DNA of 64,000 nucleotides from Escherichia coli (GTDB taxonomy: Bacteria > Pseudomonadota > Gammaproteobacteria > Enterobacterales > Enterobacteriaceae). Numbering within the stretch: position 1 is the first letter of the stretch; each line of letters opens with the position of its first letter. Positions 1 through 64,000 of this stretch are shown here, piece after piece. The notes below the pieces were generated by a model, which did no database searches, was not told the origin of the DNA, and saw only the letters and a list, made by a program, of their open reading frames with translations. The position numbers were made by a program, and so were the translations under genes. The stretch lies in the NCBI RefSeq assembly GCF_003018115.1, contig NZ_CP027457.1; one strand, written 5' to 3'.

Positions 1-637
<637 letters not shown>

Positions 638-694
638 CTAGTGGGACAAAAAGATAAAACTCAGGCGGTCGAACGACCGCCTGGAGATGTTCAC

Positions 695-931
695 TTACGC
701 CTGGTGGCCGTTGATGTAATCAATGGCAGCCTGAACGGTGGTGATTTTCTCAGCTTCTTCGTCCGGAATCTCAGTATCAAACTCTTCTTCCAGAGCCATT
801 ACCAGCTCAACGGTGTCAAGAGAATCCGCGCCCAGGTCTTCAACGAAAGAAGCATTGTTGGTAACTTCTTCCTGCTTAACGCCCAGCTGTTCGCCGATAA
901 TTTTCTTAACGCGTTCTTCGATAGTGCTCAT
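695..931 (-). CDS. acpP: acyl carrier protein
   Basis: 78-aa [26 protein letters not shown]...[17 protein letters not shown] with the phosphopantetheine-site DSLD motif. Confidence 0.97.
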
Positions 932-1141
932 ACTCTTAAATTTCCTATCAAAACTCGCTTTCGCGATGGTTTTCGTAGTGTATAAAATGTTGAAAAATTT
1001 GCAACTAAATCCCGGCAGGTCTTACCACGATTTTACGTTATTTTGAGGCCTTACCCCCCAATAACGCAAATCATTTTGCACTAATTATTACTCATAACCA
1101 CGCAGACTGCGCGCAACATGAGCATTTTGTGCAAATCGCGG

Positions 1142-1876
1142 TCAGACCATGTACATCCCGCCGTTCACATGCAAAGTTTCACCCGTGATGTAAGCTGCTT
1201 CGTCGGATGCCAGGAATGCAACCGCGTTGGCGATTTCCTGTGCGCCGCCGAGGCGACCCGCAGGAACCTGCGCCAGGATACCCGCACGCTGGTCATCGCT
1301 CAGCGCACGTGTCATGTCCGTTTCAATAAAGCCCGGAGCAACAACGTTTACAGTAATACCGCGTGACGCAACTTCGCGCGCCAGTGATTTACTGAAGCCG
1401 ATCAAGCCCGCTTTCGCCGCAGCGTAGTTGGCCTGACCGCCATTTCCCATGGTACCAACCACAGAACCGATAGTGATAATACGACCATGACGCTTTTTCA
1501 TCATAGCGCGCATTACCGCTTTTGACAGACGGAAAACAGATGAAAGGTTGGTTTCGATAATATCGTTCCACTCTTCATCTTTCATTCGCATTAACAGGTT
1601 ATCACGAGTGATACCGGCATTATTGACCAGGATATCCACTTCACCAAATTCTGCGCGAATTTTTTCCAGAACAGATTCGATAGATGCCGGGTCGGTCACA
1701 TTCAACATCAGACCTTTGCCGTTAGCACCTAAATAATCACTGATCGCCTGAGCGCCATTTTCACTGGTCGCAGTGCCAATAACTTTCGCGCCACGGGCTG
1801 CGAGCGTTTCAGCAATTGCGCGGCCAATTCCGCGGCTTGCACCGGTTACCAGTGCGATTTTTCCTTCAAAATTCAT
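1142..1876 (-). CDS. fabG: 3-oxoacyl-ACP reductase
   Basis: 244-aa SDR-family ORF (TGASRGIGRAIA Rossmann motif) between fabD and acpP. Confidence 0.95.
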   Translation of the reverse strand: MNFEGKIALVTGASRGIGRAIAETLAARGAKVIGTATSENGAQAISDYLGANGKGLMLNVTDPASIESVLEKIRAEFGEVDILVNNAGITRDNLLMRMKDEEWNDIIETNLSSVFRLSKAVMRAMMKKRHGRIITIGSVVGTMGNGGQANYAAAKAGLIGFSKSLAREVASRGITVNVVAPGFIETDMTRALSDDQRAGILAQVPAGRLGGAQEIANAVAFLASDEAAYITGETLHVNGGMYMV

Positions 1877-1888
1877 GATTTTCCTCTT

Positions 1889-2818
1889 TTAAAGCTCGAG
1901 CGCCGCTGCCATCGCTGAAGGTTCGTTCAGCGCCGAGGCGGTCAGGGTGTCGACAATGCGTTTCGTCAGGCCAGTAAGCACTTTGCCCGGGCCGACTTCA
2001 TAGAGATGTTCTACGCCTTGCGCTGCCATGTACTCAACAGACTTCGTCCACTGAACCGGGTTATACAACTGACGTACCAGTGCGTCACGAATGGCATCAC
2101 CATTGGTTTCGCATTTCACATCAACGTTATTCACAACAGGAACTGTTGGTGCGTTAAAGGTGATTTTCGCTAATTCTACTGCCAGTTTGTCGGCTGCTGG
2201 TTTCATCAGCGCACAGTGAGACGGTACGCTCACTGGTAACGGCAGAGCGCGTTTTGCGCCCGCAGCTTTACAGGCAGCGCCAGCACGCTCAACCGCTTCT
2301 TTATGACCGGCAATAACCACCTGTCCCGGAGAGTTAAAGTTTACCGGAGAAACGACCTGACCTTCTGCAGCTTCTTCACACGCTTTCGCAATAGACGCAT
2401 CATCCAGACCGATGATTGCCGCCATAGCGCCCGTACCTTCCGGTACGGCTTCTTGCATGAACTTGCCGCGCATCTCAACCAGACGCACCGCATCAGCGAA
2501 ATCAATCACACCAGCGCAAACCAGCGCGGAGTATTCCCCCAGGCTGTGACCGGCCATCAATGCCGGTGCTTTACCGCCCTGCTGCTGCCATACGCGGTAC
2601 AGCGCAACAGATGCAGTCAACAGCGCTGGCTGGGTTTGCCAGGTTTTATTCAGTTCTTCAGCTGGCCCCTGCTGGGTCAGCGCCCACAGGTCGTAGCCCA
2701 GCGCCGCAGAAGCTTCAGCAAACGTTTCTTCGACAATTGGATAGCTCGCCGCCATATCAGCCAGCATTCCAACGGTTTGAGAACCCTGTCCAGGGAACAC
2801 AAATGCAAATTGCGTCAT
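1889..2818 (-). CDS. fabD: malonyl-CoA:ACP transacylase
   Basis: 309-aa ORF MTQFAFVFPGQGSQTVGML... with GHSLGEY active-site motif. Confidence 0.95.
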   Translation of the reverse strand: MTQFAFVFPGQGSQTVGMLADMAASYPIVEETFAEASAALGYDLWALTQQGPAEELNKTWQTQPALLTASVALYRVWQQQGGKAPALMAGHSLGEYSALVCAGVIDFADAVRLVEMRGKFMQEAVPEGTGAMAAIIGLDDASIAKACEEAAEGQVVSPVNFNSPGQVVIAGHKEAVERAGAACKAAGAKRALPLPVSVPSHCALMKPAADKLAVELAKITFNAPTVPVVNNVDVKCETNGDAIRDALVRQLYNPVQWTKSVEYMAAQGVEHLYEVGPGKVLTGLTKRIVDTLTASALNEPSAMAAALEL

Positions 2819-2833
2819 GTTTTAATCCTTATC

Positions 2834-3787
2834 CTAGAAACGAACCAGCGCGGAGCCCCAAGTGAACCCACCGCCAAAGGCTTCAAGCAGAACCAACTGC
2901 CCCGGCTTAATGCGCCCGTCGCGTACAGCTTCATCCAGCGCGCACGGGACAGAGGCCGCAGAGGTATTACCGTGGCGATCCAGCGTCACCACGACATTGT
3001 CCATAGACATACCGAGTTTTTTCGCCGTTGCACTGATAATACGCAGGTTAGCCTGATGCGGAACCAGCCAGTCCAGTTGAGAACGGTCAAGATTATTCGC
3101 CGCCAGCGTCTCATCAACGATGTGCGCCAGTTCCGTTACCGCAACCTTGAAGACTTCGTTGCCCGCCATCGTCAGATGAATTGAATTCTCTGGATTCACG
3201 CGGTCGGCGTTTGGCAGCGTCAGCAATTCACCATAACTACCGTCGGCATGCAGATGGGTGGAGATGATTCCCGGCTCTTCAGAGGCAGCCAGCACCGCAG
3301 CGCCCGCACCATCGCCAAAAATAATAATAGTCCCACGATCTGTTGGATCGCAGGTGCGCGCCAGTACATCGGAACCGACGACCAGAGCATACTTCACCGC
3401 CCCAGATTTCACGTATTGATCGGCTACGCTTAATGCATAGGTGAAACCTGCGCAGGCTGCTGCAACGTCAAATGCCGGGCAACCTTTAATGCCCAACATG
3501 CTTTGAATCTGACAAGCTGCGCTCGGGAAAGCGTGCGTAGCAGAAGTCGTTGCCACAACGATCAGGCCAATCTGGTCTTTCTCAATGCCCGCCATCTCAA
3601 TTGCGCGTGTCGCCGCTTCAAAGCCCATGGTTGAAACGGTTTCGTTTGGCGCGGCAATGTGGCGTTCGCGGATACCGGTACGAGTGACAATCCACTCGTC
3701 AGAGGTGTCCACCATTTTTTCCAAATCGGCGTTTGTCCGCACTTGTTCGGGCAGATAGCTGCCAGTACCAATAATCTTCGTATACAT
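2834..3787 (-). CDS. fabH: 3-oxoacyl-ACP synthase III
   Basis: 317-aa [36 protein letters not shown]..., conserved position. Confidence 0.95.
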
Positions 3788-3854
3788 GTACGCTCAGTCA
3801 CTTTTCGGTTATATACCGTCACTTGCAAACTGCGAGTTCGCTGGCAGCGTCCTG

Positions 3855-4925
3855 CTACCGCAGAGTTCCGCTTTTGCCACCGTCCAGCAGCTCAAAACCA
3901 GCTGGGTATACAGATTCCAGGCGAGCGGCAATTCGCTGAGGAACTTGTCGCTGCACCGCCTGCACTGCCTGTTCAATCGCGACCGCAAAAGCTCGCTGAT
4001 TGGCTGCACCATGACTTTTTATCACCGTGCCGCGCAATCCTAACAGACAGGCGCCGTTATACTGGTCGGGGTTGAGGTGACTGAATCGCCTCGTCAGGCT
4101 CTTTTGTAGCCAACGCTTTAATAACAGTAGCCACCACGACCGTTTTTTCCCTTCACCCTGAGATTTCAGCAGAGAAAGGAACATCCTGACAACACCTTCC
4201 ATCGTCTTTAATGTGACATTTCCTGTAAAGCCGTCACAAACCAGCACATCTGTCTTGCCAGTTAACAACTCATTGGCTTCAAGATAGCCGATATAATTGA
4301 TAGAAGGGATTGTTTTAAGCACCGCTGAGGCATCCCGAATACTATCGAGACCCTTTACTTCTTCTTCACCAATATTGAGCAACGCCACGCGAGGATTGGG
4401 AATTTCCACCACCTCTTCAGCCAGGACTGAGCCCATAATGGCAAATTGCACCAACATTGTGCTGTCACAATCGACGTTGGCCCCTAAGTCAAGGACCACC
4501 GTTTTGCCCTTTTGCTGATGTGGTAATACCGTCACCAGCGCCGGACGCTCAATCCCCTCCAGGGGCTTGAGTAATAATTTTGCCAGCCCCATCAGTGCCC
4601 CGGTATTACCGGCACTGACACAGGCTTGCGCTCGACCTTCTTTCACCAGCTCCAGGGCCACGCGCATTGAACTCCCACGACTGGCGCGGATAGCTTGCGA
4701 AGGCCGGGCATCACTGGCGATAACTGACTGCGCAGGAATTATCTGCAGACGCGAACGTTGTTCAAAGTCAGCTTTAGCAAGTAATGGCGTGATGGCGTCG
4801 GGATTGCCGACTAAAAGAAGAGTGAGTTGCGAATTAGAATTCAGTGCCTGCAATGCTGCAGGCACTGTCACGGAAGGGCCAAAATCCCCTCCCATGACAT
4901 CTAACGCCAGGGTTAGACGTGTCAA
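3855..4925 (-). CDS. plsX: phosphate acyltransferase PlsX
   Basis: 356-aa [20 protein letters not shown]..., upstream of fabH. Confidence 0.93.
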
Positions 4926-5005
4926 GGTATCGTCGCCGCCCGGTTTGGTCTTTCCCCAGTTGCCTGGGGAAAATCCTCACTAAGCTTCATCACGCAGACG
5001 CGTGA

Positions 5006-5191
<186 letters not shown>

Positions 5192-5230
5192 TCAATTACG
5201 GTTTATCCCCGATCCAACGGGGAGCACCAA

Positions 5231-5764
<534 letters not shown>

Positions 5765-5950
5765 TTAACTTTGTAACGTCATAGAGTCAAAGAAAAAGGC
5801 AGCCTGTGGTTGCCTTTTGCCAATAATTCGCACACATTGCGGGTTACTGCTTTATTTTCGTTCAGTGCTGATAACGAACATCAACCTGCAAAACGAAGCG
5901 CATAGTTTAAAATGGCTATCATCAATACGCTATATCTGATGGAAAAAAAT

Positions 5951-6535
5951 ATGCCTAAACTTATTTTAGCCTCCACCTCGCCCTGGCGTCGCGCTCTTCT
6001 GGAAAAACTGCAAATCTCTTTTGAATGTGCAGCACCCGAGGTCGACGAAACTCCACACAGCGACGAATCACCGCGACAGTTGGTGCTTCGACTGGCACAA
6101 GAAAAAGCGCAATCTCTGGCGTCACGTTATCCGGATCATTTAATTATTGGTTCAGACCAGGTATGTGTTCTTGATGGCGAAATCACCGGTAAACCGTTAA
6201 CGGAAGAAAATGCCCGTCTGCAATTACGCAAAGCCAGCGGCAATATCGTCACCTTCTATACTGGACTGGCGTTGTTTAATTCGGCGAATGGGCATCTACA
6301 AACAGAAGTGGAGCCTTTTGACGTCCATTTCCGTCACCTGAGCGAGGCGGAGATTGATAATTACGTGCGTAAAGAGCATCCCCTGCACTGCGCGGGTAGC
6401 TTTAAGAGTGAAGGATTTGGCATTACGCTGTTTGAGCGTTTAGAGGGGCGTGATCCTAACACGCTGGTTGGTTTACCGCTAATCGCGCTGTGTCAGATGT
6501 TACGTCGGGAAGGGAAAAACCCGCTGATGGGATAG
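5951..6535 (+). CDS. yceF: Maf-like nucleotide pyrophosphatase YceF
   Basis: ORF 5912-6535; start placed at internal Met ([19 protein letters not shown]...) by known N-terminus. Confidence 0.88.
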
Positions 6536-6543
6536 TTTTTTGC

Positions 6544-6614
6544 GCCGGATGTGGTTACTTCGCATCCGGCAATCGGTGCTGGCGGCCTGATGCGGCGTAA
6601 ACGCCTTATCAGGC
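6544..6614. repeat. REP/BIME-type palindromic units (GCCGGATG...CATCCGGC hairpin plus GGCCTGATGCGGCGTAAACGCCTTATCAGGCC)
   Basis: Imperfect palindromes with the enterobacterial REP consensus between convergent yceF and rluC. Confidence 0.7.
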
Positions 6615-6646
6615 CAACCGCCCATTATCAGGTTTATATGCTTGTA

Positions 6647-7606
6647 TTAGCGCGCGTTACGCAGCTTTTGCAAACAACGCTTCAAACCATCATCCATCGG
6701 CGCTTCGATACGCATCACCTCACCGGTCCCCGGATGGGTAAACTTCAACGCTGCGGCGTGCAGGAACAGACGATTTAATCCCGTGCCTGCTTCAGTGAGC
6801 TGTCTGTCAAATTCACGGTCACCGTAGCGATCGTCAAAGGCAATCGGATGACCTGCATACTGTGTATGCACACGGATCTGATGAGTACGCCCTGTTACCG
6901 GACTACAACGCACCAGGGTGGCAAATGCATAGCGTTCTTCCACTTTAAAGCGTGTTTCCGACGGTTTGCCTTCCTGACTCACACGCACGATACGTTCGCC
7001 GCTTTGCAGAATATTTTTCAGTAACGGTGCTTGAACGCTCTTCACATGCGACTGCCACTGACCGCGCACCAGCGCCAGGTAATCTTTTTGCATCCCTTTT
7101 TCACGTAATTGCTCATGCAGAGAACGCAACGCCGAGCGTTTTTTCGCTACCAGCAACACACCTGAGGTGTCCCGGTCAAGACGATGAACCAGTTCAAGGA
7201 ACCGCGCTTCCGGGCGCAACGCCCGCAAACCTTCAATAACGCCGAAGCTTAAACCACTGCCGCCATGTACCGCCGTACCGGAAGGTTTATTCAGCACCAG
7301 GATGTGATCATCTTCATATAAGATGACGTCCGCCAGCGCCGCCACCTTTTGCAGATGTGGTGAAACCGCCTCTTCTTCCCGCTCAGCAACGCGAACCGGT
7401 GGGATACGCACCTCATCACCCGCTTCGAGTTTATATTCAGGCTTAATACGTTTTTTGTTCACCCGCACTTCGCCTTTACGCAAAATACGGTAAATCATAC
7501 TTTTTGGTACGCCTTTCAATTGGGTACGCAAAAAGTTATCGATACGTTGCCCCGCTTCGTCAGCGGTGATAGCAACAATTTTTACGGATGGAGTCTCTGT
7601 TTTCAT
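6647..7606 (-). CDS. rluC: 23S rRNA pseudouridine synthase RluC
   Basis: 319-aa ORF with S4 domain and RluA-family HRLDRDTSG motif. Confidence 0.93.
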   Translation of the reverse strand: MKTETPSVKIVAITADEAGQRIDNFLRTQLKGVPKSMIYRILRKGEVRVNKKRIKPEYKLEAGDEVRIPPVRVAEREEEAVSPHLQKVAALADVILYEDDHILVLNKPSGTAVHGGSGLSFGVIEGLRALRPEARFLELVHRLDRDTSGVLLVAKKRSALRSLHEQLREKGMQKDYLALVRGQWQSHVKSVQAPLLKNILQSGERIVRVSQEGKPSETRFKVEERYAFATLVRCSPVTGRTHQIRVHTQYAGHPIAFDDRYGDREFDRQLTEAGTGLNRLFLHAAALKFTHPGTGEVMRIEAPMDDGLKRCLQKLRNAR

Positions 7607-7723
7607 GGTTGGCGATTCTAATTAGCCAACAGGATTCGCGCCACTCATTTTTCTATGCTTATATTTACTTTTGCACCTTATTACTTCACTGCGTGATCAC
7701 TTTATTGATGGTTATTAAACCAA

Positions 7724-8098
7724 TCACCAGCAAGAAGTGAAAAAACTGTGAGTAAGCGGGTGATAAATGGTAAAAGTCATCTTGCTATAACAAGGCTTGC
7801 AGTGGAATAATGAGGCCGTTTCCGTGTCCATCCTTGTTAAAACAAGAAATTTTACGGAATAACCCATTTTGCCCGACCGATCATCCACGCAGCAATGGCG
7901 TAAGACGTATTGATCTTTCAGGCAGTTAGCGGGCTGCGGGTTGCAGTCCTTACCGGTAGATGGAAATATTTCTGGAGAGTAATACCCAGTCTGTTTCTTT
8001 GATAATTGCGCTGTTTTTCCGCATGAAAAACGGGCAACCGACACTCTGCGCCTCTTTGAGCTGACGATAACCGTGAGGTTGGCGACGCGACTAGACAC
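7724..8098 (-). CDS. questionable ORF antisense to the rne leader (position of K-12 yceQ)
   Basis: 124-aa ORF overlapping the rne 5' UTR on the opposite strand; Cys-rich, atypical composition; likely non-coding. Confidence 0.25.
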
Positions 8099-8178
8099 GA
8101 GGCCATCGGTTCACACCCGGAAAGGCGTTACTTTGCCCGCAGCTTAGTCGTCAATGTAAGAATAATGAGTAAGTTACG
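7818..8178 (+). promoter_or_regulatory. rne 5' untranslated leader (autoregulatory, RNase E-sensitive)
   Basis: Long non-coding stretch upstream of the rne ATG; ~361-nt leader length assumed from E. coli, boundaries approximate. Confidence 0.6.
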
Positions 8179-11100
8179 ATGAAAAGAATGTTAATCAACG
8201 CAACTCAGCAGGAAGAGTTGCGCGTTGCCCTTGTAGATGGGCAGCGTCTGTATGACCTGGATATCGAAAGTCCAGGGCACGAGCAGAAAAAGGCAAACAT
8301 CTACAAAGGTAAAATCACCCGCATTGAACCGAGTCTGGAAGCTGCTTTTGTTGATTACGGCGCTGAACGTCACGGTTTCCTCCCACTAAAAGAAATTGCC
8401 CGCGAATATTTCCCTGCTAACTACAGTGCTCATGGTCGTCCCAACATTAAAGATGTGTTGCGTGAAGGTCAGGAGGTCATTGTTCAGATCGATAAAGAAG
8501 AGCGCGGCAACAAAGGCGCGGCATTAACCACCTTTATCAGTCTGGCGGGTAGCTATCTGGTTCTGATGCCGAACAACCCGCGCGCGGGTGGCATTTCTCG
8601 CCGTATCGAAGGCGACGACCGTACCGAATTAAAAGAAGCACTGGCGAGCCTTGAACTGCCGGAAGGCATGGGGCTTATCGTGCGCACCGCTGGCGTCGGC
8701 AAATCTGCTGAGGCGCTGCAATGGGATTTAAGCTTCCGTCTGAAACACTGGGAAGCCATCAAAAAAGCCGCTGAAAGCCGCCCGGCCCCGTTCCTGATTC
8801 ATCAGGAGAGCAACGTAATCGTTCGCGCATTCCGCGATTACTTACGTCAGGACATCGGCGAAATCCTTATCGATAACCCGAAAGTGCTCGAACTGGCACG
8901 TCAGCATATCGCTGCATTAGGTCGCCCGGATTTCAGCAGCAAAATCAAACTGTACACCGGCGAGATCCCGCTGTTCAGCCACTACCAGATCGAGTCGCAG
9001 ATTGAGTCCGCCTTCCAGCGTGAAGTCCGTCTGCCATCCGGTGGTTCGATTGTTATCGACAGCACCGAAGCGTTAACGGCCATCGACATCAACTCCGCAC
9101 GCGCGACCCGCGGCGGCGATATAGAAGAAACCGCGTTTAACACCAACCTCGAAGCTGCCGATGAGATTGCTCGTCAGCTGCGCCTGCGTGACCTCGGCGG
9201 CCTGATTGTTATCGACTTCATCGACATGACGCCAGTACGCCACCAGCGTGCGGTAGAAAACCGTCTGCGTGAAGCGGTGCGTCAGGACCGTGCGCGTATT
9301 CAGATCAGTCATATTTCTCGCTTCGGCCTGCTGGAAATGTCCCGTCAGCGCCTGAGCCCATCACTGGGTGAATCCAGCCATCACGTCTGCCCGCGCTGCT
9401 CCGGTACCGGTACCGTGCGTGACAACGAATCGCTGTCGCTCTCTATTCTGCGTCTGATCGAAGAAGAAGCGCTGAAAGAGAACACCCAGGAAGTTCACGC
9501 CATTGTTCCTGTGCCAATCGCTTCTTATCTGCTGAATGAAAAACGTTCTGCGGTGAATGCCATTGAAACGCGTCAGGACGGTGTTCGCTGCGTGATTGTG
9601 CCAAACGATCAGATGGAAACCCCGCACTACCACGTGCTGCGCGTGCGTAAAGGGGAAGAAACGCCGACCTTAAGCTACATGCTGCCGAAGCTGCATGAAG
9701 AAGCGATGGCGCTGCCGTCTGAAGAAGAGTTCGCTGAACGTAAGCGTCCGGAACAACCTGCGCTGGCAACCTTTGCCATGCCGGATGTGCCGCCAGCGCC
9801 AACCCCAGCTGAACCTGCCGCGCCTGTCGTAGCCCCAGCACCTAAATCTGCACCGGCAACACCAGCAGCTCCTGCACAACCAGGGCTGTTGAGCCGCTTC
9901 TTCGGCGCACTGAAAGCGCTGTTCAGCGGTGGTGAAGAAACCAAACCGTCCGAGCAAGCAGCACCGAAAGTAGAAGCGAAACCGGAACGTCAACAGGATC
10001 GTCGCAAGCCTCGTCAGAACAACCGCCGTGACCGTAATGAGCGCCGCGACACCCGTAGTGAACGTACTGAAGGCAGCGATAATCGCGAAGAAAACCGTCG
10101 TAATCGTCGCCAGGCACAGCAGCAGACTGCCGAGACGCGTGAGAGCCGTCAGCAGGCTGAGGTAACGGAAAAAGCGCGTACCGCCGACGAGCAGCAAGCG
10201 CCGCGTCGTGAACGTAGCCGCCGCCGTAACGATGATAAACGTCAGGCGCAACAAGAAGCGAAGGCGCTGAATGTTGAAGAGCAATCTGTTCAGGAAACCG
10301 AACAGGAAGAACGTGTACGTCCGGTTCAGCCGCGTCGTAAACAGCGTCAGCTCAATCAGAAAGTGCGTTACGAGCAAAGCGTAGCCGAAGAAGCGGTAGT
10401 CGCACCGGTGGTTGAAGAAACTGTCGCTGCCGAACCAATTGTTCAGGAAGCGCCAGCTCCACGCACAGAACTGGTGAAAGTCCCGCTGCCAGTCGTAGCG
10501 CAAACTGCACCAGAACAGCAAGAAGAGAACAATGCTGATAACCGTGACAACGGTGGCATGCCGCGTCGTTCTCGCCGCTCGCCTCGTCACCTGCGCGTGA
10601 GTGGTCAGCGTCGTCGTCGCTATCGTGACGAGCGTTATCCAACCCAATCGCCAATGCCGTTGACCGTAGCGTGCGCGTCTCCGGAACTGGCCTCTGGCAA
10701 AGTCTGGATCCGCTATCCGATTGTACGTCCACAAGATGTACAGGTTGAAGAGCAGCGCGAACAGGAAGAAGTACAAGTGCAGCCGATGGTGACTGAGCTC
10801 CCTGTCGCCGCCGCTGTCGAACCGGTTGTTAGCGCGCCAGTTGTTGAAGAAGTGGCTGAAGTCGTAGAAGCCCCCGTTCAGATTGCCGAACCGCAACCGG
10901 AAGTGGTTGAAACGACGCATCCTGAAGTAATTGCCGCCGCGGTAACTGAACAGCCGCAGGTGATTACCGAGTCTGATGTTGCCGTAGCCCAGGAAGTTGC
11001 AGAACACGCAGAACCGGTGGTTGAACCGCAGGAAGAGACGGCAGATATTGAAGAAGTTGCCGAAACTGCTGAGGTTGTGGTTGCTGAACCTGAAGTTGTT

Positions 11101-11364
11101 GCTCAACCTGCCGCGCCAGTCGTCGCTGAAGTCGCAGCAGAAGTTGAAACGGTAGGCGCGGTTGAACCAGAGATCACCGTTGAGCATAACCACGCTACCG
11201 CGCCAATGACGCGCGCTCCGGCCCCGGAATATGTTCCGGAGGCACCGCGTCACAGTGACTGGCAGCGCCCTACTTTTGCCTTCGAAGGTAAAGGTGCCGC
11301 AGGTGGTCATACGGCAACGCATCATGCCTCTGCCGCTCCTGCGCGTCCGCAACCTGTTGAGTAA
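8179..11364 (+). CDS. rne: ribonuclease E
   Basis: 1061-aa [33 protein letters not shown]...; catalytic N-terminal half and Arg/Pro/Glu-rich low-complexity C-terminal scaffold. Confidence 0.97.
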
Positions 11365-11379
11365 TAATTAGCTCAAGTA

Positions 11380-11410
11380 ATCAAGCCCTGGTAACTGCCA
11401 GGGCTTTTTT
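11380..11410 (+). terminator. rho-independent terminator of rne
   Basis: GC stem AGCCCTGG..CCAGGGCT followed by a T-run directly after the rne stop. Confidence 0.7.
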
Positions 11411-11559
11411 ATTTCATGTTTGAATCAACATATTAAAATTCATAAAATGGTATCCTTGCTAACCAACAATGCAAAATAGGCAAAAAAAATGCCCGCCCCG
11501 GCGATCCCAGAGCAGGCAGACAAAACATACCCAGTTTCATGATATGTTTTAAAGCGAGC

Positions 11560-12513
11560 TTATTTGTTGAGCTGGAAGAGCGACAATCCCTGCATATCGG
11601 TAAATGCTTTATACGATGCCTGCAATGCCGTTTGCTGCATGATGTAAGATGAAATAGTTGCATTCCAGTCCACATCAACCAGATCGCTCATCTGCTGCGT
11701 TTGCCCTAAAGCGCGATCGCTACCTAATGAATCCAGCGACTCCAGTTCGTTCAGCTGCGTGCCTAATTCCGCGCGAACGGTCAGGACATTGTTCAGCGAG
11801 TTTTTCAGTCCGCGGTTGGTTTTATCTAACGCCGCAGCGGCGGTTTCTTTATCCGCTTCGCTATCCGCGACCGGCGTTTTCAGGGCTGCGATGGCGCTAT
11901 CCAGCATGGCAAAAAGATTGGTTTCAGAAGCGCTACCGTCTGGCTCCGCAACTGCGTTGCTGGTAATACTGTCGAAAATTTTGTCACCCGTGTGCCCTAT
12001 CACCATCGAACGCGAAGCATCGACCTGTTGCTTAATACTTTCTGCTCCACCGACGTATTTCCCTTTCTCTTCGCTAAACGGCGCAGTCTCTGTTTTATAA
12101 CCGGCAAAAATGTAGCGCCCATTACCGTCAGTGGTGTTCGCCAGATTCAGCAACTGGTCACGAAGCCCCTGAATATCCGTAGCCAGCGAGGCCCGGTCAT
12201 CGTCACTCAAGGTGCCATTGCTGGCGTAGACAATTTTTTCCTGAGCATTCTGGATAGCGGTGGTGACCTGGCTAAGTACACTCTCTTCCAGTGACACTTT
12301 TTGAGTGGCGAAAGTACGCGCCAGCGTGTACTGGCTGTTTTGCGCCTGTGCCTGGGAGAGAACAACAGCTTGTGATGCAGCAATGGGATCATCTGAAGGG
12401 TTAACGACTCGCTTACCCGTCGACATCTGTTCGCCGTACTTCATCCATTCTGCCTGAGAATTGGTGATGCCGCGCATGTTTTGCTGGTACATCATCTGGG
12501 TACTGAAACGCAT
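11560..12513 (-). CDS. flgL: flagellar hook-associated protein 3
   Basis: 317-aa ORF with flagellin-like N/C termini, last gene of the flg cluster. Confidence 0.93.
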   Translation of the reverse strand: MRFSTQMMYQQNMRGITNSQAEWMKYGEQMSTGKRVVNPSDDPIAASQAVVLSQAQAQNSQYTLARTFATQKVSLEESVLSQVTTAIQNAQEKIVYASNGTLSDDDRASLATDIQGLRDQLLNLANTTDGNGRYIFAGYKTETAPFSEEKGKYVGGAESIKQQVDASRSMVIGHTGDKIFDSITSNAVAEPDGSASETNLFAMLDSAIAALKTPVADSEADKETAAAALDKTNRGLKNSLNNVLTVRAELGTQLNELESLDSLGSDRALGQTQQMSDLVDVDWNATISSYIMQQTALQASYKAFTDMQGLSLFQLNK

Positions 12514-12524
12514 TTTATCTCCCC

Positions 12525-14168
12525 TTAGCGAATGTTAATCAGCGCATCAAAAATCGCGTTTGCCGTCTGCAGAACCTGCGCATTCGCCAGGTAATACTGC
12601 TGAAAACGTTGCAGATTTCCGTACTCCTCATCGAGATTGACACCGGAAATCGACTGCTGCTGATTGGAAAGCTGCGTCACCACATTACCTTGCGTGGTGC
12701 TACTGGTTTTCAACGTCGCGGTTTTATTACCGATATCACTCACTAACGAGGCATAAGCGTCGTTAAAGGATTTCGCACCGCCCACCGTTTTACTGTTGCT
12801 TTGCAGATCCAGCAGGGCCTGACCGTTGCGGTTGTCGCTATCACCCGCATCTTCTTCGCTCGCCATCGCTATTTTCGCTTCGTCGGTGATTAATACATCC
12901 ATGTTGACGATGGCGTCACTTACTGGTTTCAGCGTGAAGCTGTCGTTAACGGCAGGCGTTCCTGTAAACGTCAACTCCAGACCATCAAATGCCACTTTAC
13001 CGTTGGCATCTGGCGTCACCGTAAAAGTGGTATTGCTGGCAAGGCGGGTGACCTGGCACTGATTATTATCGAACGAGATTTTGTAATCAGTCGCCAGTAC
13101 CGCGGAGGCATCAGTTACCGTGGCACCGATCGCAACGTTACCTTTGTTTTTCGTGTCTTGCAGAACCGCGGGCTTACCGATAGCAAAGAAATCTTCACCC
13201 GCATCGCCGTTGGCATCAAATCCAGCTTTGTGTTGGCTGTTGAAAGCCTCGGCAAATGCCACCGCCAGTTGTCCAAGCGTATTACGCGTCTGGTCCAGAT
13301 CCTGAGAACGGAATGTCAGAATGCCGCCCAGCGACCCGGTATTCAGTAATTTCTCCGGGATCTCAATATTGCCTGCCGTCCCATCAACATAAGCGACAGT
13401 CGTACGAGAAGGGTCGGCGCTGGAAGGAACTGCCGCCAGTTGCCGCGCCGTACTTCCCTGAACCAGTGAGTAACCATTGGCCATCGTGATGTTATAAGTG
13501 CCGCCATCCTGAACGCTGACTTCTACACCAACAATCTGGTTTAATTCGCTCACCAGTTGATCGCGTTGATCCAGCAGATTGTTAGGTGACGCCCCTGCCC
13601 CCACGCCTGTCAGGCGGGAGATTTGATCGTTCAGGCTGGCGATTTGTTTAGCGTAATTGTTGATCTGATCAACGCTGGCACCTATCGCGATATTGACCTG
13701 TTTGTCCTGGTCGCGAAGATACTGATCGGTGGTTTTAAACTGATTCACCAACCCTTCTGATTTCCCAATCAGCGCCTGGCGCGCTGCCGGGTCTTCCGCG
13801 TTACTCACCAGCGTTTGCAGGCTGGTGAAGAAATCCTGCATCTGTGTTGCCAGCGAAGAGGTACTGGTGGAGAGCATATTGTCGATTTTCGACATCTGCT
13901 CATAGCGGGCAGTCAGGCCGCTACTTTGCGTCTGCGCCGCACGTAACTGGTTGGTAATAAACGCATCATACTCACGCTGCACACCAGAAACATAGACACC
14001 ATTACCAACCCAGCCGCCAGCGCCCAACGTGCTATTGGCCTGCGCCATAATAGTGGTTTGGCGGGTATATCCGGCAACGTTATAGCTGGAGATATTATTA
14101 CTTGCCGTATTTAACGCCGCCTGGGCCGCGTTCAGTCCGCTCATGGCGTTATTGATCAAGCTGGACAT
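12525..14168 (-). CDS. flgK: flagellar hook-associated protein 1
   Basis: 547-aa ORF MSSLINNAMSGLNAAQAALNTASNNISSYNVAGYTRQ... Confidence 0.93.
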   Translation of the reverse strand: MSSLINNAMSGLNAAQAALNTASNNISSYNVAGYTRQTTIMAQANSTLGAGGWVGNGVYVSGVQREYDAFITNQLRAAQTQSSGLTARYEQMSKIDNMLSTSTSSLATQMQDFFTSLQTLVSNAEDPAARQALIGKSEGLVNQFKTTDQYLRDQDKQVNIAIGASVDQINNYAKQIASLNDQISRLTGVGAGASPNNLLDQRDQLVSELNQIVGVEVSVQDGGTYNITMANGYSLVQGSTARQLAAVPSSADPSRTTVAYVDGTAGNIEIPEKLLNTGSLGGILTFRSQDLDQTRNTLGQLAVAFAEAFNSQHKAGFDANGDAGEDFFAIGKPAVLQDTKNKGNVAIGATVTDASAVLATDYKISFDNNQCQVTRLASNTTFTVTPDANGKVAFDGLELTFTGTPAVNDSFTLKPVSDAIVNMDVLITDEAKIAMASEEDAGDSDNRNGQALLDLQSNSKTVGGAKSFNDAYASLVSDIGNKTATLKTSSTTQGNVVTQLSNQQQSISGVNLDEEYGNLQRFQQYYLANAQVLQTANAIFDALINIR

Positions 14169-14199
14169 GGAGGTTCCTTATAAGCCTTCAATTACAGAG

Positions 14200-14226
14200 T
14201 ATTATCGGCAGCGACCCGCCGGACTT
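14200..14226 (-). promoter_or_regulatory. sigma-28 (FliA) class 3 promoter of flgKL
   Basis: Minus strand reads TCAAGTCC-N11-GCCGATAA upstream of flgK (consensus TAAAGTTT-N11-GCCGATAA). Confidence 0.6.
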
Positions 14227-14233
14227 GAGTTAT

Positions 14234-15175
14234 TCAGAACAGATTATCAATGTTCATGCTGTAGGTTTTGCTCACCTTGTCGCTTATCGATTTCATCTGC
14301 TGAATCATGTTGGTGAGTTTACGGGCATAGTGAGGATCGGTGGCATAGCCCGCGTCCTGTAGGGCCTGCGCCCCCTGTTCCGCACTCGCGGCGGTCGTCA
14401 CGGCAGCGTAGCGCGGGTTACGTGTTAACAGCCCAACGTAATCCGACAATGCTTCCAGATACGAGCTGTAGACCCGAAATTTCGCTTTTACTTTCTTCGC
14501 TTCGCCATTTTCATATTCAGTCGTGGTGATTTCAGTAACTGGCCCTTTCCAGTTGCCAGAGGCTTTGACGCCAAACAGGTTATAGCTCGGCTCGCCGTTT
14601 TCGCGGCGGATTTGCCGTTGCCCCCAACCAGATTCCAGCGCCGCCTGAGCGAGGATCAAATGATGTGGCACACCGCTTTGCTGGCTTGCCAGTTGGGCGG
14701 GCAGCGAGAGTTGCGCGAGGAATGCTTTACTGTCACCCGGCAGCGAATCATCGTAGTTACGTGGCACGGCTTTTTGCACCAGCTGCGAAAGCGCCTGGTT
14801 TTGATAACGCACCACGGTTTCGAGCGGGAATTTCATCGGTGCTGCTGACGTGGGCTCCTCTGGCAATGGTTGTTCTGGCGTCATCTGTTTAACCATCATC
14901 TCTGCAAGCCCCAGACCTTTGCCCGCCGTCATCTGTTGGGCAATCTGCTGGTCATACATACTGGTATACAGGCGAGTGTGCTCGCTGCTGAACAGGCCAT
15001 CTTTTGGTAAAGCGTCGCGCATGCTTTTCAACATCATCTGCACGAACATCCCTTCCACCTGACGGGCCACCGGACGGATATTTGCCGCCGGATCTTCGCT
15101 CGCTTTCGCCTTTAGTTCGTTGAGTGATTGCGCATCCCAGGCCGCACTTGCCTGTAGTTTGCTGTCGCTGATCAT
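14234..15175 (-). CDS. flgJ: flagellar rod assembly protein / peptidoglycan hydrolase FlgJ
   Basis: ORF 14234-15205; start placed at [25 protein letters not shown]... by known N-terminus; 1-nt overlap with flgI stop. Confidence 0.9.
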   Translation of the reverse strand: MISDSKLQASAAWDAQSLNELKAKASEDPAANIRPVARQVEGMFVQMMLKSMRDALPKDGLFSSEHTRLYTSMYDQQIAQQMTAGKGLGLAEMMVKQMTPEQPLPEEPTSAAPMKFPLETVVRYQNQALSQLVQKAVPRNYDDSLPGDSKAFLAQLSLPAQLASQQSGVPHHLILAQAALESGWGQRQIRRENGEPSYNLFGVKASGNWKGPVTEITTTEYENGEAKKVKAKFRVYSSYLEALSDYVGLLTRNPRYAAVTTAASAEQGAQALQDAGYATDPHYARKLTNMIQQMKSISDKVSKTYSMNIDNLF

Positions 15176-16275
15176 CAGATGATTTCCAGTTTTGCCCGCA
15201 GACATCCCGCGCTTTGCATAGATTGCAGTATGGACATTAAATCCATTGGGGTGGCTCCCAAGGCGTTGAGCGCGCGCACCACGTTATTGAGGCTGGCGCT
15301 GGAACGTACGCTTTGCAGCGAACCGCCGCTCTGGCGTAAGTCGATCTGCGTTTGTGGAGTAACCACAGTCTGTCCACCACCAAACGGTGTATCTGGCTGG
15401 CTGACATTGGCCTGACGATTGACTGTAACTGAGAGATTCCCCTGCGCTACCGCGCAGCTGTCGAGGGTCACTTCGCGATTCATCACCACCGAACCGGTGC
15501 GCGAGTTAATCACTACTTTAGCGTCCTGCGGGGTGACATTAACCTGCATATTCTGGATATCGGCAAGGAAACGGACCTGGGAACTGTTGCCACTTGGTAC
15601 GCGCACCTGAATAGTCCGCGCATCCAACGCGGTGGCGCTGCCATATCCACGCACGCGGTTGATGGTGTCAGCGATTTGCTGCGCCATGCTGAAATCTTCG
15701 TCGTTAAGTTGCAAATTAAGGGTATTCCCGACGCCAAACTGGCTGGGCAATTCACGTTCAATAACCGCACCATTGGTGATCCGTCCACCGTTCAGTTGGT
15801 TCACCTGAACACTGCTACCGCCAGCGGAGGCTCCTGCGCCGCCAACCAGAATATTGCCCTGCGCCAGCGCATACACCTGACTGTCAACGCCCTTAAGCGG
15901 TGTCATCAACAACGTACCTCCACGCAAGCTTTTGGCATTACCCATGGAAGAAACCACCACATCGATGGTTTGCCCCTGACGTCCAAACGGAGGAAGTGAC
16001 GCTGTCACCATTACCGCAGCGACGTTTTTTAGCTGCATATTGGTGCCCGTCGGAACGGTAATTCCCAGCTGTGAGAGCATGTTATTAAGCGTTTGTGTGG
16101 TAAACGGCGTCTGGGTTGTCTGGTCACCGGTGCCATCCAGCCCCACCACCAGACCATAGCCAATCAGTGAGTTTTGCCTTACCCCCTGAACACTGGTGAG
16201 ATCGCGAATACGCTCAGCCTGAGCCGCCGTCGTAACCAATAGAAGAATTAATGCAGAGAGAAATTTAATCACCAC
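15175..16275 (-). CDS. flgI: flagellar P-ring protein
   Basis: 366-aa ORF with signal peptide (M)[31 protein letters not shown]... Confidence 0.93.
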
Positions 16276-16283
16276 AGCCTCAC

Positions 16284-16982
16284 TTACATTGGCGACAGGT
16301 TAAGGAAGAAACGTTGCAACCAGCCCATATTTTGCGCTTCGTTAATGTAGCCATTGCCTACGTATTCAATGCGCGCATCCGCCACCTGAGTAGACGGTAC
16401 GGTATTGCTGCCGCTGATGGTGCGTGGATTAACCACGCCAGAGAAGCGAATAAATTCGGTACCCTGATTAATGGCAATCTGTTTTTCACCCACCACATGC
16501 AGGTTGCCGTTGACCAGTACCTGGTCAACCGTCACCGTCAACGTGCCGCTAAAGGTATTGCTGGCATTGGCCCCGCCCTTTCCGTTGAACGTGTTACCAC
16601 CGGAGGCTTCGACATCGGCACGAGCGTTACCAAACAGCCCCTGCAAATAGCGCGGCACAGTATCAAAGCCAAAATTAGTTTTACCGTCACGGCTGGCATT
16701 CGCAGAGGAGCTTTTGCTGGCGCTGACGTTCTCCTGCAACACGATGGTCAGCGTATCGCCAATATTGCGTGGTCGACGATCTTCAAACAGCGGTTGATAG
16801 CCATAGTTAATCGGCTGAGCAGACTGGAAAATAGAACCGTTGGCGACAGGCGTCGGACCGGGAACCGGTTGTGCACTGGTCGCCCCCTGCACCAGCGGCG
16901 TGGAGGGTATCCAGGCGCAGCCGGTTAGTGAAAGCACCAACAAGCTGGAAATGGCATAAGTATGCGCAGCGTTTTTTTGCAT
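16284..16982 (-). CDS. flgH: flagellar L-ring lipoprotein
   Basis: ORF 16284-16997; start at [22 protein letters not shown] (lipobox). Confidence 0.92.
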
Positions 16983-17034
16983 GGCTATCATCTTCAAAAA
17001 TCAATAAACCGGTGAACCTGCCACCGGTTATGCC

Positions 17035-17835
<801 letters not shown>

Positions 17836-17862
17836 TTAGTGACAAAGTGCATATGTCTTCTT

Positions 17863-17897
<35 letters not shown>

Positions 17898-17988
17898 AGT
17901 GCTCGCAAAATCGATAAATTGCGATTGCCCCCATAGACCCGATAAACTTGCGCATCGGGCAACTTATACTTGTCATGTATCCTTTCAA

Positions 17989-18744
17989 TTAACTCATCGA
18001 CAGCAGTTGGTTGGCACGGCCTGCGTTATCATCGACGCTGCTGATCACCTTCATCTGCATTTCAAAACGCCGCGCGCTGGCAATCATGTCGCTCATTGCC
18101 GCAACGGCATTGACGTTACTGCCTTCCAGAACACCCGACATCACACGCAAGGTTGGATCTGCCTGCAGTACCGGTCCACGTGTAGCCTGAGTTTCTGCGC
18201 TTAAACGAAAAATGCCGTCGTCACCGCGCTGCACTTCGCTGCCCGTGGCTTTCACCAGCTTCAGACGCCCCACTGGCGCAACCGTATTTGCCGGATCGCC
18301 CGGATTCAGCGCCGAGATTGTGCCATCGGCAGCAATCGTGATTTCCGCCCCTTCCGGCACAGCAATTGGCCCCGCCTCGCCTATCACCGGATGCCCCTGA
18401 ATTGTCAGTTGCCCGGTGGGATCAACCTGAATGCTGCCATTACGCGTATACCCTTCGCTGCCGTCAGCGGTCTGCACGGCCAGCCAGCCATCCTGCTGCA
18501 ATGCAACGTCCAGCGGGCGCGAGGTGTAATCCATCTTGCCGGGCGTCATGTCTGCACCCGGTGTTGACGCCGTTACCAGCGTGCGCGTGGGCAGTGAAAG
18601 CCCTTCCACCGGCACTGCGCGCAAGGCGTTTAACTGCGCGCGAAAACCGGGCGTTGAGGCATTGGCCAGATTACTGGCGGTTACCGCCTGTTGATTCAGC
18701 GTCTGGCTGGCTGCACCCATCGCAGTATAAATTGCGTGATCCAT
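17989..18744 (-). CDS. flgF: flagellar proximal rod protein
   Basis: 251-aa ORF MDHAIYTAMGAASQTLNQQAVTASNLANASTPGFR... Confidence 0.93.
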   Translation of the reverse strand: MDHAIYTAMGAASQTLNQQAVTASNLANASTPGFRAQLNALRAVPVEGLSLPTRTLVTASTPGADMTPGKMDYTSRPLDVALQQDGWLAVQTADGSEGYTRNGSIQVDPTGQLTIQGHPVIGEAGPIAVPEGAEITIAADGTISALNPGDPANTVAPVGRLKLVKATGSEVQRGDDGIFRLSAETQATRGPVLQADPTLRVMSGVLEGSNVNAVAAMSDMIASARRFEMQMKVISSVDDNAGRANQLLSMS

Positions 18745-18763
18745 TGAGCTATCCCGTCAGCGA

Positions 18764-19969
18764 TTAGCGTAAGTTAACCAGCGTGTTGAGGATCTGGTCC
18801 TGGGTTTTGATGGTCTGGGCGTTAGACTGATAGTTACGCTGGGCAACGATCATATTGACCAGTTCTTTACTGAGATCGACGTTGGACGCTTCCAGCGCAC
18901 CGTTGGTCAGGGTGCCAAAGTTTCCCGTCCCGGCTGTCCCCAACAGCGCCACGCCAGAAGATTGCGTCGCAGACCAGACGTTGTCGCCTTCGGATGCCAG
19001 ACCTTCGTTGTTGGCAAAGTTCGCCAGTACAATCTGCCCCAGCAGTTGGGTTTGTTCATTGGAATAGTTGCCGACAACCGTACCGTCATCATTGATTTGA
19101 TAACTCACCAGATCGCCCGGTTTGTAGCCATTCTGGGTGGTTGCCACAATATTGTTAGCGCCGGTATTTTGCTGCATGGAGTTGAGGAAGCTCAGGCTAA
19201 ACGTGGCGGGATCTGCGCCATTAATTGCGCCAGTGGTAATATTCTCTGTTGGATTTGACGTCAGAACGCCATTGGCATTAAACACCAGCTTCATTGCAGG
19301 CTCGGCTGTACCTGTTGGATCACTGCTATCCTGGGTGTAGACCTGCCAGTTATTATCCCCGGTCTTCACAAAGTAGACGCTCATGTCATGAGCATTACCC
19401 TGACTGTCGAAAACAGTCACCGAACCTTTTTTGTTATAGCTATCCGCATTGCTGGCATCAAATGCGTTAACAGTAGGAAGCGGATCACTGGAATTCAGGT
19501 TGATCTGCATCGACGCCGTGGTGGTAGTTTTCGCTGCCATCAGGGTATTCGGGATCGAAATATTGGTCGGATTCGCACCTTGCTGAATAGTCGGCGGCGT
19601 ACCGGTTGCCGGGTAACCCGTCAGCTGTAAACCTTGCATATTCACCAGGTTACGGTTTTCATCCAGCTTAAATTGTCCGTTACGGCTGTAGAACACCGAA
19701 CCGTTGCTGTCTACCAGACGGAAAAAACCGTTCTGGCTGATAGCAACGTCCAGACCACGCCCGGTGTTGGTGGTCGTGCCATCGGTAAAGTCCTGAGTGA
19801 TACCGGCAACTTTTACCCCCAGTCCCACTTTCGAACCGGCAAACATATCGGCAAAAGAGGCCGTGCCTGATTTAAAGCCGTAGGTGGCGGAGTTGGCGAT
19901 ATTGTTGCCAATAACATCGAGGTTGGTGGCGGCAGCGTTTAATCCGCTAACCGCTTGAGAAAAGGCCAT
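18764..19969 (-). CDS. flgE: flagellar hook protein
   Basis: 401-aa ORF MAFSQAVSGLNAAATNLDVIGNNIANSATYGFK... Confidence 0.93.
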   Translation of the reverse strand: MAFSQAVSGLNAAATNLDVIGNNIANSATYGFKSGTASFADMFAGSKVGLGVKVAGITQDFTDGTTTNTGRGLDVAISQNGFFRLVDSNGSVFYSRNGQFKLDENRNLVNMQGLQLTGYPATGTPPTIQQGANPTNISIPNTLMAAKTTTTASMQINLNSSDPLPTVNAFDASNADSYNKKGSVTVFDSQGNAHDMSVYFVKTGDNNWQVYTQDSSDPTGTAEPAMKLVFNANGVLTSNPTENITTGAINGADPATFSLSFLNSMQQNTGANNIVATTQNGYKPGDLVSYQINDDGTVVGNYSNEQTQLLGQIVLANFANNEGLASEGDNVWSATQSSGVALLGTAGTGNFGTLTNGALEASNVDLSKELVNMIVAQRNYQSNAQTIKTQDQILNTLVNLR

Positions 19970-19993
19970 GACTGACTCCTGAAATGTGAAGGC

Positions 19994-20689
19994 TTAAATT
20001 ATCTGCCGTACTTCGTCGAGGGTGGTGGTGCCGTAAGTGCCGAGATCCAGCGTATTACCGTTGTTGCCGCGGATCACACCCTGCACCAGAGCAAACTGCA
20101 GCGGCTGGGCAACCAGTTGTGTACCACCGTTACTGGCGCTAATCGCTACGTTGTAAGAACCGTTCGGCGCAGTGCTGCCGTCAGTCAACGTACCGTCCCA
20201 GGTGAAACTGTGGACTCCGGCGGTCAGTTCACCAATATCAATGGTGCGCACAACCGCGCCATTTTTATCGGTGATGGTGGCCGTAACTTTGTCTGCCGCC
20301 TGTTGCAGCTCAACACCAAACGGCGTGGTCGTGGTCACAGCCCCTTCTTCACTGCCGGTTCCCGCAAGAACAGTGGTGCCGGGGATCATCACGCCGTGAC
20401 CGATCAGGTTACTGGCCTGTAACGACTGGCTGTTATCAATCTGTCCGGAAATAGATCCGAGCGTGGTATTGAGTTTTTCAATCCCGCTGACCGTGCTGAT
20501 TTGTGCCAATTGCGACGTCAGCTCGTTGTTTTCCATTGGATTGGTCGGGTCCTGGTTTTTCAGCTGCGCCACCAACAAAGTCAGAAAACTGCTTTGTAAA
20601 TCTGCGGCGTTGCTGCCCGTGAGCGAACTACTGCTGGTGGTACTGACGCCGGTATTTGTCGGATCGGTGGTGGTTACCGCAATGGACAT
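19994..20689 (-). CDS. flgD: flagellar hook capping/assembly protein
   Basis: 231-aa ORF; Thr/Ser-rich N-terminus, conserved position. Confidence 0.92.
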   Translation of the reverse strand: MSIAVTTTDPTNTGVSTTSSSSLTGSNAADLQSSFLTLLVAQLKNQDPTNPMENNELTSQLAQISTVSGIEKLNTTLGSISGQIDNSQSLQASNLIGHGVMIPGTTVLAGTGSEEGAVTTTTPFGVELQQAADKVTATITDKNGAVVRTIDIGELTAGVHSFTWDGTLTDGSTAPNGSYNVAISASNGGTQLVAQPLQFALVQGVIRGNNGNTLDLGTYGTTTLDEVRQII

Positions 20690-20700
20690 AGCTTTCTCCT

Positions 20701-21105
20701 TTATTGACCGAGCGTAAGGGTTTTCAGCATCATGCTTTTCACCGTGTTGAGCACTTCAACATTGGCCTGATAGCTGCGTGACGCCGACATGGTGTTAACC
20801 ATCTCTCCGACAACATCAACGTTCGGCATTTTTACGTAGCCCTTTGCATCCGCCAGCGGATTACCCGGTTCATAAACCAGTTTGTCCGGGGCCTGACTTT
20901 CTATAACATCGGCAACCTTTACGCCGCCTGTCGCAGCACCTGGTGCAGCGTTAACCTGGAATACCACCTGTTTTGCCCGATATGGCTGTCCATCGGGACC
21001 GGTCACGCTATCAGCATTTGCCAGATTACTGGCCGCCACGTTCAGGCGCTGGGACTGGGCAGTTAACGCCGACCCGGCGATATCAAAAATATTCAGCAGT
21101 GCCAT
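20701..21105 (-). CDS. flgC: flagellar proximal rod protein
   Basis: 134-aa [36 protein letters not shown]... Confidence 0.93.
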
Positions 21106-21108
21106 CCG

Positions 21109-21525
21109 TTAATTTCCGCTCTGTAAAACGTTCATCATGCCTTTGATTTGCCCGCTCAACGCACTAAGGCTCATCTGGTATTGCAGGCTGTTATCGGCAA
21201 ACTGGGTGCGTTCGCGATCCATATCGACGGTATTACCGTCAAGCGAAGGCTGGTCCGGAATGCGGTATTGCAGTTCTGCGGTAGGAGGCGTCAGCGCCTG
21301 CGCCGGAATGTGTTGCGTTGAGGTCATCGTCAGAGCAACCACACTGGTTGCATCCCGTCCACGTTGCATGACTTTTTTAAGTTCACTGGCAAAATCGATA
21401 TCGCGCGCCTGATAACCAGGGGTATCGGCATTGGCGATGTTTGCTGCCAGCACTTCCTGACGCTGGGCGCGCAGATTGAGCGCCTCTTGTTGAAAACGTA
21501 AGGCGGCGTCGAGCTTATCGAGCAT
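21109..21525 (-). CDS. flgB: flagellar proximal rod protein
   Basis: 138-aa [48 protein letters not shown]... Confidence 0.93.
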
Positions 21526-21680
21526 ATCTCCTCCGCAGGTATCAAAATTCTGCCATCAGCTTAAATGCCTTTACGCGCGCGTTATCGGCGGAATAAACGC
21601 AAAATGGGTCGCTATTTATGCCGTTGATGACCATTGGGGACGGGTACAATTCACGTTGTAGAAATAGCTGGGGGGCGAAA
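21526..21680. promoter_or_regulatory. divergent class 2 (FlhDC-dependent) flagellar promoter region flgB <-> flgA
   Basis: Intergenic region between divergent flgB and flgA; known architecture, individual sites not resolved by eye. Confidence 0.5.
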
Positions 21681-22340
21681 ATGCTGGCAATAAAACGTAG
21701 CGTGGCGATCATCGCGATACTGTTCAGTCCGTTAAGTGCGGCGAGCAATCTCACATCGCAATTGCACACCTTTTTTAGCGCCCAGCTCGTGGGGGTAAGT
21801 GATGAGGTTCGTGTTTCTATTCGTACAGCACCCAATCTGCTACCGCCGTGCGAGCAGCCATTGCTTTCGATGAGCAATAATTCCCGCCTGTGGGGCAATG
21901 TGAATGTGTTGGCACGCTGCGGTAACGACAAACGATATTTACAGGTTAATGTACAGGCCACAGGAAATTATGTGGTTGCCGCGATGCCCATTGTACGTGG
22001 AGGAAAGCTGGAAGCTGGCAATGTCAAACTGAAACGCGGACGGCTGGATACCTTGCCACCGCGTACGGTGCTGGATATCAATCAACTTGTTGATGCCGTT
22101 AGCCTGCGCGATCTATCACCCGATCAACCTATCCAGTTAACCCAGTTTCGCCAGGCATGGCGGGTAAAAGCGGGACAACGCGTCAACGTGATCGCCAGCG
22201 GTGATGGGTTTAGCGCCAACGCAGAAGGTCAGGCGCTGAACAATGCAGCCGTCGCACAGAATGCACGGGTGCGCATGGTAACTGGACAGGTAGTCAGCGG
22301 CGTTGTTGATGCAGATGGGAATATTCTTATAAACCTGTAA
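21681..22340 (+). CDS. flgA: flagellar P-ring assembly chaperone
   Basis: ORF 21618-22340; start at MLAIKRSVAIIAILFSPLSAAS (signal peptide). Confidence 0.9.
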   Translation: MLAIKRSVAIIAILFSPLSAASNLTSQLHTFFSAQLVGVSDEVRVSIRTAPNLLPPCEQPLLSMSNNSRLWGNVNVLARCGNDKRYLQVNVQATGNYVVAAMPIVRGGKLEAGNVKLKRGRLDTLPPRTVLDINQLVDAVSLRDLSPDQPIQLTQFRQAWRVKAGQRVNVIASGDGFSANAEGQALNNAAVAQNARVRMVTGQVVSGVVDADGNILINL

Positions 22341-22345
22341 GCTGT

Positions 22346-22372
22346 TAAAGATTACCCGTCCCTTGCCGATAA
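22346..22372 (+). promoter_or_regulatory. sigma-28 (FliA) class 3 promoter of flgMN
   Basis: TAAAGATT-N11-GCCGATAA ~45 nt upstream of flgM. Confidence 0.7.
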
Positions 22373-22415
22373 ATAAGCAACACATGATAAAAGCGCCCTC
22401 AATGAGGAATAAACC

Positions 22416-22709
22416 ATGAGTATTGATCGCACTTCGCCTCTGAATCCCGTAAGCACCGTTCAACCGCGCGAAACCACTGACGCGCCGGTAACGAACACCC
22501 GGGCGGCAAAAACAACAGCCTCCACCAGCACCAGTGTGACGTTAAGCGACGCGCAAGCAAAACTGATGCAACCCGGCAGCAGTGATATCAATCTTGAACG
22601 TGTCGAAGCGTTAAAACTGGCGATTCGTAACGGTGAACTAAAAATGAACACCGGCAAAATTGCCGATGCGCTGATCAACGAAGCGCAGCAAGACTTGCAG
22701 AGTAATTAA
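22416..22709 (+). CDS. flgM: anti-sigma-28 factor
   Basis: 97-aa [30 protein letters not shown]... Confidence 0.93.
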
Positions 22710-22713
22710 TCGT

Positions 22714-23130
22714 ATGACGCGTCTTGCAGAGATCCTCGACCAGATGTCCGCTGTGCTTAACGATCTCAAAACGGTAATGGATCAAGAGCAGCAACATCTC
22801 TCTATGGGGCAGATCAACGGCAGCCAGTTGCAATGGATTACAGAACAAAAAAGCTCACTGCTGGCAACGTTGGATTACCTCGAACAGTTACGCAGGAAAG
22901 AACCCAATACAGCAAATAGCGTTGATATTAGTCAACGCTGGCAGGTAATTGCTGTGAAAACGCAGCAACTACGCCAAATGAATCAACATAACGGCTGGTT
23001 ACTGGAAGGACAGATTGAGCGCAATCAACAGGCGCTGGAAATGTTGAAACCGCATCAGGAACCGACGCTATATGGGGCGAACGGTCAGACCTCAACAACC
23101 CATCGCGGCGGTAAAAAGATTTCGATCTGA
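22714..23130 (+). CDS. flgN: flagellar export chaperone for FlgK/FlgL
   Basis: 138-aa ORF MTRLAEILDQMSAVLNDLKTVMDQEQQHL... Confidence 0.92.
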   Translation: MTRLAEILDQMSAVLNDLKTVMDQEQQHLSMGQINGSQLQWITEQKSSLLATLDYLEQLRRKEPNTANSVDISQRWQVIAVKTQQLRQMNQHNGWLLEGQIERNQQALEMLKPHQEPTLYGANGQTSTTHRGGKKISI

Positions 23131-23169
23131 AGATTATCTCCGGCCTGCACTGCAGGCCGGAATGCATTG

Positions 23170-24792
<1,623 letters not shown>

Positions 24793-24814
24793 CTACCGCC
24801 AGATGTTACAGGGT

Positions 24815-25738
24815 TTATTCACTCATCGCATCGCGCCAGATCTTGTCAACGATACGTTGCGCCAGCACTGCCTGTTCGCCGGCGGTTTGCGGAACTGTCT
24901 GATTTTGCACACATTCAATGAAGTGCCGCGCACAGCCGACAAATCCACGTTGCTCAAGCGTGCTCTGCCAACCAGGAATCGGTTTATTCACTACACCCTG
25001 CCCACGCTCCTCACGCCATTCGCGCATTTCCGTAATGTCGATGAGCGCCCCGTCAGTCACGGCCTGCACGGTTTCACGCTGACTTCCGGCACGGCGATGC
25101 ATACAAGTGGTGATCTGCAAAGGACCGGCCGAAAAATGGTGCTCGGCAAACAGCATTTCGCCAGCGTCGTTAGTCAATAGCGTACCGCCATCCAGAGAGG
25201 CTTTGCCGCCCGACAACCACAGCGCGGTATCCACCACATGCAGATAATCATCCAGCAACGTGAAATAAAGATCGTTTGGCCCGACGCTATTGCTACGATG
25301 TTTATCCATTCTTAGCGAGGCTGCGGTGGCGAGTTGCGTTTTTAACTCACCGTAGAGTGGTGCGAAACGACGGTTAAAACCGACCATCAACGTCAGTTTT
25401 TTCCGCGCCGCCAGTTCCACCAGCCGTTCAGCATCGCGCAGATTTTCTGCCAGCGGTTTATCGACACAGACATGTACCCCCGCATTGAGTAACGTACTGA
25501 CCACGTCAAAGTGACTGGCGGTGCTGGAATGTACAAAAACCGCATCGCAACTGGCGGCAAGGCTGGATAACGAATCGGCATAAGGAATGCGCCAGCTTTC
25601 ACAAATTGGCAGGGCTTTCGCGCGCGTAGGCGACCAGGCTCCTTGTAACGTCCAGTCAGACGCTGCCGCCAGCACCGGTAACCACGCTTTTTGCGCAATG
25701 CCGCCTAATCCCACTACGCCGATACGTAATTTTTTCAC
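24815..25738 (-). CDS. yceM: Gfo/Idh/MocA-family oxidoreductase YceM (MviM)
   Basis: ORF 24815-25771; probable GTG start at VKKLRIGVVGLGGIAQKAW (Rossmann motif). Confidence 0.85.
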   Translation of the reverse strand: MKKLRIGVVGLGGIAQKAWLPVLAAASDWTLQGAWSPTRAKALPICESWRIPYADSLSSLAASCDAVFVHSSTASHFDVVSTLLNAGVHVCVDKPLAENLRDAERLVELAARKKLTLMVGFNRRFAPLYGELKTQLATAASLRMDKHRSNSVGPNDLYFTLLDDYLHVVDTALWLSGGKASLDGGTLLTNDAGEMLFAEHHFSAGPLQITTCMHRRAGSQRETVQAVTDGALIDITEMREWREERGQGVVNKPIPGWQSTLEQRGFVGCARHFIECVQNQTVPQTAGEQAVLAQRIVDKIWRDAMSE

Positions 25739-25739
25739 T

Positions 25740-26982
<1,243 letters not shown>

Positions 26983-27217
26983 TCTATACCTACTCCTTCC
27001 CGTAACGTCTTTAATACGCTGTAAGTATTACTATACCTGCGCAACCAGACCCTGTGAAAAGCCCAAAATGCCATTTTCTGCATTATTCACATATTTGATA
27101 AAAACTCTCTATCAAAGCGACGTTTTGATAAAAAAATATTGTCCCCGAAGTGATGGGAAAAGTCTTAGCGGCAATGCAGAATAGATAGTGCTCATCTTTT
27201 ATTTCCCGGGAGGGGAA

Positions 27218-28426
27218 ATGTCCCGCGTGTCGCAGGCGAGGAACCTGGGTAAATATTTCCTGCTCATCGATAATATGCTGGTCGTGCTGGGGTTCTTTGT
27301 TGTCTTCCCGCTGATCTCTATCCGCTTCGTTGATCAAATGGGCTGGGCCGCCGTCATGGTCGGTATTGCTCTCGGTCTACGCCAGTTTATTCAGCAAGGT
27401 CTGGGTATTTTCGGCGGCGCAATTGCCGACCGCTTTGGTGCCAAACCGATGATTGTTACCGGTATGCTGATGCGCGCCGCCGGATTCGCCACAATGGGTA
27501 TCGCCCACGAACCGTGGCTATTGTGGTTTTCATGCCTGCTCTCGGGACTCGGCGGCACGTTGTTTGATCCGCCGCGTTCGGCGCTGGTGGTGAAACTAAT
27601 CCGTCCACAACAACGTGGTCGTTTTTTCTCGCTGTTGATGATGCAGGACAGTGCCGGTGCGGTCATTGGCGCATTGTTGGGGAGCTGGCTGTTGCAATAC
27701 GACTTTCGCCTGGTCTGCGCCACAGGGGCAGTTCTATTTGTGCTGTGTGCGGCGTTCAATGCGTGGTTGTTACCGGCATGGAAACTCTCCACCGTACGCA
27801 CGCCCGTTCGTGAAGGCATGACCCGCGTGATGCGTGACAAGCGTTTTGTCACCTATGTTCTGACGCTGGCGGGTTACTACATGCTGGCTGTACAAGTGAT
27901 GCTGATGCTGCCAATTATGGTCAACGACGTGGCTGGCGCGCCCTCTGCCGTTAAATGGATGTATGCCATTGAAGCGTGTCTGTCGTTAACGTTGCTCTAC
28001 CCTATCGCCCGCTGGAGTGAAAAGCATTTTCGTCTGGAACACCGGTTGATGGCTGGGCTGTTGATAATGTCATTAAGCATGATGCCGGTGGGCATGGTCA
28101 GCGGCCTGCAACAACTTTTCACCCTGATTTGTCTGTTTTATATCGGGTCGATCATTGCCGAGCCTGCGCGTGAAACCTTAAGTGCTTCGCTGGCGGACGC
28201 AAGAGCTCGCGGCAGCTATATGGGGTTTAGCCGTCTGGGTCTGGCGATTGGTGGCGCTATTGGTTATATCGGTGGCGGCTGGCTGTTTGACCTGGGCAAA
28301 TCGGCGCACCAACCAGAGCTTCCGTGGATGATGCTGGGCATTATTGGCATCTTCACTTTCCTTGCGCTGGGCTGGCAGTTTAGCCAGAAACGCACCGCGC
28401 GTCGTTTGCTTGAACGCGACGCCTGA
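27218..28426 (+). CDS. mdtH: MFS multidrug efflux transporter MdtH
   Basis: ORF 27188-28426; start at [23 protein letters not shown]...; 12-TM profile. Confidence 0.92.
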
Positions 28427-28489
28427 TTTGATACTCCCCCCTGACTCCTCCATACTGAAAGTGAACTGACAGCCAAATGGAGGAGTCAC

Positions 28490-29137
28490 GTGAAGCTATA
28501 CATTTACGATCACTGCCCTTACTGCCTCAAAGCCCGCATGATTTTCGGCCTGAAAAATATTCCCGTCGAATTACATGTTCTGCTCAACGACGATGCAGAA
28601 ACACCCACCCGGATGGTCGGTCAAAAACAGGTTCCCATTCTGCAAAAAGATGACAGCCGCTATATGCCAGAAAGCATGGACATCGTTCACTATGTCGATA
28701 AACTCGACGGCAAACCGTTACTGACCGGCAAACGTTCCCCTGCCATTGAAGAGTGGCTGCGCAAGGTCAATGGCTACGCCAACAAACTGCTGTTGCCGCG
28801 TTTTGCCAAATCGGCATTTGATGAGTTTTCTACTCCCGCCGCGCGCAAATATTTCGTCGACAAGAAAGAGGCCAGCGCGGGTAATTTTGCCGACCTGCTG
28901 GCCCACTCTGACGGTCTGATTAAGAATGTCAGCGATGATTTACGTGCGCTGGACAAACTGATCGTCAAACCGAACGCCGTGAATGGCGAACTTTCGGAAG
29001 ATGATATTCAGCTATTTCCGCTACTGCGTAATCTGACGCTGGTAGCCGGAATCAACTGGCCAAGCCGCGTTGCTGATTACCGCGATAATATGGCGAAACA
29101 GACACAAATCAATTTGTTATCATCAATGGCGATTTAA
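28490..29137 (+). CDS. grxB: glutaredoxin 2
   Basis: 215-aa ORF MKLYIYDHCPYCLKARMIFGLKNIP... (CPYC active site). Confidence 0.93.
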   Translation: MKLYIYDHCPYCLKARMIFGLKNIPVELHVLLNDDAETPTRMVGQKQVPILQKDDSRYMPESMDIVHYVDKLDGKPLLTGKRSPAIEEWLRKVNGYANKLLLPRFAKSAFDEFSTPAARKYFVDKKEASAGNFADLLAHSDGLIKNVSDDLRALDKLIVKPNAVNGELSEDDIQLFPLLRNLTLVAGINWPSRVADYRDNMAKQTQINLLSSMAI

Positions 29138-29270
29138 TCCTGACCCGCTGCGGCAGCCTGTATTCGCGGGTTGCCGCCGTTTTCAGTTTTTTCTGCTGGC
29201 GAGTTTATCGCTGGTGACACATGCTGCGTTGTGTCAGGATATTGACGCAGATTTCATGTCGAGGACTACC

Positions 29271-29831
29271 ATGAACAAGTTTTTATTTGCCGCTGCATTG
29301 ATCGTCAGTGGCCTGCTCGTTGGCTGTAATCAACTCACCCAATACACCATCACCGAACAAGAAATTAACCAGTCGCTTGCGAAACATAATAATTTCTCAA
29401 AAGATATCGGTTTACCCGGTGTGGCTGACGCCCATATTGTTCTGACAAACCTGACCAGCCAAATTGGTCGCGAAGAGCCGAATAAGGTTACCCTAACCGG
29501 AGACGCCAATCTGGACATGAACTCCCTGTTCGGTAGCCAGAAAGCGACCATGAAACTGAAGCTGAAAGCGCTGCCCGTGTTTGATAAAGAAAAAGGCGCG
29601 ATCTTCCTGAAAGAGATGGAAGTGGTCGATGCGACGGTACAACCGGAAAAAATGCAAACGGTGATGCAAACGTTGCTTCCCTATTTGAACCAGGCATTAC
29701 GCAATTACTTTAACCAGCAACCTGCTTACGTCCTGCGCGAAGATGGCAGCCAGGGCGAAGCAATGGCGAAAAAACTGGCGAAAGGCATTGAAGTGAAGCC
29801 AGGCGAAATTGTCATTCCATTTACTGATTAA
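29271..29831 (+). CDS. yceB: DUF1439 lipoprotein YceB
   Basis: ORF 29070-29831; start at MNKFLFAAALIVSGLLVGC (lipobox). Confidence 0.88.
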   Translation: MNKFLFAAALIVSGLLVGCNQLTQYTITEQEINQSLAKHNNFSKDIGLPGVADAHIVLTNLTSQIGREEPNKVTLTGDANLDMNSLFGSQKATMKLKLKALPVFDKEKGAIFLKEMEVVDATVQPEKMQTVMQTLLPYLNQALRNYFNQQPAYVLREDGSQGEAMAKKLAKGIEVKPGEIVIPFTD

Positions 29832-29936
29832 TCACGAGGGCGCATTCGCGCCCTTTATTTTTCGTGCAAAGGAAAACGTTTCCGCTTATCCTTTGTGTCC
29901 GGCAAAAACATCCCTTCAGCCGGAGCATAGAGATTA

Positions 29937-30983
29937 ATGACTGCACCATCCCAGGTATTAAAGATCCGCCGCCCAGACGACTGGCACCTTCACCTCCGCG
30001 ATGGCGACATGTTAAAAACTGTCGTGCCGTATACCAGCGAAATTTATGGACGGGCTATCGTAATGCCCAATCTGGCTCCGCCCGTGACCACCGTTGAGGC
30101 TGCCGTGGCGTATCGCCAACGTATTCTTGACGCCGTACCTGCCGGGCACGATTTCACCCCATTGATGACCTGTTATTTAACAGATTCGCTGGATCCTAAT
30201 GAGCTGGAGCGCGGATTTAACGAAGGCGTGTTCACCGCTGCAAAACTTTACCCGGCAAACGCAACCACTAACTCCAGCCACGGCGTGACGTCAATTGACG
30301 CAATCATGCCGGTACTTGAGCGCATGGAAAAAATCGGTATGCCGCTACTGGTGCATGGTGAAGTGACACATGCAGATATCGACATTTTTGATCGTGAAGC
30401 GCGCTTTATAGAAAGCGTGATGGAACCTCTGCGCCAGCGCCTGACTGCGCTGAAAGTCGTTTTTGAGCACATCACCACCAAAGATGCTGCCGACTATGTC
30501 CGTGACGGAAATGAACGGCTGGCTGCCACCATCACTCCGCAGCATCTGATGTTTAACCGCAACCATATGCTGGTTGGAGGCGTGCGTCCGCACCTGTATT
30601 GTCTACCCATCCTCAAACGCAATATTCACCAACAGGCATTGCGTGAACTGGTCGCCAGCGGTTTTAATCGAGTATTCCTCGGTACGGATTCTGCGCCACA
30701 TGCACGTCATCGCAAAGAGAGCAGTTGCGGCTGCGCGGGCTGCTTCAACGCCCCAACCGCGCTGGGCAGTTACGCTACCGTCTTTGAAGAGATGAATGCT
30801 CTGCAGCACTTTGAAGCATTCTGTTCTGTAAACGGCCCGCAATTCTATGGGTTGCCGGTCAACGACACATTCATCGAACTGGTACGTGAAGAGCATCAGG
30901 TTGCTGAAAGCATCGCACTGACTGATGACACGCTGGTGCCATTCCTCGCCGGGGAAACGGTACGCTGGTCCGTTAAACAATAA
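29937..30983 (+). CDS. pyrC: dihydroorotase
   Basis: 348-aa [37 protein letters not shown]... (HxH metal-binding motif). Confidence 0.95.
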
Positions 30984-31019
30984 AAATCGTAGCTTCCTGT
31001 TGTCATTAGGTTATTTTAC

Positions 31020-31035
31020 CTGTATAAATAACCAG
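31020..31035 (+). promoter_or_regulatory. LexA (SOS) box of dinI
   Basis: CTGTATAAATAACCAG matches CTG-N10-CAG with TA-rich core, ~20 nt upstream of the dinI start. Confidence 0.8.
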
Positions 31036-31056
31036 TATATTCAACAGGGGGCTATT

Positions 31057-31302
31057 ATGCGAATTGAAGTCACCATAGCGAAAACTTCTCCATTGCCAGC
31101 TGGGGCTATTGACGCCCTGGCTGGCGAACTTTCTCGCCGTATTCAGTATGCGTTTCCTGATAATGAAGGCCACGTATCGGTACGTTATGCCGCAGCGAAT
31201 AATTTATCGGTTATTGGCGCGACAAAAGAAGATAAACAGCGCATTAGCGAAATTCTCCAGGAAACGTGGGAAAGCGCCGATGACTGGTTTGTCAGCGAAT
31301 AA
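31057..31302 (+). CDS. dinI: DNA damage-inducible protein I
   Basis: 81-aa ORF MRIEVTIAKTSPLPAGAIDALAGELSRRIQYAFPDNEGHVSVRYAAANNLSVIG... from internal Met of track ORF 30925-31302. Confidence 0.93.
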   Translation: MRIEVTIAKTSPLPAGAIDALAGELSRRIQYAFPDNEGHVSVRYAAANNLSVIGATKEDKQRISEILQETWESADDWFVSE

Positions 31303-31323
31303 TATGCAGTGATTTTTGTTTTT

Positions 31324-31346
31324 GCCGGGTCGCCCCGGCTTTTTTA
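31324..31346 (+). terminator. rho-independent terminator of dinI
   Basis: GCCGGG-TCGCC-CCGGC stem followed by TTTTTTATTTT. Confidence 0.65.
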
Positions 31347-31591
31347 TTTTACTTACGAATTTTGAGTACAAAATTTCTACACCTCCTCAAAATAATTGCA
31401 CAATATGCTAAAAAAATATGAATGACATGCTGTTTTATTGTTCATATAAATCTTAAAAGCAGAAATTTATCTGTTTCCCCCTTTAAAAATTCGGTGAATA
31501 CCCTTACTTATTGGTATACTGAAGTTGCTTCAGATAAAAACGCATTGAACCTCGAATAACGTTGTCTAGTAACACGAATTAGGGGGCCATG

Positions 31592-31846
31592 ATGGAAAAA
31601 AATAATGAAGTCATTCAGACTCATCCGCTCGTAGGGTGGGACATCAGCACCGTTGATAGCTATGATGCGCTGATGTTGCGTTTGCACTACCAGACCCCAA
31701 ATAAGTCCGAGCAGGAAGGGACTGAAGTTGGTCAGACGCTCTGGTTAACCACTGATGTTGCCAGACAATTTATTTCGATATTAGAAGCAGGAATCGCCAA
31801 AATTGAATCCGGTGATTTCCCGGTAAACGAGTATCGGCGTCATTAA
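31592..31846 (+). CDS. bssS: biofilm regulator BssS
   Basis: 84-aa ORF MEKNNEVIQTHPLVGWDISTVDSYDALMLRLHYQTPNK... Confidence 0.9.
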   Translation: MEKNNEVIQTHPLVGWDISTVDSYDALMLRLHYQTPNKSEQEGTEVGQTLWLTTDVARQFISILEAGIAKIESGDFPVNEYRRH

Positions 31847-31960
31847 CATGACATGACCATCCACCCAAAAGGCACCTCACCGGTGCCTTTACCATTTCTG
31901 GGTTGTATATCTGCATTCAGTTAATTACTCTGCTTAAACCATGAGAGCAGAGAGAAAAAA

Positions 31961-33079
31961 ATGAAATACGATCTCATCATTATTGGCAGCGGTTCCGTAG
32001 GCGCTGCCGCCGGGTATTATGCAACCCGCGCCGGTTTAAACGTGCTTATGACCGACGCCCATATGCCACCACATCAACACGGCAGCCACCACGGCGATAC
32101 GCGATTAATTCGCCATGCTTATGGTGAAGGCGAAAAGTATGTCCCGCTGGTCCTCCGCGCGCAAACGCTGTGGGATGAGCTCTCCCGCCACAACGAAGAT
32201 GATCCTATTTTTGTACGCTCTGGTGTCATTAACCTTGGCCCGGCTGACTCCGCATTTCTCGCCAACGTCGCCCACAGCGCCGAACAGTGGCAACTCAACG
32301 TTGAAAAGCTCGATGCGCAAGGGATTATGGCCCGCTGGCCAGAAATACTCGTCCCGGACAACTACATCGGCTTATTTGAGACTGATTCCGGTTTTTTGCG
32401 CAGCGAACTGGCGATTAAAACCTGGATCCAACTGGCGAAGGAAGCGGGCTGTGCGCAACTGTTCAACTGCCCGGTCACCGCAATTCGTCATGACGATGAT
32501 GGCGTAACTATTGAAACGGCTGACGGTGAGTATCAGGCGAAAAAAGCGATTGTCTGCGCGGGAACATGGGTAAAAGACCTGCTCCCGGAGCTGCCTGTCC
32601 AGCCCGTACGTAAAGTATTTGCCTGGTATCAGGCCGATGGCCGCTATAGCGTGAAGAATAAATTCCCGGCGTTTACCGGTGAACTGCCCAATGGCGATCA
32701 ATATTATGGTTTTCCGGCAGAAAACGACGCGTTGAAGATTGGTAAACATAACGGAGGCCAGGTTATCCATTCAGCGGATGAACGTGTTCCGTTTGCGGAA
32801 GTGGCCAGTGATGGGTCAGAAGCCTTCCCGTTCTTGCGCAATGTATTGCCGGGTATCGGTTGCTGCCTGTACGGCGCTGCCTGCACCTATGATAATTCGC
32901 CTGACGAAGATTTTATTATCGATACCCTACCCGGCCACGATAATACACTGCTCATTACCGGCCTGAGTGGGCACGGTTTTAAATTTGCGTCAGTTTTAGG
33001 GGAAATAGCTGCCGATTTTGCGCAAGACAAAAAAAGCGATTTTGATTTGACGCCATTCAGGCTTTCCCGCTTCCAATAA
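31961..33079 (+). CDS. solA: N-methyl-L-tryptophan oxidase
   Basis: 372-aa [28 protein letters not shown]... (FAD-binding GxGxxG). Confidence 0.93.
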
Positions 33080-33099
33080 TCATCATTACGGCCTCCAGA

Positions 33100-33240
33100 A
33101 TGAGGCCGTTTTTACAGGAGTATTTAATGCGTCGGCTGTTGCACTATCTCATCAATAATATTCGCGAGCATCTGATGCTTTATCTTTTTCTCTGGGGATT
33201 GTTGGCAATTATGGATCTGATCTATGTGTTTTATTTTTAG
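33100..33240 (+). CDS. yceO: small membrane protein YceO
   Basis: 46-codon ORF below track cutoff: [46 protein letters not shown]; start overlaps the solA terminator hairpin. Confidence 0.7.
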
Positions 33241-33500
33241 TTTTCCGCACTGACATAAACTGACAAATATTTAATCTCCCTTTCATTTAGCGTGAAAAAT
33301 TGAATGAGATTATTCCTGCTTCTACAGCACTCACCAGACATCTCTGATGCTGAACCCACTAAACTTATGAAGATTCTTTCATTATTAATTCAAAATTATT
33401 GAAATAAAAATAAATATCATTCAATTTGTTATTTTTGTGTTGCAATTCATTCTCCGACACGCCATTTTCTTTCTCTCGCAAATTCGTTTTGGATGCACTT

Positions 33501-34067
33501 ATGTCATTCACAAATACCCCTGAACGCTATGGTGTTATATCTGCGGCCTTCCATTGGCTAAGCGCAATTATTGTCTACGGCATGTTTGCTTTAGGTCTGT
33601 GGATGGTCACGCTCAGTTATTACGATGGCTGGTATCACAAAGCACCCGAACTGCATAAAAGCATCGGTATTTTGTTAATGATGGGGCTGGTTATTCGCGT
33701 TCTGTGGCGTGTCATATCTCCACCGCCGGGTCCGCTGCCGAGTTATTCGCCCATGACTCGTCTTGCCGCAAAAGCTGGACATCTCGCATTGTACCTATTG
33801 CTGTTCGCCATCGGCATCAGCGGCTATCTGATCTCAACTGCCGATGGTAAACCGATCAGCGTTTTTGGCTGGTTTGACGTCCCCGCGACCCTTGCCGACG
33901 CTGGCGCACAGGCAGACTTTGCCGGTGCCCTGCATTTTTGGCTCGCGTGGAGCGTCGTAGTACTGTCCGTTATGCACGGATTTATGGCCCTGAAGCATCA
34001 TTTCATCGATAAAGACGACACTCTGAAGCGCATGCTGGGAAAGTCGTCATCTGACTATGGAGTATAA
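33501..34067 (+). CDS. yceJ: cytochrome b561 homolog
   Basis: ORF 33426-34067; start at MSFTNTPERYGVISAAFHWLSAIIVYGMF... Confidence 0.88.
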   Translation: MSFTNTPERYGVISAAFHWLSAIIVYGMFALGLWMVTLSYYDGWYHKAPELHKSIGILLMMGLVIRVLWRVISPPPGPLPSYSPMTRLAAKAGHLALYLLLFAIGISGYLISTADGKPISVFGWFDVPATLADAGAQADFAGALHFWLAWSVVVLSVMHGFMALKHHFIDKDDTLKRMLGKSSSDYGV

Positions 34068-34070
34068 AAA

Positions 34071-34646
34071 ATGAAAAAAAGCCTGCTTGGTTTAACCTTC
34101 GCGTCCCTGATGTTCTCTGCCGGTTCAGCGGTTGCCGCCGATTACAAAATTGACAAAGAAGGTCAGCACGCCTTTGTTAACTTCCGCATCCAGCATCTTG
34201 GCTATAGCTGGTTATATGGCACCTTTAAAGATTTCGACGGTACTTTTACCTTTGATGAAAAAAATCCAGCTGCCGATAAAGTGAATGTGACAATTAACAC
34301 CACCAGCGTCGATACTAATCACGCCGAACGTGATAAACATCTTCGCAGTGCAGATTTCCTCAATACCGCAAAATATCCACAGGCAACATTCACCTCCACC
34401 AGCGTGAAGAAAGACGGTGACGAACTGGATATTACCGGCGATCTGACGCTGAATGGCGTAACCAAACCCGTCACGCTGGAAGCGAAATTAATTGGTCAGG
34501 GCGACGACCCGTGGGGTGGTAAACGAGCAGGCTTTGAGGCCGAAGGCAAAATTAAGCTCAAGGACTTCAATATCAAGACAGATTTAGGTCCAGCTTCTCA
34601 GGAAGTGGATCTGATTATTTCAGTGGAAGGCGTACAGCAGAAGTAA
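34071..34646 (+). CDS. yceI: periplasmic polyisoprenoid-binding protein YceI
   Basis: 191-aa ORF with signal peptide [22 protein letters not shown]. Confidence 0.9.
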
Positions 34647-34687
34647 GAGTGAAATGTTGCCGGATGGCACGCATCCGGCAATGATAT

Positions 34688-35740
34688 TTATTCTGTTGGA
34701 TCAGGAATGCCCAGTGTTGTATTCAGACGTCCACGAGACTTATTAAAGATCTTATTGCCATTTTCACGTCCTGCCCGACGGCGTCGCTGTTCTTCTGGCG
34801 GTAACGCGCTTTCTTCGCAGCAAATCTCACTACAACAACCTTTGTATTTTTCCGCACATACTGGACACTGAATAAACAGCAGGTGGCAGCCATCATTTTT
34901 ACAGTTGGTATGGCTGTCGCACGGCGCACCGCACTGGTGGCAATGCGCAATAATCTCATCAGTTATACGTTCGCCCATCCGCTCGTCAAAAACAAAATTT
35001 TTGCCAATAAAACGCACCGGCAAGCCCTGCTCGCGCGCCCTACGGGCGTATTCAATAATTCCGCCCTCGATATGCCAGACTTTATTGAATCCGTTATGTT
35101 TCATCCAGGCACTGGCCTTTTCACAACGAATGCCGCCGGTGCAGTACATGACGATTTTTTTATCTTTATGTGCCTGCATCATCTCGACTGCTTTTGGCAG
35201 CTGCTCACGGAAGGTATCTGCTGGAATTTCCAGCGCGTTTTCAAAGTGCCCCACTTCATACTCATAGTGGTTACGCATGTCGATAAACAGTGCATCGGGA
35301 TCGTCAAGCATGGCGTTCACTTCCGCCGCTTGCAGATACTCACCAACATTGCTGGCATCAAAGTGAGGATCGTCAATACCGTCGGCAACGATACGATCGC
35401 GGACCTTCATGCGCAGTACCCAGAAGGATTTCCCGTCATCATCCAACGCGATATTCAGGCGTAAGCCATCTAAAGCCGAGTCGAAGGCATAGAGCTGCGC
35501 GCGAAATGTTTCAACATTGCTCGCAGGTACGCTGATTTGCGCGTTAATGCCCTCATGCGCCAGATACACTCGCCCAAAAACATTCAGCGCGGTAAACAGC
35601 TGATATAAAGCGTCACGGGTCGCCTTAGGATCGGCGATGTGGAAATACTTATAAAACGAAATGGTGGTTCGCGGTTCGCTCTCAGCCAACATTTTGGCTT
35701 TTAACGCGTCGTTGGAAATGCGGTTGTGTAACACTGGCAT
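34688..35740 (-). CDS. trhO: tRNA uridine(34) hydroxylase (rhodanese-domain, YceA)
   Basis: ORF 34688-35794; start at [32 protein letters not shown]...; rhodanese CTGGIRC motif and C-terminal Cys cluster. Confidence 0.9.
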
Positions 35741-35964
35741 GGTGTACGATTCCTGCGAGATGGGAAAGTAAAAATCCGCGGCATGATATAGCAATTATCG
35801 ATAATTAACATCCACATATTTTACGCTACATTTGCGCATTAAAAATTATTTGTTATTTACAAGCGCGGCAATTTCGCCCAGTCTTCAGCCACAAATTTTG
35901 GTTGCGGGCGAAAAAATGCGACAATACATACAATTGCCCGAATAGGTTGAAAAACAGGATTGAT

Positions 35965-36885
35965 ATGACGAATCTACCCAAGTTCTCCACCGCACTGCTT
36001 CATCCGCGTTATTGGTTAACCTGGTTGGGTATTGGCGTACTTTGGTTAGTCGTGCAATTGCCCTACCCGGTTATCTACCGCCTCGGTTGTGGATTAGGAA
36101 AACTGGCGTTACGTTTTATGAAACGACGCGCAAAAATTGTGCATCGCAACCTGGAACTGTGCTTCCCGGAAATGAGCGAACAAGAACGCCGTAAAATGGC
36201 GGTGAAGAATTTCGAATCCGTTGGCATGGGACTGATGGAAACTGGCATGGCGTGGTTCTGGCCGGACCGCCGAATCGCCCGCTGGACGGAAGTGATCGGC
36301 ATGGAACACATTCGTGACGTGCAGGCGCAAAAACGCGGCATCCTGTTAGTTGGCATCCATTTTCTTACACTGGAGCTGGGTGCGCGGCAGTTTGGTATGC
36401 AGGAACCGGGGATTGGCGTTTACCGCCCGAACGATAATCCACTGATTGACTGGCTACAAACCTGGGGCCGTTTGCGCTCAAATAAATCGATGCTCGACCG
36501 CAAAGATTTAAAAGGCATGATTAAAGCCCTGAAAAAAGGCGAAGTGGTCTGGTACGCACCGGATCATGATTACGGCCCGCGCTCAAGCGTTTTCGTCCCG
36601 TTGTTTGCCGTTGAGCAGGCTGCGACCACGACCGGAACCTGGATGCTGGCACGGATGTCCGGCGCATGTCTGGTGCCCTTCGTTCCACGCCGTAAGCCAG
36701 ATGGCAAAGGGTATCAATTGATTATGCTGCCGCCAGAGTGTTCTCCGCCGCTGGATGATGCCGAAACTACCGCCGCGTGGATGAACAAAGTGGTCGAAAA
36801 ATGCATCATGATGGCACCAGAGCAGTATATGTGGTTACACCGTCGCTTTAAAACACGCCCGGAAGGCGTTCCTTCACGCTATTAA
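35965..36885 (+). CDS. lpxL: lipid A lauroyl acyltransferase
   Basis: ORF 35902-36885; start at [27 protein letters not shown]... Confidence 0.92.
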
Positions 36886-37056
36886 ATCTCCCATGCCGGA
36901 TGCTTCAGAATGGCATCCGGCATTACCACAGCAAATCCCCCTGATTTAGCGATAAAAGCTCTCTGGATTGCGCCCCCTGGAAGTCGGGCGCATAATTAGT
37001 GTGCTTATCTTTTCTTCTTATGTTCACCGCGCCTGGCGCACCAACAGCGGATTGCT

Positions 37057-38283
37057 ATGTCACCCTGTGAAAATGACACCCCTATAAACTGGAAACGAAA
37101 CCTGATCGTCGCCTGGCTAGGCTGTTTTCTTACCGGGGCCGCCTTCAGTCTGGTAATGCCCTTCTTACCCCTCTACGTTGAGCAGCTTGGCGTTACCGGC
37201 CACTCCGCCTTGAATATGTGGTCCGGTATTGTCTTCAGCATTACATTTTTATTTTCGGCCATCGCCTCACCGTTTTGGGGTGGACTCGCCGACCGTAAAG
37301 GCCGAAAACTCATGCTATTACGTTCTGCTCTCGGCATGGGCATCGTGATGGTGTTGATGGGACTGGCACAAAATATCTGGCAGTTTTTGATCCTGCGGGC
37401 GCTTCTTGGTTTACTTGGCGGATTTGTCCCCAACGCTAATGCTCTTATCGCCACACAAGTACCGCGTAATAAAAGCGGCTGGGCGCTGGGTACGCTCTCC
37501 ACAGGCGGCGTTAGTGGTGCGTTGCTCGGCCCAATGGCTGGCGGCCTGCTCGCCGATAGCTACGGCTTACGTCCGGTATTCTTTATTACCGCCAGTGTGC
37601 TCATACTCTGCTTTTCCGTCACCCTGTTCTGCATCAGAGAAAAATTCCAGCCGGTCAGCAAAAAAGAGATGCTGCACATGCGGGAAGTGGTGACATCACT
37701 TAAAAACCCGAAACTGGTACTCAGCCTGTTTGTCACCACGTTAATCATCCAGGTAGCGACGGGCTCAATTGCCCCCATTCTGACGCTGTATGTCCGCGAA
37801 CTGGCGGGTAACGTCAGTAACGTCGCCTTTATCAGTGGCATGATCGCCTCGGTGCCAGGCGTGGCGGCTCTGCTGAGTGCACCACGACTCGGCAAACTTG
37901 GCGATCGAATCGGCCCCGAAAAGATCCTGATTACGGCGCTGATCTTTTCTGTACTGCTGTTGATCCCAATGTCATACGTTCAGACGCCATTACAACTTGG
38001 GATTTTACGTTTTTTGCTCGGTGCCGCCGATGGTGCACTACTCCCCGCCGTACAGACCCTGTTGGTTTACAACTCGAGCAACCAAATCGCCGGACGTATC
38101 TTCAGCTATAACCAATCGTTTCGTGATATTGGCAACGTTACCGGACCATTGATGGGAGCAGCGATTTCAGCGAACTACGGTTTCAGAGCGGTATTTCTCG
38201 TCACCGCTGGCGTAGTGTTATTCAACGCAGTCTATTCATGGAACAGTCTACGTCGTCGTCGAATACCCCAGGTATCGAACTGA
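37057..38283 (+). CDS. mdtG: MFS multidrug efflux transporter MdtG
   Basis: 408-aa [48 protein letters not shown]... Confidence 0.93.
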
Positions 38284-38365
38284 TTTTTCGCCTTTCATAC
38301 TTGCAAAAGCGGAGAATCAGCTATCCTTTTCCCTGAAACCTCATCAACTCAAAGGGAGAATCGTG

Positions 38366-38740
38366 ATGACCATGTACGCAACGCTTGAAGAAGCCATTGA
38401 CGCTGCACGCGAAGAATTTCTTGCAGACAACCCCGGCATTGACGCCGAAGACGCGAATGTGCAACAGTTCAATGCCCAAAAATACGTTTTGCAGGACGGC
38501 GACATCATGTGGCAAGTTGAGTTTTTTGCCGACGAAGGGGAAGAAGGTGAATGTTTACCTATGCTTAGCGGTGAAGCCGCGCAAAGTGTTTTTGATGGCG
38601 ACTATGATGAGATAGAGATCCGCCAGGAGTGGCAGGAAGAGAATACATTACATGAATGGGACGAGGGGGAATTTCAGCTTGAGCCACCGCTGGATACCGA
38701 GGAAGGACGCGCAGCAGCTGATGAGTGGGATGAACGTTAA
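38366..38740 (+). CDS. msyB: acidic protein MsyB
   Basis: 124-aa highly acidic ORF MTMYATLEEAIDAAREEFLADNPGIDAEDANVQQF... Confidence 0.9.
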   Translation: MTMYATLEEAIDAAREEFLADNPGIDAEDANVQQFNAQKYVLQDGDIMWQVEFFADEGEEGECLPMLSGEAAQSVFDGDYDEIEIRQEWQEENTLHEWDEGEFQLEPPLDTEEGRAAADEWDER

Positions 38741-38968
38741 TCACTCATACGGGCCATGATGAATGTCGATCGGCAGCAGTAAAGTATCAAAAACCAGGGA
38801 GAATGGCAGATCAAGGATTGTGACATAACGCCAGGCGGAGTCACGCACATCCCATTGCACACCGGGATAATATTGGTTGCCATGCCCCTGCCCCGGTATA
38901 GTGCGGCTAATGATGCTGCCACAGCCACTCAGCAAGGTCACCATGATGCTCACCACAATTAAACGCAT
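38741..38968 (-). CDS. yceK: DUF1375 lipoprotein YceK
   Basis: 75-aa ORF MRLIVVSIMVTLLSGCGSIISRT... (lipobox); convergent with msyB. Confidence 0.85.
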   Translation of the reverse strand: MRLIVVSIMVTLLSGCGSIISRTIPGQGHGNQYYPGVQWDVRDSAWRYVTILDLPFSLVFDTLLLPIDIHHGPYE

Positions 38969-38984
38969 TTGATACCTCTTCCGT

Positions 38985-39016
38985 AAAAAAATACCGGCAT
39001 AACGCCGGTATTTTTA
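38985..39016 (-). terminator. bidirectional rho-independent terminator downstream of opgH
   Basis: Perfect 10-bp stem AAATACCGGC/GCCGGTATTT with 5-nt loop, flanked by A-run and T-run. Confidence 0.7.
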
Positions 39017-39032
39017 TTGGCTCGTTGTTTTT

Positions 39033-39133
39033 GCCAGATGCGACGTGAACGCCTTACCCAACCTACAAAATCTTGCAAAATCAATAAATTGCAGGAACGA
39101 TGTAGGCCTGATAAGCGTAGCGCATCAGGCAAC
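39033..39133. repeat. REP-like palindromic units
   Basis: GATGTAGGCCTGATAAGCGTAGCGCATCAGGCAA and a degenerate REP copy between the opgH stop and the terminator. Confidence 0.6.
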
Positions 39134-39140
39134 TACGTTT

Positions 39141-43323
<4,183 letters not shown>

Positions 43324-43604
43324 TCAGCACGCTGGCTCATGGATTAAGCACCTGATTGCAACCGTTTTCACTTTCCGTGCTTCTCCTAAAGACAGAAGCA
43401 TCGACTTCGTGTAGGGTTTGCCAGCAAATTTATTTATCAACCGTCTTACAGACGCTTCCATTCTGGTTAGTGGTAGCGGTGATGCTATGCATAAAAACTT
43501 GAAGCCTGCGCCTGGCGCGGTCAGGTCGGTGTCGCTATGGCAACAAGCCTAAAGGCATAACCCGACAGGGATAAGACGAAAAATCCGAGATTAGTTAACC
43601 ATAT

Positions 43605-44762
43605 ATGAATCCAGTACCCGCGCAACGTGAATATTTCCTCGACTCCATCCGCGCCTGGCTGATGTTGTTAGGGATCCCTTTTCATATTTCTTTAATCTAT
43701 TCGAGCCATACATGGCATGTGAATAGCGCCGAACCGTCATTGTGGCTGACCCTTTTTAATGACTTCATCCACTCGTTCCGCATGCAGGTATTTTTCGTTA
43801 TATCCGGCTACTTTTCCTACATGCTTTTTTTACGCTATCCCTTGAAAAAATGGTGGAAAGTACGTGTCGAACGTGTAGGTATCCCGATGTTAACAGCCAT
43901 CCCCCTACTGACATTGCCGCAATTTATTATGCTGCAATACGTCAAAGGGAAAGCGGAAAGTTGGCCTGGACTGTCATTGTATGACAAATATAATACGTTG
44001 GCCTGGGAATTAATATCGCACCTGTGGTTTTTATTGGTGTTAGTGGTCATGACGACGCTGTGCGTCTGGATATTCAAACGCATCAGAAATAATTTAGAAA
44101 ATTCTGATAAAACGAATAAAAAATTCTCGATGGTAAAACTATCGGTGATTTTTTTGTGCCTCGGCATCGGCTATGCGGTAATAAGAAGAACGATTTTTAT
44201 TGTGTATCCGCCCATTCTGAGTAACGGCATGTTCAATTTTATTGTCATGCAAACGCTATTTTATTTGCCGTTCTTTATCCTCGGCGCACTGGCTTTCATT
44301 TTCCCTCATCTTAAAGCCTTGTTTACCACGCCGTCTCGTGGCTGTACCCTCGCAGCAGCATTGGCATTTGTCGCTTACTTACTCAACCAGCGCTATGGCA
44401 GTGGCGATGCCTGGATGTACGAAACCGAGTCTGTGATCACCATGGTCCTCGGTCTGTGGATGGTGAATGTGGTCTTCTCCTTCGGCCACCGTTTGCTTAA
44501 CTTCCAGTCAGCGCGGGTGACTTACTTTGTTAACGCATCGCTATTTATCTATCTGGTTCACCACCCGTTAACGCTGTTTTTCGGCGCGTACATTACACCG
44601 CACATCACCTCCAACTGGCTTGGTTTTCTCTGTGGCCTGATATTCGTAGTAGGGATTGCGATAATTCTGTATGAAATTCATTTACGCATCCCATTACTGA
44701 AGTTTTTGTTCTCTGGTAAACCGGTTGTTAAGCGTGAGAACGATAAAGCACCAGCCCGTTAA
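43605..44762 (+). CDS. opgC: OPG succinyltransferase (membrane acyltransferase-3 family)
   Basis: 385-aa polytopic [30 protein letters not shown]..., divergent from opgGH. Confidence 0.9.
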
Positions 44763-44769
44763 GCCGCGT

Positions 44770-46200
44770 TTACAATAACCATTCCACGGGCAATATCGAC
44801 GCCAGTCTGACCATAACCCGCTTCCAGAAACTGGTGGCGGGTTCTTTTTTGAGAACAATCTCTTTCTTTGCATGACGATCAACCCAGTTGATCCGTCCCC
44901 ACCTGTCCAGACGGAGCTGCCAGGCCGCATCATACTGGCTCTGAATAAAGCGTTTATCAATTAACTGTGCCAGCGTTTCGCTCTCTATCACGAAGCCCAT
45001 TTCAGTATTGAGCAATGTTGAACGCGGATCGAAATTGAAAGAGCCGATAAACACCGTTTTACCATCGATGCTAAAGGTTTTAGCATGCAGGCTGGCACCG
45101 GAATTACCTGTTATGCCGCGATCGTGTAACGTACTACTTTGTTCACACGTCGGCTTGAGTTCATATAATTCCACGCCATAACGGAGCAATTTTTTGCGCC
45201 AGCGCGCGTATCCGGCATGGACGACAGCAACATCGTTAGCGGCAAGAGAATTGGTTAGGATCGCAATCTTTACCCCTTTTCTCACCATCCGTAAGAGTTG
45301 CGCCACACCTGCGCGTGTCGGTACAAAATAGGAAGAGATAATATCGATGCGTTCACTGGGTGAGCCCATGATATCGAACAGGCGCTGCGGTAACAGTGAA
45401 TGCCGTTTTGCCTTGCCCTCCCCTTTCGCCGGATCATCACTTAATAAACGTGTCTTCGCCCAGATAAGCGGCAACGTTCCATCAACCAGATGATTTATAA
45501 ACGGACTGGATTCCATTTTGCGTAAATAACGATGCGTCATGGCATCGTTATGCCAGGAGGCGGGTAACTCGATGCGATCCGCCATTTCACCTTCCGGGAC
45601 ATCCAGCACCTGCTGTAAGGGTGAAACCGATTTGCAATACCAGTAGCGGGCGAAATCATCGGCAACGTCCTCTACTACGGGTCCTATTGCCATGACATCT
45701 AAATCCGAAAAAAGTGGCTCTTCCCCTGCCCCAAAATAGGCATCACCAATATTTCGCCCCCCTACCAGCGTCACCACGCCATCGACAGTGAAACTTTTAT
45801 TGTGCATACGGCGATTGAGGCGGGAAAAGTCGGTGATATAACCAAGCGGACGCAGCAAGCGAAACGAGAAAGGATTAAAAAGCCGGACTTCAATGCGGGG
45901 ATGGCTGTCAAGCAAGCGTAAAATGTCGTCAAGTCCGGGCGTATTGTTGTCGTCCAGCAACAAACGGACGCGAACGCCACGCTTTGCTGCGGCTAACAGG
46001 GCGGAAAACAGTAACCGACCCGACATATCGTCCTGCCAGATGTAATACTGAACATCCAGCGTATGCTCTGCCATTTCGGCCAGACGATACCGGGCGGCAA
46101 ACGCATCCAAACTTTTCTCCAGAGGGAAAAGACCACACTGACCGGGATGTTGCGAACACAGTGGCAGCACCGCGCTCGCCAGCCGGGGCAAATCATTCAT
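44770..46200 (-). CDS. clsC: cardiolipin synthase C (phospholipase D family)
   Basis: ORF 44770-46350 with two HxK(x4)D motifs (HNKSFTVDG; HAKTFSIDG); start placed at [17 protein letters not shown] giving ATGA-type overlap with ymdB stop. Confidence 0.85.
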
Positions 46201-46726
46201 CTCCTTGTTGGGTAAGGAGTCTTTCGTAGAGGTGGGCGTTTTCTTCATCATAACAGACAAAGTATACCTGTTCGGGTAAAGCGTGACGGGTAATAAATTC
46301 TGAAACGGTTTTAACTGCGATTTCAGCCGCTGCCGCACGAGGGTAACCATAAACCCCAGTACTGATTGCAGGAAAAGCCACTGACGTATAGCTGTTTGCC
46401 GCCACCAGTCGCAGGCTATTCAGATAGGCATCCTGCAAAAGCTGGTCTTCGTTTTGTTCACCACCACGCCAGACTGGCCCGACGGTGTGTACTACGGCTT
46501 TAGCGGGAAGATCGCCTGCAAGCGTAATAACGGCATGCCCCGTAGGGCAATCGCCCTGCTGTTGCCTGACTTTTAAACAGGCATCCAGCAGGGCCGGACC
46601 CGCTGCGCGATGAATGGCCCCATCGACGCCGCCGCCTCCCATTAATGACGGATTAGCCGCATTCACAATCACATCAACGGCCAGTTTGGTAATATCACCC
46701 TGCACAACATGAATACGCGTTTTCAT
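46193..46726 (-). CDS. ymdB: O-acetyl-ADP-ribose deacetylase (macrodomain)
   Basis: 177-aa [46 protein letters not shown]... Confidence 0.92.
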
Positions 46727-46820
46727 AACGCCTCCTTACACCTTCTTGTTTCTTAAGTGTACAGCAGGCTTTTTGGTTAAATCGCATTTTTCTGCTCAGC
46801 AACGTGCGTTGTTCAGAAAC

Positions 46821-47585
<765 letters not shown>

Positions 47586-47643
47586 ATTCTTCTCCCGAAA
47601 AAAAACAGGGCTTGCGCCCTGTTTCTGTAATACAAATGATGTA

Positions 47644-48099
47644 TTAGTACTGATGAGCGGTCGCGTTGTTACCAAAGCCAACCTGAGTCACGTTGACGGA
47701 GGAATTAGATGCAGTCTGGTCAACTGCAGCACCGTTGCCACCACCGAACTGTTTAACAGTCATTTCAGAATTTTTGCCGTTCCACTGATCAAGAGTGGCG
47801 CTGTTACCGAAGCCACGTTGGGTCAGATCGATTGAGCTGTCATCTGAGCCCTGACCAACATCTGCACCATTACCACCGCCATGCTGGGTAATAGTCAAGT
47901 CAGAGTTACGGGCATCAGTTTGCAGAGCAAGTGCAGAGTTACCGCCACCGTACTGGTAAATGTTCAGCTCTGAATTTGGGCCGCTATTATTACCGCCACC
48001 ACCGTGGTTACCGCCGCCGCCGTACTGAGGAACAACACCTGCCAGAGCGCTACCGGAGAATACGATTGCTGCAATTGCTGCTACTTTTAAAAGTTTCAT
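47644..48099 (-). CDS. csgA: major curlin subunit
   Basis: 151-aa ORF MKLLKVAAIAAIVFSGSALAGVVPQYGGGGNHGGGGNNSGPNSELNIYQYGGGNSAL... with five S-X5-Q-X-G-X-G-N-X-A-X3-Q repeats. Confidence 0.97.
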   Translation of the reverse strand: MKLLKVAAIAAIVFSGSALAGVVPQYGGGGNHGGGGNNSGPNSELNIYQYGGGNSALALQTDARNSDLTITQHGGGNGADVGQGSDDSSIDLTQRGFGNSATLDQWNGKNSEMTVKQFGGGNGAAVDQTASNSSVNVTQVGFGNNATAHQY

Positions 48100-48139
48100 G
48101 TAAAACCCCCATCGGATTGATTTAAAAGTCGAATGGAAA

Positions 48140-48595
48140 TTAACGTTGTGTCACGCGAATAGCCATTTGCGACTGTCTCTGCACTACAATTGCCGTTTTT
48201 TGAGTACCATACTGTGTAATATTTGCTTTATTACCAGAACCTTTCTGGATAATCATCGCAGTATTACCATAAGCACCTTGCGAAATACTGGCATCGTTGG
48301 CACTGCCCGCCTGATCAATATATGCAAGGTTATAATCTCCTGTCTGGTCAATCTTTGCCCGGTTGCTACTACCTTCTTGCGCAACAACCGCCAAAAGTTT
48401 TGAGCCTCCCTGCCGTAACTGAGCACTATTATTAGTCCCAGCTTGACCAATTATGGCTGCCTGATTAAATGAAGACTTACTCAATTCATTTACCGCGAAG
48501 TTATATTCTGAATTAGCTAAATCATAACCTGCTGCGGCTGCAATCCCAGGCGCACCCAGTATTGTTAACATCATAAATAACAATTTGTTTTTCAT
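48140..48595 (-). CDS. csgB: minor curlin subunit / nucleator
   Basis: ORF 48140-48622; start at MKNKLLFMMLTILGAPGIAAA. Confidence 0.95.
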   Translation of the reverse strand: MKNKLLFMMLTILGAPGIAAAAGYDLANSEYNFAVNELSKSSFNQAAIIGQAGTNNSAQLRQGGSKLLAVVAQEGSSNRAKIDQTGDYNLAYIDQAGSANDASISQGAYGNTAMIIQKGSGNKANITQYGTQKTAIVVQRQSQMAIRVTQR

Positions 48596-49348
48596 GTTGT
48601 CACCCTGGACCTGGTCGTACATTTAAGAAATTAAATCATTTCAACTTGGTTGTTAACGCAACCTGTATTTTGTTAACGCTGCGTTACGATGGAAAGTATG
48701 TCTGCGGAAATATTTTTAATAACTCACCCGCGCGTTGTATTTTTCTTTTTTTGTTCATACCAAAGTATTAAAACCCACGTAAATACGCTGTTATCTACGC
48801 AAAAAATATTTTGTTTTCTTTTAAATCTCCGTTTTCCGCTAGCAAAAAACACCAGACAGTCATTCTTCTTGCCCGTCGCTGATTGCTGCGATATGTCTTG
48901 CGCACAAGCCGTGACAAACCTCGTCTTTTTGCAGTAAAAAATTGTCCACGGAGGTGTGGAGAAAAAACAAGAACGTTTTACATGACGAAAGGACTACACC
49001 GAAATATTTTTTATATGCATTATTAGTAAGTTATCACCATTTGTATGATTTTTTAAAATTGTGCAATAAAAACCAAATGTACAACTTTTCTATCATTTCT
49101 AAACTTAATAAAACCTTAAGGTTAACATTTTAATATAACGAGTTACATTTAGTTACATGTTTAACACTTGATTTAAGATTTGTAATGGCTAGATTGAAAT
49201 CAGATGTAATCCATTAGTTTTATATTTTACCCATTTAGGGTTGATTTATTACTACACACAGCAGTGCAACATCTGTCAGTACTTCTGGTGCTTCTATTTT
49301 AGAGGCAGCTGTCAGGTGTGCGATCAATAAAAAAAGCGGGGTTTCATC
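48596..49348. promoter_or_regulatory. csgB-csgD divergent intergenic regulatory region
   Basis: ~750-bp AT-rich non-coding region between divergent curli operons; known multi-factor control region, individual sites not resolved by eye. Confidence 0.7.
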
Positions 49349-49999
<651 letters not shown>

Positions 50000-50003
50000 A
50001 GCC

Positions 50004-50393
50004 ATGAAACGTTATTTACGCTGGATTGTGGCGGCAGAATTTCTGTTCGCCGCAGGGAATCTTCACGCCGTTGAGGTAGAAGTCCCGGGATTGTTAACTG
50101 ACCATACTGTTTCATCTATTGGCCATGATTTTTACCGAGCCTTTAGTGATAAATGGGAAAGTGACTATACGGGTAACTTAACGATTAATGAAAGGCCCAG
50201 TGCACGATGGGGAAGTTGGATCACTATAACGGTGAATCAGGACGTTATTTTCCAGACTTTTTTATTCCCGTTGAAAAGAGACTTCGAAAAAACTGTCGTC
50301 TTTGCACTGATTCAAACTGAAGAAGCACTAAATCGTCGCCAGATAAATCAGGCGTTATTAAGTACGGGCGATTTGGCGCATGATGAATTCTAA
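50004..50393 (+). CDS. csgE: curli secretion specificity factor
   Basis: 129-aa [50 protein letters not shown]... Confidence 0.93.
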
Positions 50394-50417
50394 ATAAAAA
50401 ATTGTTCGGAGGCTGCA

Positions 50418-50834
50418 ATGCGTGTCAAACATGCAGTAGTTCTACTCATGCTTATTTCGCCATTAAGTTGGGCTGGAACCATGACTTTCCAGTTCCGTAA
50501 TCCAAACTTTGGTGGTAACCCAAATAATGGCGCTTTTTTATTAAATAGCGCTCAGGCCCAAAACTCTTATAAAGATCCGAGCTATAACGATGACTTTGGT
50601 ATTGAAACACCCTCAGCGTTAGATAACTTTACTCAGGCCATCCAGTCACAAATTTTAGGTGGGCTACTGTCGAATATTAATACCGGTAAACCGGGCCGCA
50701 TGGTGACCAACGATTATATTGTTGATATTGCTAACCGCGATGGTCAATTGCAGTTGAACGTGACAGATCGTAAAACCGGACAAACCTCGACCATCCAGGT
50801 TTCGGGTTTACAAAATAACTCAACCGATTTTTAA
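50418..50834 (+). CDS. csgF: curli assembly component
   Basis: 138-aa [41 protein letters not shown]... Confidence 0.93.
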
Positions 50835-50860
50835 GCCCCAGCTTCATAAGGAAAATAATC

Positions 50861-51694
50861 ATGCAGCGCTTATTTCTTTTGGTTGCCGTCATGTTACTGA
50901 GCGGATGCTTAACCGCCCCGCCTAAAGAAGCCGCCAGACCGACATTAATGCCTCGTGCTCAGAGCTACAAAGATTTGACCCATCTGCCAGCGCCGACGGG
51001 TAAGATCTTTGTTTCGGTATACAACATTCAGGACGAAACCGGGCAATTTAAACCCTACCCGGCAAGTAACTTCTCCACTGCTGTTCCGCAAAGCGCCACG
51101 GCGATGCTGGTCACGGCATTGAAAGATTCTCGCTGGTTTATACCGCTGGAGCGCCAGGGCTTACAAAACCTGCTTAACGAGCGCAAGATTATTCGTGCTG
51201 CACAAGAAAACGGCACGGTTGCCATTAATAACCGAATCCCGCTGCAATCTTTAACGGCGGCAAATATCATGGTTGAAGGTTCGATTATCGGTTATGAAAG
51301 CAACGTCAAATCGGGCGGGGTTGGGGCAAGATATTTTGGGATCGGTGCCGACACGCAATACCAGCTCGATCAGATTGCCGTGAACCTGCGCGTCGTCAAT
51401 GTGAGTACCGGTGAGATCCTCTCCTCGGTGAACACCAGTAAGACGATACTTTCCTATGAAGTTCAGGCCGGGGTTTTCCGCTTTATTGACTACCAGCGCT
51501 TGCTGGAAGGGGAAGTGGGTTACACCTCGAACGAACCCGTTATGCTGTGCCTGATGTCGGCTATCGAAACAGGGGTCATTTTCCTGATTAATGATGGTAT
51601 TGACCGTGGTCTGTGGGATTTGCAGAACAAAGCAGAACGGCAGAATGACATTCTGGTGAAATACCGCCATATGTCGGTTCCACCGGAATCCTGA
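50861..51694 (+). CDS. csgG: curli secretion channel lipoprotein
   Basis: 277-aa ORF MQRLFLLVAVMLLSGCLTAPPKEAARPTLMPRAQSYKDLTHLP... Confidence 0.95.
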   Translation: MQRLFLLVAVMLLSGCLTAPPKEAARPTLMPRAQSYKDLTHLPAPTGKIFVSVYNIQDETGQFKPYPASNFSTAVPQSATAMLVTALKDSRWFIPLERQGLQNLLNERKIIRAAQENGTVAINNRIPLQSLTAANIMVEGSIIGYESNVKSGGVGARYFGIGADTQYQLDQIAVNLRVVNVSTGEILSSVNTSKTILSYEVQAGVFRFIDYQRLLEGEVGYTSNEPVMLCLMSAIETGVIFLINDGIDRGLWDLQNKAERQNDILVKYRHMSVPPES

Positions 51695-51732
51695 CAGATA
51701 AAAATGCCAGAATTAATAATCCGGCATTTACT

Positions 51733-51762
51733 GTTTAAGCGAAAGCGTGAGTGCCCCTCACG
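51733..51762 (+). terminator. terminator after csgG (bidirectional with ycdZ)
   Basis: GCGTGAG-TGCCC-CTCACGC hairpin followed by TTTATTTTT. Confidence 0.65.
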
Positions 51763-52249
51763 CTTTATTTTTGATTTCCTGCTCACGGTGAGCCGTCTTT
51801 GCACTACGCGCCGCCAGCCACAGGCCGCTGTTTTTCATTGCGTAACCAAATACCAGCCCAAGCGCCAGCGAAGGTAACACCAGTTTCCAGTCACCCTGCC
51901 CGGCAAACGTCGCGCATGCGCCTATAAACGTCCCCGGAACAAATGAAAGCAGCAGCTGTTTGGCCTGAATACACATCAGAAACGCGACAATACCGGTTAT
52001 GACATAACCGAGAATTTCCAGATGTGGCGTCAGTGCACTACCGTAAATAATGACCATCGCCCACACCACGCCACTAAGCAGGGTTGCAGCGGAGATCGCC
52101 AGCCCTTTCAGCCCACCTTGCGGGCAAGCAAAGTAGGCCGTACAGCCCAGGAAGCCCGCCCAGCTTAGTAAGCCCAGGGAAACAGCCACCCATCCCCAGA
52201 TACCGGAGAGAATGCCTGTTGTGATTGCAATAGAGAGAAGTATGTTCAT
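51758..52249 (-). CDS. ycdZ: DUF1097 inner membrane protein YcdZ
   Basis: ORF 51758-52297; start at MNILLSIAITTGILSGIWGW; hydrophobic throughout. Confidence 0.85.
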   Translation of the reverse strand: MNILLSIAITTGILSGIWGWVAVSLGLLSWAGFLGCTAYFACPQGGLKGLAISAATLLSGVVWAMVIIYGSALTPHLEILGYVITGIVAFLMCIQAKQLLLSFVPGTFIGACATFAGQGDWKLVLPSLALGLVFGYAMKNSGLWLAARSAKTAHREQEIKNKA

Positions 52250-52350
52250 GCCGCGCATGATAGCAGAAAACGCGGCCATGAATGAGATCGAGCACACATT
52301 TTATGCAACAACAAATTATCAGTTGCAGTTATGAGTGACGTAGATCACAT

Positions 52351-52905
52351 TTACTCTTCAGAATCCTCTTCCAGCTCGTCCCACATTGCACTAATGGCAT
52401 CACGGGTTAGCGGTGCCATGGTGCGCCAGAAAGGCGTGGTTGCATGGGCCTCCACTTTGCCAAGGAACGCGCCACACCAGGGTACCAGATACTCACTGAA
52501 CAGTGTTTCCAGTGCTTCGCTCTCATCTTCCGTTGACTGATCTTCCAGCCAGGAAGCCGCGAGCAGCAATGTGCCGATGTGATCGGCTGGCGTATCTGCT
52601 AATGGCATCCCTCGCTCAGAAAGAAAAGCGCGCACTTCCGCTTCCGTTGCGTCCTCAACCCATGCGCTACGATATGGCGGCACGGCACATTCATCGCCGA
52701 TAAACAACGCATTGTAATCGGCAGAGACTTGCGTCATATCACAGCTTTTCTGCAAACGTGTCAGCAACTCATCCTGCTCCAGTGGCCAGTTCGCAGCCAG
52801 TTTCCCCTCACGAATCAGGGTAAACAGCGGCACCAGTAAAGGATCTTGCGGTTGGCGGTAATAGAGCGAACCCAGCACACGACAGAGGATAGAAAACTCG
52901 TTCAT
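52351..52905 (-). CDS. ycdY: TorD-family chaperone for YcdX
   Basis: 184-aa ORF MNEFSILCRVLGSLYYRQPQDPLLVPLFTLIREGKL... Confidence 0.9.
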   Translation of the reverse strand: MNEFSILCRVLGSLYYRQPQDPLLVPLFTLIREGKLAANWPLEQDELLTRLQKSCDMTQVSADYNALFIGDECAVPPYRSAWVEDATEAEVRAFLSERGMPLADTPADHIGTLLLAASWLEDQSTEDESEALETLFSEYLVPWCGAFLGKVEAHATTPFWRTMAPLTRDAISAMWDELEEDSEE

Positions 52906-52928
52906 TAATATATTTCCATTACTAGTAA

Positions 52929-53666
52929 TTAAAGGTCTGCAAATTCCGCAATCGGTGCCATACCGCGAGATTCAAGGAAGTTCAGTAAGCGGCGCGGAGA
53001 AACATTCAAAATGCGCTCTGGCGGAAAATCTACCGCGTCGAGGATTTTAAGACACTCTTCAAATTCCCCCAGGGTAAACGCGGTGTGAGAATCCGAGCCT
53101 AATGCAACCCAACCTCCAGCATCACGTACCGCTGCGGCTACCGCACGACAGTTGTCTTCACTGCCCTTACGTGAGTGTAAAAATGAGGAATTATTGATTT
53201 CCAGCGCCACCTGATGTTTCGCGGCTGCTTCAGCAACGGCTTTAACATCTATTTCATATTTCGGATTTCCGGGATGGCTTATTATATGCACATTGCCGCT
53301 GGCGATAGTGGCGATCATCGCTTGTGTATTGGTCGCTTTGTCATGTGGTGCAAAAACCGGCTCATGAAAACCGGCAATAATCAGATCCAGCGAGTCAAAC
53401 ATTTTACCGCTGCAATCAATTTCACCATCAACATTTTTAATGTTAGCTTCGATGCCGCGCAGGATCCCTACCCCATCAACCACTCGCGGCCAGATACGCA
53501 TGTTAATGAAGTGCCAGTGATGCGGCGCATCTTCCATATCCGGGCCATGATCGGTGATCGCAAAAAGTTTAATGCCCTTTTGTTTGGCCTGGGCAATGTA
53601 ATCACTCAATGTGCTATATGCATGTGTGCTGGCAACGGTATGCATATGAAGGTCGACGGGATACAT
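52929..53666 (-). CDS. ycdX: PHP-family zinc phosphatase YcdX
   Basis: 245-aa [56 protein letters not shown]... Confidence 0.92.
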
Positions 53667-53720
53667 AACTCTCTCCTGTATTCAATTCCCGCCAAGGATA
53701 GCAGGAATCCTGATGCTTTA

Positions 53721-54698
<978 letters not shown>

Positions 54699-54892
54699 TT
54701 ATCGTTATGATCTACAAAGGCCACCAGCATAACAAATCCGTGGTCGGTGGCAAAAAAAGCAGATTTCGCTTATTAAAACCACACATTGATTGAAGTTTGA
54801 ATAAACGCGCGATTTTTTAAAAAAGTTTGTTGACCTCAGGTCATGATTTCCCTAAATTAGCGCCCGTTCCAGCAAGACAGGAACGACAATTT

Positions 54893-54980
54893 GGTGAGGT
54901 GTCCGAGTGGCTGAAGGAGCACGCCTGGAAAGTGTGTATACGGCAACGTATCGGGGGTTCGAATCCCCCCCTCACCGCCA
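54893..54980 (+). tRNA. serX: tRNA-Ser (anticodon GGA), serX-type
   Basis: 88-nt GGTGAGGTGTCCGAGTGGCTGAAGGAGCACGCCTGGAAAGTGTGTATACGGCAACGTATCGGGGGTTCGAATCCCCCCCTCACCGCCA; long variable arm, encoded CCA; adjacent to ghrA. Confidence 0.97.
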
Positions 54981-54984
54981 GATT

Positions 54985-55021
54985 ATAAGCGCATGTTATT
55001 GTTTAACATGCGCTTTTTTAT
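54985..55021 (+). terminator. rho-independent terminator of the tRNA-Ser gene
   Basis: AAGCGCATGTT-ATTGTTT-AACATGCGCTT stem followed by TTTTTTATTTTT. Confidence 0.8.
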
Positions 55022-55129
55022 TTTTCCTTCCAGACAGTATGCCATCGGGTATGCCATCTGAAACCGGTTTATATGCCCCGCGATCATATCTTATCGGACA
55101 ATTTCCGATCTTTGAGCATACTGGCAAAG

Positions 55130-55971
55130 CTATACTGCCAGCATGTCAGGATAGTGTTTTGCGATAATATCATTCAGTCTGTCAACCAGTTCTGGTTTTC
55201 TGAACGTGATATGCGCGGAGCCCTTCTTAAAGTATCTGATGCTGAACATCTCATCTTCATAGTCCTCTTTTCCCTGAACAGATTGGATATGGTCATCCAG
55301 ATGAATGGTGATGTTTTCCCGGTTGTCGGGGATCGGTTTGCCGCTGAACAGGTGCAGCATTCTTTCCAGATCGGCAAGTCGATCGGCCTGTTGCCCGGTG
55401 ATAAGATGCCCCCCCACCGGTCCCACCTCACCAGATTGTTGACGATAATTTTACTGCCAAATTTGCAGGGTGAATTGGTTTTGTAATTCCAGCTCAGTCC
55501 CCTGAAAACGTTGATCACCCCTCGCTCAAACACTTCATCTTTGTTCTGGTGCAGTTGTTCAAACGTGCTCAGGATATTCGCTTCGCTGATTTCCGGAAAA
55601 TTATCGTACTCCAGTGACCGGTACCATGTATCACGGGCTTGTGCATCCATTAATGACAGCATCCCTGAACGTTGCATCAGGTCACGCCAGATTTCGCGGT
55701 CAAGGTTGTGGGTGATGGCTTTCATTGCGGTTTCCGGTTTCTCCATGAGCCAGCAGCCACAGCGAAAATCCTGTTTCATGGCCCAGTCCAGTGCGGTTTT
55801 ACCTCCGATGCTTTCCGCCAGCACCGAGATTTCTGCCAGTTGCCGGATAAGCGTGTCGATTTGCAGCAGTGTACTTTTTCGTACAGCCAGAATGTGGCGG
55901 ATACTGGTTGAGCAGATAACGTCCGTATGCCCGTTGACAACTTCCAGACGAGAGGCTGTGATATCAGACAT
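55130..55971 (-). pseudogene. uncharacterized island protein split by a -1 frameshift at a G7 tract (265-aa ORF 55174-55971 plus 98-aa ORF 55130-55426)
   Basis: Two overlapping same-strand ORFs switch frame at GGGGGGG (plus-strand C7, 55409-55415); an 8-G tract would give one ~330-aa protein; family not recognised. Confidence 0.6.
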
Positions 55972-55982
55972 AATCGATTATA

Positions 55983-57403
55983 TGAACGCATCCCGTTTGC
56001 AAAGGCATCCATTGTTCTGACATCGACGGTAGGTTGCAGCTTTATATCCGGCTTTATTGCAGCCCGGAAGCTGCGAGCCCCTATGTAATTCGCCGACTCA
56101 CGCCTCATTTCCTCAGCGGGCTTTAGGCCCAATCGATTATCCAGGTTTAGTGAGTCACGGTCTTACCTGTCTTTGTCATCACGCTGGCTGCCAGAGCAAC
56201 CTTTCTGCATTCACCCTTTTGTAAAGAGTTTATGTTTATCGGTATCAGCGATTAATCAGGCCTGATACTGACATGATTTTTGTCGTATTTACGTCCGTGA
56301 GCGGCTATTGCCCACACCGTTCGCGCCAGCTTGTTTGCCATTGCGACGATTGCCACGCTGGCCGGACGACGCTTTTTCAGTTCGGTTATCCATGGACCAG
56401 GTTCTTTGGTCAGTAATGCTGCCGCCCTTGCACCATGAATAAACAGGGTTCGCAGATATTTATCACCACGTTTGCTTATTCCCAGCAGGCGGATTTTTCC
56501 TCCTGAGCCTGTCTGTCTGGGCACCAGACCGATAAACGCGGCGAATTCCCGTCCCGACTTAAAGGCGGAGGCGTCTCCCATCGTGGCAACGGCAGCGGTG
56601 GCGATTAACGGCCCCACGCCTGGGATGTTCAGTAACCGCTGACAGGTTTCATTCTGTCTGGCTACCGCCTGCAACTGCTTCTCAATGTGGTCAAGATGTT
56701 CATCAAGTTCAGTAATTCGCTGATATTGTTCATCCAGCATGTTTATCAGGTAGAGCGGTAGCCGCTCCTTCAGACGCTCCAGGGCTTCCGGCACCTCCTT
56801 CGCCAAAGCAGCACGCCCCTTGTGCGTCGTTTCACCAAATTCCAGCAAGAGACCGTGAAGCGCGTTTATTTGTGCTGTCCTGAACTTCACCAGTTGCTGG
56901 CGCATTCGGTGTAACCCCAGCGTAGCCTGTTGCTCCTCGCTTTTAACGGCGACGGATTTTACCGGCTGCTGAACCGCCAGCCAGATGGCTCGGGCGTCCA
57001 TCACATCGTTTTTATTTCCCATCACGAATGCTTTGACGAACCGGCCTTTGAGTAATCTGACCTTATGTCCCAGTTTCTGAAGCTCACGCGCCCAGTGATG
57101 AGAACCCCCACAGGCCTCCATGCCGATAAGGCAGGGTTCACGGTTGCTGAAATATTCAAGGAATTTCTCACGCTTAACCTGCTTATCGATAATCTCTCCG
57201 GTATGTTCATCAACGAAATGCACCTGCATAAGATGTTTTGCAATATCAACCCCGACAGGGATATATTTCATGGTGTGGATCCTCCAGTCTGTTGGGAGCG
57301 AAACGCATCCCGTTGGGCACGATGATGCCGGAAATCTGCGGGGATCCACACTCATCTACTTAATCCCCGAGCGGCTCATTTCATAATGTTGGGATGCGTT
57401 CAT
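55983..57403 (-). mobile_element. IS110/IS1111-family insertion sequence (~1.42 kb)
   Basis: DEDD-type IS110-family transposase ORF bounded by a perfect 13-bp inverted repeat ATGAACGCATCCC (55983-55995) / GGGATGCGTTCAT (57391-57403); exact termini uncertain. Confidence 0.75.
56252..57271 (-). CDS. IS110-family transposase/recombinase
   Basis: ORF 56252-57355; start at MKYIPVGVDIAKHLMQVHFVDEHTGEI... typical IS110-family N-terminus, C-terminal LGISKRGDKYLRTLFIHGARAA region. Confidence 0.88.
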   Translation of the reverse strand: MKYIPVGVDIAKHLMQVHFVDEHTGEIIDKQVKREKFLEYFSNREPCLIGMEACGGSHHWARELQKLGHKVRLLKGRFVKAFVMGNKNDVMDARAIWLAVQQPVKSVAVKSEEQQATLGLHRMRQQLVKFRTAQINALHGLLLEFGETTHKGRAALAKEVPEALERLKERLPLYLINMLDEQYQRITELDEHLDHIEKQLQAVARQNETCQRLLNIPGVGPLIATAAVATMGDASAFKSGREFAAFIGLVPRQTGSGGKIRLLGISKRGDKYLRTLFIHGARAAALLTKEPGPWITELKKRRPASVAIVAMANKLARTVWAIAAHGRKYDKNHVSIRPD

Positions 57404-57484
57404 TACATTTCCTTTTTGCAGATAAATGAAAACGCCAGCCCTGTTCAGGCTGACGTCAGTGGAATAAAGTCTGGTGAGTGAGAT

Positions 57485-57682
57485 TCACCGGTTCTGGTGC
57501 AGAAGCTGCAGTTGGCGCAGGGTACGGATATCCTCCCCGGCCTGTTCAATACAGGGCAACAGTGCTGCCGAATCCGTTTTATCTTCATCGTTGTCAAAGA
57601 TAATCCCCGATTCGCAGTCGATATTGTCCTGCAGCCACGCAATCAGAATATCCAGTGCTGTTTCCGTGGTTAATGATTTCAT
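57485..57682 (-). CDS. small conserved island protein (DUF957/YeeW-like)
   Basis: ORF 57485-57727; start placed at MKSLTTETALDILIAWLQDNIDCESGIIFDNDEDKTDSAALLP... to avoid overlap with upstream ORF; family name from memory. Confidence 0.6.
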   Translation of the reverse strand: MKSLTTETALDILIAWLQDNIDCESGIIFDNDEDKTDSAALLPCIEQAGEDIRTLRQLQLLHQNR

Positions 57683-57693
57683 GTTGTTCCTGG

Positions 57694-58182
57694 TTACCAG
57701 TCGAAAGTGGGTAAATCCGGCAGACATTCGGCGCTGGCATCCAGATGAATGAGACTGACGCCATAACGTCGGGTAAGTGTGACAACCAGACGGCGGAACG
57801 TTTTTGACAGCCCCAGGCGTTTAAGCCGCAGAACCGGGTATGACCACGCACCGGTACGTAACAGATATCCGCTACCTGTGAAATGAATCCATTCTGATTC
57901 GCCAGTGTCATTCGTCTGATGTGACAGCGAATACAACCAGGCGTTGTCCTTTGCCGTGATATGCGCGGTACTGCAGCGTATGCCGGTCAGGGCAGCAAAT
58001 GGTGGCGTGCGCTCTGCTGATGTCCGGTCAGATTCATCAACAACACGAAGGGAGTAGCCATTGTCGCAGGCCACGTTAATCAGTTCAGCGAGATTAACAC
58101 CATCGACGTCAACGACAATTCGTCCCATGTTCAGCGCCTGCACGTTAACGCTGTCTGCTTCCAGCGTCAGGGCCAGTTTCAT
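57694..58182 (-). CDS. conserved island protein downstream of CbtA (DUF5983-like)
   Basis: 162-aa ORF MKLALTLEADSVNVQALNMGRIVVDVDGVNLAELINVACDNGYSLRVVD...; start overlaps cbtA stop (ATGA). Confidence 0.65.
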   Translation of the reverse strand: MKLALTLEADSVNVQALNMGRIVVDVDGVNLAELINVACDNGYSLRVVDESDRTSAERTPPFAALTGIRCSTAHITAKDNAWLYSLSHQTNDTGESEWIHFTGSGYLLRTGAWSYPVLRLKRLGLSKTFRRLVVTLTRRYGVSLIHLDASAECLPDLPTFDW

Positions 58183-58556
58183 TGTTTCGCCCCCGGATGT
58201 TTACCCAGGGTAATGTTATTTACCGTTCTGTAATTGTCGCGGGTCATCAGGCCTGTCGCCCGGCGGGCCCGGAGGATATCGATGCTGTTTATTAACTGAG
58301 AGTGGGTACAGGTGCTGAATCCCGGCTGGTCGGTACGCACCAGTGCGTATTTTTCCACGAGAAAGTTCACCGCATCGCACAGTGAAATGCCGGCCTCAAT
58401 ATGCTGCTCAATCACACGTTCATCAGCGAACGGTGTGTCATTCAGCGTAAGGCCGTAGTGCTGGTCCAGTAGTCGGGAGAGCAGTGTCTGCCAGATGGTG
58501 ACGGGAGACGGGCTGCGCGATGCCTCCCGTACGTGTGTATCGGGTAATGTTTTCAT
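58179..58556 (-). CDS. cbtA: type IV toxin-antitoxin system toxin, CbtA/YeeV family (cytoskeleton-targeting)
   Basis: 125-aa ORF MKTLPDTHVREASRSPSPVTIWQTLLSRLLDQHYGLTLNDTPFADERVIEQHIEAGISLCDAVNFLVEKYALVRTD... near-identical to remembered YeeV/YkfI/YpjF sequences. Confidence 0.9.
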   Translation of the reverse strand: MKTLPDTHVREASRSPSPVTIWQTLLSRLLDQHYGLTLNDTPFADERVIEQHIEAGISLCDAVNFLVEKYALVRTDQPGFSTCTHSQLINSIDILRARRATGLMTRDNYRTVNNITLGKHPGAKQ

Positions 58557-58645
58557 ACTGAAGATTTTCCTGATATGAGAGATTAAATTTTGAGGAGAGT
58601 GGTGCTGTAGCGCACCGGGCCGGAGCAGACGATTATTTCGGTGGT

Positions 58646-59014
58646 TTACTTTTTCGTTTCTGGCGTCGGATAAACAGCCATATAAACGTAACCACAGCTG
58701 CCGAGGGTGTCGGCTTCGCAGGTCAGCCCTCTGGCATACAGCGTGACGGTATGCTGATGGCTGGGGCTGAGTTCACCGCTGGTGAGCATGAGTTCCAGTT
58801 GTTTCATCAGCAGCGGAAAGGCCTGGTCCAGATGGTACGCATCCGCGTCGCTGAACCGGCCTCTGATACCGGCGCGGTCTGCAAGGTAATGCAACCGGTT
58901 ACCCTCCTGCACCAGACGTGCCCCAAAACAGGGCGTCACGGTGCAGGGTAGCCCCCACCAGGGGCGGTCGTTGTTATCGTCGGGATGCGTTGTCCCGGGG
59001 AGAGTGTCTGACAC
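58646..59014 (-). CDS. cbeA: type IV toxin-antitoxin system antitoxin, CbeA/YeeU family
   Basis: 122-aa ORF MSDTLPGTTHPDDNNDRPWWGLPCTVTPCFGARLVQEGNRLHYLADRAGIRG... Confidence 0.9.
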   Translation of the reverse strand: MSDTLPGTTHPDDNNDRPWWGLPCTVTPCFGARLVQEGNRLHYLADRAGIRGRFSDADAYHLDQAFPLLMKQLELMLTSGELSPSHQHTVTLYARGLTCEADTLGSCGYVYMAVYPTPETKK

Positions 59015-59093
59015 GATAAAATCCTCACAGAAAATTGGTTAAGAATGGTCCGGTGGTGGCGATAATTCTGCTCTTCTGAATGCCCTTCCAGAC

Positions 59094-59315
59094 TCAGTTC
59101 AGGGTGACGCTCATCAGCCGGACATACGGACCGAAACTGTCCTTACGGCGTTCTGCAAACACAGCCAGCACACCGGGAATATCCTGCACTTCACGGCCGG
59201 TATATGTATCCGTGCTACCGTGCCAGCGGTATTTACCGGTACAGAACGGAAAAAGACGGGATGCAGGATGCTGACGGTGAATACGCATGGCTTCACCACG
59301 GGGGATGATTTTCAT
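59094..59315 (-). CDS. DUF987 protein, YeeT-like
   Basis: 73-aa ORF MKIIPRGEAMRIHRQHPASRLFPFCTGKYRWHGSTDTYTGREVQDIPGVLAVFAERRKDSFGPYVRLMSVTLN. Confidence 0.85.
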   Translation of the reverse strand: MKIIPRGEAMRIHRQHPASRLFPFCTGKYRWHGSTDTYTGREVQDIPGVLAVFAERRKDSFGPYVRLMSVTLN

Positions 59316-59401
59316 GAGAATAGTCCTCCTGAATGTGAAAGTAAGAAACAGCTGAGAAAGAGAAACTGAAGTGATATGAAGGTGATTGTGACGGTGACGG
59401 G

Positions 59402-59893
59402 TTAAAGCAGTCCGTGTTCCGCAAAGGAGAAAACCTGGCTGCCACCGACTATCAGATGGTCCGGCACCCGGATATCCACCAGAGCCAGTGCCTGTACCAG
59501 ACGTTCCGTGATAAGGCGGTCTGCCTTGCTGGGTGTGACTTCACCGGACGGGTGATTGTGCGCCAGCACCACGGCAGCGGCATTGTGATACAGGGCGCGT
59601 TTAATCACTTCCCGGGGATGGACTTCCGTGCGGTTGATGGTGCCGGTGAAGAGGGTTTCACCGGCAATCAGCTGATTCTGGTTGTTCAGATACAGCACCC
59701 GGAATTCTTCACGCTCCAGTCCCGCCATGTTAAGAATCAGCCATTCCCGTGCCGCACGGGTGGAGGTGAAGGCCACGCCGGGTTCATGAAGATGGCGGTC
59801 CAGGGTTTTCAGGGCCCGCAGAATGAGACTGCGCTCGCCGGGCGTCATCTCTCCGGGCAGAAAGGAAAGCTGCTGCATTGTTCCTGCCTCCAT
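59402..59893 (-). CDS. RadC-like JAB-domain protein (YeeS/YfjY/YkfG family)
   Basis: 163-aa ORF with JAMM-like motif AVVLAHNHPSGEVTPSKAD; start may be internal Met (MQQLSFLPGEM). Confidence 0.85.
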   Translation of the reverse strand: MEAGTMQQLSFLPGEMTPGERSLILRALKTLDRHLHEPGVAFTSTRAAREWLILNMAGLEREEFRVLYLNNQNQLIAGETLFTGTINRTEVHPREVIKRALYHNAAAVVLAHNHPSGEVTPSKADRLITERLVQALALVDIRVPDHLIVGGSQVFSFAEHGLL

Positions 59894-60379
59894 TCAGTCG
59901 ATGATGCGCATAATGGCGCTGCATTCCGGATGCTGCAGGGCGTAATCCCGCAGCCGGTAATAATGGACCGTCATGGCATAACACTCCGTACGACAGGCAT
60001 GATGACTGTACGTCATCAGACAGGCAGCAATGCCGGCGGCTTCCGGACTCATTTCAGCGCGGTTACCGTTCATGGCATTGAACAGTACCCATTTTTCGTC
60101 ATCATCGTCATCCGGTTCAGGTGCCATAAATGCCCCGCCGTTGTTCAGGGTGTACAGATTCCAGATACCACCGCAGTAGTCTTCGCACAGACGGTCCATC
60201 CAGCCGAAAACACGGGGCTCCAGGGTCACCCACTGTGGAATGAGGCCAAAATGCTGCGGCCAGAAGCTGATGCGCTGTTCATCAGGGACTATGGTGGCAA
60301 CCAGCTGAGGCTGGTCATTCCCTGATGCAGCGGTTACGGAAACAGAAGGAGTGGTGGAATTATGCAAGACGGTTGTCAT
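59894..60379 (-). CDS. antirestriction protein (KlcA/ArdB-like; YfjX/YafX family)
   Basis: 161-aa ORF with acidic patch PEPDDDDDEKW; immediately upstream of RadC-like gene as in CP4 prophage remnants. Confidence 0.8.
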   Translation of the reverse strand: MTTVLHNSTTPSVSVTAASGNDQPQLVATIVPDEQRISFWPQHFGLIPQWVTLEPRVFGWMDRLCEDYCGGIWNLYTLNNGGAFMAPEPDDDDDEKWVLFNAMNGNRAEMSPEAAGIAACLMTYSHHACRTECYAMTVHYYRLRDYALQHPECSAIMRIID

Positions 60380-60470
60380 GAGATGATTCCTTATAAAAAG
60401 TAAATGAATGGAAGAAACCCCGGGGGAAGGGACAGACGTGAGTCAGAACTGCGCTTTCAGGGAAAAGGCA

Positions 60471-61289
60471 TCAGCACATGCTCTCCAGCAGCGTTTCAGC
60501 CATCACCCACAATGCGCGGTTGAGCTTAATATCGGTGTCGATGCTGTGAATGGCCCGGGTATGGATACGTTTTCCTCTGGCACTGCGACCGGAAATCCCG
60601 CCTTTCAGCATATTCTCCTGGATGGTCTGATAAGCACTCCACAGGTCCTTACCGTAATCCTCCCGGCGTCGTGGCGTCAGAATGTCGGCGGTGGTGACGG
60701 GCTGATGTTCGTCACCATAACGGTAAGTCAGTGCCGCCTGTGCCAGCGCCTGGCGTGCCGGTGGCGGCAGAATCAGCGACTGCATGGCATCACGTTTCTC
60801 TTCAATCCGGTCAAAAACCCCCACCACCTCGTAAGCACCTTCAATCACCCTGTCCACCACGTTTCCCCGGTGTGGCACCCGGACTTCTCCCAGCGACTGA
60901 CCGCAGACCAGGCCATTGGTGCAGATGGCACGAAAATATCCGGGTAACATCTGGTAGCTGGATGAACCGTCATGGGAGTTGAGCAGAATAATTTCAGGCA
61001 CATGCTGACCGGTTATCTGTCCGGCCCGCCGCAGACGCAGCATATGTTTGGTATATTCCCGGCGGCTCTGGTCGCGCACACGGGTCTGGCAGGCGAAGAA
61101 CGGCTGAAAGCCTTCCCGCTGCAGATTTTCCAGGACGGTGATGGTGGGAATGTACGCATACCGTTCACTGCGGGAGGTGTGCCGGTCTTCTCCAAAAATA
61201 CTCGGGACGTGGTACATCAGTTCTTCGCGTGTCAGTGGGCGCTCCCGACGGATCTGATTTACATGACCAAAACGACTGGCTAATTGCAT
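60471..61289 (-). CDS. DUF932-family protein (YafZ/YfjQ-like)
   Basis: 272-aa ORF MQLASRFGHVNQIRRERPLTREELMYHVPSIFGEDRHTSRSERYAYIPTITVLENLQREGFQPFFACQ...; family name from memory. Confidence 0.7.
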   Translation of the reverse strand: MQLASRFGHVNQIRRERPLTREELMYHVPSIFGEDRHTSRSERYAYIPTITVLENLQREGFQPFFACQTRVRDQSRREYTKHMLRLRRAGQITGQHVPEIILLNSHDGSSSYQMLPGYFRAICTNGLVCGQSLGEVRVPHRGNVVDRVIEGAYEVVGVFDRIEEKRDAMQSLILPPPARQALAQAALTYRYGDEHQPVTTADILTPRRREDYGKDLWSAYQTIQENMLKGGISGRSARGKRIHTRAIHSIDTDIKLNRALWVMAETLLESMC

Positions 61290-61329
61290 ACTTTGCTCCT
61301 TATGAATGAGTTAGCGGTATAAACGAAAA

Positions 61330-61357
61330 GGCCGCGTCTCCCGGAGAAGACGCGGCC
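61330..61357 (-). terminator. rho-independent terminator downstream of the DUF905-like gene
   Basis: Perfect 10-bp stem GGCCGCGTCT/AGACGCGGCC; minus strand then reads TTTTCGTTT. Confidence 0.65.
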
Positions 61358-61378
61358 TGATGGATGAAATGAAGACGT

Positions 61379-61671
61379 TTATTGCCTGAGAATTCCCTCA
61401 CTGGCGAGATACGGATTTAGCTGTTTTCCGGCATCAGATTCAAAATTCCAGCACCGCCAGCGCAACTGACCTTCAGCGTTGCGGATCACCAGACGAAAAT
61501 GCGTACCCGGGTCATCCTTGATAAACACATTGCGGTAAGCGGTTATGACAGCAACCGCCTGCCCGTATGAGAAAGATCCTTCAGCCAGGACATACTCTGT
61601 GTGTAACCCGGCATATCTGGTTTCTCCTGATAAATAGCCTCTGCCACAACGTATGGCAGAGGCTGAAGCAT
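61379..61671 (-). pseudogene. DUF905/YkfF-like small gene with apparent frameshift
   Basis: Frame A from ATG ([42 protein letters not shown]) shifts to frame B (...[60 protein letters not shown]), which carries the remembered HFRLVxR...WRxWNFExDAG signature. Confidence 0.55.
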
Positions 61672-61688
61672 GAAACTGACTTCAGGGA

Positions 61689-62144
61689 TCAGTTAACATT
61701 TTTTCCGGAAACGGTAATCAGCAGTGGATGGTAGTCCTGGGGATCGAAAACCGATAACGGCAGACTGACACGATGGCCGTTACTTTCTTCAGTTGCTTTA
61801 ATGATTTCGGTTGTGGCGACATTTTCCACGCACTCCGTTTCCAGAAATGCGTCTGTGGTTCGCGTGGCATTACTGTCACCAAAGGCTTCCGTTTCCATTT
61901 TTCTGGTCACCAGCGTCTGACCATATTTGTCTTTGAGTTGCAGAGTGATGGTGAGGGGGCCAAATCCTTCATAGTTTCCGCCATTATCCAGCCGGAACTG
62001 GTAGGCACAAATATTTCCCGGGAGCCATATCGTATCTGTATTGCGTATACTGATGTAACGTTGATCCTGTGCCCGGAGTGGGGCAGACCACGTTAACCCC
62101 AGAATGAAGGCGGTAATCATGCAGGTTTTGAACAGGTGAATCAT
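61689..62144 (-). CDS. secreted/periplasmic protein of unknown function
   Basis: 151-aa ORF with signal peptide MIHLFKTCMITAFILGLTWSAPLRA|QDQ; no recognisable motif. Confidence 0.6.
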   Translation of the reverse strand: MIHLFKTCMITAFILGLTWSAPLRAQDQRYISIRNTDTIWLPGNICAYQFRLDNGGNYEGFGPLTITLQLKDKYGQTLVTRKMETEAFGDSNATRTTDAFLETECVENVATTEIIKATEESNGHRVSLPLSVFDPQDYHPLLITVSGKNVN

Positions 62145-62219
62145 GGTATTTACCTCTCTGAGTCATGACGATGACACTGACAAATCAGGTGATAAAACGT
62201 AAAAGGCGCAGAATAGCCG

Positions 62220-63941
62220 TTATGCCGGTAACTCCGGGGGTAATGCTTCTTCCAGTCGGTTAACCATCTTGCCGAGATGGGATACATCATATTCCATGAC
62301 GGGGCGTTGCCTGATGATACTGACCACCAGTGGTTTGATTAACATATTGGTCGCGGCCCGTTGTTGTATACCGGCGGCGAAAATGATCTCCAGAGCATTC
62401 TGATCGATAACACGGGCCAGATTCGCGTTCAGATTTTCAATCTCATGTCCGGTCAGCAGGAAACTGCCGGCAAGCCATGTCACCTGCTCCTGAATCATTG
62501 CCAGAATTTTGACGCGATCTTCTTCAACCAGCGCTCCGGCAATTTTTCCTGATACAGCGGAGGCAATCATTCCCCCCAGAACACCGCCAACCACACGTCC
62601 TGTCAGTGCACCAAATGGTCCCAGTGGACTGAACAATATCCCGCCCGCCACTGACCCGACAGCACCACCTGCCACACCGGAAGATGCCACGGCAAGATTC
62701 CTGATGAACTGCGCACCGGAGATCCGTCCCCGCAACATTTTGATCATGTCAGGGCCGGTTGTGACAGCGACCAGTGCCAGAGATGTCACCAGCGTACCCT
62801 TCATCACTTTGTTCAGGGCACTGATATTTCCTGCACCGGTCCCCTTCTGAAGCGCCTGCCGGACAGTCGGGCTGGCCGTCGAAAAATCAATATGCTTCAG
62901 CATACCCTGAACAACACTGAGCCGGTGAAGTTGCTGGGTTGTGACGTAGACAGCCAGTGTGCGGGTGAAGGTTTTTCCTGCCTGGACAGCAGCTGTCTGC
63001 AGGGCAGCATCGCGATCGCCGGTGCTGAGCCAGAAGACCGATGCCGTCAGGGCAAAACTGATCCCTCCGGCCGCCAGACTGACAACCGCCCCCTCGGCAA
63101 TATCATAAGTGACCGATTCGATGGTCCCGAACCGGGTGATATTACGGGCCTGGGTATAAGTCAGATGTCCCCGACGAATCAGCCGGGACGCTTCTGCGGG
63201 ATCGGTTACACCGGGTACTTTACCTTCGCGGATCTTATTCTTCATGGTTTCCACAGCGCCGGCATACTGATCACGGGGGACTTCCAGTTGCATGGGACCA
63301 TGATTTCCCATGTAACGATACTGTCCGTTTTGTCCGTCGAATGCCGCACCGACGCTACGGGCTGCAGTTGAACAATATTTCGTCTGGATTTCTGTTCCGC
63401 TGACCAGTCTGTCTGCTCCATTTCTGGCATTATTATCACCGAGGATCCGTGCGTTTTTCAGACGGACTCTGTCGACAATATGGTTTCCCCGTTCAGCGGC
63501 AAACCCATGTCCCTGCCCTCCGGAAGCAAACATTTTCTCATTTGTACTCCAGGTTTCCGGCAGTTTCATGAGAATCAGACCATTCGCCGTTGCATCGGAA
63601 ATAAAACCGGTGTAAGAACGTTCATAAATGTCCTGACACAGTGTTTCTGTTTCGCGACAAAGAGAGGAGCAGTACCATTCCGGATCCGGCTTATGATTTT
63701 CCGGGGCATGATGTACTTCTGTCAGCCCGCAGGAGGCACAGATACGAAGCTCATCCACGTGGTGGAATGATACAAAACGGCGGCCTTCTGAAAAGGGGTA
63801 CCAGTCACCGCCGTCCAGGCAACGATCGAGAAAATCGTCATTCGCTTCCGGTGATAAATTCAGGCGGTTCCGGAAGAGGGTTTTCAGTTCATCAGGGGTA
63901 AATGACAGGCTCTCTCTCAGCTTTTCGTTGAAACCCGCCAT
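62220..63941 (-). CDS. large uncharacterized protein with N-terminal Cys cluster and C-terminal glycine-zipper membrane region (possibly YeeR/YfjW-like); reading frame stays open to the window end
   Basis: 573-aa ORF from first in-window ATG; frame continues without stop through 63942-64000, so true start may lie outside; GGAVGSVAGGILFSPLGPFGALTGRVVGGVLGGMIASAVSG segment. Confidence 0.65.
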   Translation of the reverse strand: MAGFNEKLRESLSFTPDELKTLFRNRLNLSPEANDDFLDRCLDGGDWYPFSEGRRFVSFHHVDELRICASCGLTEVHHAPENHKPDPEWYCSSLCRETETLCQDIYERSYTGFISDATANGLILMKLPETWSTNEKMFASGGQGHGFAAERGNHIVDRVRLKNARILGDNNARNGADRLVSGTEIQTKYCSTAARSVGAAFDGQNGQYRYMGNHGPMQLEVPRDQYAGAVETMKNKIREGKVPGVTDPAEASRLIRRGHLTYTQARNITRFGTIESVTYDIAEGAVVSLAAGGISFALTASVFWLSTGDRDAALQTAAVQAGKTFTRTLAVYVTTQQLHRLSVVQGMLKHIDFSTASPTVRQALQKGTGAGNISALNKVMKGTLVTSLALVAVTTGPDMIKMLRGRISGAQFIRNLAVASSGVAGGAVGSVAGGILFSPLGPFGALTGRVVGGVLGGMIASAVSGKIAGALVEEDRVKILAMIQEQVTWLAGSFLLTGHEIENLNANLARVIDQNALEIIFAAGIQQRAATNMLIKPLVVSIIRQRPVMEYDVSHLGKMVNRLEEALPPELPA

Positions 63942-64000
63942 GTTTCTTTCATACCAGGCATTGTCCAGTAGCCAGTTTCCGTCTGCCAGTTCAAATTCCC

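Follow-up and report, generated by a model that had tools for sequence, protein, structure and literature searches.

The degradosome scaffold half of RNase E in an Escherichia coli genome: reference length, dispersed motifs and a spurious antisense reading frame

The rne locus

The window analysed here, a 64,000-nucleotide stretch of the Escherichia coli contig NZ_CP027457.1 (assembly GCF_003018115.1), carries on its plus strand, at positions 8179–11364, the gene rne, which starts with ATG and, according to the list of open reading frames (ORFs), encodes a ribonuclease E (RNase E) of 1061 amino acids followed by a stop codon. The protein matches the NCBIfam 'ribonuclease E' equivalog NF008074 (PRK10811) over its full length (residues 1–1061 on profile positions 1–1068; 2006.5 bits against a cut-off of 908), the gene is 100% identical at the DNA level to rne of E. 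coli F9792, and exactly this protein is recorded as E. coli ribonuclease E on 517 contigs. The neighbourhood is that of K-12 as well, with rne lying between rluC and flgL/flgK in both strains. The N-terminal half contains the expected Pfam domains, namely, S1 (PF00575, residues 36–117), the RNase_E_G catalytic domain (PF10150, residues 121–391, 330 bits) and the thioredoxin-like small domain RNase_E_G_Thio (PF20833, residues 403–488). Just 3' of the rne stop codon, at 11383–11406 (+), there is a terminator-like hairpin, assigned by consensus match only, with a stem of 10 pairs, 6 of them GC, followed by the T-run TTTTATTT. An Rfam scan of positions 7000–12000 at E ≤ 1 detected no RNA element inside the sequence encoding the C-terminal half, the sole match lying upstream, to the known 5' UTR element of rne. 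This is almost certainly the textbook, well-studied RNase E.

Anatomy and composition of the C-terminal half

Bases 9700–11300, which were singled out in a previous sequence-only reading of this DNA as low-complexity and repeat-rich, encode residues 508–1041 of RNase E. The non-catalytic C-terminal half, the degradosome scaffold, comprises residues 530–1061 (9766–11361, +), a boundary that we adopted from the legend to Fig. 1 of Ait-Bara, Carpousis and Quentin 2015 (PMC4435900) and that agrees with the entropy and composition profile. The same paper defined six segments in the K-12 protein, and we used its ranges to place them on the plus strand of the window. The membrane targeting sequence (MTS; residues 565–582, 9871–9924) is the same as in K-12 and is largely kept in Salmonella, and the first arginine-rich RNA-binding segment, AR1 (residues 604–644, 9988–10110), is also the same as in K-12. 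The RhlB-binding site (HBS; residues 719–731, 10333–10371) belongs to a 15-residue stretch that is identical in Salmonella, and the second arginine-rich RNA-binding segment, AR2 (residues 796–814, 10564–10620), is identical in both K-12 and Salmonella. The enolase-binding site (EBS; residues 834–850, 10678–10728), again as in K-12, is covered by peptides of known structure: residues 823–850 (294–321 of the C-terminal query) match chain E of PDB 3H8A, and residues 813–850 match PDB 5OHG. The acidic linker that follows, rich in Ala, Glu, Pro and Val (residues 851–1020, 10729–11238), is the most variable segment and harbors most of the indels described below. The protein ends with the PNPase-binding site (PBS; residues 1021–1061, 11239–11361), in which residues 1022–1058 match PNPase_C (PF12111) with 62.8 bits against a cut-off of 25, and all 41 residues match chain D of PDB 3GCM, 3GME and 3H1C (E = 5.5e-21). 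Judged by its sequence, which is that of K-12 throughout, each of the six microdomains is intact.

The two parts of the scaffold differ in their compositional bias. In windows of 40 residues, Shannon entropy is 3.4–3.96 bits across residues 1–520, 2.9–3.3 bits in the Arg/Asn/Gln-rich part (approximately residues 601–760) and 2.5–3.0 bits in the Ala/Glu/Pro/Val-rich (AEPV) part (residues 861–1000). The former contains up to 15 Arg and Lys per 40 residues (15 in residues 601–640, the AR1 area); in the latter, up to 34 of 40 residues are Ala, Glu, Pro or Val, with no Arg or Lys at all. The 32-residue peptide that the sequence-only reading quoted as an example of the bias comes from the latter part (residues 967–998, 11077–11172). 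Thus, both the description of the region as low-complexity, Arg-rich and Pro/Ala/Glu/Val-rich and its assignment to the degradosome scaffold stand, the assignment being borne out by NF008074, Pfam, the 3GCM, 3H8A and 5OHG peptides and the agreement of the microdomains with K-12. Low entropy and bias were computed here; that the region is disordered and assembles RhlB, enolase and PNPase would follow from PMC4435900 and the PDB entries. The C-terminal half can accordingly be pictured as a series of short conserved microdomains that would attach the protein to the membrane, bind RNA through two arginine-rich segments and recruit RhlB, enolase and PNPase, strung on biased linkers, the Arg/Asn/Gln-rich one first and the acidic Ala/Glu/Pro/Val-rich one second.

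Divergence from K-12 MG1655

RNase E of K-12 MG1655 (b1084, NP_415602.1) also consists of 1061 amino acids, and there is no indel between the two proteins, so that the alignment to a reference RNase E proposed earlier as a check for a changed repeat number revealed no change. The two genes differ at 66 nucleotides, resulting in 13 amino acid substitutions (A557S, T591S, P594A, A598V, H866Q, V874L, I880V, G894E, V902I, Q943H, V961A, A993G and V999I), all 13 in the linkers of the C-terminal half and none in residues 1–529, where the proteins are identical. The six microdomains are likewise free of changes: all 13 substitutions fall outside their 149 residues (P = 0.014 under random placement). 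The dN/dS ratio relative to K-12 is 0.18 in residues 530–1061 and 0 in residues 1–529; the linker 851–1020 alone accounts for 9 of the 13 substitutions, with dN/dS of 0.24. In our reading, the microdomains are subject to purifying selection and the linkers drift, at times gaining or losing residues in frame.

Synonymous change is unevenly distributed along the gene. In residues 583–795, dS relative to K-12 is 0.007, compared to 0.08–0.10 in the flanking parts, and residues 701–750 show no nucleotide difference among 5 E. coli strains. RNA-level constraint on this stretch was considered and rejected, given that third positions in this stretch have diverged no less from Salmonella, Enterobacter and Kosakonia (0.38–0.73) than those in the N-terminal half (0.26–0.52). 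We attribute the low synonymous change to the small sample or to recombination history.

Length variation within E. coli

The length of the scaffold, which was thought to vary between strains, is nearly fixed within E. coli. The C-terminal half is covered over at least 80% of its length in 5424 of the 5425 complete E. coli genomes, and its span is the same in 29 of 30 and 57 of 60 sampled genome rows; this evidence consists of the coverage count and the sampled rows and does not register every small indel. For the AEPV segment taken separately, a second complete genome is also covered below 80%, and in 10 genomes labeled E. coli, the identity of the C-terminal half is only 80–90%. Among the 15 listed members of the cluster at 90% identity, 12 consist of 1061 amino acids, the others being of 1053 and 1063 amino acids and a 92-aa fragment. 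A search for homologs of the C-terminal half retrieved mostly fragments and split gene calls, and was used to find deletion variants, not to derive lengths by species. Common length polymorphism was not encountered; the part of the claim that holds is that in-frame indels do occur, rarely.

The E. coli variants are shorter by 4, 8, 151, 203 and 234 amino acids or longer by 2, each in frame and each retaining the PNPase site. The changes of −4, −8 and +2 amino acids are located in the linker 851–1020, where the −203 and −234 deletions also have their distal ends. One case is GN4738, a clinical isolate from urine whose locus is otherwise intact; it lacks residues 743–945 as a result of a 609-nt in-frame deletion (10404–11012 of the window). 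The junctions of this deletion coincide with two copies of the 13-nt direct repeat ACCGGTGGTTGAA, which encodes PVVE, the proximal copy at 10404–10416 (+) and the distal one at 11013–11025 (+). In EC332 and HCM-27C-1, 12 nt (4 amino acids) are missing between 5-nt AGTCG repeats. The −151, −234, −8 and +2 variants are known from proteins only, and for these, microhomologies of 3–5 nt, too short to establish a mechanism, could be read from the DNA of this window, not from that of the variants. The two variants with DNA of their own suggest that short direct repeats arising from the biased sequence would supply the indel junctions, and slippage or illegitimate recombination may be the mechanism.

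In the −151, −203 and −234 variants, the AR1, RhlB, AR2 or enolase sites are lost, with the membrane anchor retained along with the PNPase site. Given that all three remain in frame and keep the PNPase site at the C-terminus and that one comes from a clinical urine isolate with an otherwise intact locus, such deletions might represent adaptive remodeling of the degradosome in particular lineages. We consider this very unlikely compared to sporadic, neutral or mildly deleterious events: each deletion was seen once, the −203 variant in 1 of 5425 complete genomes and the proteins P0001 and P0023 on a single contig each (the P0023 cluster, with 2417 members, is mostly partial fragments), and nothing points to clonal spread. 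Similarly, we give little chance to the broader idea that the biased linkers are a built-in source of in-frame deletions via short direct repeats, which isolates would occasionally use to shed the RhlB, enolase or AR2 sites and rewire RNA decay. Even as sporadic events, the natural deletion variants, such as GN4738 without residues 743–945, are ready natural alleles for studies of degradosome composition.

Another explanation, implied by the sequence-only reading, is that the region is a tandem-repeat array with strain-dependent copy number, a contingency-like locus of variable length. Tandem repeats are listed in PMC4435900 as conserved in gamma-Proteobacteria, in-frame indels do occur, and short motifs, for example, PVVE, PEVV and EVAE, recur across the C-terminal half. 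In the AEPV part, the recurrence exceeds that in composition-preserving shuffles for 3-mers (45 compared to 33.7, P = 0.001) and 4-mers (13 compared to 6.2, P = 0.01) but not for 5-mers. Yet Tandem Repeats Finder (TRF), with a minimum score of 30, found no array in the C-terminal half (none between 9416 and 11400), the repeats detected in the region being short, imperfect, dispersed families of 14–37 nt with 62–93% identity, and the longest exact direct repeat at an indel is the 13-nt one, in two copies 609 nt apart. Furthermore, a protein length of 1061 amino acids is shared by this strain, K-12 and the vast majority of E. coli, and the indels are isolated, mutually unrelated events, each at a site of its own, with no common unit step. 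The array therefore appears extremely unlikely. 'Repeat-rich' is apt only in the sense of short dispersed motifs, and in the absence of tandem repeats, it makes no sense to compare strains by 'repeat number' in this region.

The antisense reading frame

Opposite the scaffold half, at 9670–11352 on the minus strand, lies the ORF of 560 amino acids that the sequence-only reading considered spurious, codon-aligned with sense codons 498–1058 of rne. In a codon-aligned reverse frame, stops can arise only from sense TTA, CTA and TCA codons, and the frame is open because 560 sense codons contain none of these: the last TTA before the open span is codon 498, and the three codons occur 10 times in the N-terminal half and 0 times in codons 499–1058. 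The C-terminal half is poor in leucine and serine, with 17 Leu and 22 Ser in residues 499–1058 compared to 49 and 33 in residues 1–497, and just happens to use none of the three codons. With the amino acids fixed and codons used as in the whole window, codons 498–1058 would be free of TTA, CTA and TCA with a probability of only 0.0036, or about 0.025 (a hand calculation) with the usage of the gene's own N-terminal half; for the N-terminal half, the corresponding probability is 3.3e-06, the low Leu and Ser content raising the figure for the C-terminal half about a thousandfold. The open frame is thus somewhat longer than expected under the simplest null model, but it was chosen for being long.

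The pattern of divergence is that of the sense frame. In the C-terminal half, the differences from K-12 fall at sense codon positions 1, 2 and 3 in the ratio 7/4/26, changing 29 residues in the antisense translation and 13 in the sense frame, with dN/dS of 1.56 and 0.18, respectively. In Salmonella, three sense TTA/TCA codons place three stops in the antisense frame and leave pieces of 414 and 208 codons, and in Enterobacter and Kosakonia, the frame is fragmented as well. In K-12, the frame is open, as is a shortened version of it in GN4738. The antisense ORF is not a gene; it results from the codon usage of the sense frame. That it could be a real overlapping protein-coding gene, as its unusual length, the low probability of its openness at window-average usage and the open frames in K-12 and GN4738 might suggest, merits next to no credence, given that the latter two copies are about 98% identical DNA and not independent evidence, that substitutions track the sense frame only, that the frame is broken in the related genera, that the translation (rich in Phe, Arg, Leu, Asn and Cys) mirrors the sense bias, that searches of Pfam and NCBIfam found no matching family, that RefSeq annotates rne alone, and that a full-text search of the literature yielded no paper on a gene overlapping rne. 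Gene callers should not report this ORF.

Taken together, we are highly confident that the region is the non-catalytic C-terminal half of E. coli RNase E, of reference length in this strain and with the antisense ORF as a by-product. The importance of these observations beyond correct annotation is small, and the useful results are negative or clarifying, among them that the scaffold has the reference length and that all its binding sites appear intact.

Comparison with other species

The RNase E of Salmonella enterica (protein P0016, locus L004) has the microdomains in the same order as E. coli and is likewise Arg/Asn/Gln-rich, then AEPV-rich. AR1, HBS, AR2, EBS and PBS are nearly identical in the two species; in residues 801–850, divergence at the first and second codon positions is 0.01. 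In contrast, only 353 of 524 aligned residues of the C-terminal half are identical, and the divergence and the gaps, several small indels with a net gain of 6 residues in Salmonella, sit in the linkers. The length variation is clearer between species than within E. coli: rne is 3186 nt long here, 3202 nt in a Salmonella assembly, 3116 nt in Enterobacter hormaechei and 3263 nt in Kosakonia cowanii, and across the gamma-Proteobacteria, the disordered regions range from fewer than 500 to more than 800 residues (PMC4435900). With the family as described in that paper, the present sequence shares the bias toward Arg, Asn and Gln followed by Ala, Glu, Pro and Val, the under-representation of Leu, Phe, Trp, Tyr and Cys, and the embedded microdomains. 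Where the non-catalytic regions of gamma-proteobacterial RNase E are reported there to have frequent tandem repeats as a conserved feature, this E. coli sequence, with no TRF match at the DNA level, has short dispersed motifs only.

Identity and genomic context of the rne 3' region

The ATG-initiated rne ORF (8179-11364, plus strand) encodes a 1061-aa protein that matches the NCBIfam ribonuclease E equivalog along its whole length (2006 bits; cut-off, 908). The S1, RNase_E_G, and thioredoxin-like small domains detected with Pfam all lie within the first 490 residues, and PNPase_C maps to residues 1022-1058. The gene is flanked by rluC upstream and by flgL and flgK downstream (all on the minus strand), as in K-12 MG1655 and F9792, and 517 contigs carry the exact protein, recorded as E. 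coli ribonuclease E. The 3' half of the gene (9700-11364) is 100% identical at the DNA level to that of E. coli F9792 and 95-99% identical to those of 5407 other complete E. coli genomes. The sequence-only reading was right in identifying 9700-11300 (residues 508-1041) as the part of rne encoding the degradosome scaffold, as attested by the NCBIfam and Pfam matches and the identity with F9792; the feature is an ordinary one that has been well described before. Identity of the 3' half is at least 99% in only 8 of the 5425 complete E. coli genomes and 80-90% in 10, the latter probably representing divergent Escherichia lineages labelled E. coli.

Several other elements lie nearby. The autoregulatory element of the rne 5' UTR, rne5 (Rfam RF00040), is found at 7818-8154 on the plus strand (260 bits; gathering score, 180). 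Antisense to this UTR is a 124-aa ORF (7724-8098, minus strand), the C-terminal 106 residues of which are yceQ (b1085, DUF2655), annotated in K-12 and unannotated in the F9792 RefSeq record. FlgO, a 3'-UTR-derived small RNA that the K-12 annotation places directly after flgL, lies at 11483-11560 on the minus strand with 3 substitutions in 78 nt, and a terminator-like hairpin (11518-11490, minus strand) converges with that of rne (11383-11406, plus strand).

Conservation of the scaffold microdomains

The catalytic tetramer of RNase E is held at the inner membrane via the membrane targeting sequence (MTS), and a disordered arm projects from each protomer, binding RNA with the arginine-rich segments AR1 and AR2 and recruiting RhlB, enolase, and PNPase to yield the RNA degradosome (PMC4435900). 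We took the residue ranges of the six microdomains from the same source (PMC4435900): MTS, 565-582; AR1, 604-644; RhlB site, 719-731; AR2, 796-814; enolase site, 834-850; and PNPase site, 1021-1061. For the enolase and PNPase sites, there are also matches to RNase E peptides from solved complexes (3H8A, 5OHG, 3GCM, and others).

Alignment with K-12 MG1655 shows that repeat number does not differ in this strain: both genes are 3186 nt long, with zero indels. All 29 nucleotide differences in residues 1-529 are synonymous, whereas the 37 in residues 530-1061 (66 altogether) cause 13 amino acid substitutions, all in linkers (residues 557, 591, 594, 598, 866, 874, 880, 894, 902, 943, 961, 993, and 999) and none in the microdomains (P=0.014 under random placement). 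The catalytic half has a dN/dS of 0; the value is 0.18 for the C-terminal half and 0.24 for the linker rich in Ala, Glu, Pro, and Val (AEPV; residues 851-1020). Because there is no indel, the microdomains are unsubstituted, and the enolase and PNPase sites match the structures, the scaffold of this strain is complete and of reference length.

At residues 583-795 (9925-10563), dS relative to K-12 is 0.007, compared to 0.08-0.10 in the flanking parts, and residues 701-750 show no variation among 5 E. coli strains. No such reduction is seen here in third-position divergence from Salmonella, Enterobacter, and Kosakonia; the low diversity within E. coli probably reflects sampling or recombination history.

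The antisense ORF

A 560-aa antisense ORF (9670-11352, minus strand) is indeed present and, as originally proposed, spurious. Its frame is the codon-aligned reverse of sense codons 498 to 1058, with shared codon boundaries, and stops in it can arise solely from sense TTA, CTA, or TCA. All 10 such codons in rne lie at or before codon 498, with zero after. In the C-terminal span of 564 residues, Leu occurs 17 times and Ser 22 times, compared with 49 and 33 times in the first 497 residues, and Leu in residues 530-1061 is encoded by CTG, TTG, and CTC. Given the amino acids and window-average codon usage, the probability of an open frame is 0.0036 over the antisense span and 3.3e-06 over the N-terminal half; recalculated by hand from the N-terminal codon usage of rne itself, the value for the span is ~0.025. 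Because Leu and Ser are few and the open-frame chance far exceeds that of the N-terminal half, the ORF length is mostly explained by composition, the remainder being a modest coincidence in an ORF noticed for being long.

Evolution argues against coding by this ORF, and we rejected it as a gene. Differences by sense codon position 1/2/3 number 7/4/26 for the C-terminal half of K-12 and 105/106/303 for Salmonella; between this strain and K-12, 29 of 560 residues differ in the antisense translation and 13 in the sense translation (dN/dS of 1.56 and 0.18, respectively). Two TTA codons and one TCA in Salmonella cut the antisense frame into 414 and 208 codons, and it is still more fragmented in Enterobacter and Kosakonia. 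No family in Pfam or NCBIfam matches the ORF, the RefSeq annotation of the locus in K-12 MG1655 and F9792 contains rne alone, without an antisense gene, and a full-text literature search found no overlapping gene at rne.

Length variation

The claim that the length of this region varies between strains is overstated for E. coli: rare in-frame variants exist, but a 1665-nt query from the rne 3' end is at least 80% covered in 5424 of the 5425 genomes with a match. The span was exactly 1665 nt in 29 of 30 matches sampled evenly down the ranking, and a 510-nt AEPV query gave the same span in 57 of 60 sampled matches. Among the 15 listed members of the 90% identity cluster, 12 have 1061 aa; the rest are proteins of 1053 and 1063 aa and a 92-aa fragment.

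The RNase E of GN4738 (858 aa) lacks residues 743-945, and thus AR2 and the enolase site, through a 609-nt deletion (10404-11012) flanked by perfectly matching 13-nt direct repeats (ACCGGTGGTTGAA, encoding PVVE). In EC332 and HCM-27C-1, 12 nt are missing (11118-11129), with AGTCG repeats at the borders. Variants known as proteins alone lack 8 residues (ETTHPEVI, between PEVV and PEVI; P0147), residues 631-781 (P0001), or residues 711-944 (P0023), or carry a duplicated AD (P0149). P0023 was rejected as a common allele, its 2417-member cluster consisting mostly of partial fragments. All indel sizes are multiples of three, and the C-terminal PNPase site is always kept. The sequence data show selection on the microdomains and for a reading frame open to the PNPase site, with linkers tolerating substitutions and occasional in-frame indels. 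Because the junctions are repeat-bounded in both variants with available DNA (GN4738; EC332/HCM-27C-1), we infer that the indels may have arisen via replication slippage or illegitimate recombination.

In EC332 and HCM-27C-1, both chicken-meat isolates, a toxin-antitoxin pair consisting of TacA (antitoxin) and a GNAT acetyltransferase (toxin) is also inserted between rne and flgL (2258-3042 in both loci, L007 and L008); the window lacks this pair.

Between species, rne does differ in length: a Salmonella assembly has 3202 nt of rne DNA, Enterobacter hormaechei 3116 nt, and Kosakonia cowanii 3263 nt. The alignment gaps lie at residues 551-600, 701-800, and 851-1000, whereas residues 801-850 hardly vary in Salmonella and Enterobacter. 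This pattern agrees with the published view that the microdomains are conserved and the linkers evolve fast (PMC4435900).

In chromosome-scale assemblies (contigs of 4.5-4.9 Mb) of Salmonella NCTC (L004, 1845-5046), E. hormaechei (L005, 1836-4951), and K. cowanii (L006, 1779-5041), gene calling splits rne into two or three ORFs because of frameshifts, two of these inside the C-terminal half; the frameshifts may be sequencing errors or real truncations. One resulting fragment protein, P0064, has been recorded on 7 contigs.

Composition and repeats

The description of the region as repeat-rich was likewise too strong. Short motifs recur in the AEPV part, but Tandem Repeats Finder detected no tandem repeats in the C-terminal half even at the lowest threshold, and the only dispersed families found by DNA repeat search are short and imperfect. 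Recurrence of peptide 3-mers (P=0.001) and 4-mers (P=0.01), including PVVE, PEVV, and EVAE, somewhat exceeds that in composition-preserving shuffles; 5-mers show no excess.

The reported low complexity was borne out. Shannon entropy in 40-residue windows is 3.4-3.96 bits up to residue 520 and falls thereafter, to 2.9-3.3 bits in an Arg/Asn/Gln (RNQ)-rich stretch (~601-760; up to 15 R+K per 40) and 2.5-3.0 bits in an acidic AEPV-rich stretch (861-1000; A, E, P, or V at up to 34 of 40 positions; R and K absent), in which the peptide quoted in the sequence-only reading is located (residues 967-998; 11077-11172). The same bipartite pattern, RNQ-rich and then AEPV-rich, has been described by Ait-Bara et al. 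for gamma-proteobacterial RNase E (PMC4435900).

Follow-up and report, generated by a model that had tools for sequence, protein, structure and literature searches.

The csgB-csgD spacer of an ETEC-like Escherichia coli: a standard curli control region with a rare allele in the csgD leader

Does the long AT-rich stretch between csgB and csgD in this Escherichia coli DNA correspond to the ordinary curli control region, and do any of its differences from K-12 fall within known regulator sites? The region carries the sigma-S-dependent promoters of csgD and csgB, and sites for OmpR, MlrA, IHF, H-NS, CpxR, RstA, RcdA, RcsB, CRP, Cra, and CsgD are clustered around the csgD start. In addition, Hfq and the small RNAs (sRNAs) McaS, RprA, GcvB, OmrA/B, RydC, and RybB act on the 148-nucleotide (nt) csgD leader. 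The spacer was analyzed within a stretch of 64,000 nucleotides, here called the window. A preliminary description, made from the letters alone, had listed an AT-rich csgB-csgD control region of about 750 bp in which nothing novel was seen. In K-12, the region was described as a 754-bp spacer with 65.5% AT, the fifth-largest divergent spacer in that genome, bound by at least 12 proteins and five sRNAs (PMC5745457).

The spacer is bounded by the start codons of two divergent genes (csgB, 48593-48595 on the minus strand; csgD, ATG at 49349 on the plus strand), and the coordinates given in the preliminary description were exact.

48596..49348, no strand: csgB-csgD intergenic control region, 753 bp, 34.4% GC
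48140..48595, minus strand: csgB coding sequence, 151 amino acids (aa), protein identical to that of K-12 by open reading frame (ORF) list, RefSeq, and translation comparison
49349..49999, plus strand: csgD coding sequence, 216 aa, intact, with S19P and S110A relative to K-12

The gene order along the plus strand is clsC-ymdB-ymdA-csgC-csgA-csgB, the spacer, and then csgD-csgE-csgF-csgG-ycdZ, as in RefSeq for K-12 MG1655 and strain F9792. All seven csg proteins were full length in the window; CsgB, CsgA, CsgE, CsgF, and CsgG had the K-12 sequences, CsgC showed two substitutions, and CsgD showed the two listed above. The CsgD protein of F9792, of L7_E1373_ETEC, and of all eight other non-K-12 strains listed with a csgD annotation is WP_000481500.1. 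Because every non-K-12 strain listed carries it, the K-12 CsgD is the odd form. Next to csgC, ymdA is an intact ORF of 103 aa in the window (46821..47132), and it is annotated as frameshifted in strain 2014C-4135. The intact csgBAC and csgDEFG operons on both sides, together with 749 of 754 positions identical to K-12, bear out the identification as the csgB-csgD control region, and no evidence contradicting it was found.

The closest relatives of the window differ between its two parts. Strain F9792, an O169:H41-type enterotoxigenic E. coli (ETEC), is 99.98% identical to the window over the backbone from 1 to 54988 and has a different gene at tRNA-Ser(GGA), whereas 2014C-4135 is 100% identical from 54989 onward. 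No genome matching both the backbone and the island half was found in the genome collection. The integrated island directly after tRNA-Ser(GGA) (54893..54980), in the segment 54893..64000 of the window, includes an IS110 transposase, a frameshifted DUF4942 gene, a CbtA/YeeU toxin-antitoxin pair, RadC, an antirestriction gene, DUF932, and IrmA. The spacer itself was 100% identical to that of the window in the O169:H41-type ETEC strains F9792, F8111-1SC3, F6326-C1, and 2014EL-1345-2 and in L7_E1373_ETEC. In RefSeq, no feature is annotated between csgB and csgD in either F9792 or K-12.

By the annotation of F9792 for 1..54988 and of 2014C-4135 for the remainder, the spacer was the longest noncoding gap in the window, ahead of rne-rluC (572 bp, containing the rne 5' untranslated region element) and mdoC-mdoG (392 bp). 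Its earlier listing as one of the longest such stretches was therefore an understatement. The GC content of the spacer (34.4%; 65.6% AT) was well below the 50.9% of the window, with equally low values in only 0.65% of 753-bp segments, and both its length and its AT content agreed with the published K-12 values (753 versus 754 bp; 65.6% versus 65.5% AT). The extreme AT richness that had been pointed out around 49000-49250 was recovered almost to the base.

49002..49251, no strand: AT-rich core, 22.4% GC, the lowest 250-bp GC content in the whole 64 kb

The GC content of this core was about 5.4 standard deviations below the window mean. Such AT richness would suit nucleoid proteins such as H-NS and IHF. 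Intrinsic curvature of the region has been asserted (PMC12713406; PMC5745457); by AA/TT helical periodicity, a crude proxy for curvature, a signal as strong was reached in 92 of 1,000 shuffles for the AT-rich core, which is not significant, and in 9 of 1,000 for the csgB half.

The csgD transcription start was placed at 49201, because the leader is 148 nt long (PMC4152358) and the -335/+67 primer coordinates fit this position (PMC12388358); the reverse primer of the latter study (+67) ends at window position 49267. With this numbering, the spacer was aligned with that of K-12 MG1655 (NC_000913.3, 1103197..1103950), which shares the flanking genes, orientation, and architecture. The two spacers differ by four substitutions and by the loss of one base from an A-tract in the window.

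48752: T in the window versus A in K-12, -449 from the csgD start
48801-48806: A6 in the window versus A7 in K-12, about -400 from the csgD start
48842: G in the window versus T in K-12, -359 from the csgD start
48849: A in the window versus G in K-12, -352 from the csgD start
49241, plus strand: T in the window versus C in K-12, +41 of the csgD mRNA, -108 from the ATG

Identity with K-12 was uninterrupted from 48850 to 49240 (-351 to +40 in this numbering) and again from +42 to the ATG. The alignment that the preliminary description had proposed, with a search for strain-specific indels in regulator sites, thus gave a single indel, the A7-to-A6 change, which lies roughly 400 bp ahead of the csgD start, where the spacer is least conserved, and belongs to a common haplotype; the K-12 alignment placed no indel inside any mapped regulator site. 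Allele frequencies were then obtained by short-query searches of about 5,330 complete E. coli genomes; the spacer as a whole was found in 5,329 of 5,426 complete genomes at a coverage of at least 80%. T48752 was the majority allele and the K-12 A the minority one, with the 61-mer around it exact in 3,170 genomes. The haplotype combining A6, G48842, and A48849 was also common (110-mer exact in 371 genomes, O157:H7 included). Among the five differences, only T49241 was rare.

The regulatory elements that could be read from the sequence were located next, and each of the three motifs was the same as in K-12.

49168..49195, plus strand: inferred csgD core promoter, with a -35-like TTGATT (49168-49173), a 16-bp spacer, and a C followed by a -10-like TAGATT (49190-49195)
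48720..48730, minus strand: CsgD-box-like motif CGGGTGAGTTA upstream of csgB, an exact motif-scan match
49055..49088, -146 to -113 from the csgD start: MlrA-type palindrome AAAATTGTGCA-N12-TGTACAACTTT, two mismatches to the consensus
49142..49157, plus strand, -59 to -44: OmpR-type direct repeat GTTACATTTAGTTACA, an exact motif-scan match

The CsgD box was scanned with CGGGKGAGNKA, which we take to be its consensus, and the strings used for MlrA and the OmpR repeat are likewise presumed consensus strings. Among the placements, a paper backs only that of the activating OmpR site D1, near -51 (PMC13304067). The three motifs are leads that the sequence satisfies rather than independent proof, and they were all present at the expected places: OmpR near -50, MlrA near -130, and the CsgD box upstream of csgB. 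Consensus scans of the spacer for IHF, CpxR, and RcdA gave no exact match. A generic sigma-70 scan missed the csgD promoter, returning two promoter-like sites where 4.4 were expected by chance; the real csgD promoter is weak and activator dependent, and a generic scan is uninformative here.

Published footprints, whose positions derive from K-12 and Salmonella papers, were then compared with the alignment. The RcdA footprint (-308 to -192) and the H-NS footprint (-201 to +28) (PMC3535384) are both inside the interval identical to K-12, and the same interval covers the OmpR D1 site near -51 (PMC13304067) and all but the last box of the RcsB region (-31 to +54) (PMC12388358). In addition, of 32 protein sites mapped in the region, 26 are no more than 200 bp away from the csgD start (PMC5745457), and the only difference from K-12 in the 200-bp zone around that start was +41, within the leader. 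Since every recognizable element is wild type, curli regulation through CsgD is expected to be reference-like. This is an expectation only, because single-base changes in the spacer are reportedly able to alter curli expression strongly (PMC13304067). Altogether, we put at about 95% the probability that this stretch is the standard curli control region with its recognizable elements wild type, that CsgD-controlled curli expression is reference-like, and that the base at +41 has at most a fine-tuning role.

We examined the conservation of the spacer beyond E. coli. Relatives of CsgD were found in 80 Enterobacteriaceae genomes, each representing one species, the spacer was measurable in 76 of them, and conservation was scored as the fraction of these 76 species sharing the window base. 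The spacer was 733 to 802 bp long in 74 of the 76 species and 586 to 589 bp long in two Kosakonia species.

48656..48775, minus strand: conserved block on the csgB promoter side, 63 to 82% of the 76 species sharing the window base
48776..49035, no strand: poorly conserved central spacer, 260 bp, 24 to 53% per 20-bp bin

The csgD promoter module (49036-49200) was conserved, reaching 91% at 49156-49175 and 84% in the block adjoining the MlrA palindrome (49076-49095), and the sRNA pairing site with its stem (49256-49295) was conserved at 81 to 91%. Conservation peaked at both promoter modules and at the sRNA site. Of the five differences from K-12, three fell within the poorly conserved center, and 48752 lay just outside it, in the csgB-side block. 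The corresponding agfB-agfD spacers of Salmonella and those of Citrobacter, Enterobacter, and other Enterobacteriaceae showed a comparable length, the promoter modules, the sRNA site, and a small hairpin after the A/U tract, but they diverged strongly from the window in the central 260 bp or so and in the first 55 nt or so of the leader. Regulation by H-NS and by RcsB has been reported to differ between E. coli and Salmonella (PMC12713406; PMC12388358).

Within the csgD module, the spacing was nearly invariant: the MlrA and OmpR sites were 70 ± 1 bp apart, and the OmpR site was 51 bp from the csgD start in 76 of 77 sequences. The CsgD box and the MlrA site (48725..49080 in the window) were separated by 354 to 366 bp in 74 of these 77, which comprise the window and 76 species. 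A nearly constant distance across poorly conserved sequence may mean that length or geometry, and not the sequence itself, is under constraint. No statement on conservation of the csgB-csgD spacer length was found in the literature searched. Natural insertions do occur in E. coli: IS1 lies inside the csgB-csgD spacer in at least nine other complete genomes, and in strain VTB97420v it lies at the equivalent of about 48829..48839, in the poorly conserved center, at roughly -365 from the csgD start.

The rare base at 49241 lies in the leader of the csgD mRNA, among the elements through which sRNAs act.

49201..49348, plus strand: csgD 5' untranslated leader, 148 nt (PMC4152358), with +2 to +93 matching Rfam family ES056
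49221..49237, plus strand: Hfq site I (-128 to -112), an A/U-rich stretch and the AUUUA loop; coordinates from PMC6061853
49229..49241, plus strand: leader stem-loop I, ACCC-AUUUA-GGGU, 4 bp here versus 3 bp in the K-12 type by ViennaRNA folds
49250..49269, plus strand: shared distal pairing site of McaS, RprA, and GcvB (-99 to -80), same as in K-12, 91% conserved across species
49241..49254, +41 to +54: most downstream RcsB/RcsAB box, reported in PMC12388358; the polymorphism is its first base

The core of stem-loop I consists of CCC (49230-49232), the AUUUA loop, and GGG (49238-49240). Cleavage stimulated by McaS and dependent on RNase E needs the A/U-rich tract and this small stem-loop (PMC6061853). 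Predicted duplexes of the shared pairing site with the K-12 sRNAs had energies of -30.4 kcal/mol for McaS, -24.6 for RprA, and -18.5 for GcvB; these were computed on short target segments, as RNAduplex on full lengths gave unrealistic duplexes with huge loops, which were discarded.

Family ES056 (RF02752) matched 49202..49293 on the plus strand, scoring 117.6 bits where the gathering threshold is 43, covering model positions 1-92 of 92, and was the only Rfam family match within the spacer. The family originated from a novel intergenic RNA-seq transcript of 92 nt with no predicted terminator, with a tabulated offset of +1 from a mapped transcription start (PMC4676190). Because the match equals +2 to +93 of the csgD mRNA, ES056 is read here as the 5' segment of that leader and probably not a separate gene. 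The window departs from the family consensus at the column of the polymorphism. Elsewhere in the window, Rfam matches above the gathering threshold were the SraB sRNA (5789..5957, minus strand), the RNase E 5' untranslated region element (7818..8154, plus strand), the PyrC leader (29887..29936, plus strand), and ES036 (CssrF; 39067..39109, plus strand).

Only nine of the roughly 5,330 genomes searched held an exact copy of the 61-mer carrying T49241, and 5,322 others fell in the 95 to 99% identity band; full-length matches sampled along the whole ranking each showed exactly one mismatch. In the aligned leaders of K-12, O157:H7, O111, ATCC 25922, a pig ETEC, 2014C-4135, and TB06052, position 49241 was C and the leader was otherwise the same. 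The nine T carriers were the four O169:H41-type ETEC strains and L7_E1373_ETEC, whose spacers equal that of the window, and four poultry isolates. The three poultry isolates that were aligned differed from the window at six other spacer positions. T49241 thus stands on two spacer haplotypes and is present in at least two E. coli backgrounds. The earlier verdict that nothing novel was present was essentially right, with the exception of this rare polymorphism, which is invisible to a reader of one sequence.

In the predicted structure, U at 49241 can pair with A49229, which extends the stem from 3 to 4 bp. The predicted hairpin energy changed from -3.5 kcal/mol with C to -4.6 kcal/mol with T, and the pair probability of CCC with GGG in the ViennaRNA ensemble rose from 0.52-0.56 to 0.99. 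The C-to-U change at +41 is thus predicted to close stem-loop I with one further pair, A-U. On the DNA it falls on the first base of the reported RcsB box, where T is the consensus base and the match to TAAGAATATTCCTA is 8 of 14 here versus 7 of 14 in K-12. The shared McaS/RprA/GcvB site was unaffected. In addition, nt 2-16 of RprA are complementary to the leader at -109 to -95 (49241..49255), where T adds one pair (-16.3 versus -14.5 kcal/mol). We do not propose this RprA 5' arm as a leader pairing site, since the arm is buried in the 5' hairpin of RprA itself.

The stem was compared among the relatives by local folds of each species. When 30 leaders aligned by MAFFT were folded jointly with RNAalifold, stem-loop I was not recovered, as loops and stems of varying length put it out of register. 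Local folding gave a small G+C-rich hairpin of -3 kcal/mol or lower at this place in 75 of the 76 sequences folded, which comprised the window and 75 species. E. whittamii and four further Escherichia species representatives share the ACCC/GGGU stem of the window, and a related ACCC/GGGU stem with a different loop was found in many Citrobacter. Hairpins of 4 to 6 bp, such as CCUCC/GGAGG, CCCUU/AAGGG, and GCCUC/GAGGC, were found in other genera. In our reading of these folds, the T allele would restore a stem state that is normal in relatives, and the common C allele of E. coli would give the shortest stem of all.

These observations bear on the alternative that the C-to-T change at +41 is functionally important and measurably alters csgD repression and the curli and biofilm output of the O169:H41-type ETEC lineage, either through a stabilized stem-loop I beside Hfq site I or through a better RcsB box at +41 to +54. 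Several points speak for it. The surrounding 61-nt leader segment is nearly invariant in about 5,320 genomes; the allele, found on two haplotypes, arose or was transferred at least twice; decay driven by McaS and dependent on RNase E needs stem-loop I and the adjacent A/U tract (PMC6061853); the changed base is the first of a reported RcsB box and takes the consensus state (PMC12388358); and the predicted stem is more stable. However, the hairpin energy shifts by only about 1.1 kcal/mol, the site at which the sRNAs pair is unaltered, and the gain in the RcsB box is a single matching base. Moreover, a 4-bp stem is normal in E. whittamii, other Escherichia, and many Citrobacter, and stems of 4 to 6 bp are typical across genera, which places the T allele within a naturally working range. 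We therefore consider a functionally important change quite improbable; a regulatory effect of T49241 is possible and would probably be small. Two readings that go beyond the textbook picture, that the +41 allele, which matches sister Escherichia species, may act as a tuning switch for csgD repression dependent on Hfq and RNase E or on RcsB, and that the central 260 bp or so may be constrained in length rather than sequence, are likewise tentative and, in our estimate, unlikely.

The standard control region also has to be weighed against the idea that the spacer hides small protein genes, such as an ORF of 82 aa at 48689..48937 or one of 63 aa at 48942..49133. Such mechanical ORFs do exist in the spacer, and the RefSeq locus tags of F9792 and 2014C-4135 jump by two numbers between csgD and csgB, probably because small ORF calls in the spacer were later withdrawn. 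However, they are unannotated in the current RefSeq record of every strain examined, and they lie mostly in the least conserved part of the spacer (24 to 53%), where natural IS1 insertions and 1-bp indels also occur. The spacer ORFs were rejected as genes, because none of the four tested had a Pfam match, and we regard their being genes as scarcely credible. The remaining suggestion, that the AT-rich stretch is horizontally acquired foreign DNA between the operons, is prompted by its GC content of 22 to 34% against 51% for the window and by the frequent foreign origin of AT-rich DNA silenced by H-NS, but it is highly improbable given that the spacer is syntenic and conserved in length in 74 of 76 Enterobacteriaceae species, that its AT-rich core is the conserved csgD promoter module with invariant internal spacing, and that its annotation contains neither mobile-element genes nor repeats. 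Among close relatives, none lacking the stretch or showing insertion scars was seen.

The csgB-csgD spacer of the window is thus read as the standard curli control region; the region and its identification are already known, and nothing categorically new was found. This region is among the most densely regulated promoters known and governs the switch to a biofilm of curli and cellulose, which affects the environmental persistence of E. coli and its interaction with the host. With the region intact and resembling the reference, standard curli regulation may be assumed for this ETEC-like strain. A length constraint on the center of the spacer, if true, would point to a nucleoprotein complex of fixed geometry or to a loop coupling both curli promoters. 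The rare leader polymorphism would add an incremental gain: a well-defined allele beside the element that directs sRNA-triggered decay of the csgD mRNA.

Follow-up and report, generated by a model that had tools for sequence, protein, structure and literature searches.

The window, by which we mean the whole stretch of 64,000 nucleotides analysed here (Escherichia coli, contig NZ_CP027457.1), contains a single tRNA gene, an intact tRNA-Ser(GGA) at 54893-54980 on the plus strand, which was detected by ARAGORN and confirmed by Rfam (RF00005). Its sequence equals K-12 serX at every base and its neighbours are ghrA-ycdX-ycdY, which together identify it as serX rather than its paralogue serW. Homology to the empty site of K-12 breaks exactly past the CCA end, at the boundary 54980/54981, so that the island postulated at the 3' end of serX by the initial annotation is real and the comparison with K-12 that it proposed fixes the serX border of the insertion to the base. 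The insertion occupies the extreme 3' end of the gene and keeps the tRNA whole, a feature of the islands SRL-PAI, OI-43/48, SpLE1 and PAI-CFT073-serX.

The serX junction and the adjacent genes

The final 14 bp of serX (54967-54980, plus strand), directly after which K-12 homology stops, represent the attL core CCCCCTCACCGCCA. Its reverse complement is TGGCGGTGAGGGGG, and the sequence equals the direct repeat published for OI-43/48 and SRL-PAI (PMC3064760). A second copy of the serX 3' end (last 14-30 nt, at most one mismatch) is absent from the window outside the tRNA itself, in line with the earlier inspection by eye. The island brings its own intrinsic terminator for serX (54987-55025, plus strand), which was recognized by a terminator scan and RNA folding and consists of a 12-bp stem, a 5-nt loop and a T run. 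It folds at -17.4 kcal/mol (z = -7.4), and none of 200 shuffled sequences performed as well. Rfam searches of the whole window returned no match for the island part except the tRNA. Further outward, the interval 55037-55100 (plus strand) is an att arm specific for islands at serX or serW, with candidate arm-type integrase sites, namely, the repeat GTATGCCAT at 55037 and again at 55049, i.e. with a spacing of 12 bp, and the motif TATCGGACA at 55092. Islands at other sites match the window only from about 55142 onwards.

Every island gene between 54981 and 64000 is located on the minus strand and points at the tRNA. The gene names are based on the RefSeq annotation of the identical DNA in E. coli 2014C-4135 and a few PHROG matches, while most of the small island proteins have no match in NCBIfam. 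The gene closest to serX is a DUF4942 pseudogene (55130-55971; 'DUF4942, frameshifted' in RefSeq), whose 1-bp frameshift past about residue 186 was located by comparing its reading frames with those of strain 2313, whose copy is intact (281 aa). It is followed by an IS110-family insertion sequence of about 1.43 kb (55980-57407), which encodes a transposase at 56252-57271 or 57355 (NCBIfam NF033542, E = 8e-102) and is bounded by the 13-bp terminal inverted repeats ATGAACGCATCCC and GGGATGCGTTCAT. Its insertion point lies 9 bp upstream of where DUF4942 starts, and the IS segment is missing from the otherwise collinear island in strain 2313. Decay of the island within the window is limited to this frameshift and this IS insertion.

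The order continues with genes for DUF957 (57485-57682), DUF5983 (YeeW-like; 57694-58182), a CbtA-family toxin (58179-58556), a type IV antitoxin of the YeeU/CbeA family (58646-59014) and DUF987 (YeeT-like; 59094-59315), all named after RefSeq. Next are a RadC-family gene with a JAB domain (59402-59878; RefSeq and NCBIfam TIGR00608, 149.9 bits, above cut-off), an antirestriction gene (59894-60379; RefSeq and PHROG 10132 'anti-restriction protein', E = 3e-64) and a DUF932 gene (60471-61289; RefSeq and PHROG 12094, E = 4e-128). The outermost genes, again annotated by RefSeq, encode DUF905 (61379-61588), an IrmA-family protein (61689-62144) and a hypothetical protein of 838 aa, of which the window, ending within the gene, contains the C-terminal 593 codons (62220-64000). 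This last gene sits directly downstream of Ag43 in relatives, and it has the same place in PAI-CFT073-serX. The block from DUF932 to DUF957 and its reading direction towards the tRNA had been described correctly, but the DUF4942 pseudogene and the IS110 element, which lie closest to the tRNA, were left out. The observation that no integrase lies within 9 kb can be extended to the whole window: tblastn searches with five tyrosine integrases (the serX-island integrase, IntF, IntA, IntB and a 200-aa recombinase fragment, see below) revealed neither a gene nor a remnant in the 64 kb (best E = 0.27).

The complete island in strain 2014C-4135

Positions 54820-64000 of the window are 100% identical to E. 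coli 2014C-4135, with zero differences over 9.2 kb. This is the one genome with the identical island segment, and its complete island comprises 71,221 bp from serX to ycdU. Its ycdU end harbors the gene of a 405-aa P4-family integrase (Pfam domains Arm-DNA-bind_3, Phage_int_M and Phage_integrase) that reads into the island and is convergent with serX. The integrase is located 160 bp from a 14-bp repeat CCCCCTCACCGCCA (attR) that is oriented like serX and occurs as one copy at the ycdU border; beyond it, the native serX terminator, displaced to the far end of the island, is followed by K-12-like flanking sequence. Integrase and repeat are found about 62 kb past the point that matches the window end. 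The initial annotation had considered an inverted, decayed or rearranged island or an integrase beyond the window, and only the last option agrees with what is found in 2014C-4135; inversion and rearrangement find no support. It had also conceded that an integrase and an att repeat just outside the window in canonical orientation would reduce the gene order to a variant of the family. In substance this is the case, although the integrase of 2014C-4135 is remote and not in the tRNA-adjacent orientation.

The two island ends resemble each other. A pair of GTATGCCAT repeats with the same spacing and orientation, together with TATCGGACA, is present at the far end, where it precedes the integrase ATG by 22-42 bp, and the two arms have 18 8-mers in common compared with 1.1 in shuffled sequences (maximum 8). 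Judged by these paired repeats, both ends look like the two arms of a single attP, and GTATGCCAT is a candidate arm-binding site of the integrase.

The integrase is 98% identical to that of the O157:H7 island and shares, over its full length, 34% identity with IntA and 31% with IntB. A gene of the AlpA family near int is a candidate for the excision factor. The cargo includes a CDI locus (cdiBAI), lutABC, a type I restriction-modification system with DarTG, a dGTPase and Ag43, accompanied by four copies or remnants of IS66-family elements, of which three are arranged in tandem. Where the conserved module gives way to the defence cargo, roughly 15 kb away from serX, there is a 200-aa fragment of a tyrosine recombinase. 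Its assignment to the family of the island integrase was rejected, as the comparison showed the two to be unrelated.

Integrase and attR were read in 2014C-4135 only, the backbone of which is 1.3% diverged even though the shared 9.2 kb of the island is identical. The genome of the window probably possesses the same far end, as suggested by this identical relative. The alternative is a decayed remnant whose integrase end has been lost, for example by an IS-mediated deletion, so that the genome would harbor no island integrase anywhere. The far end is situated outside the window, the tRNA-proximal part of the island bears an IS insertion and a frameshift, the island of 2014C-4135 contains the IS66-family copies or remnants mentioned above, and IS-mediated internal deletions as well as the loss of the 5' (int) end have been documented for OI-43/48 (PMC3064760). 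However, the absence of any difference to the complete island over 9.2 kb implies that the two islands diverged from a common ancestor very recently. Furthermore, the junction of attR and int is retained in 1260 complete E. coli genomes, close to the 1336 of 5426 genomes (about a quarter) with the junction of tRNA-Ser and DUF4942. We accordingly regard a decayed remnant as improbable.

Related islands and the polarity towards the tRNA

Our favored interpretation is that the segment 54981-64000 is very probably the tRNA-proximal (attL) end of a ~71-kb island that belongs to the family of SRL-PAI, OI-43/48, SpLE1 and PAI-CFT073-serX. SRL-PAI from Shigella flexneri 2a, OI-43/OI-48 of E. coli O157:H7 EDL933 and SpLE1 of strain Sakai have entered serX or serW at the 3' end, as has the island here, and they carry the conserved TA/RadC block beside the intact tRNA. 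They have the 14-bp direct repeat TGGCGGTGAGGGGG and int at the ycdU/ser'X end, with the intact serX on the opposite side (PMC3064760). The int genes of OI-43/48 are 15 bp shorter (PMC3064760), and the 405-aa integrase of 2014C-4135 would fit the SRL-PAI form. Excision has been measured for OI-43/48 (PMC3064760) and requires int in SRL-PAI (PMC7545054); the copy in the window may be competent for excision. The cargo of these islands (resistance, fec, ter, ure or iha) differs from that of 2014C-4135. The combination of the conserved tRNA-proximal module with the family-specific att arm is present in the window.

Another example is PAI-CFT073-serX, whose gene order into serX is the same as here and recurs in the serX islands of UTI89, RS218 and IHE3034. 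It runs from GTPase, Ag43, the 838-aa ORF, IrmA, DUF905, DUF932, antirestriction, RadC and DUF987 to YeeU, CbtA, DUF5983, DUF957 and DUF4942 and ends at serX. It is collinear with the window at 87-95% nucleotide identity, also across the 150 bp that separate the tRNA from DUF4942, and its integrase is located at the far end, like that of the 2014C-4135 island. CFT073 contains IS200C and ISEc10 insertions where the island of the window has the IS110-family element; in contrast to 2014C-4135, its cargo comprises the S pilus and salmochelin, and ycdU is missing at its far end.

The roughly 15 kb closest to serX (DUF4942 to Ag43 and GTPase) could in principle be a separate element without integrase that was accreted in tandem to an unrelated, integrase-bearing island. 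The recombinase fragment in 2014C-4135 sits at just this distance from serX, and the conserved module does occur with different integrases at other tRNAs. But apart from attL and attR no internal att core (last 14-30 nt of serX, at most one mismatch) exists in the 71-kb island of 2014C-4135, the recombinase fragment shows no relationship to the island integrase and the attL arm next to DUF4942 has repeats in common with the int arm of the far end. Moreover, the islands of CFT073 and O157 have the same two ends despite their different cargo, which makes a tandem origin very hard to sustain.

The layout of the serX island is not confined to this family. The cryptic prophage CP4-6 of K-12 (thrW to intF) likewise starts with an intact tRNA, followed by a TA pair of the CbtA family, DUF987, RadC, antirestriction, DUF932 and a GTPase, all genes reading towards the tRNA. 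At its far end the integrase adjoins the pseudo-tRNA fragment ptwF and is divergently oriented, an arrangement classified as an 'OD' pseudo-tRNA-integrase pair (PMC2951348). IntF and the integrase of 2014C-4135 share only 21% identity over 168 residues of the catalytic domain (E = 0.013), and the tRNA and att core of CP4-6 differ from those of the serX island. Judging from these comparisons, the island of the window is not a member of the CP4-6/IntF lineage and has the layout alone in common with it. The proposal that the flipped layout is a property of one integrase lineage was discarded for the same reason: IntF is barely related to the serX-island integrase, and the layout thus recurs with different integrases.

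CP4-57 (ssrA-intA) and the leuX-intB element belong to the same integrase family as the 2014C-4135 island, including the N-terminal Arm-DNA-bind_3 domain. Their internal order (int, AlpA, DUF3987, cargo, GTPase, DUF932, antirestriction, RadC, DUF987 and TA) is also shared, but the integrase is located directly 3' of the tRNA or tmRNA in the same orientation with the TA block in distal position, and the polarity of the serX island is reversed. The classical P4-like integrase immediately 3' of the tRNA is absent here, as none is found in the 64 kb and that of 2014C-4135 lies 71 kb away. The expectation that an integrase adjoins its tRNA is valid for most elements, since more than 92% of the tRNA-integrase pairs in a published survey show the STI or OC arrangement (PMC2951348), but it does not apply to SRL-PAI, OI-43/48, SpLE1, PAI-CFT073-serX and CP4-6.

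A conceivable origin of the reversed polarity is a formerly classical island (tRNA-int...TA block) that was later inverted or rearranged, so that the distal block was brought to serX. This scenario, which appeals to the prevalence of adjacent pairs and to the P4-family relatives IntA and IntB at their tRNA or tmRNA with the TA block far away, is barely credible: two 14-bp cores in direct orientation bracket the whole island and host sequence resumes precisely after each, the paired repeats have the same orientation in both arms as expected for one attP, about 1300 genomes show the layout, islands with precise excision among them, and site-specific recombination cannot flip an island between direct repeats.

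The favored interpretation entails the following model of integration. A P4-family tyrosine integrase would recombine the attP of the island with the terminal 14 bp of serX, and the tRNA gene would stay intact because the crossover falls within these 14 bp. Relative to int, the 14-bp core of the serX family is oriented opposite to that of CP4-57 and other classical P4-like islands; for this reason int would come to lie beside the displaced copy of the core (attR, 'ser'X') near ycdU and the other side of attP beside the intact tRNA. The tRNA-side arm carries the conserved series GTPase-Ag43-...-DUF932-antirestriction-RadC-YeeT-CbeA/CbtA-DUF5983-DUF957-DUF4942 and provides serX with a new terminator straight after the CCA. 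The internal order would remain the usual one, from int via cargo to the TA block, all codirectional, and merely the polarity relative to the tRNA would be flipped.

Implications for annotation and a possible recent transfer

The layout at the serX side is an already known variant of this family, with nothing inverted, missing or new, and it raises no new biological question. It is a caution for annotation, as the adjacency of integrase and tRNA is the pattern of the majority and no rule: in islands at serX or serW and in CP4-6 at thrW, the tRNA side is occupied by the TA/antirestriction block and the integrase resides beside the displaced tRNA fragment. Heuristics that seek a tRNA-adjacent integrase would miss or mis-orient the island at the serX locus in roughly one in four E. 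coli genomes.

The comparison with 2014C-4135 also bears on the mobility of the island. The adjoining chromosome (50000-54819) differs at 65 sites (1.3%), and the switch from this diverged flank to the identical island falls within 75 bp of serX. The identity of the island over 9.2 kb next to a chromosome that is 1.3% different suggests a recent move from lineage to lineage, for which homologous recombination that happened to end at serX is an alternative to recent integration. CDI, DarTG, type I restriction-modification and the dGTPase are carried by the 2014C-4135 island, in which conjugation genes are not visible. We only tentatively propose that the ~71-kb island passed very recently from one E. 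coli lineage to another via site-specific integration and that it may represent a spreading defence and competition island whose transfer would depend on a helper.

The serX junction and the genes facing it

ARAGORN predicts a single tRNA gene in the window, and Rfam concurs: a plus-strand tRNA-Ser(GGA) gene spanning 54893-54980. It has the same sequence as serX of K-12, and its neighbors ghrA-ycdX-ycdY-ycdZ-csg identify it as serX and not as the paralogue serW. The alignment with the empty serX-ycdU site of K-12, which the initial annotation had proposed for delimiting the insertion, shows that homology ends at 54981, directly past the CCA. The other loci in the window, namely fab, rne, flg, mdo, csg and ghrA, belong to the ordinary core genome. 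A second copy of the last 14-30 nt of serX is absent from the 64 kb, and a tblastn search with five tyrosine integrases as queries detected neither an integrase nor a remnant in the whole stretch, in agreement with the initial statement that the tRNA lacks a neighboring integrase and a direct repeat of its 3' end.

All genes between 54981 and 64000 are located on the minus strand and oriented towards serX. Their names were taken from the RefSeq-annotated genes of E. coli 2014C-4135, the DNA of each gene being identical, and independent profile matches were additionally obtained for the transposase, RadC, the antirestriction protein and DUF932. The order from serX is a frameshifted DUF4942 gene (55130-55971), an IS110-family transposase within an element at 55980-57407, DUF957, DUF5983, the CbtA toxin, the YeeU/CbeA antitoxin, DUF987 (YeeT), RadC, the antirestriction protein, DUF932, DUF905, IrmA, and the 3' part of an 838-aa ORF extending to the window end. 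The TA/RadC/antirestriction block faces the tRNA as originally described and the genes listed at that time are present, but the DUF4942 pseudogene and the IS110 element nearest to the tRNA had been missed.

The decay of this island copy is modest. The DUF4942 gene exhibits a 1-bp frameshift past about residue 186 (its length is 842 bp, versus 843 bp for the gene of strain 2313); a frameshift is likewise annotated in the CFT073 copy. The IS110-family element (about 1.43 kb; 13-bp terminal inverted repeats ATGAACGCATCCC/GGGATGCGTTCAT) is located upstream of the DUF4942 gene, 9 bp from its start codon, and IS200C occupies the same short spacer in CFT073. These two insertions suggest that the spacer is an insertion hot spot.

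The complete island of strain 2014C-4135

Only one complete genome, that of 2014C-4135 (NZ_CP027310.1), provided a full-length match to positions 52000-64000. It is 100% identical to 54820-64000 without a mismatch, whereas the flank 50000-54819 contains 65 mismatches (1.3%), the last one at 54819; this makes 2014C-4135 a suitable proxy as regards the island, but not for the strain of the window. This sharp switch in divergence, within 75 bp of serX, documents the same island in two diverged chromosomal backgrounds and fits a recent acquisition by two lineages. Alternatively, it may represent a homologous-recombination breakpoint near serX, given that the other island boundary lies outside the window.

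The island of 2014C-4135 has a length of 71,221 bp and comprises, outward from serX, Ag43 and a YeeP-like GTPase, a 200-aa recombinase fragment, an anti-phage dGTPase, a type I R-M system with DarTG, several IS66 copies, a cdiBAI locus accompanied by several orphan toxin/immunity pairs, lutABC, an AlpA-family gene, a DUF3987 gene and a 405-aa tyrosine integrase adjoining ycdU. Of the cargo beyond the window, the recombinase fragment, the dGTPase, the R-M operon and the cdiBAI locus are contained in positions 36767-49001 and 22769-40139 of the stretches L001 and L002 of this genome. The 200-aa fragment, located where the conserved module adjoins the cargo, derives from a tyrosine recombinase unrelated to the island integrase; in the R-M operon darG and a frameshifted darT are placed between hsdS and hsdR. 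In window-equivalent coordinates the integrase would be located near 124.8-126.0 kb, about 62 kb beyond the window end. Of the explanations initially offered (an inverted, decayed or rearranged island, or an integrase beyond the window) only the last one holds, based on this proxy.

The last 14 nt of serX, CCCCCTCACCGCCA, recur upstream of the integrase gene, 160 bp from its start codon. This copy is oriented like serX itself and is immediately followed by the native serX terminator and then by K-12-like sequence to ycdU. Further copies of this core are absent from the 2014C-4135 island. The empty K-12 site (serX to ycdU; 5023-5584 of the K-12 stretch L003) contains three additional 181-bp units in tandem, each terminating in the final 19 nt of serX plus the native terminator, so that K-12 has four consecutive potential att cores. 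RefSeq designates such units 'RtT sRNA', and just one of them is kept at the displaced core copy (attR) of 2014C-4135.

Integrase and attachment arms

The domains of the 405-aa integrase (Arm-DNA-bind_3 / Phage_int_M / Phage_integrase) correspond to the P4-type architecture. The protein is 98% identical to the O157:H7 copy, shares 34% and 31% full-length identity with IntA and IntB, respectively, and is barely related to IntF; by its sequence it is a genuine P4-family enzyme.

A strong island-borne hairpin with a T run (54987-55025; -17.4 kcal/mol, z = -7.4) right past the CCA replaces the native serX terminator, which is now located at the far end. The ~150 bp between the core and DUF4942 harbor two GTATGCCAT repeats (55037 and 55049, 12 bp apart) and a TATCGGACA motif, and the far end contains a GTATGCCAT pair of the same spacing and orientation together with TATCGGACA, 22-42 bp upstream of the integrase ATG. 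Both arms have 18 8-mers in common versus 1.1 expected. The replacement terminator and the shared repeats favor the interpretation of the left end in the window as a real attP arm rather than a rearrangement scar. Tandem accretion of an int-less module beside serX is disfavored by the same repeats at both ends and by the missing internal core copy. The repeats are candidate arm-type Int sites and, lying over the region upstream of int, suggest that the gene may be subject to negative autoregulation, as demonstrated for IntS and IntF (PMC2951348). Similarity of the window to islands at other tRNAs starts only at about 55142, so that the 160 bp beside the tRNA (54981-55142), which are specific to serX/serW islands, represent the att-specific arm. 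Position 55142 is, approximately, a clean joint between this arm and a module common to islands with different integrases.

Polarity of the serX island

Perfect 14-bp direct repeats TGGCGGTGAGGGGG, corresponding to the last 14 bp of serW/serX and identical in Shigella SRL-PAI, have been reported for both ends of OI-43 and OI-48 in EDL933; the P4-family int (Z1559) is located at the ycdU/ser'X end, intact serX/ycdW at the opposite end, and OI-43/OI-48 and Sakai SpLE1 excise through recombination between the repeats (PMC3064760). Excision of SRL-PAI requires int (PMC7545054). TGGCGGTGAGGGGG is the reverse complement of our core. In CFT073 PAI-serX the integrase is located at the far end, as in the proxy, and the gene order into serX is exactly that of the window. 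Both polarities are present in K-12: CP4-57 exhibits the other one (ssrA-intA...TA block), while CP4-6 resembles the serX island, with thrW followed by the YkfI/YafW TA pair, RadC, antirestriction, DUF932 and GTPase, oriented towards the tRNA, and intF at the far end, 34 kb off. The ptwF-intF pair represents the rare 'opposite-divergent' tRNA-integrase shape, and shapes with the integrase beside the tRNA (STI, OC) account for more than 92% of pairs (PMC2951348), which explains the initial expectation for serX.

Of 5426 complete E. coli genomes, 1336 match at least 80% of a 608-nt probe for the tRNA-Ser/DUF4942 junction; the attR+int junction was counted in 1260. These near-equal counts, and the identity of the window segment with a complete island, make a decayed remnant without int unlikely in the strain investigated here. 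An inversion or rearrangement placing the TA block beside serX is contradicted by the direct orientation of the two cores, by the matching arms and by how widespread the layout is.

The internal order of the serX island (int, AlpA, DUF3987, cargo, GTPase, Ag43, DUF932, antirestriction, RadC, TA, DUF4942; all codirectional) is the classical one. It differs from classical islands only in how the 14-bp core is oriented with respect to int in attP. Because of this reversal, integration places int beside the displaced core copy, far from intact serX, and the conserved module beside the intact tRNA. The gene order at serX is a documented variant of the island family, already known from, e.g., CFT073 PAI-serX and OI-43/OI-48, an outcome that the initial annotation had itself envisaged.

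What the first reader, a model, noticed from the sequence alone, without database searches (positions are those of the whole stretch)
55983..57403. IS110/IS1111-family insertion sequence with perfect 13-bp inverted repeats
A DEDD-type IS110-family recombinase ORF (MKYIPVGVDIAKH...) is flanked by ATGAACGCATCCC (55983-55995) and its exact reverse complement (57391-57403). A related direct copy GAAACGCATCCCGTT lies inside the 5' leader (57300-57314). Sub-terminal IRs are characteristic of the IS1111 subgroup. The element separates the DUF957-like gene from the tRNA-proximal gene and may be a recent insertion.
Basis: partly seen in the sequence, partly recalled or inferred. Interest (0 to 1): 0.55.

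Follow-up and report, generated by a model that had tools for sequence, protein, structure and literature searches.

The report
RNA-guided IS1111-family insertion sequence
This is an intact 1,432-bp mobile element of the IS1111 group, a relative of ISEc11, which carries its own guide RNA and has landed between the ribosome-binding site and the start codon of a genomic-island gene; it is a well-understood kind of element, although this particular one carries no specific name in the annotation I could consult.

Summary
The window is E. coli 2014C-4135.

Uninterrupted sites at four loci show the repeats are sub-terminal. The element is 1,432 bp (55979-57410), with 7-bp and 3-bp terminal extensions and no target duplication, which is the IS1111-family pattern.

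The transposase is 81% identical to that of ISEc11, the experimentally characterised seekRNA element, and the DNA is 78% identical. It is therefore a distinct IS, which RefSeq annotates only generically.

It encodes a homologue of the ISEc11 seekRNA/bridge RNA:
- One internal loop carries guides matching this element's target, GAGG|AA..CGATTATG, which is a Shine-Dalgarno/start-codon window.
- A second loop carries guides matching its own joined ends.
- Stems and guides covary across seven relatives.

Near-identical copies occupy at least six sites. A 99.5%-identical strain has the site empty, so the insertion is recent.

One oddity remains: the window copy lacks 3 nt of target at its right junction. 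This is a new member of a known kind, of modest interest.

The parts
55979..57410 (-). Complete insertion sequence, 1,432 bp. In transposase orientation the left end is at 57410 and the right end at 55979.
   Evidence: Filled and empty sites compared at ydhF-ydhL, agaS-kbaY, the TraG_N island and the DUF4942 site. All 17 copies examined are 1,432 bp.
57404..57410 (-). 7-bp left terminal extension (AAATGTA on the transposase strand)
   Evidence: Family rule of 7 bp left and 3 bp right from PMC11187229.
57391..57403 (-). Left sub-terminal inverted repeat ATGAACGCATCCC (transposase strand)
   Evidence: (I5)
57302..57314 (-). Internal copy of the repeat core in the 5' leader (AACGGGATGCGTT on the transposase strand). 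The 9-nt core ACGGGATGC is conserved in all 7 relatives. Function unknown.
   Evidence: D11, I13
57273..57351 (-). Leader hairpin (arms 57273-57282 and 57342-57351) that sequesters the transposase Shine-Dalgarno sequence GGAGGA
   Evidence: I17, 10-bp perfect; compensatory change in relatives (GGAT/ATCC versus GGAG/CTCC)
56252..57271 (-). Transposase gene, 339 aa. Motifs located: VGVDIAKH at residue 6, GMEACGG at 50, NDVMDARA at 88 and GLVPRQTGSG at 248, where DEDD-type and Ser-Gly catalytic residues are expected.
55979..56251 (-). 273-nt 3' non-coding region that encodes the seekRNA/bridge RNA
   Evidence: Homologous to the ISEc11 non-coding region listed in PMC11187229 Supplementary Table 1.
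56093..56158 (-). Target-binding domain: stem GACUCAC/GUGAGUC enclosing an internal loop with the two target guides and a central hairpin
   Evidence: RNAalifold. Helix 6 has 4 of 8 pairs with compensatory changes.
56131..56140 (-). Top-strand target guide, RNA 5'-AUAAUCGAUU-3'. It is complementary to the right half-site AATCGATTAT, which includes the AT of the DUF4942 start codon.
   Evidence: I12: 10-nt perfect complement to 55970-55979
56106..56114 (-). Bottom-strand target guide, RNA 5'-GAGGAAAUG-3'. It is identical to the left flank (G)AGG plus the first nucleotides of the IS, AAATG.
56036..56093 (-). Donor-binding domain (second internal loop)
56083..56089 (-). Donor guide AUUACAU, complementary to left-end nucleotides 3-9 (ATGTAAT)
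   Evidence: Covaries with the ends: relatives L014-L016 have AUCUCAU and a left end ATGAGAT
56041..56047 (-). Donor guide AUAUAAA, identical to the right end ATATA plus the first two left-end nucleotides AA (the circle junction)
   Evidence: Covaries with the ends: AUAUAGA in L013 and AUACAGA in L014-L016 match their own junctions
55997..56002 (-). TTGCAA, a candidate -35 hexamer. It would combine with TAAAAT, 16 nt away across the joined ends, only in the circular form.
   Evidence: sequence only. A junction promoter was shown experimentally for ISEc11 in PMC11187229.
55982..55994 (-). Right sub-terminal inverted repeat GGGATGCGTTCAT (transposase strand)
   Evidence: I5
55979..55981 (-). 3-bp right terminal extension (ATA on the transposase strand)
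57411..57421 (-). Left half of the target: CTGCAAAAAGG on the transposase strand, holding the Shine-Dalgarno sequence of the DUF4942 gene
55969..55978 (-). Right half of the target: ATCGATTATG on the transposase strand, ending in the DUF4942 start codon (55969-55971). It is 3 nt shorter than in the empty site.

Best explanation
The region is an intact, recently active IS1111-family insertion sequence of 1,432 bp (55979-57410, transposase on the minus strand), belonging to the ISEc11 clade.

Its DEDD transposase works with an RNA encoded in the 273-nt region downstream of the gene, called seekRNA or bridge RNA. That RNA folds into two internal-loop domains.

The first loop carries two guides that read the target. 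AUAAUCGAUU pairs with the top strand of the right half-site. GAGGAAAUG pairs with the bottom strand of the left half-site. Together they specify 5'-(G/A)AGG^AA(0-3 nt)CGATTATG-3'. This is the interval between a Shine-Dalgarno sequence and an ATG, here that of the DUF4942 gene at the serX-proximal end of a CbtA/CbeA-type island.

The second loop carries two guides, AUUACAU and AUAUAAA, that read the element's own abutted ends in a circular intermediate.

Recombination joins circle and target at an AA dinucleotide with no duplication. The insertion separates the downstream gene from its ribosome-binding site.

Shown here: the element's boundaries, its domain content, its site and orientation specificity, the RNA fold with compensatory changes, and guide-flank and guide-end covariation.

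Inferred from ISEc11 and IS621 experiments: that the RNA is made, that it binds the transposase, that a circle with a junction promoter forms, and the strand-exchange chemistry.
For: Identity:
- Pfam and NCBIfam matches.
- 81% amino-acid identity to TnpEc11 over 338 residues.
- 77.7% and 78.9% nucleotide identity to ISEc11 and ISEc66.

Boundaries:
- The ydhF-ydhL empty site is CATAATCGCTT|CCTCTTATCAG; the filled site adds 1,432 bp.
- Joined flanks of the agaS-kbaY and TraG_N-island copies match uninterrupted sites at 100% identity.
- The 7-bp and 3-bp extensions, the absence of a duplication and the downstream non-coding region match the family description.

RNA:
- The RNAalifold consensus has 66 pairs, 97.6% of cells paired, and 11 pairs with compensatory changes. 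Slid controls give 0-2 such pairs, and 0 of 500 shuffles reach the observed value.
- The single-sequence fold has z = -3.1.

Guides:
- The longest exact match of each element's top-strand guide to its own right junction averages 7.4 nt, against 3.7 nt to other elements' junctions.
- Donor guides give 7 nt to their own ends and 3-5 nt to ends of other types.
- The window's guide is a perfect 10-nt complement of its flank (I12).
- The top-strand guide precedes the bottom-strand guide, which is the IS1111-type order.

Activity:
- The exact protein is seen on 978 contigs.
- Copies sit at at least six different sites, always in the same orientation just upstream of a gene, including four sites in one strain.
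- An isogenic empty site exists.

Experimental precedent: for ISEc11 the non-coding region is essential, the RNA co-purifies with the transposase, and guides are reprogrammable.
Against: - There is no expression data for this RNA, and no internal sigma-70-like promoter on the transposase strand.
- Rfam 15 has no matching family.
- Only seven relatives were used for covariation, and some of the changes are shared by descent (L014-L016).
- The commonest natural target (DUF4942) does not match the top-strand guide contiguously. There are 2-3 extra nucleotides between the half-sites.
- One relative (L015) matches its flanks poorly.
- One apparent base pair (alignment columns 173/220) probably reflects guide-to-DNA covariation rather than an RNA pair.
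- I could not query ISfinder, so whether the element already has a name is unknown.
Confidence: 0.88

Rival explanations
1. The element is an inactive relic, and its presence in many genomes reflects vertical descent or homologous recombination between islands rather than transposition.
For: Most copies (64 genomes) are at the same DUF4942 site. Many of these genomes are clonal ATCC 25922-like strains. The DUF4942 islands are multi-copy and could exchange by recombination.
Against: The ORF, both ends and all guides are intact. Copies at least 99.6% identical sit at ydhF, agaS-kbaY, a TraG_N island and two further loci. One genome has four copies at four sites. Three of these loci have exact uninterrupted counterparts in other strains.
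Confidence: 0.04
2. Target choice is made by the protein, for example by recognising ribosome-binding-site or AT-rich contexts. The conserved 3' region would then be a DNA-level signal (transposase binding sites, terminator) rather than a guide RNA.
For: Several relatives also sit in SD-ATG windows. The sub-terminal repeats are probably protein-bound. No transcript evidence was obtained here.
Against: Transposases that are about 80% identical have unrelated targets, and each target matches its own variable loop segments. The stems around those segments keep pairing through compensatory changes, which a DNA-binding-site model does not predict. For ISEc11, supplying the region in trans from a T7 promoter restored circle formation and transposition, and reprogrammed guides redirected insertion.
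Confidence: 0.04
3. The element is simply a copy (isoform) of ISEc11 or ISEc66, not a distinct IS.
For: It has the same length class (1,432 versus 1,443 and 1,440 bp), identical 7-bp and 3-bp extensions, a nearly identical repeat, and the same RNA scaffold.
Against: It shares 77.7-78.9% nucleotide and 81% amino-acid identity with them. From my own knowledge, the customary ISfinder thresholds for one IS are about 90% nucleotide or 95% amino-acid identity. Both target guides and the natural targets differ. PGAP names ISEc11 and ISEc66 copies specifically but calls this one only 'IS110 family transposase'.
Confidence: 0.03
4. The 3-nt deficit at the right junction of the window copy is a sequencing or assembly artefact.
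For: The junction is AT-rich and of low complexity (CATATAATCG).
Against: The same -3 junction occurs in at least 9 complete genomes with several flank and IS haplotypes. A -1 form occurs in 8 more, and also at ydhF.
Confidence: 0.02

Closest known systems
ISEc11 (IS1111 family; Siddiquee et al. 2024, PMC11187229)
   Same: 339-aa transposase, 81% identical. The same 13-bp sub-terminal repeat, the same 7-bp (AAATGTA) and 3-bp (ATA) extensions and no duplication. A 273-nt 3' non-coding region with the same two-domain RNA scaffold. The donor guides are identical (AUUACAU, AUAUAAA).
   Different: Both target guides differ: UAAUCGAUU and AGGAAAUG here, CAGUAUUUU and GUGAAAAUA in ISEc11. So do the targets: an SD-ATG window of DUF4942, ydhF or kbaY here, GTGAAAATACTG inside IS66 tnpB for ISEc11. 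DNA identity is 77.7%. The 5' leader is 11 nt shorter and has an extended internal repeat copy.
ISEc66 (named by PGAP; L012)
   Same: 78.9% DNA identity. The bottom-strand guide is almost the same (AGGAAAUG). It is also inserted between an SD (AGG|AGG) and an ATTATG start.
   Different: The top-strand guide is UAAUUCUUU. The repeat has one substitution (ATGAACACATCCC), matched in the other arm and in the segment of the non-coding region that pairs with it.
ISXne4 versus ISEc11, the natural reprogramming example in PMC11187229
   Same: The same phenomenon: a conserved RNA stem and scaffold with the two loop segments replaced, and a target that follows them.
   Different: A different element and target. 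Here the relation is shown across seven relatives rather than one pair.
IS621 bridge RNA (IS110 group; Durrant et al. 2024, PMC11208160)
   Same: Two internal loops, each with one guide for the bottom strand of the left half-site and one for the top strand of the right half-site. Guides overlap at a dinucleotide where exchange occurs. Bulged targets are tolerated and occasional donor-like insertion sites occur.
   Different: The RNA lies downstream, not upstream, of the gene. The guide order is reversed. The sub-terminal repeats are long. The overlap dinucleotide is AA, not CT. The transposase C-terminal domain belongs to the IS1111 type.

Membership tests
IS1111 family (sub-group of ISfinder 'IS110') | DEDD (RuvC-like) N-terminal domain plus PF02371 C-terminal domain; transposase of 330-350 aa | tested here: met
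   PF01548 E 1.3e-13, PF02371 E 1.2e-22, 339 aa; NF033542 at 341 bits
IS1111 family (sub-group of ISfinder 'IS110') | Sub-terminal inverted repeats of 11-13 bp, perfect or nearly so | tested here: met
   13-bp perfect repeat at 55982-55994 / 57391-57403
IS1111 family (sub-group of ISfinder 'IS110') | Asymmetric terminal extensions beyond the repeats: 7 bp left, 3 bp right | tested here: met
   Empty and filled sites compared at four loci; rule stated
IS1111 family (sub-group of ISfinder 'IS110') | No target-site duplication | tested here: met
   Net insertion is exactly 1,432 bp, with only a 2-nt (AA) positional ambiguity
IS1111 family (sub-group of ISfinder 'IS110') | The longer non-coding region lies downstream of tnp | tested here: met
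   3' region 273 nt, 5' region 139 nt
IS1111 family (sub-group of ISfinder 'IS110') | GL-P----S(T)G motif in the C-terminal domain | tested here: met
   GLVPRQTGSG at residues 248-257
IS1111 family (sub-group of ISfinder 'IS110') | Site- and orientation-specific insertion | tested here: met
   All copies examined are in the same orientation at GG|A..(C/T)(G/A)(n)ATTATG-type sites, or at the one donor-like site
IS1111 family (sub-group of ISfinder 'IS110') | seekRNA from the non-coding region, with the top-strand match 5' of the bottom-strand match and the two matches overlapping in the target | tested here: met
   Guides at positions 112-121 and 138-146 of the non-coding region. They overlap on AA. 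They covary with the flanks in 7 relatives. Sequence-level evidence only.
IS1111 family (sub-group of ISfinder 'IS110') | Circular intermediate with abutted ends that creates a promoter | not testable with these tools
   Joining the ends in silico gives TTGCAA-16 nt-TAAAAT. A circle was not observed.
IS1111 family (sub-group of ISfinder 'IS110') | The RNA is transcribed and bound by the transposase | not testable with these tools
   Shown for ISEc11, ISKpn4, ISPa11 and ISPst6 in PMC11187229; inferred here by homology
ISEc11 (as the same IS) | At least about 90% nucleotide or 95% amino-acid identity (ISfinder convention, from my own knowledge) | tested here: not met
   77.7% nucleotide, 81% amino-acid
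IS110 group proper (IS621-like) | Bridge RNA in a long left end upstream of the gene; only 2-3-bp sub-terminal repeats | tested here: not met
   The RNA is downstream and the repeats are 13 bp

The most novel reading that the evidence does not exclude
This element, with its relatives ISEc66 and L016, may be tuned to translation-initiation windows. One guide reads a Shine-Dalgarno-like (G/A)AGG and the other reads ..ATTATG, so insertion uncouples a gene from its ribosome-binding site without touching the coding sequence.

Because the two half-sites are read separately, natural targets with 1-3 extra nucleotides between them are used. The -1 and -3 right-junction variants, including the window copy, could then be by-products of recombination on such bulged targets rather than later slippage.
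Probability: 0.15. Interest if true: 0.45.

Novelty: new member of a known kind. Interest (0 to 1): 0.3.

Why it matters
The mechanism is already established for ISEc11 and IS621, so this finding does not open a new question. It has three practical uses.

1. It gives exact ends, the guide RNA and the target rule for an E. coli element that RefSeq labels only 'IS110 family transposase', although the protein is seen on about a thousand contigs.
2. It supplies a natural series of related elements with the same scaffold but different guides and targets. It also supplies natural insertions into bulged targets and into a donor-like site. These are in-genome counterparts of off-target classes seen in IS621 engineering experiments.
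3. For annotation, the DUF4942 gene next to it is cut off from its ribosome-binding site and is a frameshifted pseudogene in this strain.

Tried and rejected
- **Rfam search of 54500-58500 at E <= 1.** It found only the tRNA-Ser and two sub-threshold chance hits. No curated family covers this RNA.
- **First boundary estimate.** I initially read the boundaries from one empty site in a divergent strain (L001) and obtained an inconsistent 2-bp 'TT core' model. The 100%-identical ydhF empty site corrected this to the 7/3-bp, no-duplication model.
- **Search for an empty site matching the window's flanks exactly (120 nt joined).** None exists among 5,426 genomes. The best candidates are 3 nt and 2 nt longer. 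The idea that the window copy is a precise insertion into a shorter allele is therefore unsupported.
- **Test of whether the -3 junction marks one IS lineage.** It does not. It occurs with four different IS haplotypes, and L004 (-3) and L005 (-1) share one haplotype. This favours repeated small changes over a single inherited event.
- **The leader copy of the repeat as a pairing partner of the terminal repeat.** Its 9-nt core is conserved but does not follow the repeat substitutions in ISEc66 and L016, so a required pairing is not supported.
- **Supplements of PMC11187229, searched for this transposase or its target.** Neither is present.
- **Literature search for a name.** None was found.
- **Promoter scan.** There is no sigma-70-like site on the transposase strand inside the element.

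Full report
**Observation**

The window matches E. coli 2014C-4135 (NZ_CP027310.1) at 100% identity.

A 339-aa ORF starting MKYIPVGVDIAKH lies at 56252-57271 on the minus strand. It matches Pfam DEDD_Tnp_IS110 and Transposase_20, and NCBIfam 'IS110 family RNA-guided transposase' at 341 bits against a cut-off of 140.

The right arm is at 57391-57403 (I5). These are the only exact occurrences in the window.

The internal direct copy AACGCATCCCGTT at 57302-57314 is also real (D11).

**Boundaries**

Near-identical copies (at least 99.6%) occur in 68 E. coli records. One lies between ydhF and ydhL. A strain with a 100%-identical left flank has that site uninterrupted. It reads GAACCATAATCGCTT|CCTCTTATCAG, and the filled site adds TAT + repeat ... 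repeat + TACATTT.

The element is therefore 1,432 bp, at window 55979-57410. Read on the transposase strand, it has a 7-bp left extension (AAATGTA), a 3-bp right extension (ATA) and no target duplication. Only a 2-nt (AA) ambiguity remains in where the crossover lies.

Two further checks confirm the ends. Joined flanks of the agaS-kbaY copy and of a TraG_N-island copy, cut at these same ends, match uninterrupted sites at 100% identity.

Siddiquee et al. give these features as the signature of the IS1111 family: 11-13-bp sub-terminal repeats, 7 bp and 3 bp extensions, no duplication, and a long non-coding region downstream of the gene (PMC11187229).

**Relationship to known elements**

The closest named elements are ISEc66 (78.9% DNA identity) and ISEc11 (77.7%). 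The transposase is 81% identical to TnpEc11.

This is below the identity customarily used to call two copies the same IS. PGAP gives ISEc11 and ISEc66 copies specific names but calls this one only 'IS110 family transposase'. The exact protein is seen on 978 contigs. I could not query ISfinder, so an existing name cannot be excluded.

**The guide RNA**

I oriented seven relatives on the transposase strand (the window element, ISEc11, ISEc66 and four unnamed ones) and aligned their 3' non-coding regions.

The alignment shows a conserved scaffold interrupted by four short variable segments. RNAalifold folds the scaffold into a long outer helix enclosing two internal-loop domains.
- 97.6% of cells pair.
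- 11 of 66 pairs show compensatory changes, against 0-2 when partners are slid by 1-3 columns.
- No shuffle out of 500 reaches the observed covariation.
- The window sequence alone folds with z = -3.1.

In the first domain (56093-56158), the stem GACUCAC/GUGAGUC has four compensatory pairs. It encloses two guides, AUAAUCGAUU (56131-56140) and GAGGAAAUG (56106-56114).
- The first guide is a perfect 10-nt complement of the right flank, including part of the DUF4942 start codon. The repeat finder had flagged this pair independently (I12).
- The second guide equals the left flank (G)AGG followed by the first bases of the element.

In the second domain (56036-56093), there are again two guides.
- AUUACAU (56083-56089) is complementary to left-end bases 3-9.
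- AUAUAAA (56041-56047) equals the last five bases of the right end plus the first two of the left end. That is the junction expected in a circular form.

All four segments follow their DNA partners across relatives:
- L014-L016, whose left end is GAATGAG and right end ACA, carry AUCUCAU and AUACAGA.
- L013 carries AUAUAGA.
- Each element's target guides match its own flanks, with a mean longest run of 7.4 nt against 3.7 nt for other elements' flanks.

The order is top-strand guide first, bottom-strand guide second. This is the order reported for IS1111-type seekRNAs and the reverse of IS110-type ones.

The ISEc11 non-coding region in the paper's Supplementary Table 1 matches my ISEc11 locus apart from one or two bases. 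The homology is therefore to the experimentally studied RNA.

**Target and consequences**

The independent sites of this element, read on the transposase strand, are:

| Site | Left flank | Right flank |
|---|---|---|
| DUF4942 | AAAAAGG | AATATCGATTATG |
| ydhF | TAAGAGG | AAGCGATTATG |
| agaS-kbaY | TAAGAGG | ATCGCATTATG |
| L026 | ACAGAGG | AATTGATTATG |
| L024 | AAAGAGG | AATATTATG |

In the sites with an annotated or called downstream gene (DUF4942, ydhF, kbaY and L026), the element sits between a Shine-Dalgarno-like sequence and an ATG, in the orientation of that gene. The downstream gene therefore loses its ribosome-binding site.

In the window the DUF4942 gene is additionally frameshifted. 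It is intact in E. coli 1303, whose serX-adjacent island is 99.5% identical and whose site is empty.

About 4,900 of 5,426 genomes carry at least one DUF4942/DUF957 junction of this type. Only 64 have the element there.

**Mechanism, shown and inferred**

Shown here:
- the element's anatomy;
- precise, orientation-specific insertion;
- the conserved RNA fold;
- guide-target and guide-end covariation.

Inferred from experiments on ISEc11 (non-coding region essential in cis or in trans, RNA co-purifies with the transposase, guides reprogrammable, circle with junction promoter) and on IS621 (left guide pairs with the bottom strand, right guide with the top strand):
- the RNA is expressed;
- it binds the transposase;
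- it bridges the circle junction and the target for strand exchange at the shared AA.

Joining the ends in silico gives TTGCAA, 16 nt, then TAAAAT across the junction. No sigma-70-like promoter is found inside the element on that strand. This fits expression from the circle or from read-through transcription.

A leader hairpin that sequesters the transposase Shine-Dalgarno sequence is conserved, with one compensatory change.

**Unexplained detail**

Relative to the isogenic empty site, CATAATCGATATT|CCTTTTT, the window copy lacks 3 nt (ATT) next to its right end.

Among 64 genomes with the element at this site:

| Right junction | Genomes |
|---|---|
| Precise | 43 |
| -1 nt | 8 |
| -3 nt (as in the window) | at least 9 |
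| Not listed by the search | 4 |

No empty site with the shorter allele was found. A -1 junction also occurs at ydhF.

The -3 junction occurs with four IS haplotypes, and L004 (-3) and L005 (-1) share one haplotype. I therefore favour repeated small losses in the AT-rich junction (CATATAAATATCG to CATATAATATCG to CATATAATCG).

A by-product of recombination on a target whose half-sites are 2-3 nt too far apart is not excluded. The agaS-kbaY site shows that the GG|ATCG geometry is used precisely.

**Verdict**

The finding is correct, and the element is an ordinary, well-understood kind. It is an ISEc11-clade IS1111-family element with its own pair of target guides, annotated only generically in the records I could consult. 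I rate it a new member of a known kind, of modest interest.

Noticed in passing
window 55969-55981, compared with L017 1250-1270: The window copy lacks 3 nt of target (ATT on the plus strand) next to the IS right end, relative to the 99.5%-identical empty site in E. coli 1303. Across 64 genomes the junction is precise in 43, -1 in 8 and -3 in at least 9. No empty -3 allele exists in the collection.
   Followed up: partly
L021 and L028 (TraG_N / DNA-methylase island), junctions around locus positions 1060 and 2490: The same IS is inserted precisely into CACATATA|AAATGTAATGAAATATC. This is an 18-nt mimic of its own circle junction. It matches both donor-loop guides 7/7 and not the target guides. 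The empty site is present at 99% identity or more in 194 genomes. It looks like a natural counterpart of the donor-like off-targets reported for IS621.
   Followed up: partly
L022-L025 (CP054363.1): One E. coli genome carries four copies with identical IS haplotypes at four different loci: agaS-kbaY, DUF4942, an integrase-adjacent site and ydhF. This suggests a recent burst of transposition.
   Followed up: no
L012 (ISEc66) and L016, flanks of the IS: These relatives also sit between a Shine-Dalgarno sequence and an ATG (cacAGG|AGGTATTATG and acGGA|GGGCTTATG). The top-strand guides of four clade members start with AUAA, the complement of TTAT(G).
   Followed up: partly
window 57302-57314, and relatives: The leader copy of the repeat has a 9-nt core, ACGGGATGC, conserved in all seven relatives. 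The core does not follow the repeat substitutions in ISEc66 and L016, so it is probably not maintained by pairing with the terminal repeat. Its function is unknown.
   Followed up: partly
window 56205-56214 with 55982-55990; alignment A1 columns 48-53 / 274-279: The start of the RNA scaffold (GAAUGC) pairs with the right sub-terminal repeat (GCGUUC) in the consensus fold. ISEc66 changes both (GAAUAC / GUGUUC) together with its left repeat, a three-way covariation seen in one lineage only.
   Followed up: no
IS position 1296 = window 56115: There is a T/A polymorphism immediately 5' of the bottom-strand guide. In L006 and L007 it changes CUGAGG to CAGAGG. This lengthens the match to AGAGG-type left flanks such as ydhF.
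   Followed up: no
window 55130-55971: The DUF4942 gene downstream of the IS is a frameshifted pseudogene here (PGAP). It is intact in the empty-site strain E. coli 1303 and in several other strains that carry the IS.
   Followed up: partly
window 57431-57457 (minus strand): A terminator-like hairpin with 11 pairs and a T-rich tail lies just after the DUF957 gene, immediately upstream of the insertion point. The IS target therefore lies between a terminator and the next gene's ribosome-binding site.
   Followed up: no
window 54893-54977: A tRNA-Ser gene (Rfam tRNA, 53.8 bits) lies next to ghrA and marks the chromosomal end of the CbtA/CbeA-type island that carries the IS.
   Followed up: no

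Follow-up and report, generated by a model that had tools for sequence, protein, structure and literature searches.

A conserved, covarying RNA fold buries the ribosome-binding site of an IS1111-group transposase gene and most likely limits its translation

A perfect inverted repeat immediately upstream of an IS110-family transposase gene of Escherichia coli forms the outer helix, P1, of an RNA fold that is conserved and has three helices, P1 enclosing two further hairpins, P2 and P3. The structure of this fold, its conservation and covariation, and the placement of the Shine-Dalgarno sequence within it are established here for an element contained in a 64-kb stretch of DNA, hereafter the window. 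The fold buries the ribosome-binding site and, judging from its modelled structure and from the analogy with other transposase leaders, most likely holds transposase translation low.

The repeat consists of GTGTGGATCC (57273-57282) and GGATCCACAC (57342-57351), fully complementary over 10 bp and separated by 59 nt. Read on the minus strand, the 3' arm (57282-57273) stops 1 nt short of the transposase ATG (57271-57269); both the 10-bp stem and its location directly upstream of the recombinase start on the same strand were thus as the original prediction had described them. The second, imperfect stem that it had noticed between the arms (GGGAGCG...CGCATCCC) is also real and corresponds to P3 (57311-57294, minus strand), with 7 bp and one bulge. 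Absent from that prediction were helix P2 (57329-57316) and an extension of the outer stem by five pairs, 57336-57340 with 57284-57287. The fold comprises the following features:

57336-57351, minus strand: 5' strand of P1 (anti-Shine-Dalgarno strand), GUGUGGAUCC (57351-57342) plus C57340 plus CAG (57338-57336)
57273-57287, minus strand: 3' strand of P1, CUGG-A-GGAUCCACAC, which holds the Shine-Dalgarno GGAGGA (57285-57280)
57316-57329, minus strand: P2 hairpin, GGCAU-CAUC-GUGCC
57294-57311, minus strand: P3 hairpin, GGGAUGCG-UUU-CGCUCCC

One 5'-arm variant that should disrupt P1 would change GUGUGGAUCC to GUGUCCUACC. Folding of the minus-strand leader, the check suggested at the outset, gave -38.3 kcal/mol for the 111-nt RNA (z = -3.57), and none of 200 shuffled sequences folded as well. 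Taken alone, the bare repeat is insignificant, as such a repeat is not rare by chance: the window contains 26 pairs of 10-mer inverted repeats, about 4.7 being expected from first-order Markov simulations of the window. It is the conservation of the hairpin with compensatory changes, and not the repeat itself, that places it above the chance level.

We compared 27 distinct leaders of related elements with 56-100% protein identity, a set that includes ISEc11, ISEc66 and elements from Xenorhabdus, Photorhabdus, Vibrio and MAGs. The same three helices recur in these 27 leaders, with 90% of the cells paired vs 35-52% in slid controls; this alignment was fitted to the model, with Vibrio and viral-contig relatives added, and its covariation statistics are cell-based. 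An independent MAFFT alignment of 23 distinct leaders showed 90.5% of the cells paired vs 35-47% with slid partners, together with nine pairs bearing compensatory changes, and 0 of 500 shuffles were as good. In the 27 distinct rows 15 of the 26 pairs were compensatory, so that compensatory changes, which the original prediction had proposed to look for in other copies of the insertion sequence, do exist among the relatives. P1 accounted for ten of these (among its 15 pairs), indicating, together with the shuffled controls, that the helix is kept by selection, and P3 showed them in five of its six pairs. RNAalifold run on the MAFFT alignment did not return P1 and gave P2, P3 and small local hairpins within each arm; P1 was written by hand from single-sequence folds and then tested by pair counting against slid and shuffled controls. 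In P2, 98% of the cells are paired and the stem is nearly invariant, with no covariation, and it is conservation that argues for this predicted helix; the fourth base of its loop varies freely (A/U/C/G).

The individual relatives illustrate how pairing is kept while sequence changes. The Vibrio elements (56% protein identity) form P1 from another perfect 10-bp stem, GGAUACUCCC/GGGAGUAUCC, with the Shine-Dalgarno again inside, and in both the Vibrio and MAG relatives P3 occupies the same position with an entirely different sequence. In the relative L039 (70%) the interior is swapped for a single hairpin, and the AUCCUCG/CGAGGAU pairing with the Shine-Dalgarno is retained. Between P1 of ISEc11 and ISEc66 and the helix studied here, one pair differs as U-A against G-C, and a C.A mismatch stands against C-G. 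Identity was 92% in paired leader columns, 82% in unpaired ones, 80% in the coding sequence and 60% at third codon positions; by these sequence comparisons, the leader is under stronger constraint than the transposase gene. A covariance model of the fold found exactly one match in the 64-kb window and, in the searched relatives with an intact 5' region, matches upstream of the transposase gene, L039 excepted. The original prediction had made its hairpin depend on conservation in other copies of the insertion sequence, and the hairpin is indeed conserved there.

Its idea that the structure may sequester the start region is likewise borne out: the 3' strand of this conserved and covarying helix contains the Shine-Dalgarno (57285-57280) together with the spacer as far as 1 nt from the ATG. 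The Shine-Dalgarno bases are predicted to be paired (probability of being unpaired about 0.00-0.08, one bulged A excepted), and the predicted cost of opening the region from the Shine-Dalgarno to AUG+3 is 12.2 kcal/mol with the 5' arm vs 4.9 without it. On a common opening metric the transposase start ranks third among 58 neighbouring genes (18.5 kcal/mol vs a median of 7.6; the known pyrC leader scores 13.8), a ranking that is by itself weak evidence because two ordinary genes, dinI and grxB, exceed it in silico.

The element that hosts this leader is a member of the IS110 family, IS1111 group, and is ISEc11-like. Its features, and those of its guide RNA, are:

56252-57271, minus strand: transposase gene, 339 aa, IS110-family RNA-guided (DEDD + Transposase_20), in agreement with the RefSeq annotation
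57391-57403, minus strand: left subterminal inverted repeat ATGAACGCATCCC (IS orientation), 13/13 complementary to the right repeat
55982-55994, minus strand: right subterminal inverted repeat GGGATGCGTTCAT, 13/13 complementary to the left repeat
56026-56251, minus strand: 3' non-coding region (NCR) with the seek/bridge RNA, a conserved scaffold with variable segments
56140-56131, minus strand: guide AUAAUCGAUU, complementary to the right flank
56114-56107, minus strand: guide GAGGAAAU, same as the left flank plus the IS end

The transposase scored 341 bits against NCBIfam NF033542 (cutoff 140), with PF01548 at 1.3e-13 and PF02371 at 1.2e-22, corresponding to a DEDD (RuvC-like) N-terminal and a Transposase_20 C-terminal domain. 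The ends were set by comparing the element with three further insertion contexts and with two empty sites: the left one at about 57408, followed by an AA core (57409-57410), and the right one at about 55980, with the AA core at 55978-55979. Three features are those of the IS1111 group: repeats that are subterminal (5 nt and 2-3 nt inside the ends) and whose 13 bp lie within the 7-17 bp described for the group, a downstream non-coding region (about 270 nt) longer than the 5' leader (about 137 nt), and site- and orientation-specific insertion without a long target duplication, since three unrelated sites share AAG/AAGG-AA..GATTATG and, with the two empty sites, the AA core alone is seen to be repeated. 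ISEc11, an IS1111-group element used as a seekRNA model system (PMC11187229), and ISEc66 are 73-75% identical to the window element over the transposase gene (73% for ISEc11; 76-78% in BLAST matches) and share with it the subterminal repeats, the 3' seekRNA scaffold and the leader fold. A copy that is 99.5% identical to the window element is present in E. coli ATCC 25922. ISEc11 differs in its guide segments and target (GTGAAAA/TACTG vs GAGGAA/..CGATTAT here). The leader fold is not mentioned in the ISEc11 study (PMC11187229); earlier work by Prosseda et al. (2006) may discuss the leader.

As the gene encodes an IS110-family RNA-guided transposase, and as the bridge RNA of the IS110 group proper lies upstream of the gene (PMC11208160), the hairpin could be part of a bridge RNA encoded in the 5' leader, as the original prediction had considered. 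We regard this as extremely unlikely. The 13-bp subterminal inverted repeats and the longer 3' NCR place the element in the IS1111 group, and the target- and donor-matching guides sit in the 3' NCR, which also contains the donor-matching segments AAUUACAU and GGAUAUAAAG. The variable segments of this region match the element's own flanks in each relative, including the published ISEc11 target GTGAAAATACTG, whereas the leader hardly changes between relatives that use different targets and does not show the guides that change with the target in a bridge RNA. In ISEc11 the RNA bound by the transposase gives reads from the 3' NCR, and deletion of this region abolishes circle formation with the leader intact (PMC11187229). 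A search of Rfam 15 gave no match at E <= 1 in 55800-57700 and none at the gathering score over the insertion sequence. The leader fold resembles the IS621-type bridge RNA in being a structured RNA from a non-coding end of an element with the same recombinase family (PMC11208160), but it lies at the wrong end for the subgroup, has no guide loops for target or donor and shows no co-variation with the target.

A function at the DNA level, as a recombination site (also suggested by the original prediction), a transposase binding site or a cruciform, is just as hard to sustain and has a negligible probability in our estimation. The perfect palindromic pair, with a BamHI site within, and the presence in P3 of a 13-nt copy of the right subterminal repeat would fit such an element. 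Nevertheless, ISEc11 mini-elements carrying only 50 bp of the left end still transposed, at 15-42%, and cargo can be placed after bp 50 (PMC11187229), while in ISEc11 the helix starts at about position 69 and the hairpin region is therefore missing from these constructs. Moreover, the compensatory changes alter the sequence but keep the pairing, as expected from an RNA helix and not from a sequence-specific protein site. A link between the P3 copy and the real subterminal repeats was rejected, as the copy does not co-vary with the repeats of the relatives (L034, L006, L012, L013 and Vibrio). An intrinsic terminator or attenuator was also rejected: the stem is followed by CAUGAAAUAUAUCCC, with no U tract, and the terminator scan was empty at the site.

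The open reading frame at 56252-57355 raises the question of whether the region is coding, either by extending the transposase N-terminally to a 367-aa form that would start at the in-frame ATG (57355) or as an ATGA-coupled leader peptide, given that many relatives have an open frame across the fold whose TGA overlaps the ATG. Such a coding role is highly unlikely. In 14 of 27 leaders examined, ISEc11 and ISEc66 among them, a stop within 16 codons closes the in-frame extension; the variable columns (15/13/10 at codon positions 1/2/3) show no third-position excess; the frame shifts among relatives with respect to the transposase gene; and the RefSeq protein starts at MKYIPVG. Both coding hypotheses were rejected on the lack of conservation and the absence of codon periodicity.

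The explanation that best accounts for the leader, and that we consider probable, is that P1 of the three-helix fold would hide the Shine-Dalgarno and limit transposase translation, an inhibition that we infer from the structure and by analogy. The upstream anti-Shine-Dalgarno strand would pair with the Shine-Dalgarno and with the whole spacer up to the start codon; with both buried in the helix, 30S subunits would rarely gain access and the transposase would be translated at a low level. In ISEc11 the junction promoter was the only promoter found (PMC11187229). Its placement here is approximate, with TTGCAA in the right end and spacers of 14-20 nt to candidate -10 boxes chosen by eye, and the start of transcription is a putative one. 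A promoter scan found no sigma-70-like site on the minus strand between the arms, where an IS10-type internal promoter would lie. Because the circle-junction promoter, the only one recognised in the group, lies upstream of both arms, the fold is expected on every transposase mRNA, and it would brake translation constitutively instead of only screening out read-through transcripts. Were the fold present on all of these mRNAs, a mechanism of relief might exist; as for pairing between the leader and the 3' NCR (seekRNA), RNAduplex energies were no better than those of shuffled sequences in 10 of 11 elements.

Relief could also come from a regulated switch, in which the fold is opened by an antisense RNA originating in the first codons, like Asr9 of ISPpu9, or is bound by a protein at the junction. 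This possibility, which is compatible with translational limitation by P1 and would add a layer to the brake, seems to us unlikely. The scan pointed to a site on the opposite strand:

57238-57267, plus strand: antisense promoter-like site TTGCAA-18-TATATT, inside codons 2-12

If active, this site would, speculatively, yield an RNA antisense to the whole leader. In ISPpu9, a fusion with eight tnp codons expresses Asr9 but one with two does not, and this antisense RNA opens the 5'-UTR and thereby stimulates translation (PMC8450116); it has been reported that antisense RNAs may be widespread among the relatives of ISPpu9 (PMC12288879). The unpaired junction bases are also more conserved (82%) than synonymous sites (60%). 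On the other hand, two promoter-like sites in the region compare with 1.3 expected by chance, and conserved codons (K2-Y3 and D-I-A-K) dictate the hexamers. Where codons 2-4 differ, as in L039 (MSYI) and Vibrio (MNSN), the hexamers degrade and the site is not conserved, yet the fold persists. In addition, the ISEc11 authors saw the junction promoter only, and the transposase-bound reads came from the 3' NCR and not from the leader (PMC11187229).

A role in mRNA processing or stability, in which the fold would protect the 5' part of the mRNA or present an RNase E-type site (GA/UUU in CAGAUUUCC), is less likely still. The single-stranded CAGAUUUCC between P1 and P2 is conserved, and release of the seekRNA needs processing of the junction transcript (PMC11187229). 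However, the helix with the most compensatory changes is the one holding the Shine-Dalgarno, the fold lies about 45-55 nt downstream of the left end, away from the predicted 5' end of the transcript, and the seekRNA is 1 kb off, at the opposite end of the mRNA. It is worth pointing out that the long junction transcript whose decay or maturation an RNase E-type site would govern also carries the seekRNA.

The junction strands (CAGAUUUCC, CCAAUAC and UCAGACUGGAG) and P2 are conserved beyond what simple occlusion of the Shine-Dalgarno needs, which hints at an extra function such as a binding site, a processing site or tertiary structure. Tentatively, and with a low probability, the leader might be a dedicated regulatory module whose conserved junction and P2 loop would be read by an antisense RNA, a transposase-seekRNA complex or a host factor. 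If this were true, translation of the transposase would be restricted to a particular state, such as the one that follows circle formation, and the leader would add to bridge/seek-RNA transposons a second RNA layer that has not been described before.

Transposase leaders that occlude the ribosome-binding site have been familiar from IS10 and IS50 onwards. In IS10, where the effect goes by the name of fold-back inhibition, and likewise in IS50 and IS200, translation is limited by an inverted repeat of the leader that pairs with the Shine-Dalgarno and start region. Transcription from the own promoter of IS10 and IS50 begins between the two arms, and read-through transcripts alone are blocked. 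No internal promoter was seen in the window element, which would then differ from IS10 and IS50 in carrying the fold on all mRNAs; it differs from IS10, IS50 and IS200 in having an unrelated transposase family and three helices instead of a simple stem. The three elements are cited in the discussion of IS-encoded regulatory RNAs in the ISPpu9 paper (PMC8450116). ISPpu9, of the IS110 family, is similar in that its transposase belongs to the same superfamily, its ribosome-binding site is buried by structure in the 5'-UTR, and its antisense promoter overlaps the first codons, as does the promoter-like site here; when that 5'-UTR structure was weakened, the output of a translational fusion rose 26-fold (PMC8450116). 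As a member of the IS110 group, ISPpu9 has a long 5'-UTR that also holds the bridge RNA (PMC12288879), whereas the window element has its guide RNA at the 3' end, apart from the 79-nt leader fold; the likeness is one of described features. The leader studied here would belong to the known translation-inhibiting transposase leaders (IS10, IS200, ISPpu9) and does not represent a new principle.

The three-helix fold was absent from the distant IS1111 members IS5075, IS5708, a Klebsiella element (47%), Croceicoccus and Ralstonia. Single-sequence predictions for these leaders, which are not extended to the whole IS1111 group, suggest that the Shine-Dalgarno region is paired by other means; in IS5075 the left subterminal repeat itself is predicted to pair with it.

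Programmable genome-editing tools are being developed from IS110 and IS1111 recombinases, an effort that has until now centred on the guide RNA. For expression from native elements, removal or mutation of the 5' arm should raise protein yield. Represented by 27 distinct sequences and a covariance model, and absent from Rfam, the fold is a candidate for a new family of cis-regulatory RNAs. A conserved and covarying leader that hides the ribosome-binding site would indicate that the transposase is throttled post-transcriptionally, which bears on the natural mobility of these elements.

The original prediction placed a perfect 10-bp stem directly upstream of the ATG of an insertion sequence (IS) transposase gene, and this stem was confirmed: its arms are perfectly complementary, enclose 59 nt and read 5'-GUGUGGAUCC...GGAUCCACAC-C-AUG in the mRNA sense. 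The inner imperfect stem described with it, GGGAGCG/CGCATCCC (P3; 57311-57294, minus strand), is also real, and RNAfold added a third hairpin (P2) and an extension of the outer helix (P1). The leader fold had a dG of -38.3 kcal/mol (z = -3.57), which none of 200 shuffles equalled in RNAfold. A 10-bp perfect inverted repeat is not rare and by itself is no proof of anything, the window holding 26 such pairs with a loop of up to 80 nt vs. 4.7 +/- 2.8 in first-order Markov simulations of it. In searches of the IS region, the leader fold matched no Rfam family.

Features of the element and its leader (window coordinates)
about 55980-57408: IS element, with an AA core flanking each side
55982-55994 and 57391-57403: subterminal inverted repeats, 13 bp, perfect
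56252-57271, minus strand: transposase gene, 339 aa
57273-57282: P1 arm, plus-strand sequence GTGTGGATCC
57342-57351: P1 arm, plus-strand sequence GGATCCACAC
57336-57340 with 57284-57287: P1 extension, five pairs, added by RNAfold
57329-57316, minus strand: P2, third hairpin, GGCAU-CAUC-GUGCC, added by RNAfold

The transposase belongs to the RNA-guided IS110 family (NCBIfam NF033542, 341 bits vs. a cutoff of 140; Pfam DEDD_Tnp_IS110 and Transposase_20). The IS ends were set using three other insertion contexts, located in an IncI1 plasmid (L001), in another CP4-like island (L002) and upstream of ydhF (L003), together with two empty sites (L004, K-12; L005, E. coli 1303); the 5' leader is about 137 nt long and the 3' non-coding region (NCR) about 270 nt. 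Subterminal repeats and a longer 3' NCR are marks of the IS1111 group (PMC11187229; PMC11208160), to which we assigned the element because it has both. Its closest named relatives among BLAST matches were ISEc66 and ISEc11 (78% and 76% nucleotide identity), the latter being the published IS1111 seekRNA model (PMC11187229).

The element lies in a CP4-like island (RadC, YeeU/CbtA toxin-antitoxin, DUF5983, DUF957, DUF4942) beside tRNA-Ser(GGA). Observations on the island, covering 54893-54980 and 57431-57457, include a terminator-like hairpin in the gap that separates the DUF957 gene from the left end of the IS (57457-57431, minus strand); strain 2014C-4135, which is 100% identical to the window, has its DUF4942 gene annotated with a frameshift. 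At three unrelated insertion sites (window 55969-55981 and 57409-57420, compared with L001, L003, L004 and L005) the IS sits between a Shine-Dalgarno-like AAGAGG/AAAGG-AA and ..GATT-ATG, this ATG being annotated as the start of the next gene downstream (the DUF4942 gene, ydhF and a HEAT-repeat gene of an IncI1 plasmid); given this layout, the IS splits the ribosome-binding site of a gene away from the start codon. The seekRNA guides (56131-56140 and 56107-56114) fit the flanks at these sites. The right end and its flank (55978-56005, TTGCAAACGGGATGCGTTCATATAATCG) form at their junction the near-consensus hexamers TTGCAA-N14-TATAAT, facing outward toward the DUF4942 gene, with a 14-nt spacer, shorter than a normal sigma-70 promoter allows.

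Leaders for comparison came from 22 genome loci, from E. coli and plasmid relatives and from viral contigs, and for most of these leaders single-sequence folds already gave this architecture. For 23 distinct leaders in a plain MAFFT alignment, the three helices were written in by hand and the pairs counted: standard pairs filled 90.5% of cells, vs. 35-47% with the 3' partners slid by 1-3 columns, and nine pairs had changed on both sides; column shuffles never reached the observed values (0/500). A covariance model built from this alignment found a single match in the 64-kb window (57263-57363, 98 bits) and also matched ahead of the transposase gene in those relatives whose 5' region is intact, as far as Vibrio elements with 56% protein identity. 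The exception was L039 (70% identity), undetected by the model, which has one hairpin in place of the interior and keeps the AUCCUCG/CGAGGAU pairing. In the model-fitted alignment (27 distinct rows), which is biased toward structure and agrees with the independent MAFFT alignment, 15 of the 26 pairs were compensatory (P1 10/15, P3 5/6). As instances of compensatory change, P1 reads GUGUGGAUCC/GGAUCCACAC in the window, GUGUGGAGCC/GA-CUCCACA in the ISEc11 group, GUGUGGCUCC/GGAGCCACA in Citrobacter and GGAUACUCCC/GGGAGUAUCC in Vibrio. Comparison with other copies thus found the hairpin conserved, with compensatory changes in many of its pairs, and the leader fold is more conserved than the transposase gene (92% identity in paired and 82% in unpaired columns, vs. 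80% in the coding sequence and 60% at third codon positions).

Some copies otherwise 99-100% identical (L002 2730-2760, L036 509-609) carry a U->A change in the P1 5' arm (GUGUGGAACC), giving an A.A mismatch with nothing compensating; this natural variant should have a slightly weaker clamp. IS5075, IS5708 and other more distantly related IS1111 members do not have the three-helix fold, but their leaders are predicted to pair the Shine-Dalgarno region by other means. In an IS5075 copy (L047), a single-sequence fold pairs the left subterminal repeat GAUGGUCACUCC, some 60 nt ahead of the transposase gene, with the Shine-Dalgarno/start region GGAGAACCAUCAUG, a predicted different route to the same occlusion.

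An in-frame ATG (57353-57355) with GGGGA 8 nt upstream opens a 367-aa ORF (56252-57355), so that the leader might encode a 28-codon N-terminal extension. In 14 of the 27 leaders examined, those of ISEc11 and ISEc66 included, a stop closes this frame before 16 codons are passed, and the extension was rejected as not conserved and lacking codon periodicity. A frame that many members keep open across the fold has no codon periodicity (15, 13 and 10 variable columns at positions 1, 2 and 3).

The original prediction also allowed for a 5' bridge RNA or a recombination site. Alignment of the 3' NCRs of 15 relatives revealed a conserved scaffold with short variable segments matching each element's own flanks, which places the bridge/seek RNA 3' of the gene. 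In the window, the guide AUAAUCGAUU (56140-56131) is complementary to AATCGATTAT, the right flank, and GAGGAAAU (56114-56107) corresponds to the left flank together with the end of the IS; at equivalent positions ISEc11 has CAGUAUUUUG and GUGAAAAU, matching its published target GTGAAAATACTG. The segments matching the IS ends, AAUUACAU and GGAUAUAAAG, co-vary with these ends, as in L032 (AAUCUCAU and GGAUACAGAG; right end CATAC-AG). The leader fold, in turn, is near-constant among elements of differing targets. In ISEc11, deletion of the 3' NCR abolishes circle formation, the transposase-bound RNA maps to this region, and mini-elements with a 50-bp left end move at 15-42% (PMC11187229), the outer helix starting at about position 69. 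Together, the 3' NCR comparison and these published experiments exclude both readings. Pairing between leader and seekRNA was rejected as well, RNAduplex energies being no better than those of shuffles in 10 of 11 elements.

The remaining proposal, sequestration of the start region, is supported, as the conserved and covarying P1 3' strand holds the Shine-Dalgarno sequence in every member (GGAGGA in the window, 57285-57280, 8 nt from the AUG; GGAG or GGGAG elsewhere). The Shine-Dalgarno and spacer bases have pairing probabilities >0.9 (partition function), and opening the region to AUG+3 costs 12.2 kcal/mol with the 5' arm vs. 4.9 kcal/mol in a transcript starting just past it. When one metric was applied throughout (opening of -18..+6 within -120..+30), the transposase start scored 18.5 kcal/mol and ranked third of 58 neighbourhood genes (median 7.6); this measure is supportive only, because two ordinary genes score higher. 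The leader of pyrC, a known Shine-Dalgarno-hiding leader, scored 13.8 kcal/mol. The sense strand between the P1 arms showed no sigma-70-like promoter, and no U tract follows the P1 stem. For ISEc11, the circle-junction promoter is the sole one to have been recognised (PMC11187229), and it precedes both arms. The simplest interpretation is that the fold acts in cis as a brake on translation, in which P1 would bury the Shine-Dalgarno sequence in every transposase mRNA.

We infer that the leader fold acts like the ribosome-binding-site-occluding leaders of IS10, IS50, IS200 and ISPpu9. In IS10 and IS50 an internal start site lets the native mRNA escape occlusion, whereas the element described here appears to lack one. 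ISPpu9, of the same recombinase family, is the closest experimental precedent: a fusion rose 26-fold when point mutations weakened the 5'-UTR that buries its RBS, and the block is lifted by Asr9, an antisense RNA (PMC8450116). However, ISPpu9 is in the IS110 group and its 5'-UTR also holds the bridge RNA (PMC12288879), from which the leader fold here is separate; the resemblance therefore lies in the mechanism, with no established homology.

An antisense RNA activating transposase translation, compatible with the brake, is a minority possibility. A promoter-like TTGCAA-18-TATATT (57238-57267, plus strand) inside codons 2-12 points away from the gene and, if active, would yield RNA antisense to the whole leader, like Asr9, which is produced from a fusion with eight tnp codons and not from one with two (PMC8450116). 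Nevertheless, this is a consensus match only, its hexamers are set by conserved codons, and they degrade where these codons differ while the leader fold remains.

A 13-nt stretch of the right subterminal repeat, AACGCATCCCGTT (55985-55997), has an exact second copy in P3 (57302-57314), and its 10-nt complement is the left subterminal repeat (57391-57400), so a transcript with the left repeat could pair with P3; a function for this copy is doubtful, since it shows no co-variation with the repeats in relatives.

P2 and the junction strands are highly conserved, beyond what Shine-Dalgarno occlusion alone explains, which leaves room for an added binding or processing role of the fold besides the translational brake. 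The fold is unmentioned in the ISEc11 seekRNA paper (PMC11187229) and in the other literature searched, which excepted the 2006 ISEc11 paper. Occlusion of the ribosome-binding site in transposase leaders is an old principle, and the function of this fold is still one that we infer; the fold itself represents a tidy, well-supported motif, read as a cis-regulatory RNA, in a family of current biotechnological interest.

Follow-up and report, generated by a model that had tools for sequence, protein, structure and literature searches.

The ArdB/KlcA-family gene and the RadC-like gene analyzed here occupy, with high probability, the second and third positions in a conserved operon-like block of a CP4-type island, in which ArdB would block type I restriction and the RadC-like protein would consist of a JAB zinc-hydrolase domain. 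Both are minus-strand genes of the window (the whole 64,000-nucleotide stretch of Escherichia coli DNA that was analyzed) and belong to an island of ~71 kb at a tRNA-Ser gene (serX). The pair as such is already known: its ArdB half comes from an experimentally characterized clade, and yafX-ykfG and yfjX-yfjY are a textbook feature of CP4-type islands. Because the arrangement has long been known and is extremely common in E. coli islands, no novelty attaches to it, and the value of the present analysis lies mainly in the correct annotation of the ArdB-RadC pair. Short RadC-like JAB genes are among the commonest accessory genes of E. coli; their constant placement behind ArdB may offer a clue to their biochemical role.

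The RefSeq/PGAP annotation was read from the chromosome of E. coli 2014C-4135 (NZ_CP027310.1), which is 100% identical to a 1.7-kb query around the pair, and its coordinates were converted as window = L001 + 38999. Based on this annotation, the far end of the island carries a P4-type integrase beside ycdU, ~71 kb from serX, while serX marks the attachment-site end and was the sole match in an Rfam scan of positions 54000-64000. In minus-strand order, the genes are DUF905, DUF932, ArdB, RadC, DUF987, CbeA, CbtA, DUF5983 and DUF957, followed by an IS110 insertion, a frameshifted DUF4942 gene and serX (Table 1). The block from DUF932 to DUF957 is bracketed by terminator-like hairpins on both sides. 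The hairpin after the DUF905 gene is probably the upstream boundary of a transcription unit that probably begins with the DUF932 gene, and the hairpin after the DUF957 gene is probably its downstream boundary; no terminator-like sites were found between the ArdB and RadC-like genes. A promoter scan returned promoter-like matches at chance level only.

We propose that these eight genes, in this order, represent the block that CP4-type integrative islands of Enterobacterales carry at their tRNA-proximal end, and that a single transcript would serve both ArdB and the RadC-like protein. Paralogous blocks of K-12 have been handled as operons, namely lfgABCDE (PMC10846083) and yafX-ykfG-ykfH-yafW-ykfI (PMC5371832). 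The latter, in CP4-6 at thrW, shows the identical order of ArdB, RadC, DUF987, CbeA and CbtA beside a tRNA, and the order in CP4-57 of K-12 (yfjX-yfjY-ypjJ-yfjZ-ypjF, now lfgABCDE) also matches the block in the window. The gene neighborhood shared with CFT073 and K-12 runs from DUF932 over ArdB, a 15-nt gap and RadC to DUF987, CbeA and CbtA.

Table 1. Features around the ArdB-RadC pair, in window positions and listed in minus-strand order. Counts refer to 80 related loci obtained by scanning a single genome for each species (about 58 Enterobacterales genomes; ArdB identity 63-96%).
Feature	Position	Strand	Evidence and remarks
Terminator-like hairpin after the DUF905 gene	61329..61358	-	13-bp stem, 9 GC pairs
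DUF932 gene, upstream neighbor	60471..61289	-	PF06067, E=3e-49; in 62/80 related loci
ArdB/KlcA-family antirestriction gene, 161 aa	60379..59894	-	ORF; PF03230; PGAP 'antirestriction protein' WP_047651721.1
15-nt spacer ATGGAGGCAGGAACA	59879..59893	-	contains GGAGG Shine-Dalgarno for the RadC-like gene; first three bases are the ATG at 59893
Short RadC-like JAB-domain gene, 158 aa	59402..59878	-	PF04002; PGAP radC WP_001186725.1
DUF987 gene (YeeT/YkfH/YpjJ family), downstream neighbor	59094..59315	-	PF06174, E=3e-38; in 68/80 loci
CbeA/YeeU-family type IV antitoxin gene	58646..59014	-	PF06154, E=1e-53; in 71/80 loci
CbtA-family toxin gene	58179..58556	-	PF06755, E=6e-61; in 69/80 loci
DUF5983 (YeeW-like) gene	57694..58182	-	PF25638 and PF19419; 4-nt overlap with the CbtA stop
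DUF957 gene	57485-57682	minus-strand order	annotation
Terminator-like hairpin after the DUF957 gene	57431..57457	-	
tRNA-Ser(GGA), serX	54893..54980	+	Rfam scan and annotation; attachment-site end of the island

According to the annotation, the island contains IS elements (the IS110 insertion), an integrase fragment and frameshifted copies of DUF4942 and darT. It thus looks partly decayed, which makes it uncertain whether entry functions are still under selection today. These same signs would fit a reading in which the pair is a non-functional leftover of a cryptic element, but we regard this as highly improbable: neither ORF is disrupted, their motifs are complete, both genes show purifying selection (dN/dS 0.08-0.33 versus their paralogues), and the 'cryptic' copies of K-12 were active once expressed (PMC2836571). 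The ArdB and RadC-like ORFs are real, intact genes and not chance ORFs. Their minus-strand extents of 60379..59894 (161 aa) and 59893..59402 (163 aa, taken as the longest ORF) were correctly given by an earlier sequence-only reading of this DNA. An antisense ORF on the plus strand (59414-60325, 303 aa) was rejected as a shadow ORF; it has no Pfam match and varies in length from 39 to 314 aa across the 80 loci.

The ArdB ORF is preceded by AAGGAA 8 nt 5' of its ATG and encodes a small, acidic protein (161 aa, pI 4.74, with 20 D+E against 9 K+R). Profile searches upheld the families proposed for both genes in the sequence-only reading, with PF03230 at E=2e-37 (127.6 bits, cut-off 25 bits; domain at residues 66-161) for ArdB and PF04002 at E=6e-45 (152.5 bits, cut-off 22.1) for the RadC-like protein. 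At the structure level, ArdB matches PDB 2WJ9 over residues 9-161 (E=3e-98) and the KlcA NMR structure 2KMG over residues 22-161 (E=9e-21). It shares family and fold with CFT073 ArdB (PDB 2WJ9; encoded by ORF14 of a pathogenicity island) and with K-12 YafX and YfjX (LfgA), to the latter two of which it is 67-70% identical. Compared to the 157-aa CFT073 protein, identity is 88% overall and reaches 135/137 residues (98.5%) from residue 25 on, the differences being concentrated in the N-terminal tail of ~24 residues. The relatives also differ in length (161 aa versus 157 or 152), and the 2WJ9 chain has the N-terminus of the CFT073 157-aa protein. More distantly, IncP-1 KlcA (2KMG) and the ArdB proteins of pKM101 and R64 share PF03230 and a conserved C-terminal ...I.R.ID; within residues 22-161, the ArdB of the window is 41% identical to KlcA.

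Because its core is 98.5% identical to the tested CFT073 protein, we infer that the gene in the window encodes a blocker of type I restriction. CFT073 ArdB, YafX, YfjX and KlcA relieve type IA, IB, IC and ID restriction in vivo by 10- to 9250-fold with little anti-modification (PMC2836571, Serfiotis-Mitsa 2010), whereas in vitro the same proteins neither inhibited nor bound EcoKI, and ClpXP was not involved (PMC2836571). For R64 ArdB, the action is independent of the recognition site, leaves type III systems and BREX unaffected and includes a partial in vitro inhibition of EcoR124I and EcoAI (PMC10149784); inhibition of BlihIA in vitro was clear (PMC12429846). ArdB is not a DNA mimic. By analogy to these proteins, the ArdB of the window would block DNA cleavage by type I enzymes, but not methylation, whatever their recognition sequence. 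Judging from the near-identical and paralogous proteins, it would thereby shield unmodified incoming DNA. The antirestriction label that the sequence-only reading gave to this half of the pair is thus well founded, given the near-identity of the folded region to tested CFT073 ArdB and the activity of the K-12 paralogues YafX and YfjX (PMC2836571). The same reading had called for an anti-restriction assay, and assays of this kind are published for CFT073 ArdB, YafX and YfjX (PMC2836571).

We then turn to the junction of the two genes, which reads ...ATC GAC TGA ATG GAG GCA GGA ACA ATG CAG CAG... on the coding strand. The ArdB stop codon (TGA, 59896-59894) immediately precedes an ATG at 59893-59891, and the sequence-only reading had concluded that there is no intergenic space. 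Stop and ATG indeed abut in the sequence; the best-supported start, however, leaves a 15-nt spacer with a Shine-Dalgarno sequence. RefSeq/PGAP places the start at 59878 (158 aa, MQQLSF...), and GGAGG lies 8 nt before this ATG, with no comparable site before 59893. In the alignment, M6 of the long ORF is the position at which every annotated homologue starts (K-12 YkfG and YfjY, CFT073, and the copies on a Citrobacter plasmid and an IncHI plasmid). A 15-nt spacer is present in 26/80 related loci, and in just two of these, the closest relatives L007 and L008, does an ATG abut the stop, as in no other of the 80 loci; the remaining 24 show CCG, ACG, AAG, CTG and the like at this position and keep GGAGG or GAGG together with the downstream ATG.

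Shine-Dalgarno position, annotation and conservation all speak against the longest-ORF start at 59893 (163 aa), which was rejected; it is very unlikely that this ATG serves as the start, and translation would begin at 59878. With this start, the genes are tightly packed with a 15-nt gap rather than abutting. Because the ribosome-binding site sits in the 15-nt spacer, translation of the RadC-like gene would probably be coupled to that of ArdB.

The RadC-like protein matches the RadC structure PDB 2QLC (E=5e-25) and exceeds the cut-off of TIGR00608 (150 bits, cut-off 133.85). Against the housekeeping RadC/YicR equivalog NF000642, it scored 160.9 bits, below the 180-bit cut-off, and aligned only to model positions 88-211 of 212. 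The predicted product thus belongs with the short RadC-like proteins made up of the JAB domain alone, rather than with the housekeeping RadC. While the C-terminal JAB domain is homologous to that of YicR (about 220 aa), the N-terminal half of YicR is lacking. The JAMM zinc motif HxHx7Sx2D is intact (HNHPSGEVTPSKAD, residues 107-120), and the motif residues together with E62 and E79 (163-aa numbering) are invariant among five homologues. Identity amounts to 98% with the CFT073 copy, 82% with YkfG and 73% with LfgB/YfjY. In K-12, LfgB (YfjY, CP4-57), YkfG (CP4-6) and YeeS (CP4-44) are equally short, JAB-only proteins encoded after ArdB, with 73-82% identity and an identical metal motif; among them, an activity (MqsA degradation) is reported for LfgB only. 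By analogy, the protein of the window would be a JAB/JAMM zinc-hydrolase domain alone, with all its metal ligands intact, for which a metalloprotease is the best-evidenced option.

Purified LfgB degraded MqsA and casein in overnight digestions; the authors themselves point out that the protein was insoluble and that contaminating proteases were not excluded (PMC10846083), so the evidence for LfgB as a protease is weak. This work nevertheless bears on the 'anti-defence' label that had been extended to the RadC half, which finds no support here: the sole experimental report on a paralogue indicates a protease in a stress response (PMC10846083), and our literature search found no case of a RadC-like protein countering any defence system. 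An anti-defence role of the RadC-like protein would be guilt by association only.

The LfgB results could also carry a wider explanation, a host stress-response module as described for LfgA/LfgB. Here, the resident pair would work for the host instead of for DNA entry, and the RadC-like zinc protease would degrade the antitoxin/repressor MqsA and thereby derepress rpoS, promoting survival of oxidative, acid and heat stress, with ArdB merely co-transcribed. We consider this possible, if rather doubtful. YfjY/LfgB is 73% identical to the RadC-like protein of the window and holds the same operon position; furthermore, an lfgB deletion was H2O2-sensitive and could be complemented, MqsA binds the operon promoter and purified LfgB degrades MqsA (PMC10846083). 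Apart from the weakness of the biochemistry by the authors' own caveats, however, the RadC-like protein is closer to YkfG (82%) than to LfgB. Moreover, the pair occurs in about 58 Enterobacterales genomes, mostly in several copies and always on mobile islands, which suits an element-serving role better than the regulation of one host regulator. The stress-module reading and a type I restriction-blocking ArdB within a CP4-type island block are compatible and not exclusive.

Among 5426 complete E. coli genomes, 4846 (about 90%) carry the ArdB-RadC cassette, the median copy number being three. Nearly all copies are chromosomal (13410 places versus 7 on plasmids). Across the 80 Enterobacterales loci, a RadC-like gene lies downstream of ArdB on the same strand in every case (80/80). 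The gap measures 9-15 nt in 67 loci (11 nt in 31 and 15 nt in 26), and in five further loci the N-terminus of RadC is extended, its in-frame ATG lying 3-13 nt past the stop. Seven loci carry an insert of 228-270 nt with an ORF of 72-77 aa between the two genes, and in one locus (Serratia marcescens), a 1844-nt insert contains a SmaI-type restriction-modification system. The small ORF of the Enterobacterales insert and the one between ArdB and RadC on a Pseudomonas plasmid were compared as candidate counterparts and are not homologous; neither matches Pfam.

This invariant adjacency, with its Shine-Dalgarno-containing spacer of 9-15 nt in Enterobacterales islands, invites the idea of a two-component anti-restriction unit, in which ArdB would recognize type I enzymes, while inactivating them or processing the DNA would fall to the JAB enzyme. 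We judge this to be improbable. On this view, the JAB enzyme would be the 'additional participant' postulated to account for the good in vivo but poor in vitro performance of ArdB/KlcA, with ArdB, for example, directing HsdR or the translocating complex to the hydrolase. A distant Pseudomonas plasmid likewise carries ArdB and RadC with a single small gene between them, and a missing cellular factor is repeatedly invoked in the ArdB/KlcA literature. The K-12 hosts of the in vivo assays all carry RadC-like paralogues; if true, a two-component unit would hence explain why ArdB activity is strong in vivo and weak in vitro.

On the other hand, an obligate ArdB-RadC pair is unlikely because insertions are tolerated (a small ORF in seven loci, a whole type II restriction-modification system in one), so that tight coupling is dispensable, because ArdB/KlcA occurs on thousands of plasmids without a RadC gene next to it, and because R64 ArdB inhibited BlihIA in vitro on its own (PMC12429846). 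An AlphaFold2 model of an ArdB-(GGGGS)6-RadC fusion also gave no confident mutual placement (pTM 0.46), which is a weak test in view of the 24 paired rows and the linker. In this model, both domains fold, with a block-averaged pLDDT of about 70-95 in their cores, while the linker and the RadC N-terminus are disordered.

The downstream part of the block raises a further alternative, namely that ArdB and the RadC-like protein are accessory to the CbtA/CbeA toxin-antitoxin module and modulate the toxin or stabilize the island without any counter-defence. The shared transcription unit and the presence of CbeA and CbtA in 71 and 69 of the 80 loci would agree with such a role, and LfgD/YfjZ has been tied to MqsR toxicity (PMC10846083). 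Toxicity remained unchanged, however, when yafX-ykfG-ykfH were co-expressed with yafW-ykfI or yfjX-yfjY-ypjJ with yfjZ-ypjF, and these published experiments already largely refute the accessory reading (PMC5371832). In addition, the ArdB family has a demonstrated, unrelated activity (PMC2836571). An accessory function in the toxin-antitoxin module therefore appears very unlikely to us, and we retain the restriction-blocking ArdB with its co-transcribed JAB-domain protein as the preferred interpretation.

Finally, we examined how the pair relates to plasmids, since the sequence-only reading had called this tight arrangement common in the leading regions of mobile elements. ArdB/KlcA homologues occur in at least 4970 plasmid records, mostly of conjugative plasmids, and nearly all of them are less than 40% identical to the ArdB of the window. 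In a DNA-level plasmid search, most matches were confined to the last 200 nt of the RadC gene, a conserved 3' stretch. This search was replaced by a protein query of fused ArdB and RadC cores, chosen because adjacency had to be countable: a query cover of at least 80% is possible only with both genes nearby. Among the 5000 best-scoring plasmid records, 59 have both genes side by side, and these include mis-filed chromosomes, K-12 F-primes with CP4-6 and large IncHI-type plasmids with the whole ArdB-to-CbtA block.

The adjacency was likewise lacking in all six plasmid types inspected. An IncF (yubI), an IncFII, an IncU/X6 KPC and a Vibrio plasmid carry ArdB/KlcA without RadC; an IncP plasmid has klcA-klcB-korC and no adjacent RadC; and in the leading region of an IncL pOXA-48-like plasmid, the ArdB-like and RadC-like JAB genes lie 6 kb apart, the latter paired with DUF3085. 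The claim of a common leading-region arrangement is therefore not supported by these counts. The tight ArdB-RadC pair is a hallmark of the tRNA-proximal operon of chromosomal CP4-type islands, near-invariant in Enterobacterales islands and rare on plasmids, which makes a 'leading-region cassette' the wrong frame for it. Across the ~71-kb island from ycdU/int to serX, no relaxase, coupling protein or T4SS genes are annotated, a result at the level of annotation in which an oriT could be cryptic. Given the rarity of the adjacency on plasmids and an island with no annotated relaxase or T4SS, the families are those of leading regions, but the tight arrangement is a trait of CP4-type islands.

Comparing the locus to known plasmid systems, the families are shared with the anti-defence islands of plasmid leading regions, where KlcA/ArdB is listed as an anti-restriction gene (Samuel et al. 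2024, PMC11541004), whereas the pair studied here lies in a chromosomal island without annotated relaxase, oriT or T4SS. Plasmid klcA/ardB genes, nearly all of which are less than 40% identical to the island type, reside either in leading regions or, as part of klcA-klcB-korC, in the kilC operon and have no adjacent RadC. The IncL pOXA-48-like plasmids carry genes for an ArdB-like protein, DUF4942, a RadC-like JAB protein and ssb in one orientation beside mobA/traI. A further parallel is the DUF3085-RadC pair of broad-host-range plasmids, for which a complex is predicted only (PMC12826799): as in the window, a RadC-like JAB gene on a mobile element is joined to a small upstream partner, which in that pair is DUF3085 instead of ArdB.

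In Serratia marcescens MSU97 (NZ_MJAO01000028.1), a full type II restriction-modification system lies exactly at the junction of the ArdB antirestriction gene and the RadC-like JAB gene, which therefore tolerates cargo. This cargo is a defence system, composed of an N6_N4 methyltransferase (PF01555) and, convergent with it, a SmaI-family endonuclease (PF17411). At seven Enterobacterales loci, ArdB and RadC are separated by a conserved ORF of 72-77 aa with the motif EPFLHFPAGT..IW.WFE, for which no Pfam match was obtained. An 88-aa ORF occupies the same position on a Pseudomonas silvicola plasmid but is unrelated to the Enterobacterales ORF.

Coordinates of the features in the window and at single related loci (L numbers; L001 and L087, chromosome stretches of the same island; L004 and L005, IncL plasmid)
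Feature	Location	Strand	Position
Type II restriction-modification insert, S. marcescens MSU97	L024 5457-7305		ArdB-RadC junction
72-77 aa ORF	L019, L020, L021, L025, L032, L048, L055		~228-270 nt past ArdB stop
88-aa ORF, P. silvicola plasmid	L094 5458-5724		ArdB-RadC junction
Antisense ORF, 303 aa	window 59414-60325	+	overlaps both ArdB and RadC genes
Type I restriction-modification, DarT/DarG, dGTPase, CDI	L001 34701-41701 and L087 44372-48183		past window end
Leading-region genes, IncL pOXA-48-like NZ_MK249857.1	L004 5999-6932 and L005 568-1008
IrmA-family gene	window 61689-62144	-	upstream, beside DUF905
Large hypothetical protein	window 62220-64000, continuing past window end		between Ag43 and IrmA
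IS110-family element and frameshifted DUF4942 gene	window 56252-57271 and 55130-55971		serX end

We also considered the long antisense ORF over the pair as a gene and rejected it as a shadow ORF, because it matches no Pfam family and its length varies across the 80 ArdB-RadC loci.

The island that bears ArdB encodes a type I restriction-modification system of its own, in which a DarT/DarG pair, its DarT frameshifted, separates hsdS from hsdR; an anti-phage dGTPase and a CDI locus (cdiBA) are encoded there too. The combination of a type I restriction enzyme and ArdB, a blocker of type I restriction, on one island is noteworthy.

The leading region of the IncL plasmid shares several families with the island module, but their order differs: the gene before the RadC-like JAB gene is DUF3085, not ArdB, and the ArdB-like gene, DUF4942, DUF1380 and ssb share one orientation, towards mobA/traI.

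Upstream in the island, an IrmA-family (interleukin-receptor mimic) gene adjoins DUF905, an arrangement typical of uropathogenic-type islands. The neighbouring hypothetical protein comprises 838 aa in RefSeq, of which the 573 aa visible in the window matched no Pfam family; its C-terminal half is rich in Gly/Ala and probably spans the membrane. At the opposite, serX end, an IS110-family element sits between DUF957 and DUF4942. This insertion and the DUF4942 frameshift are signs of local decay beside an otherwise intact operon.
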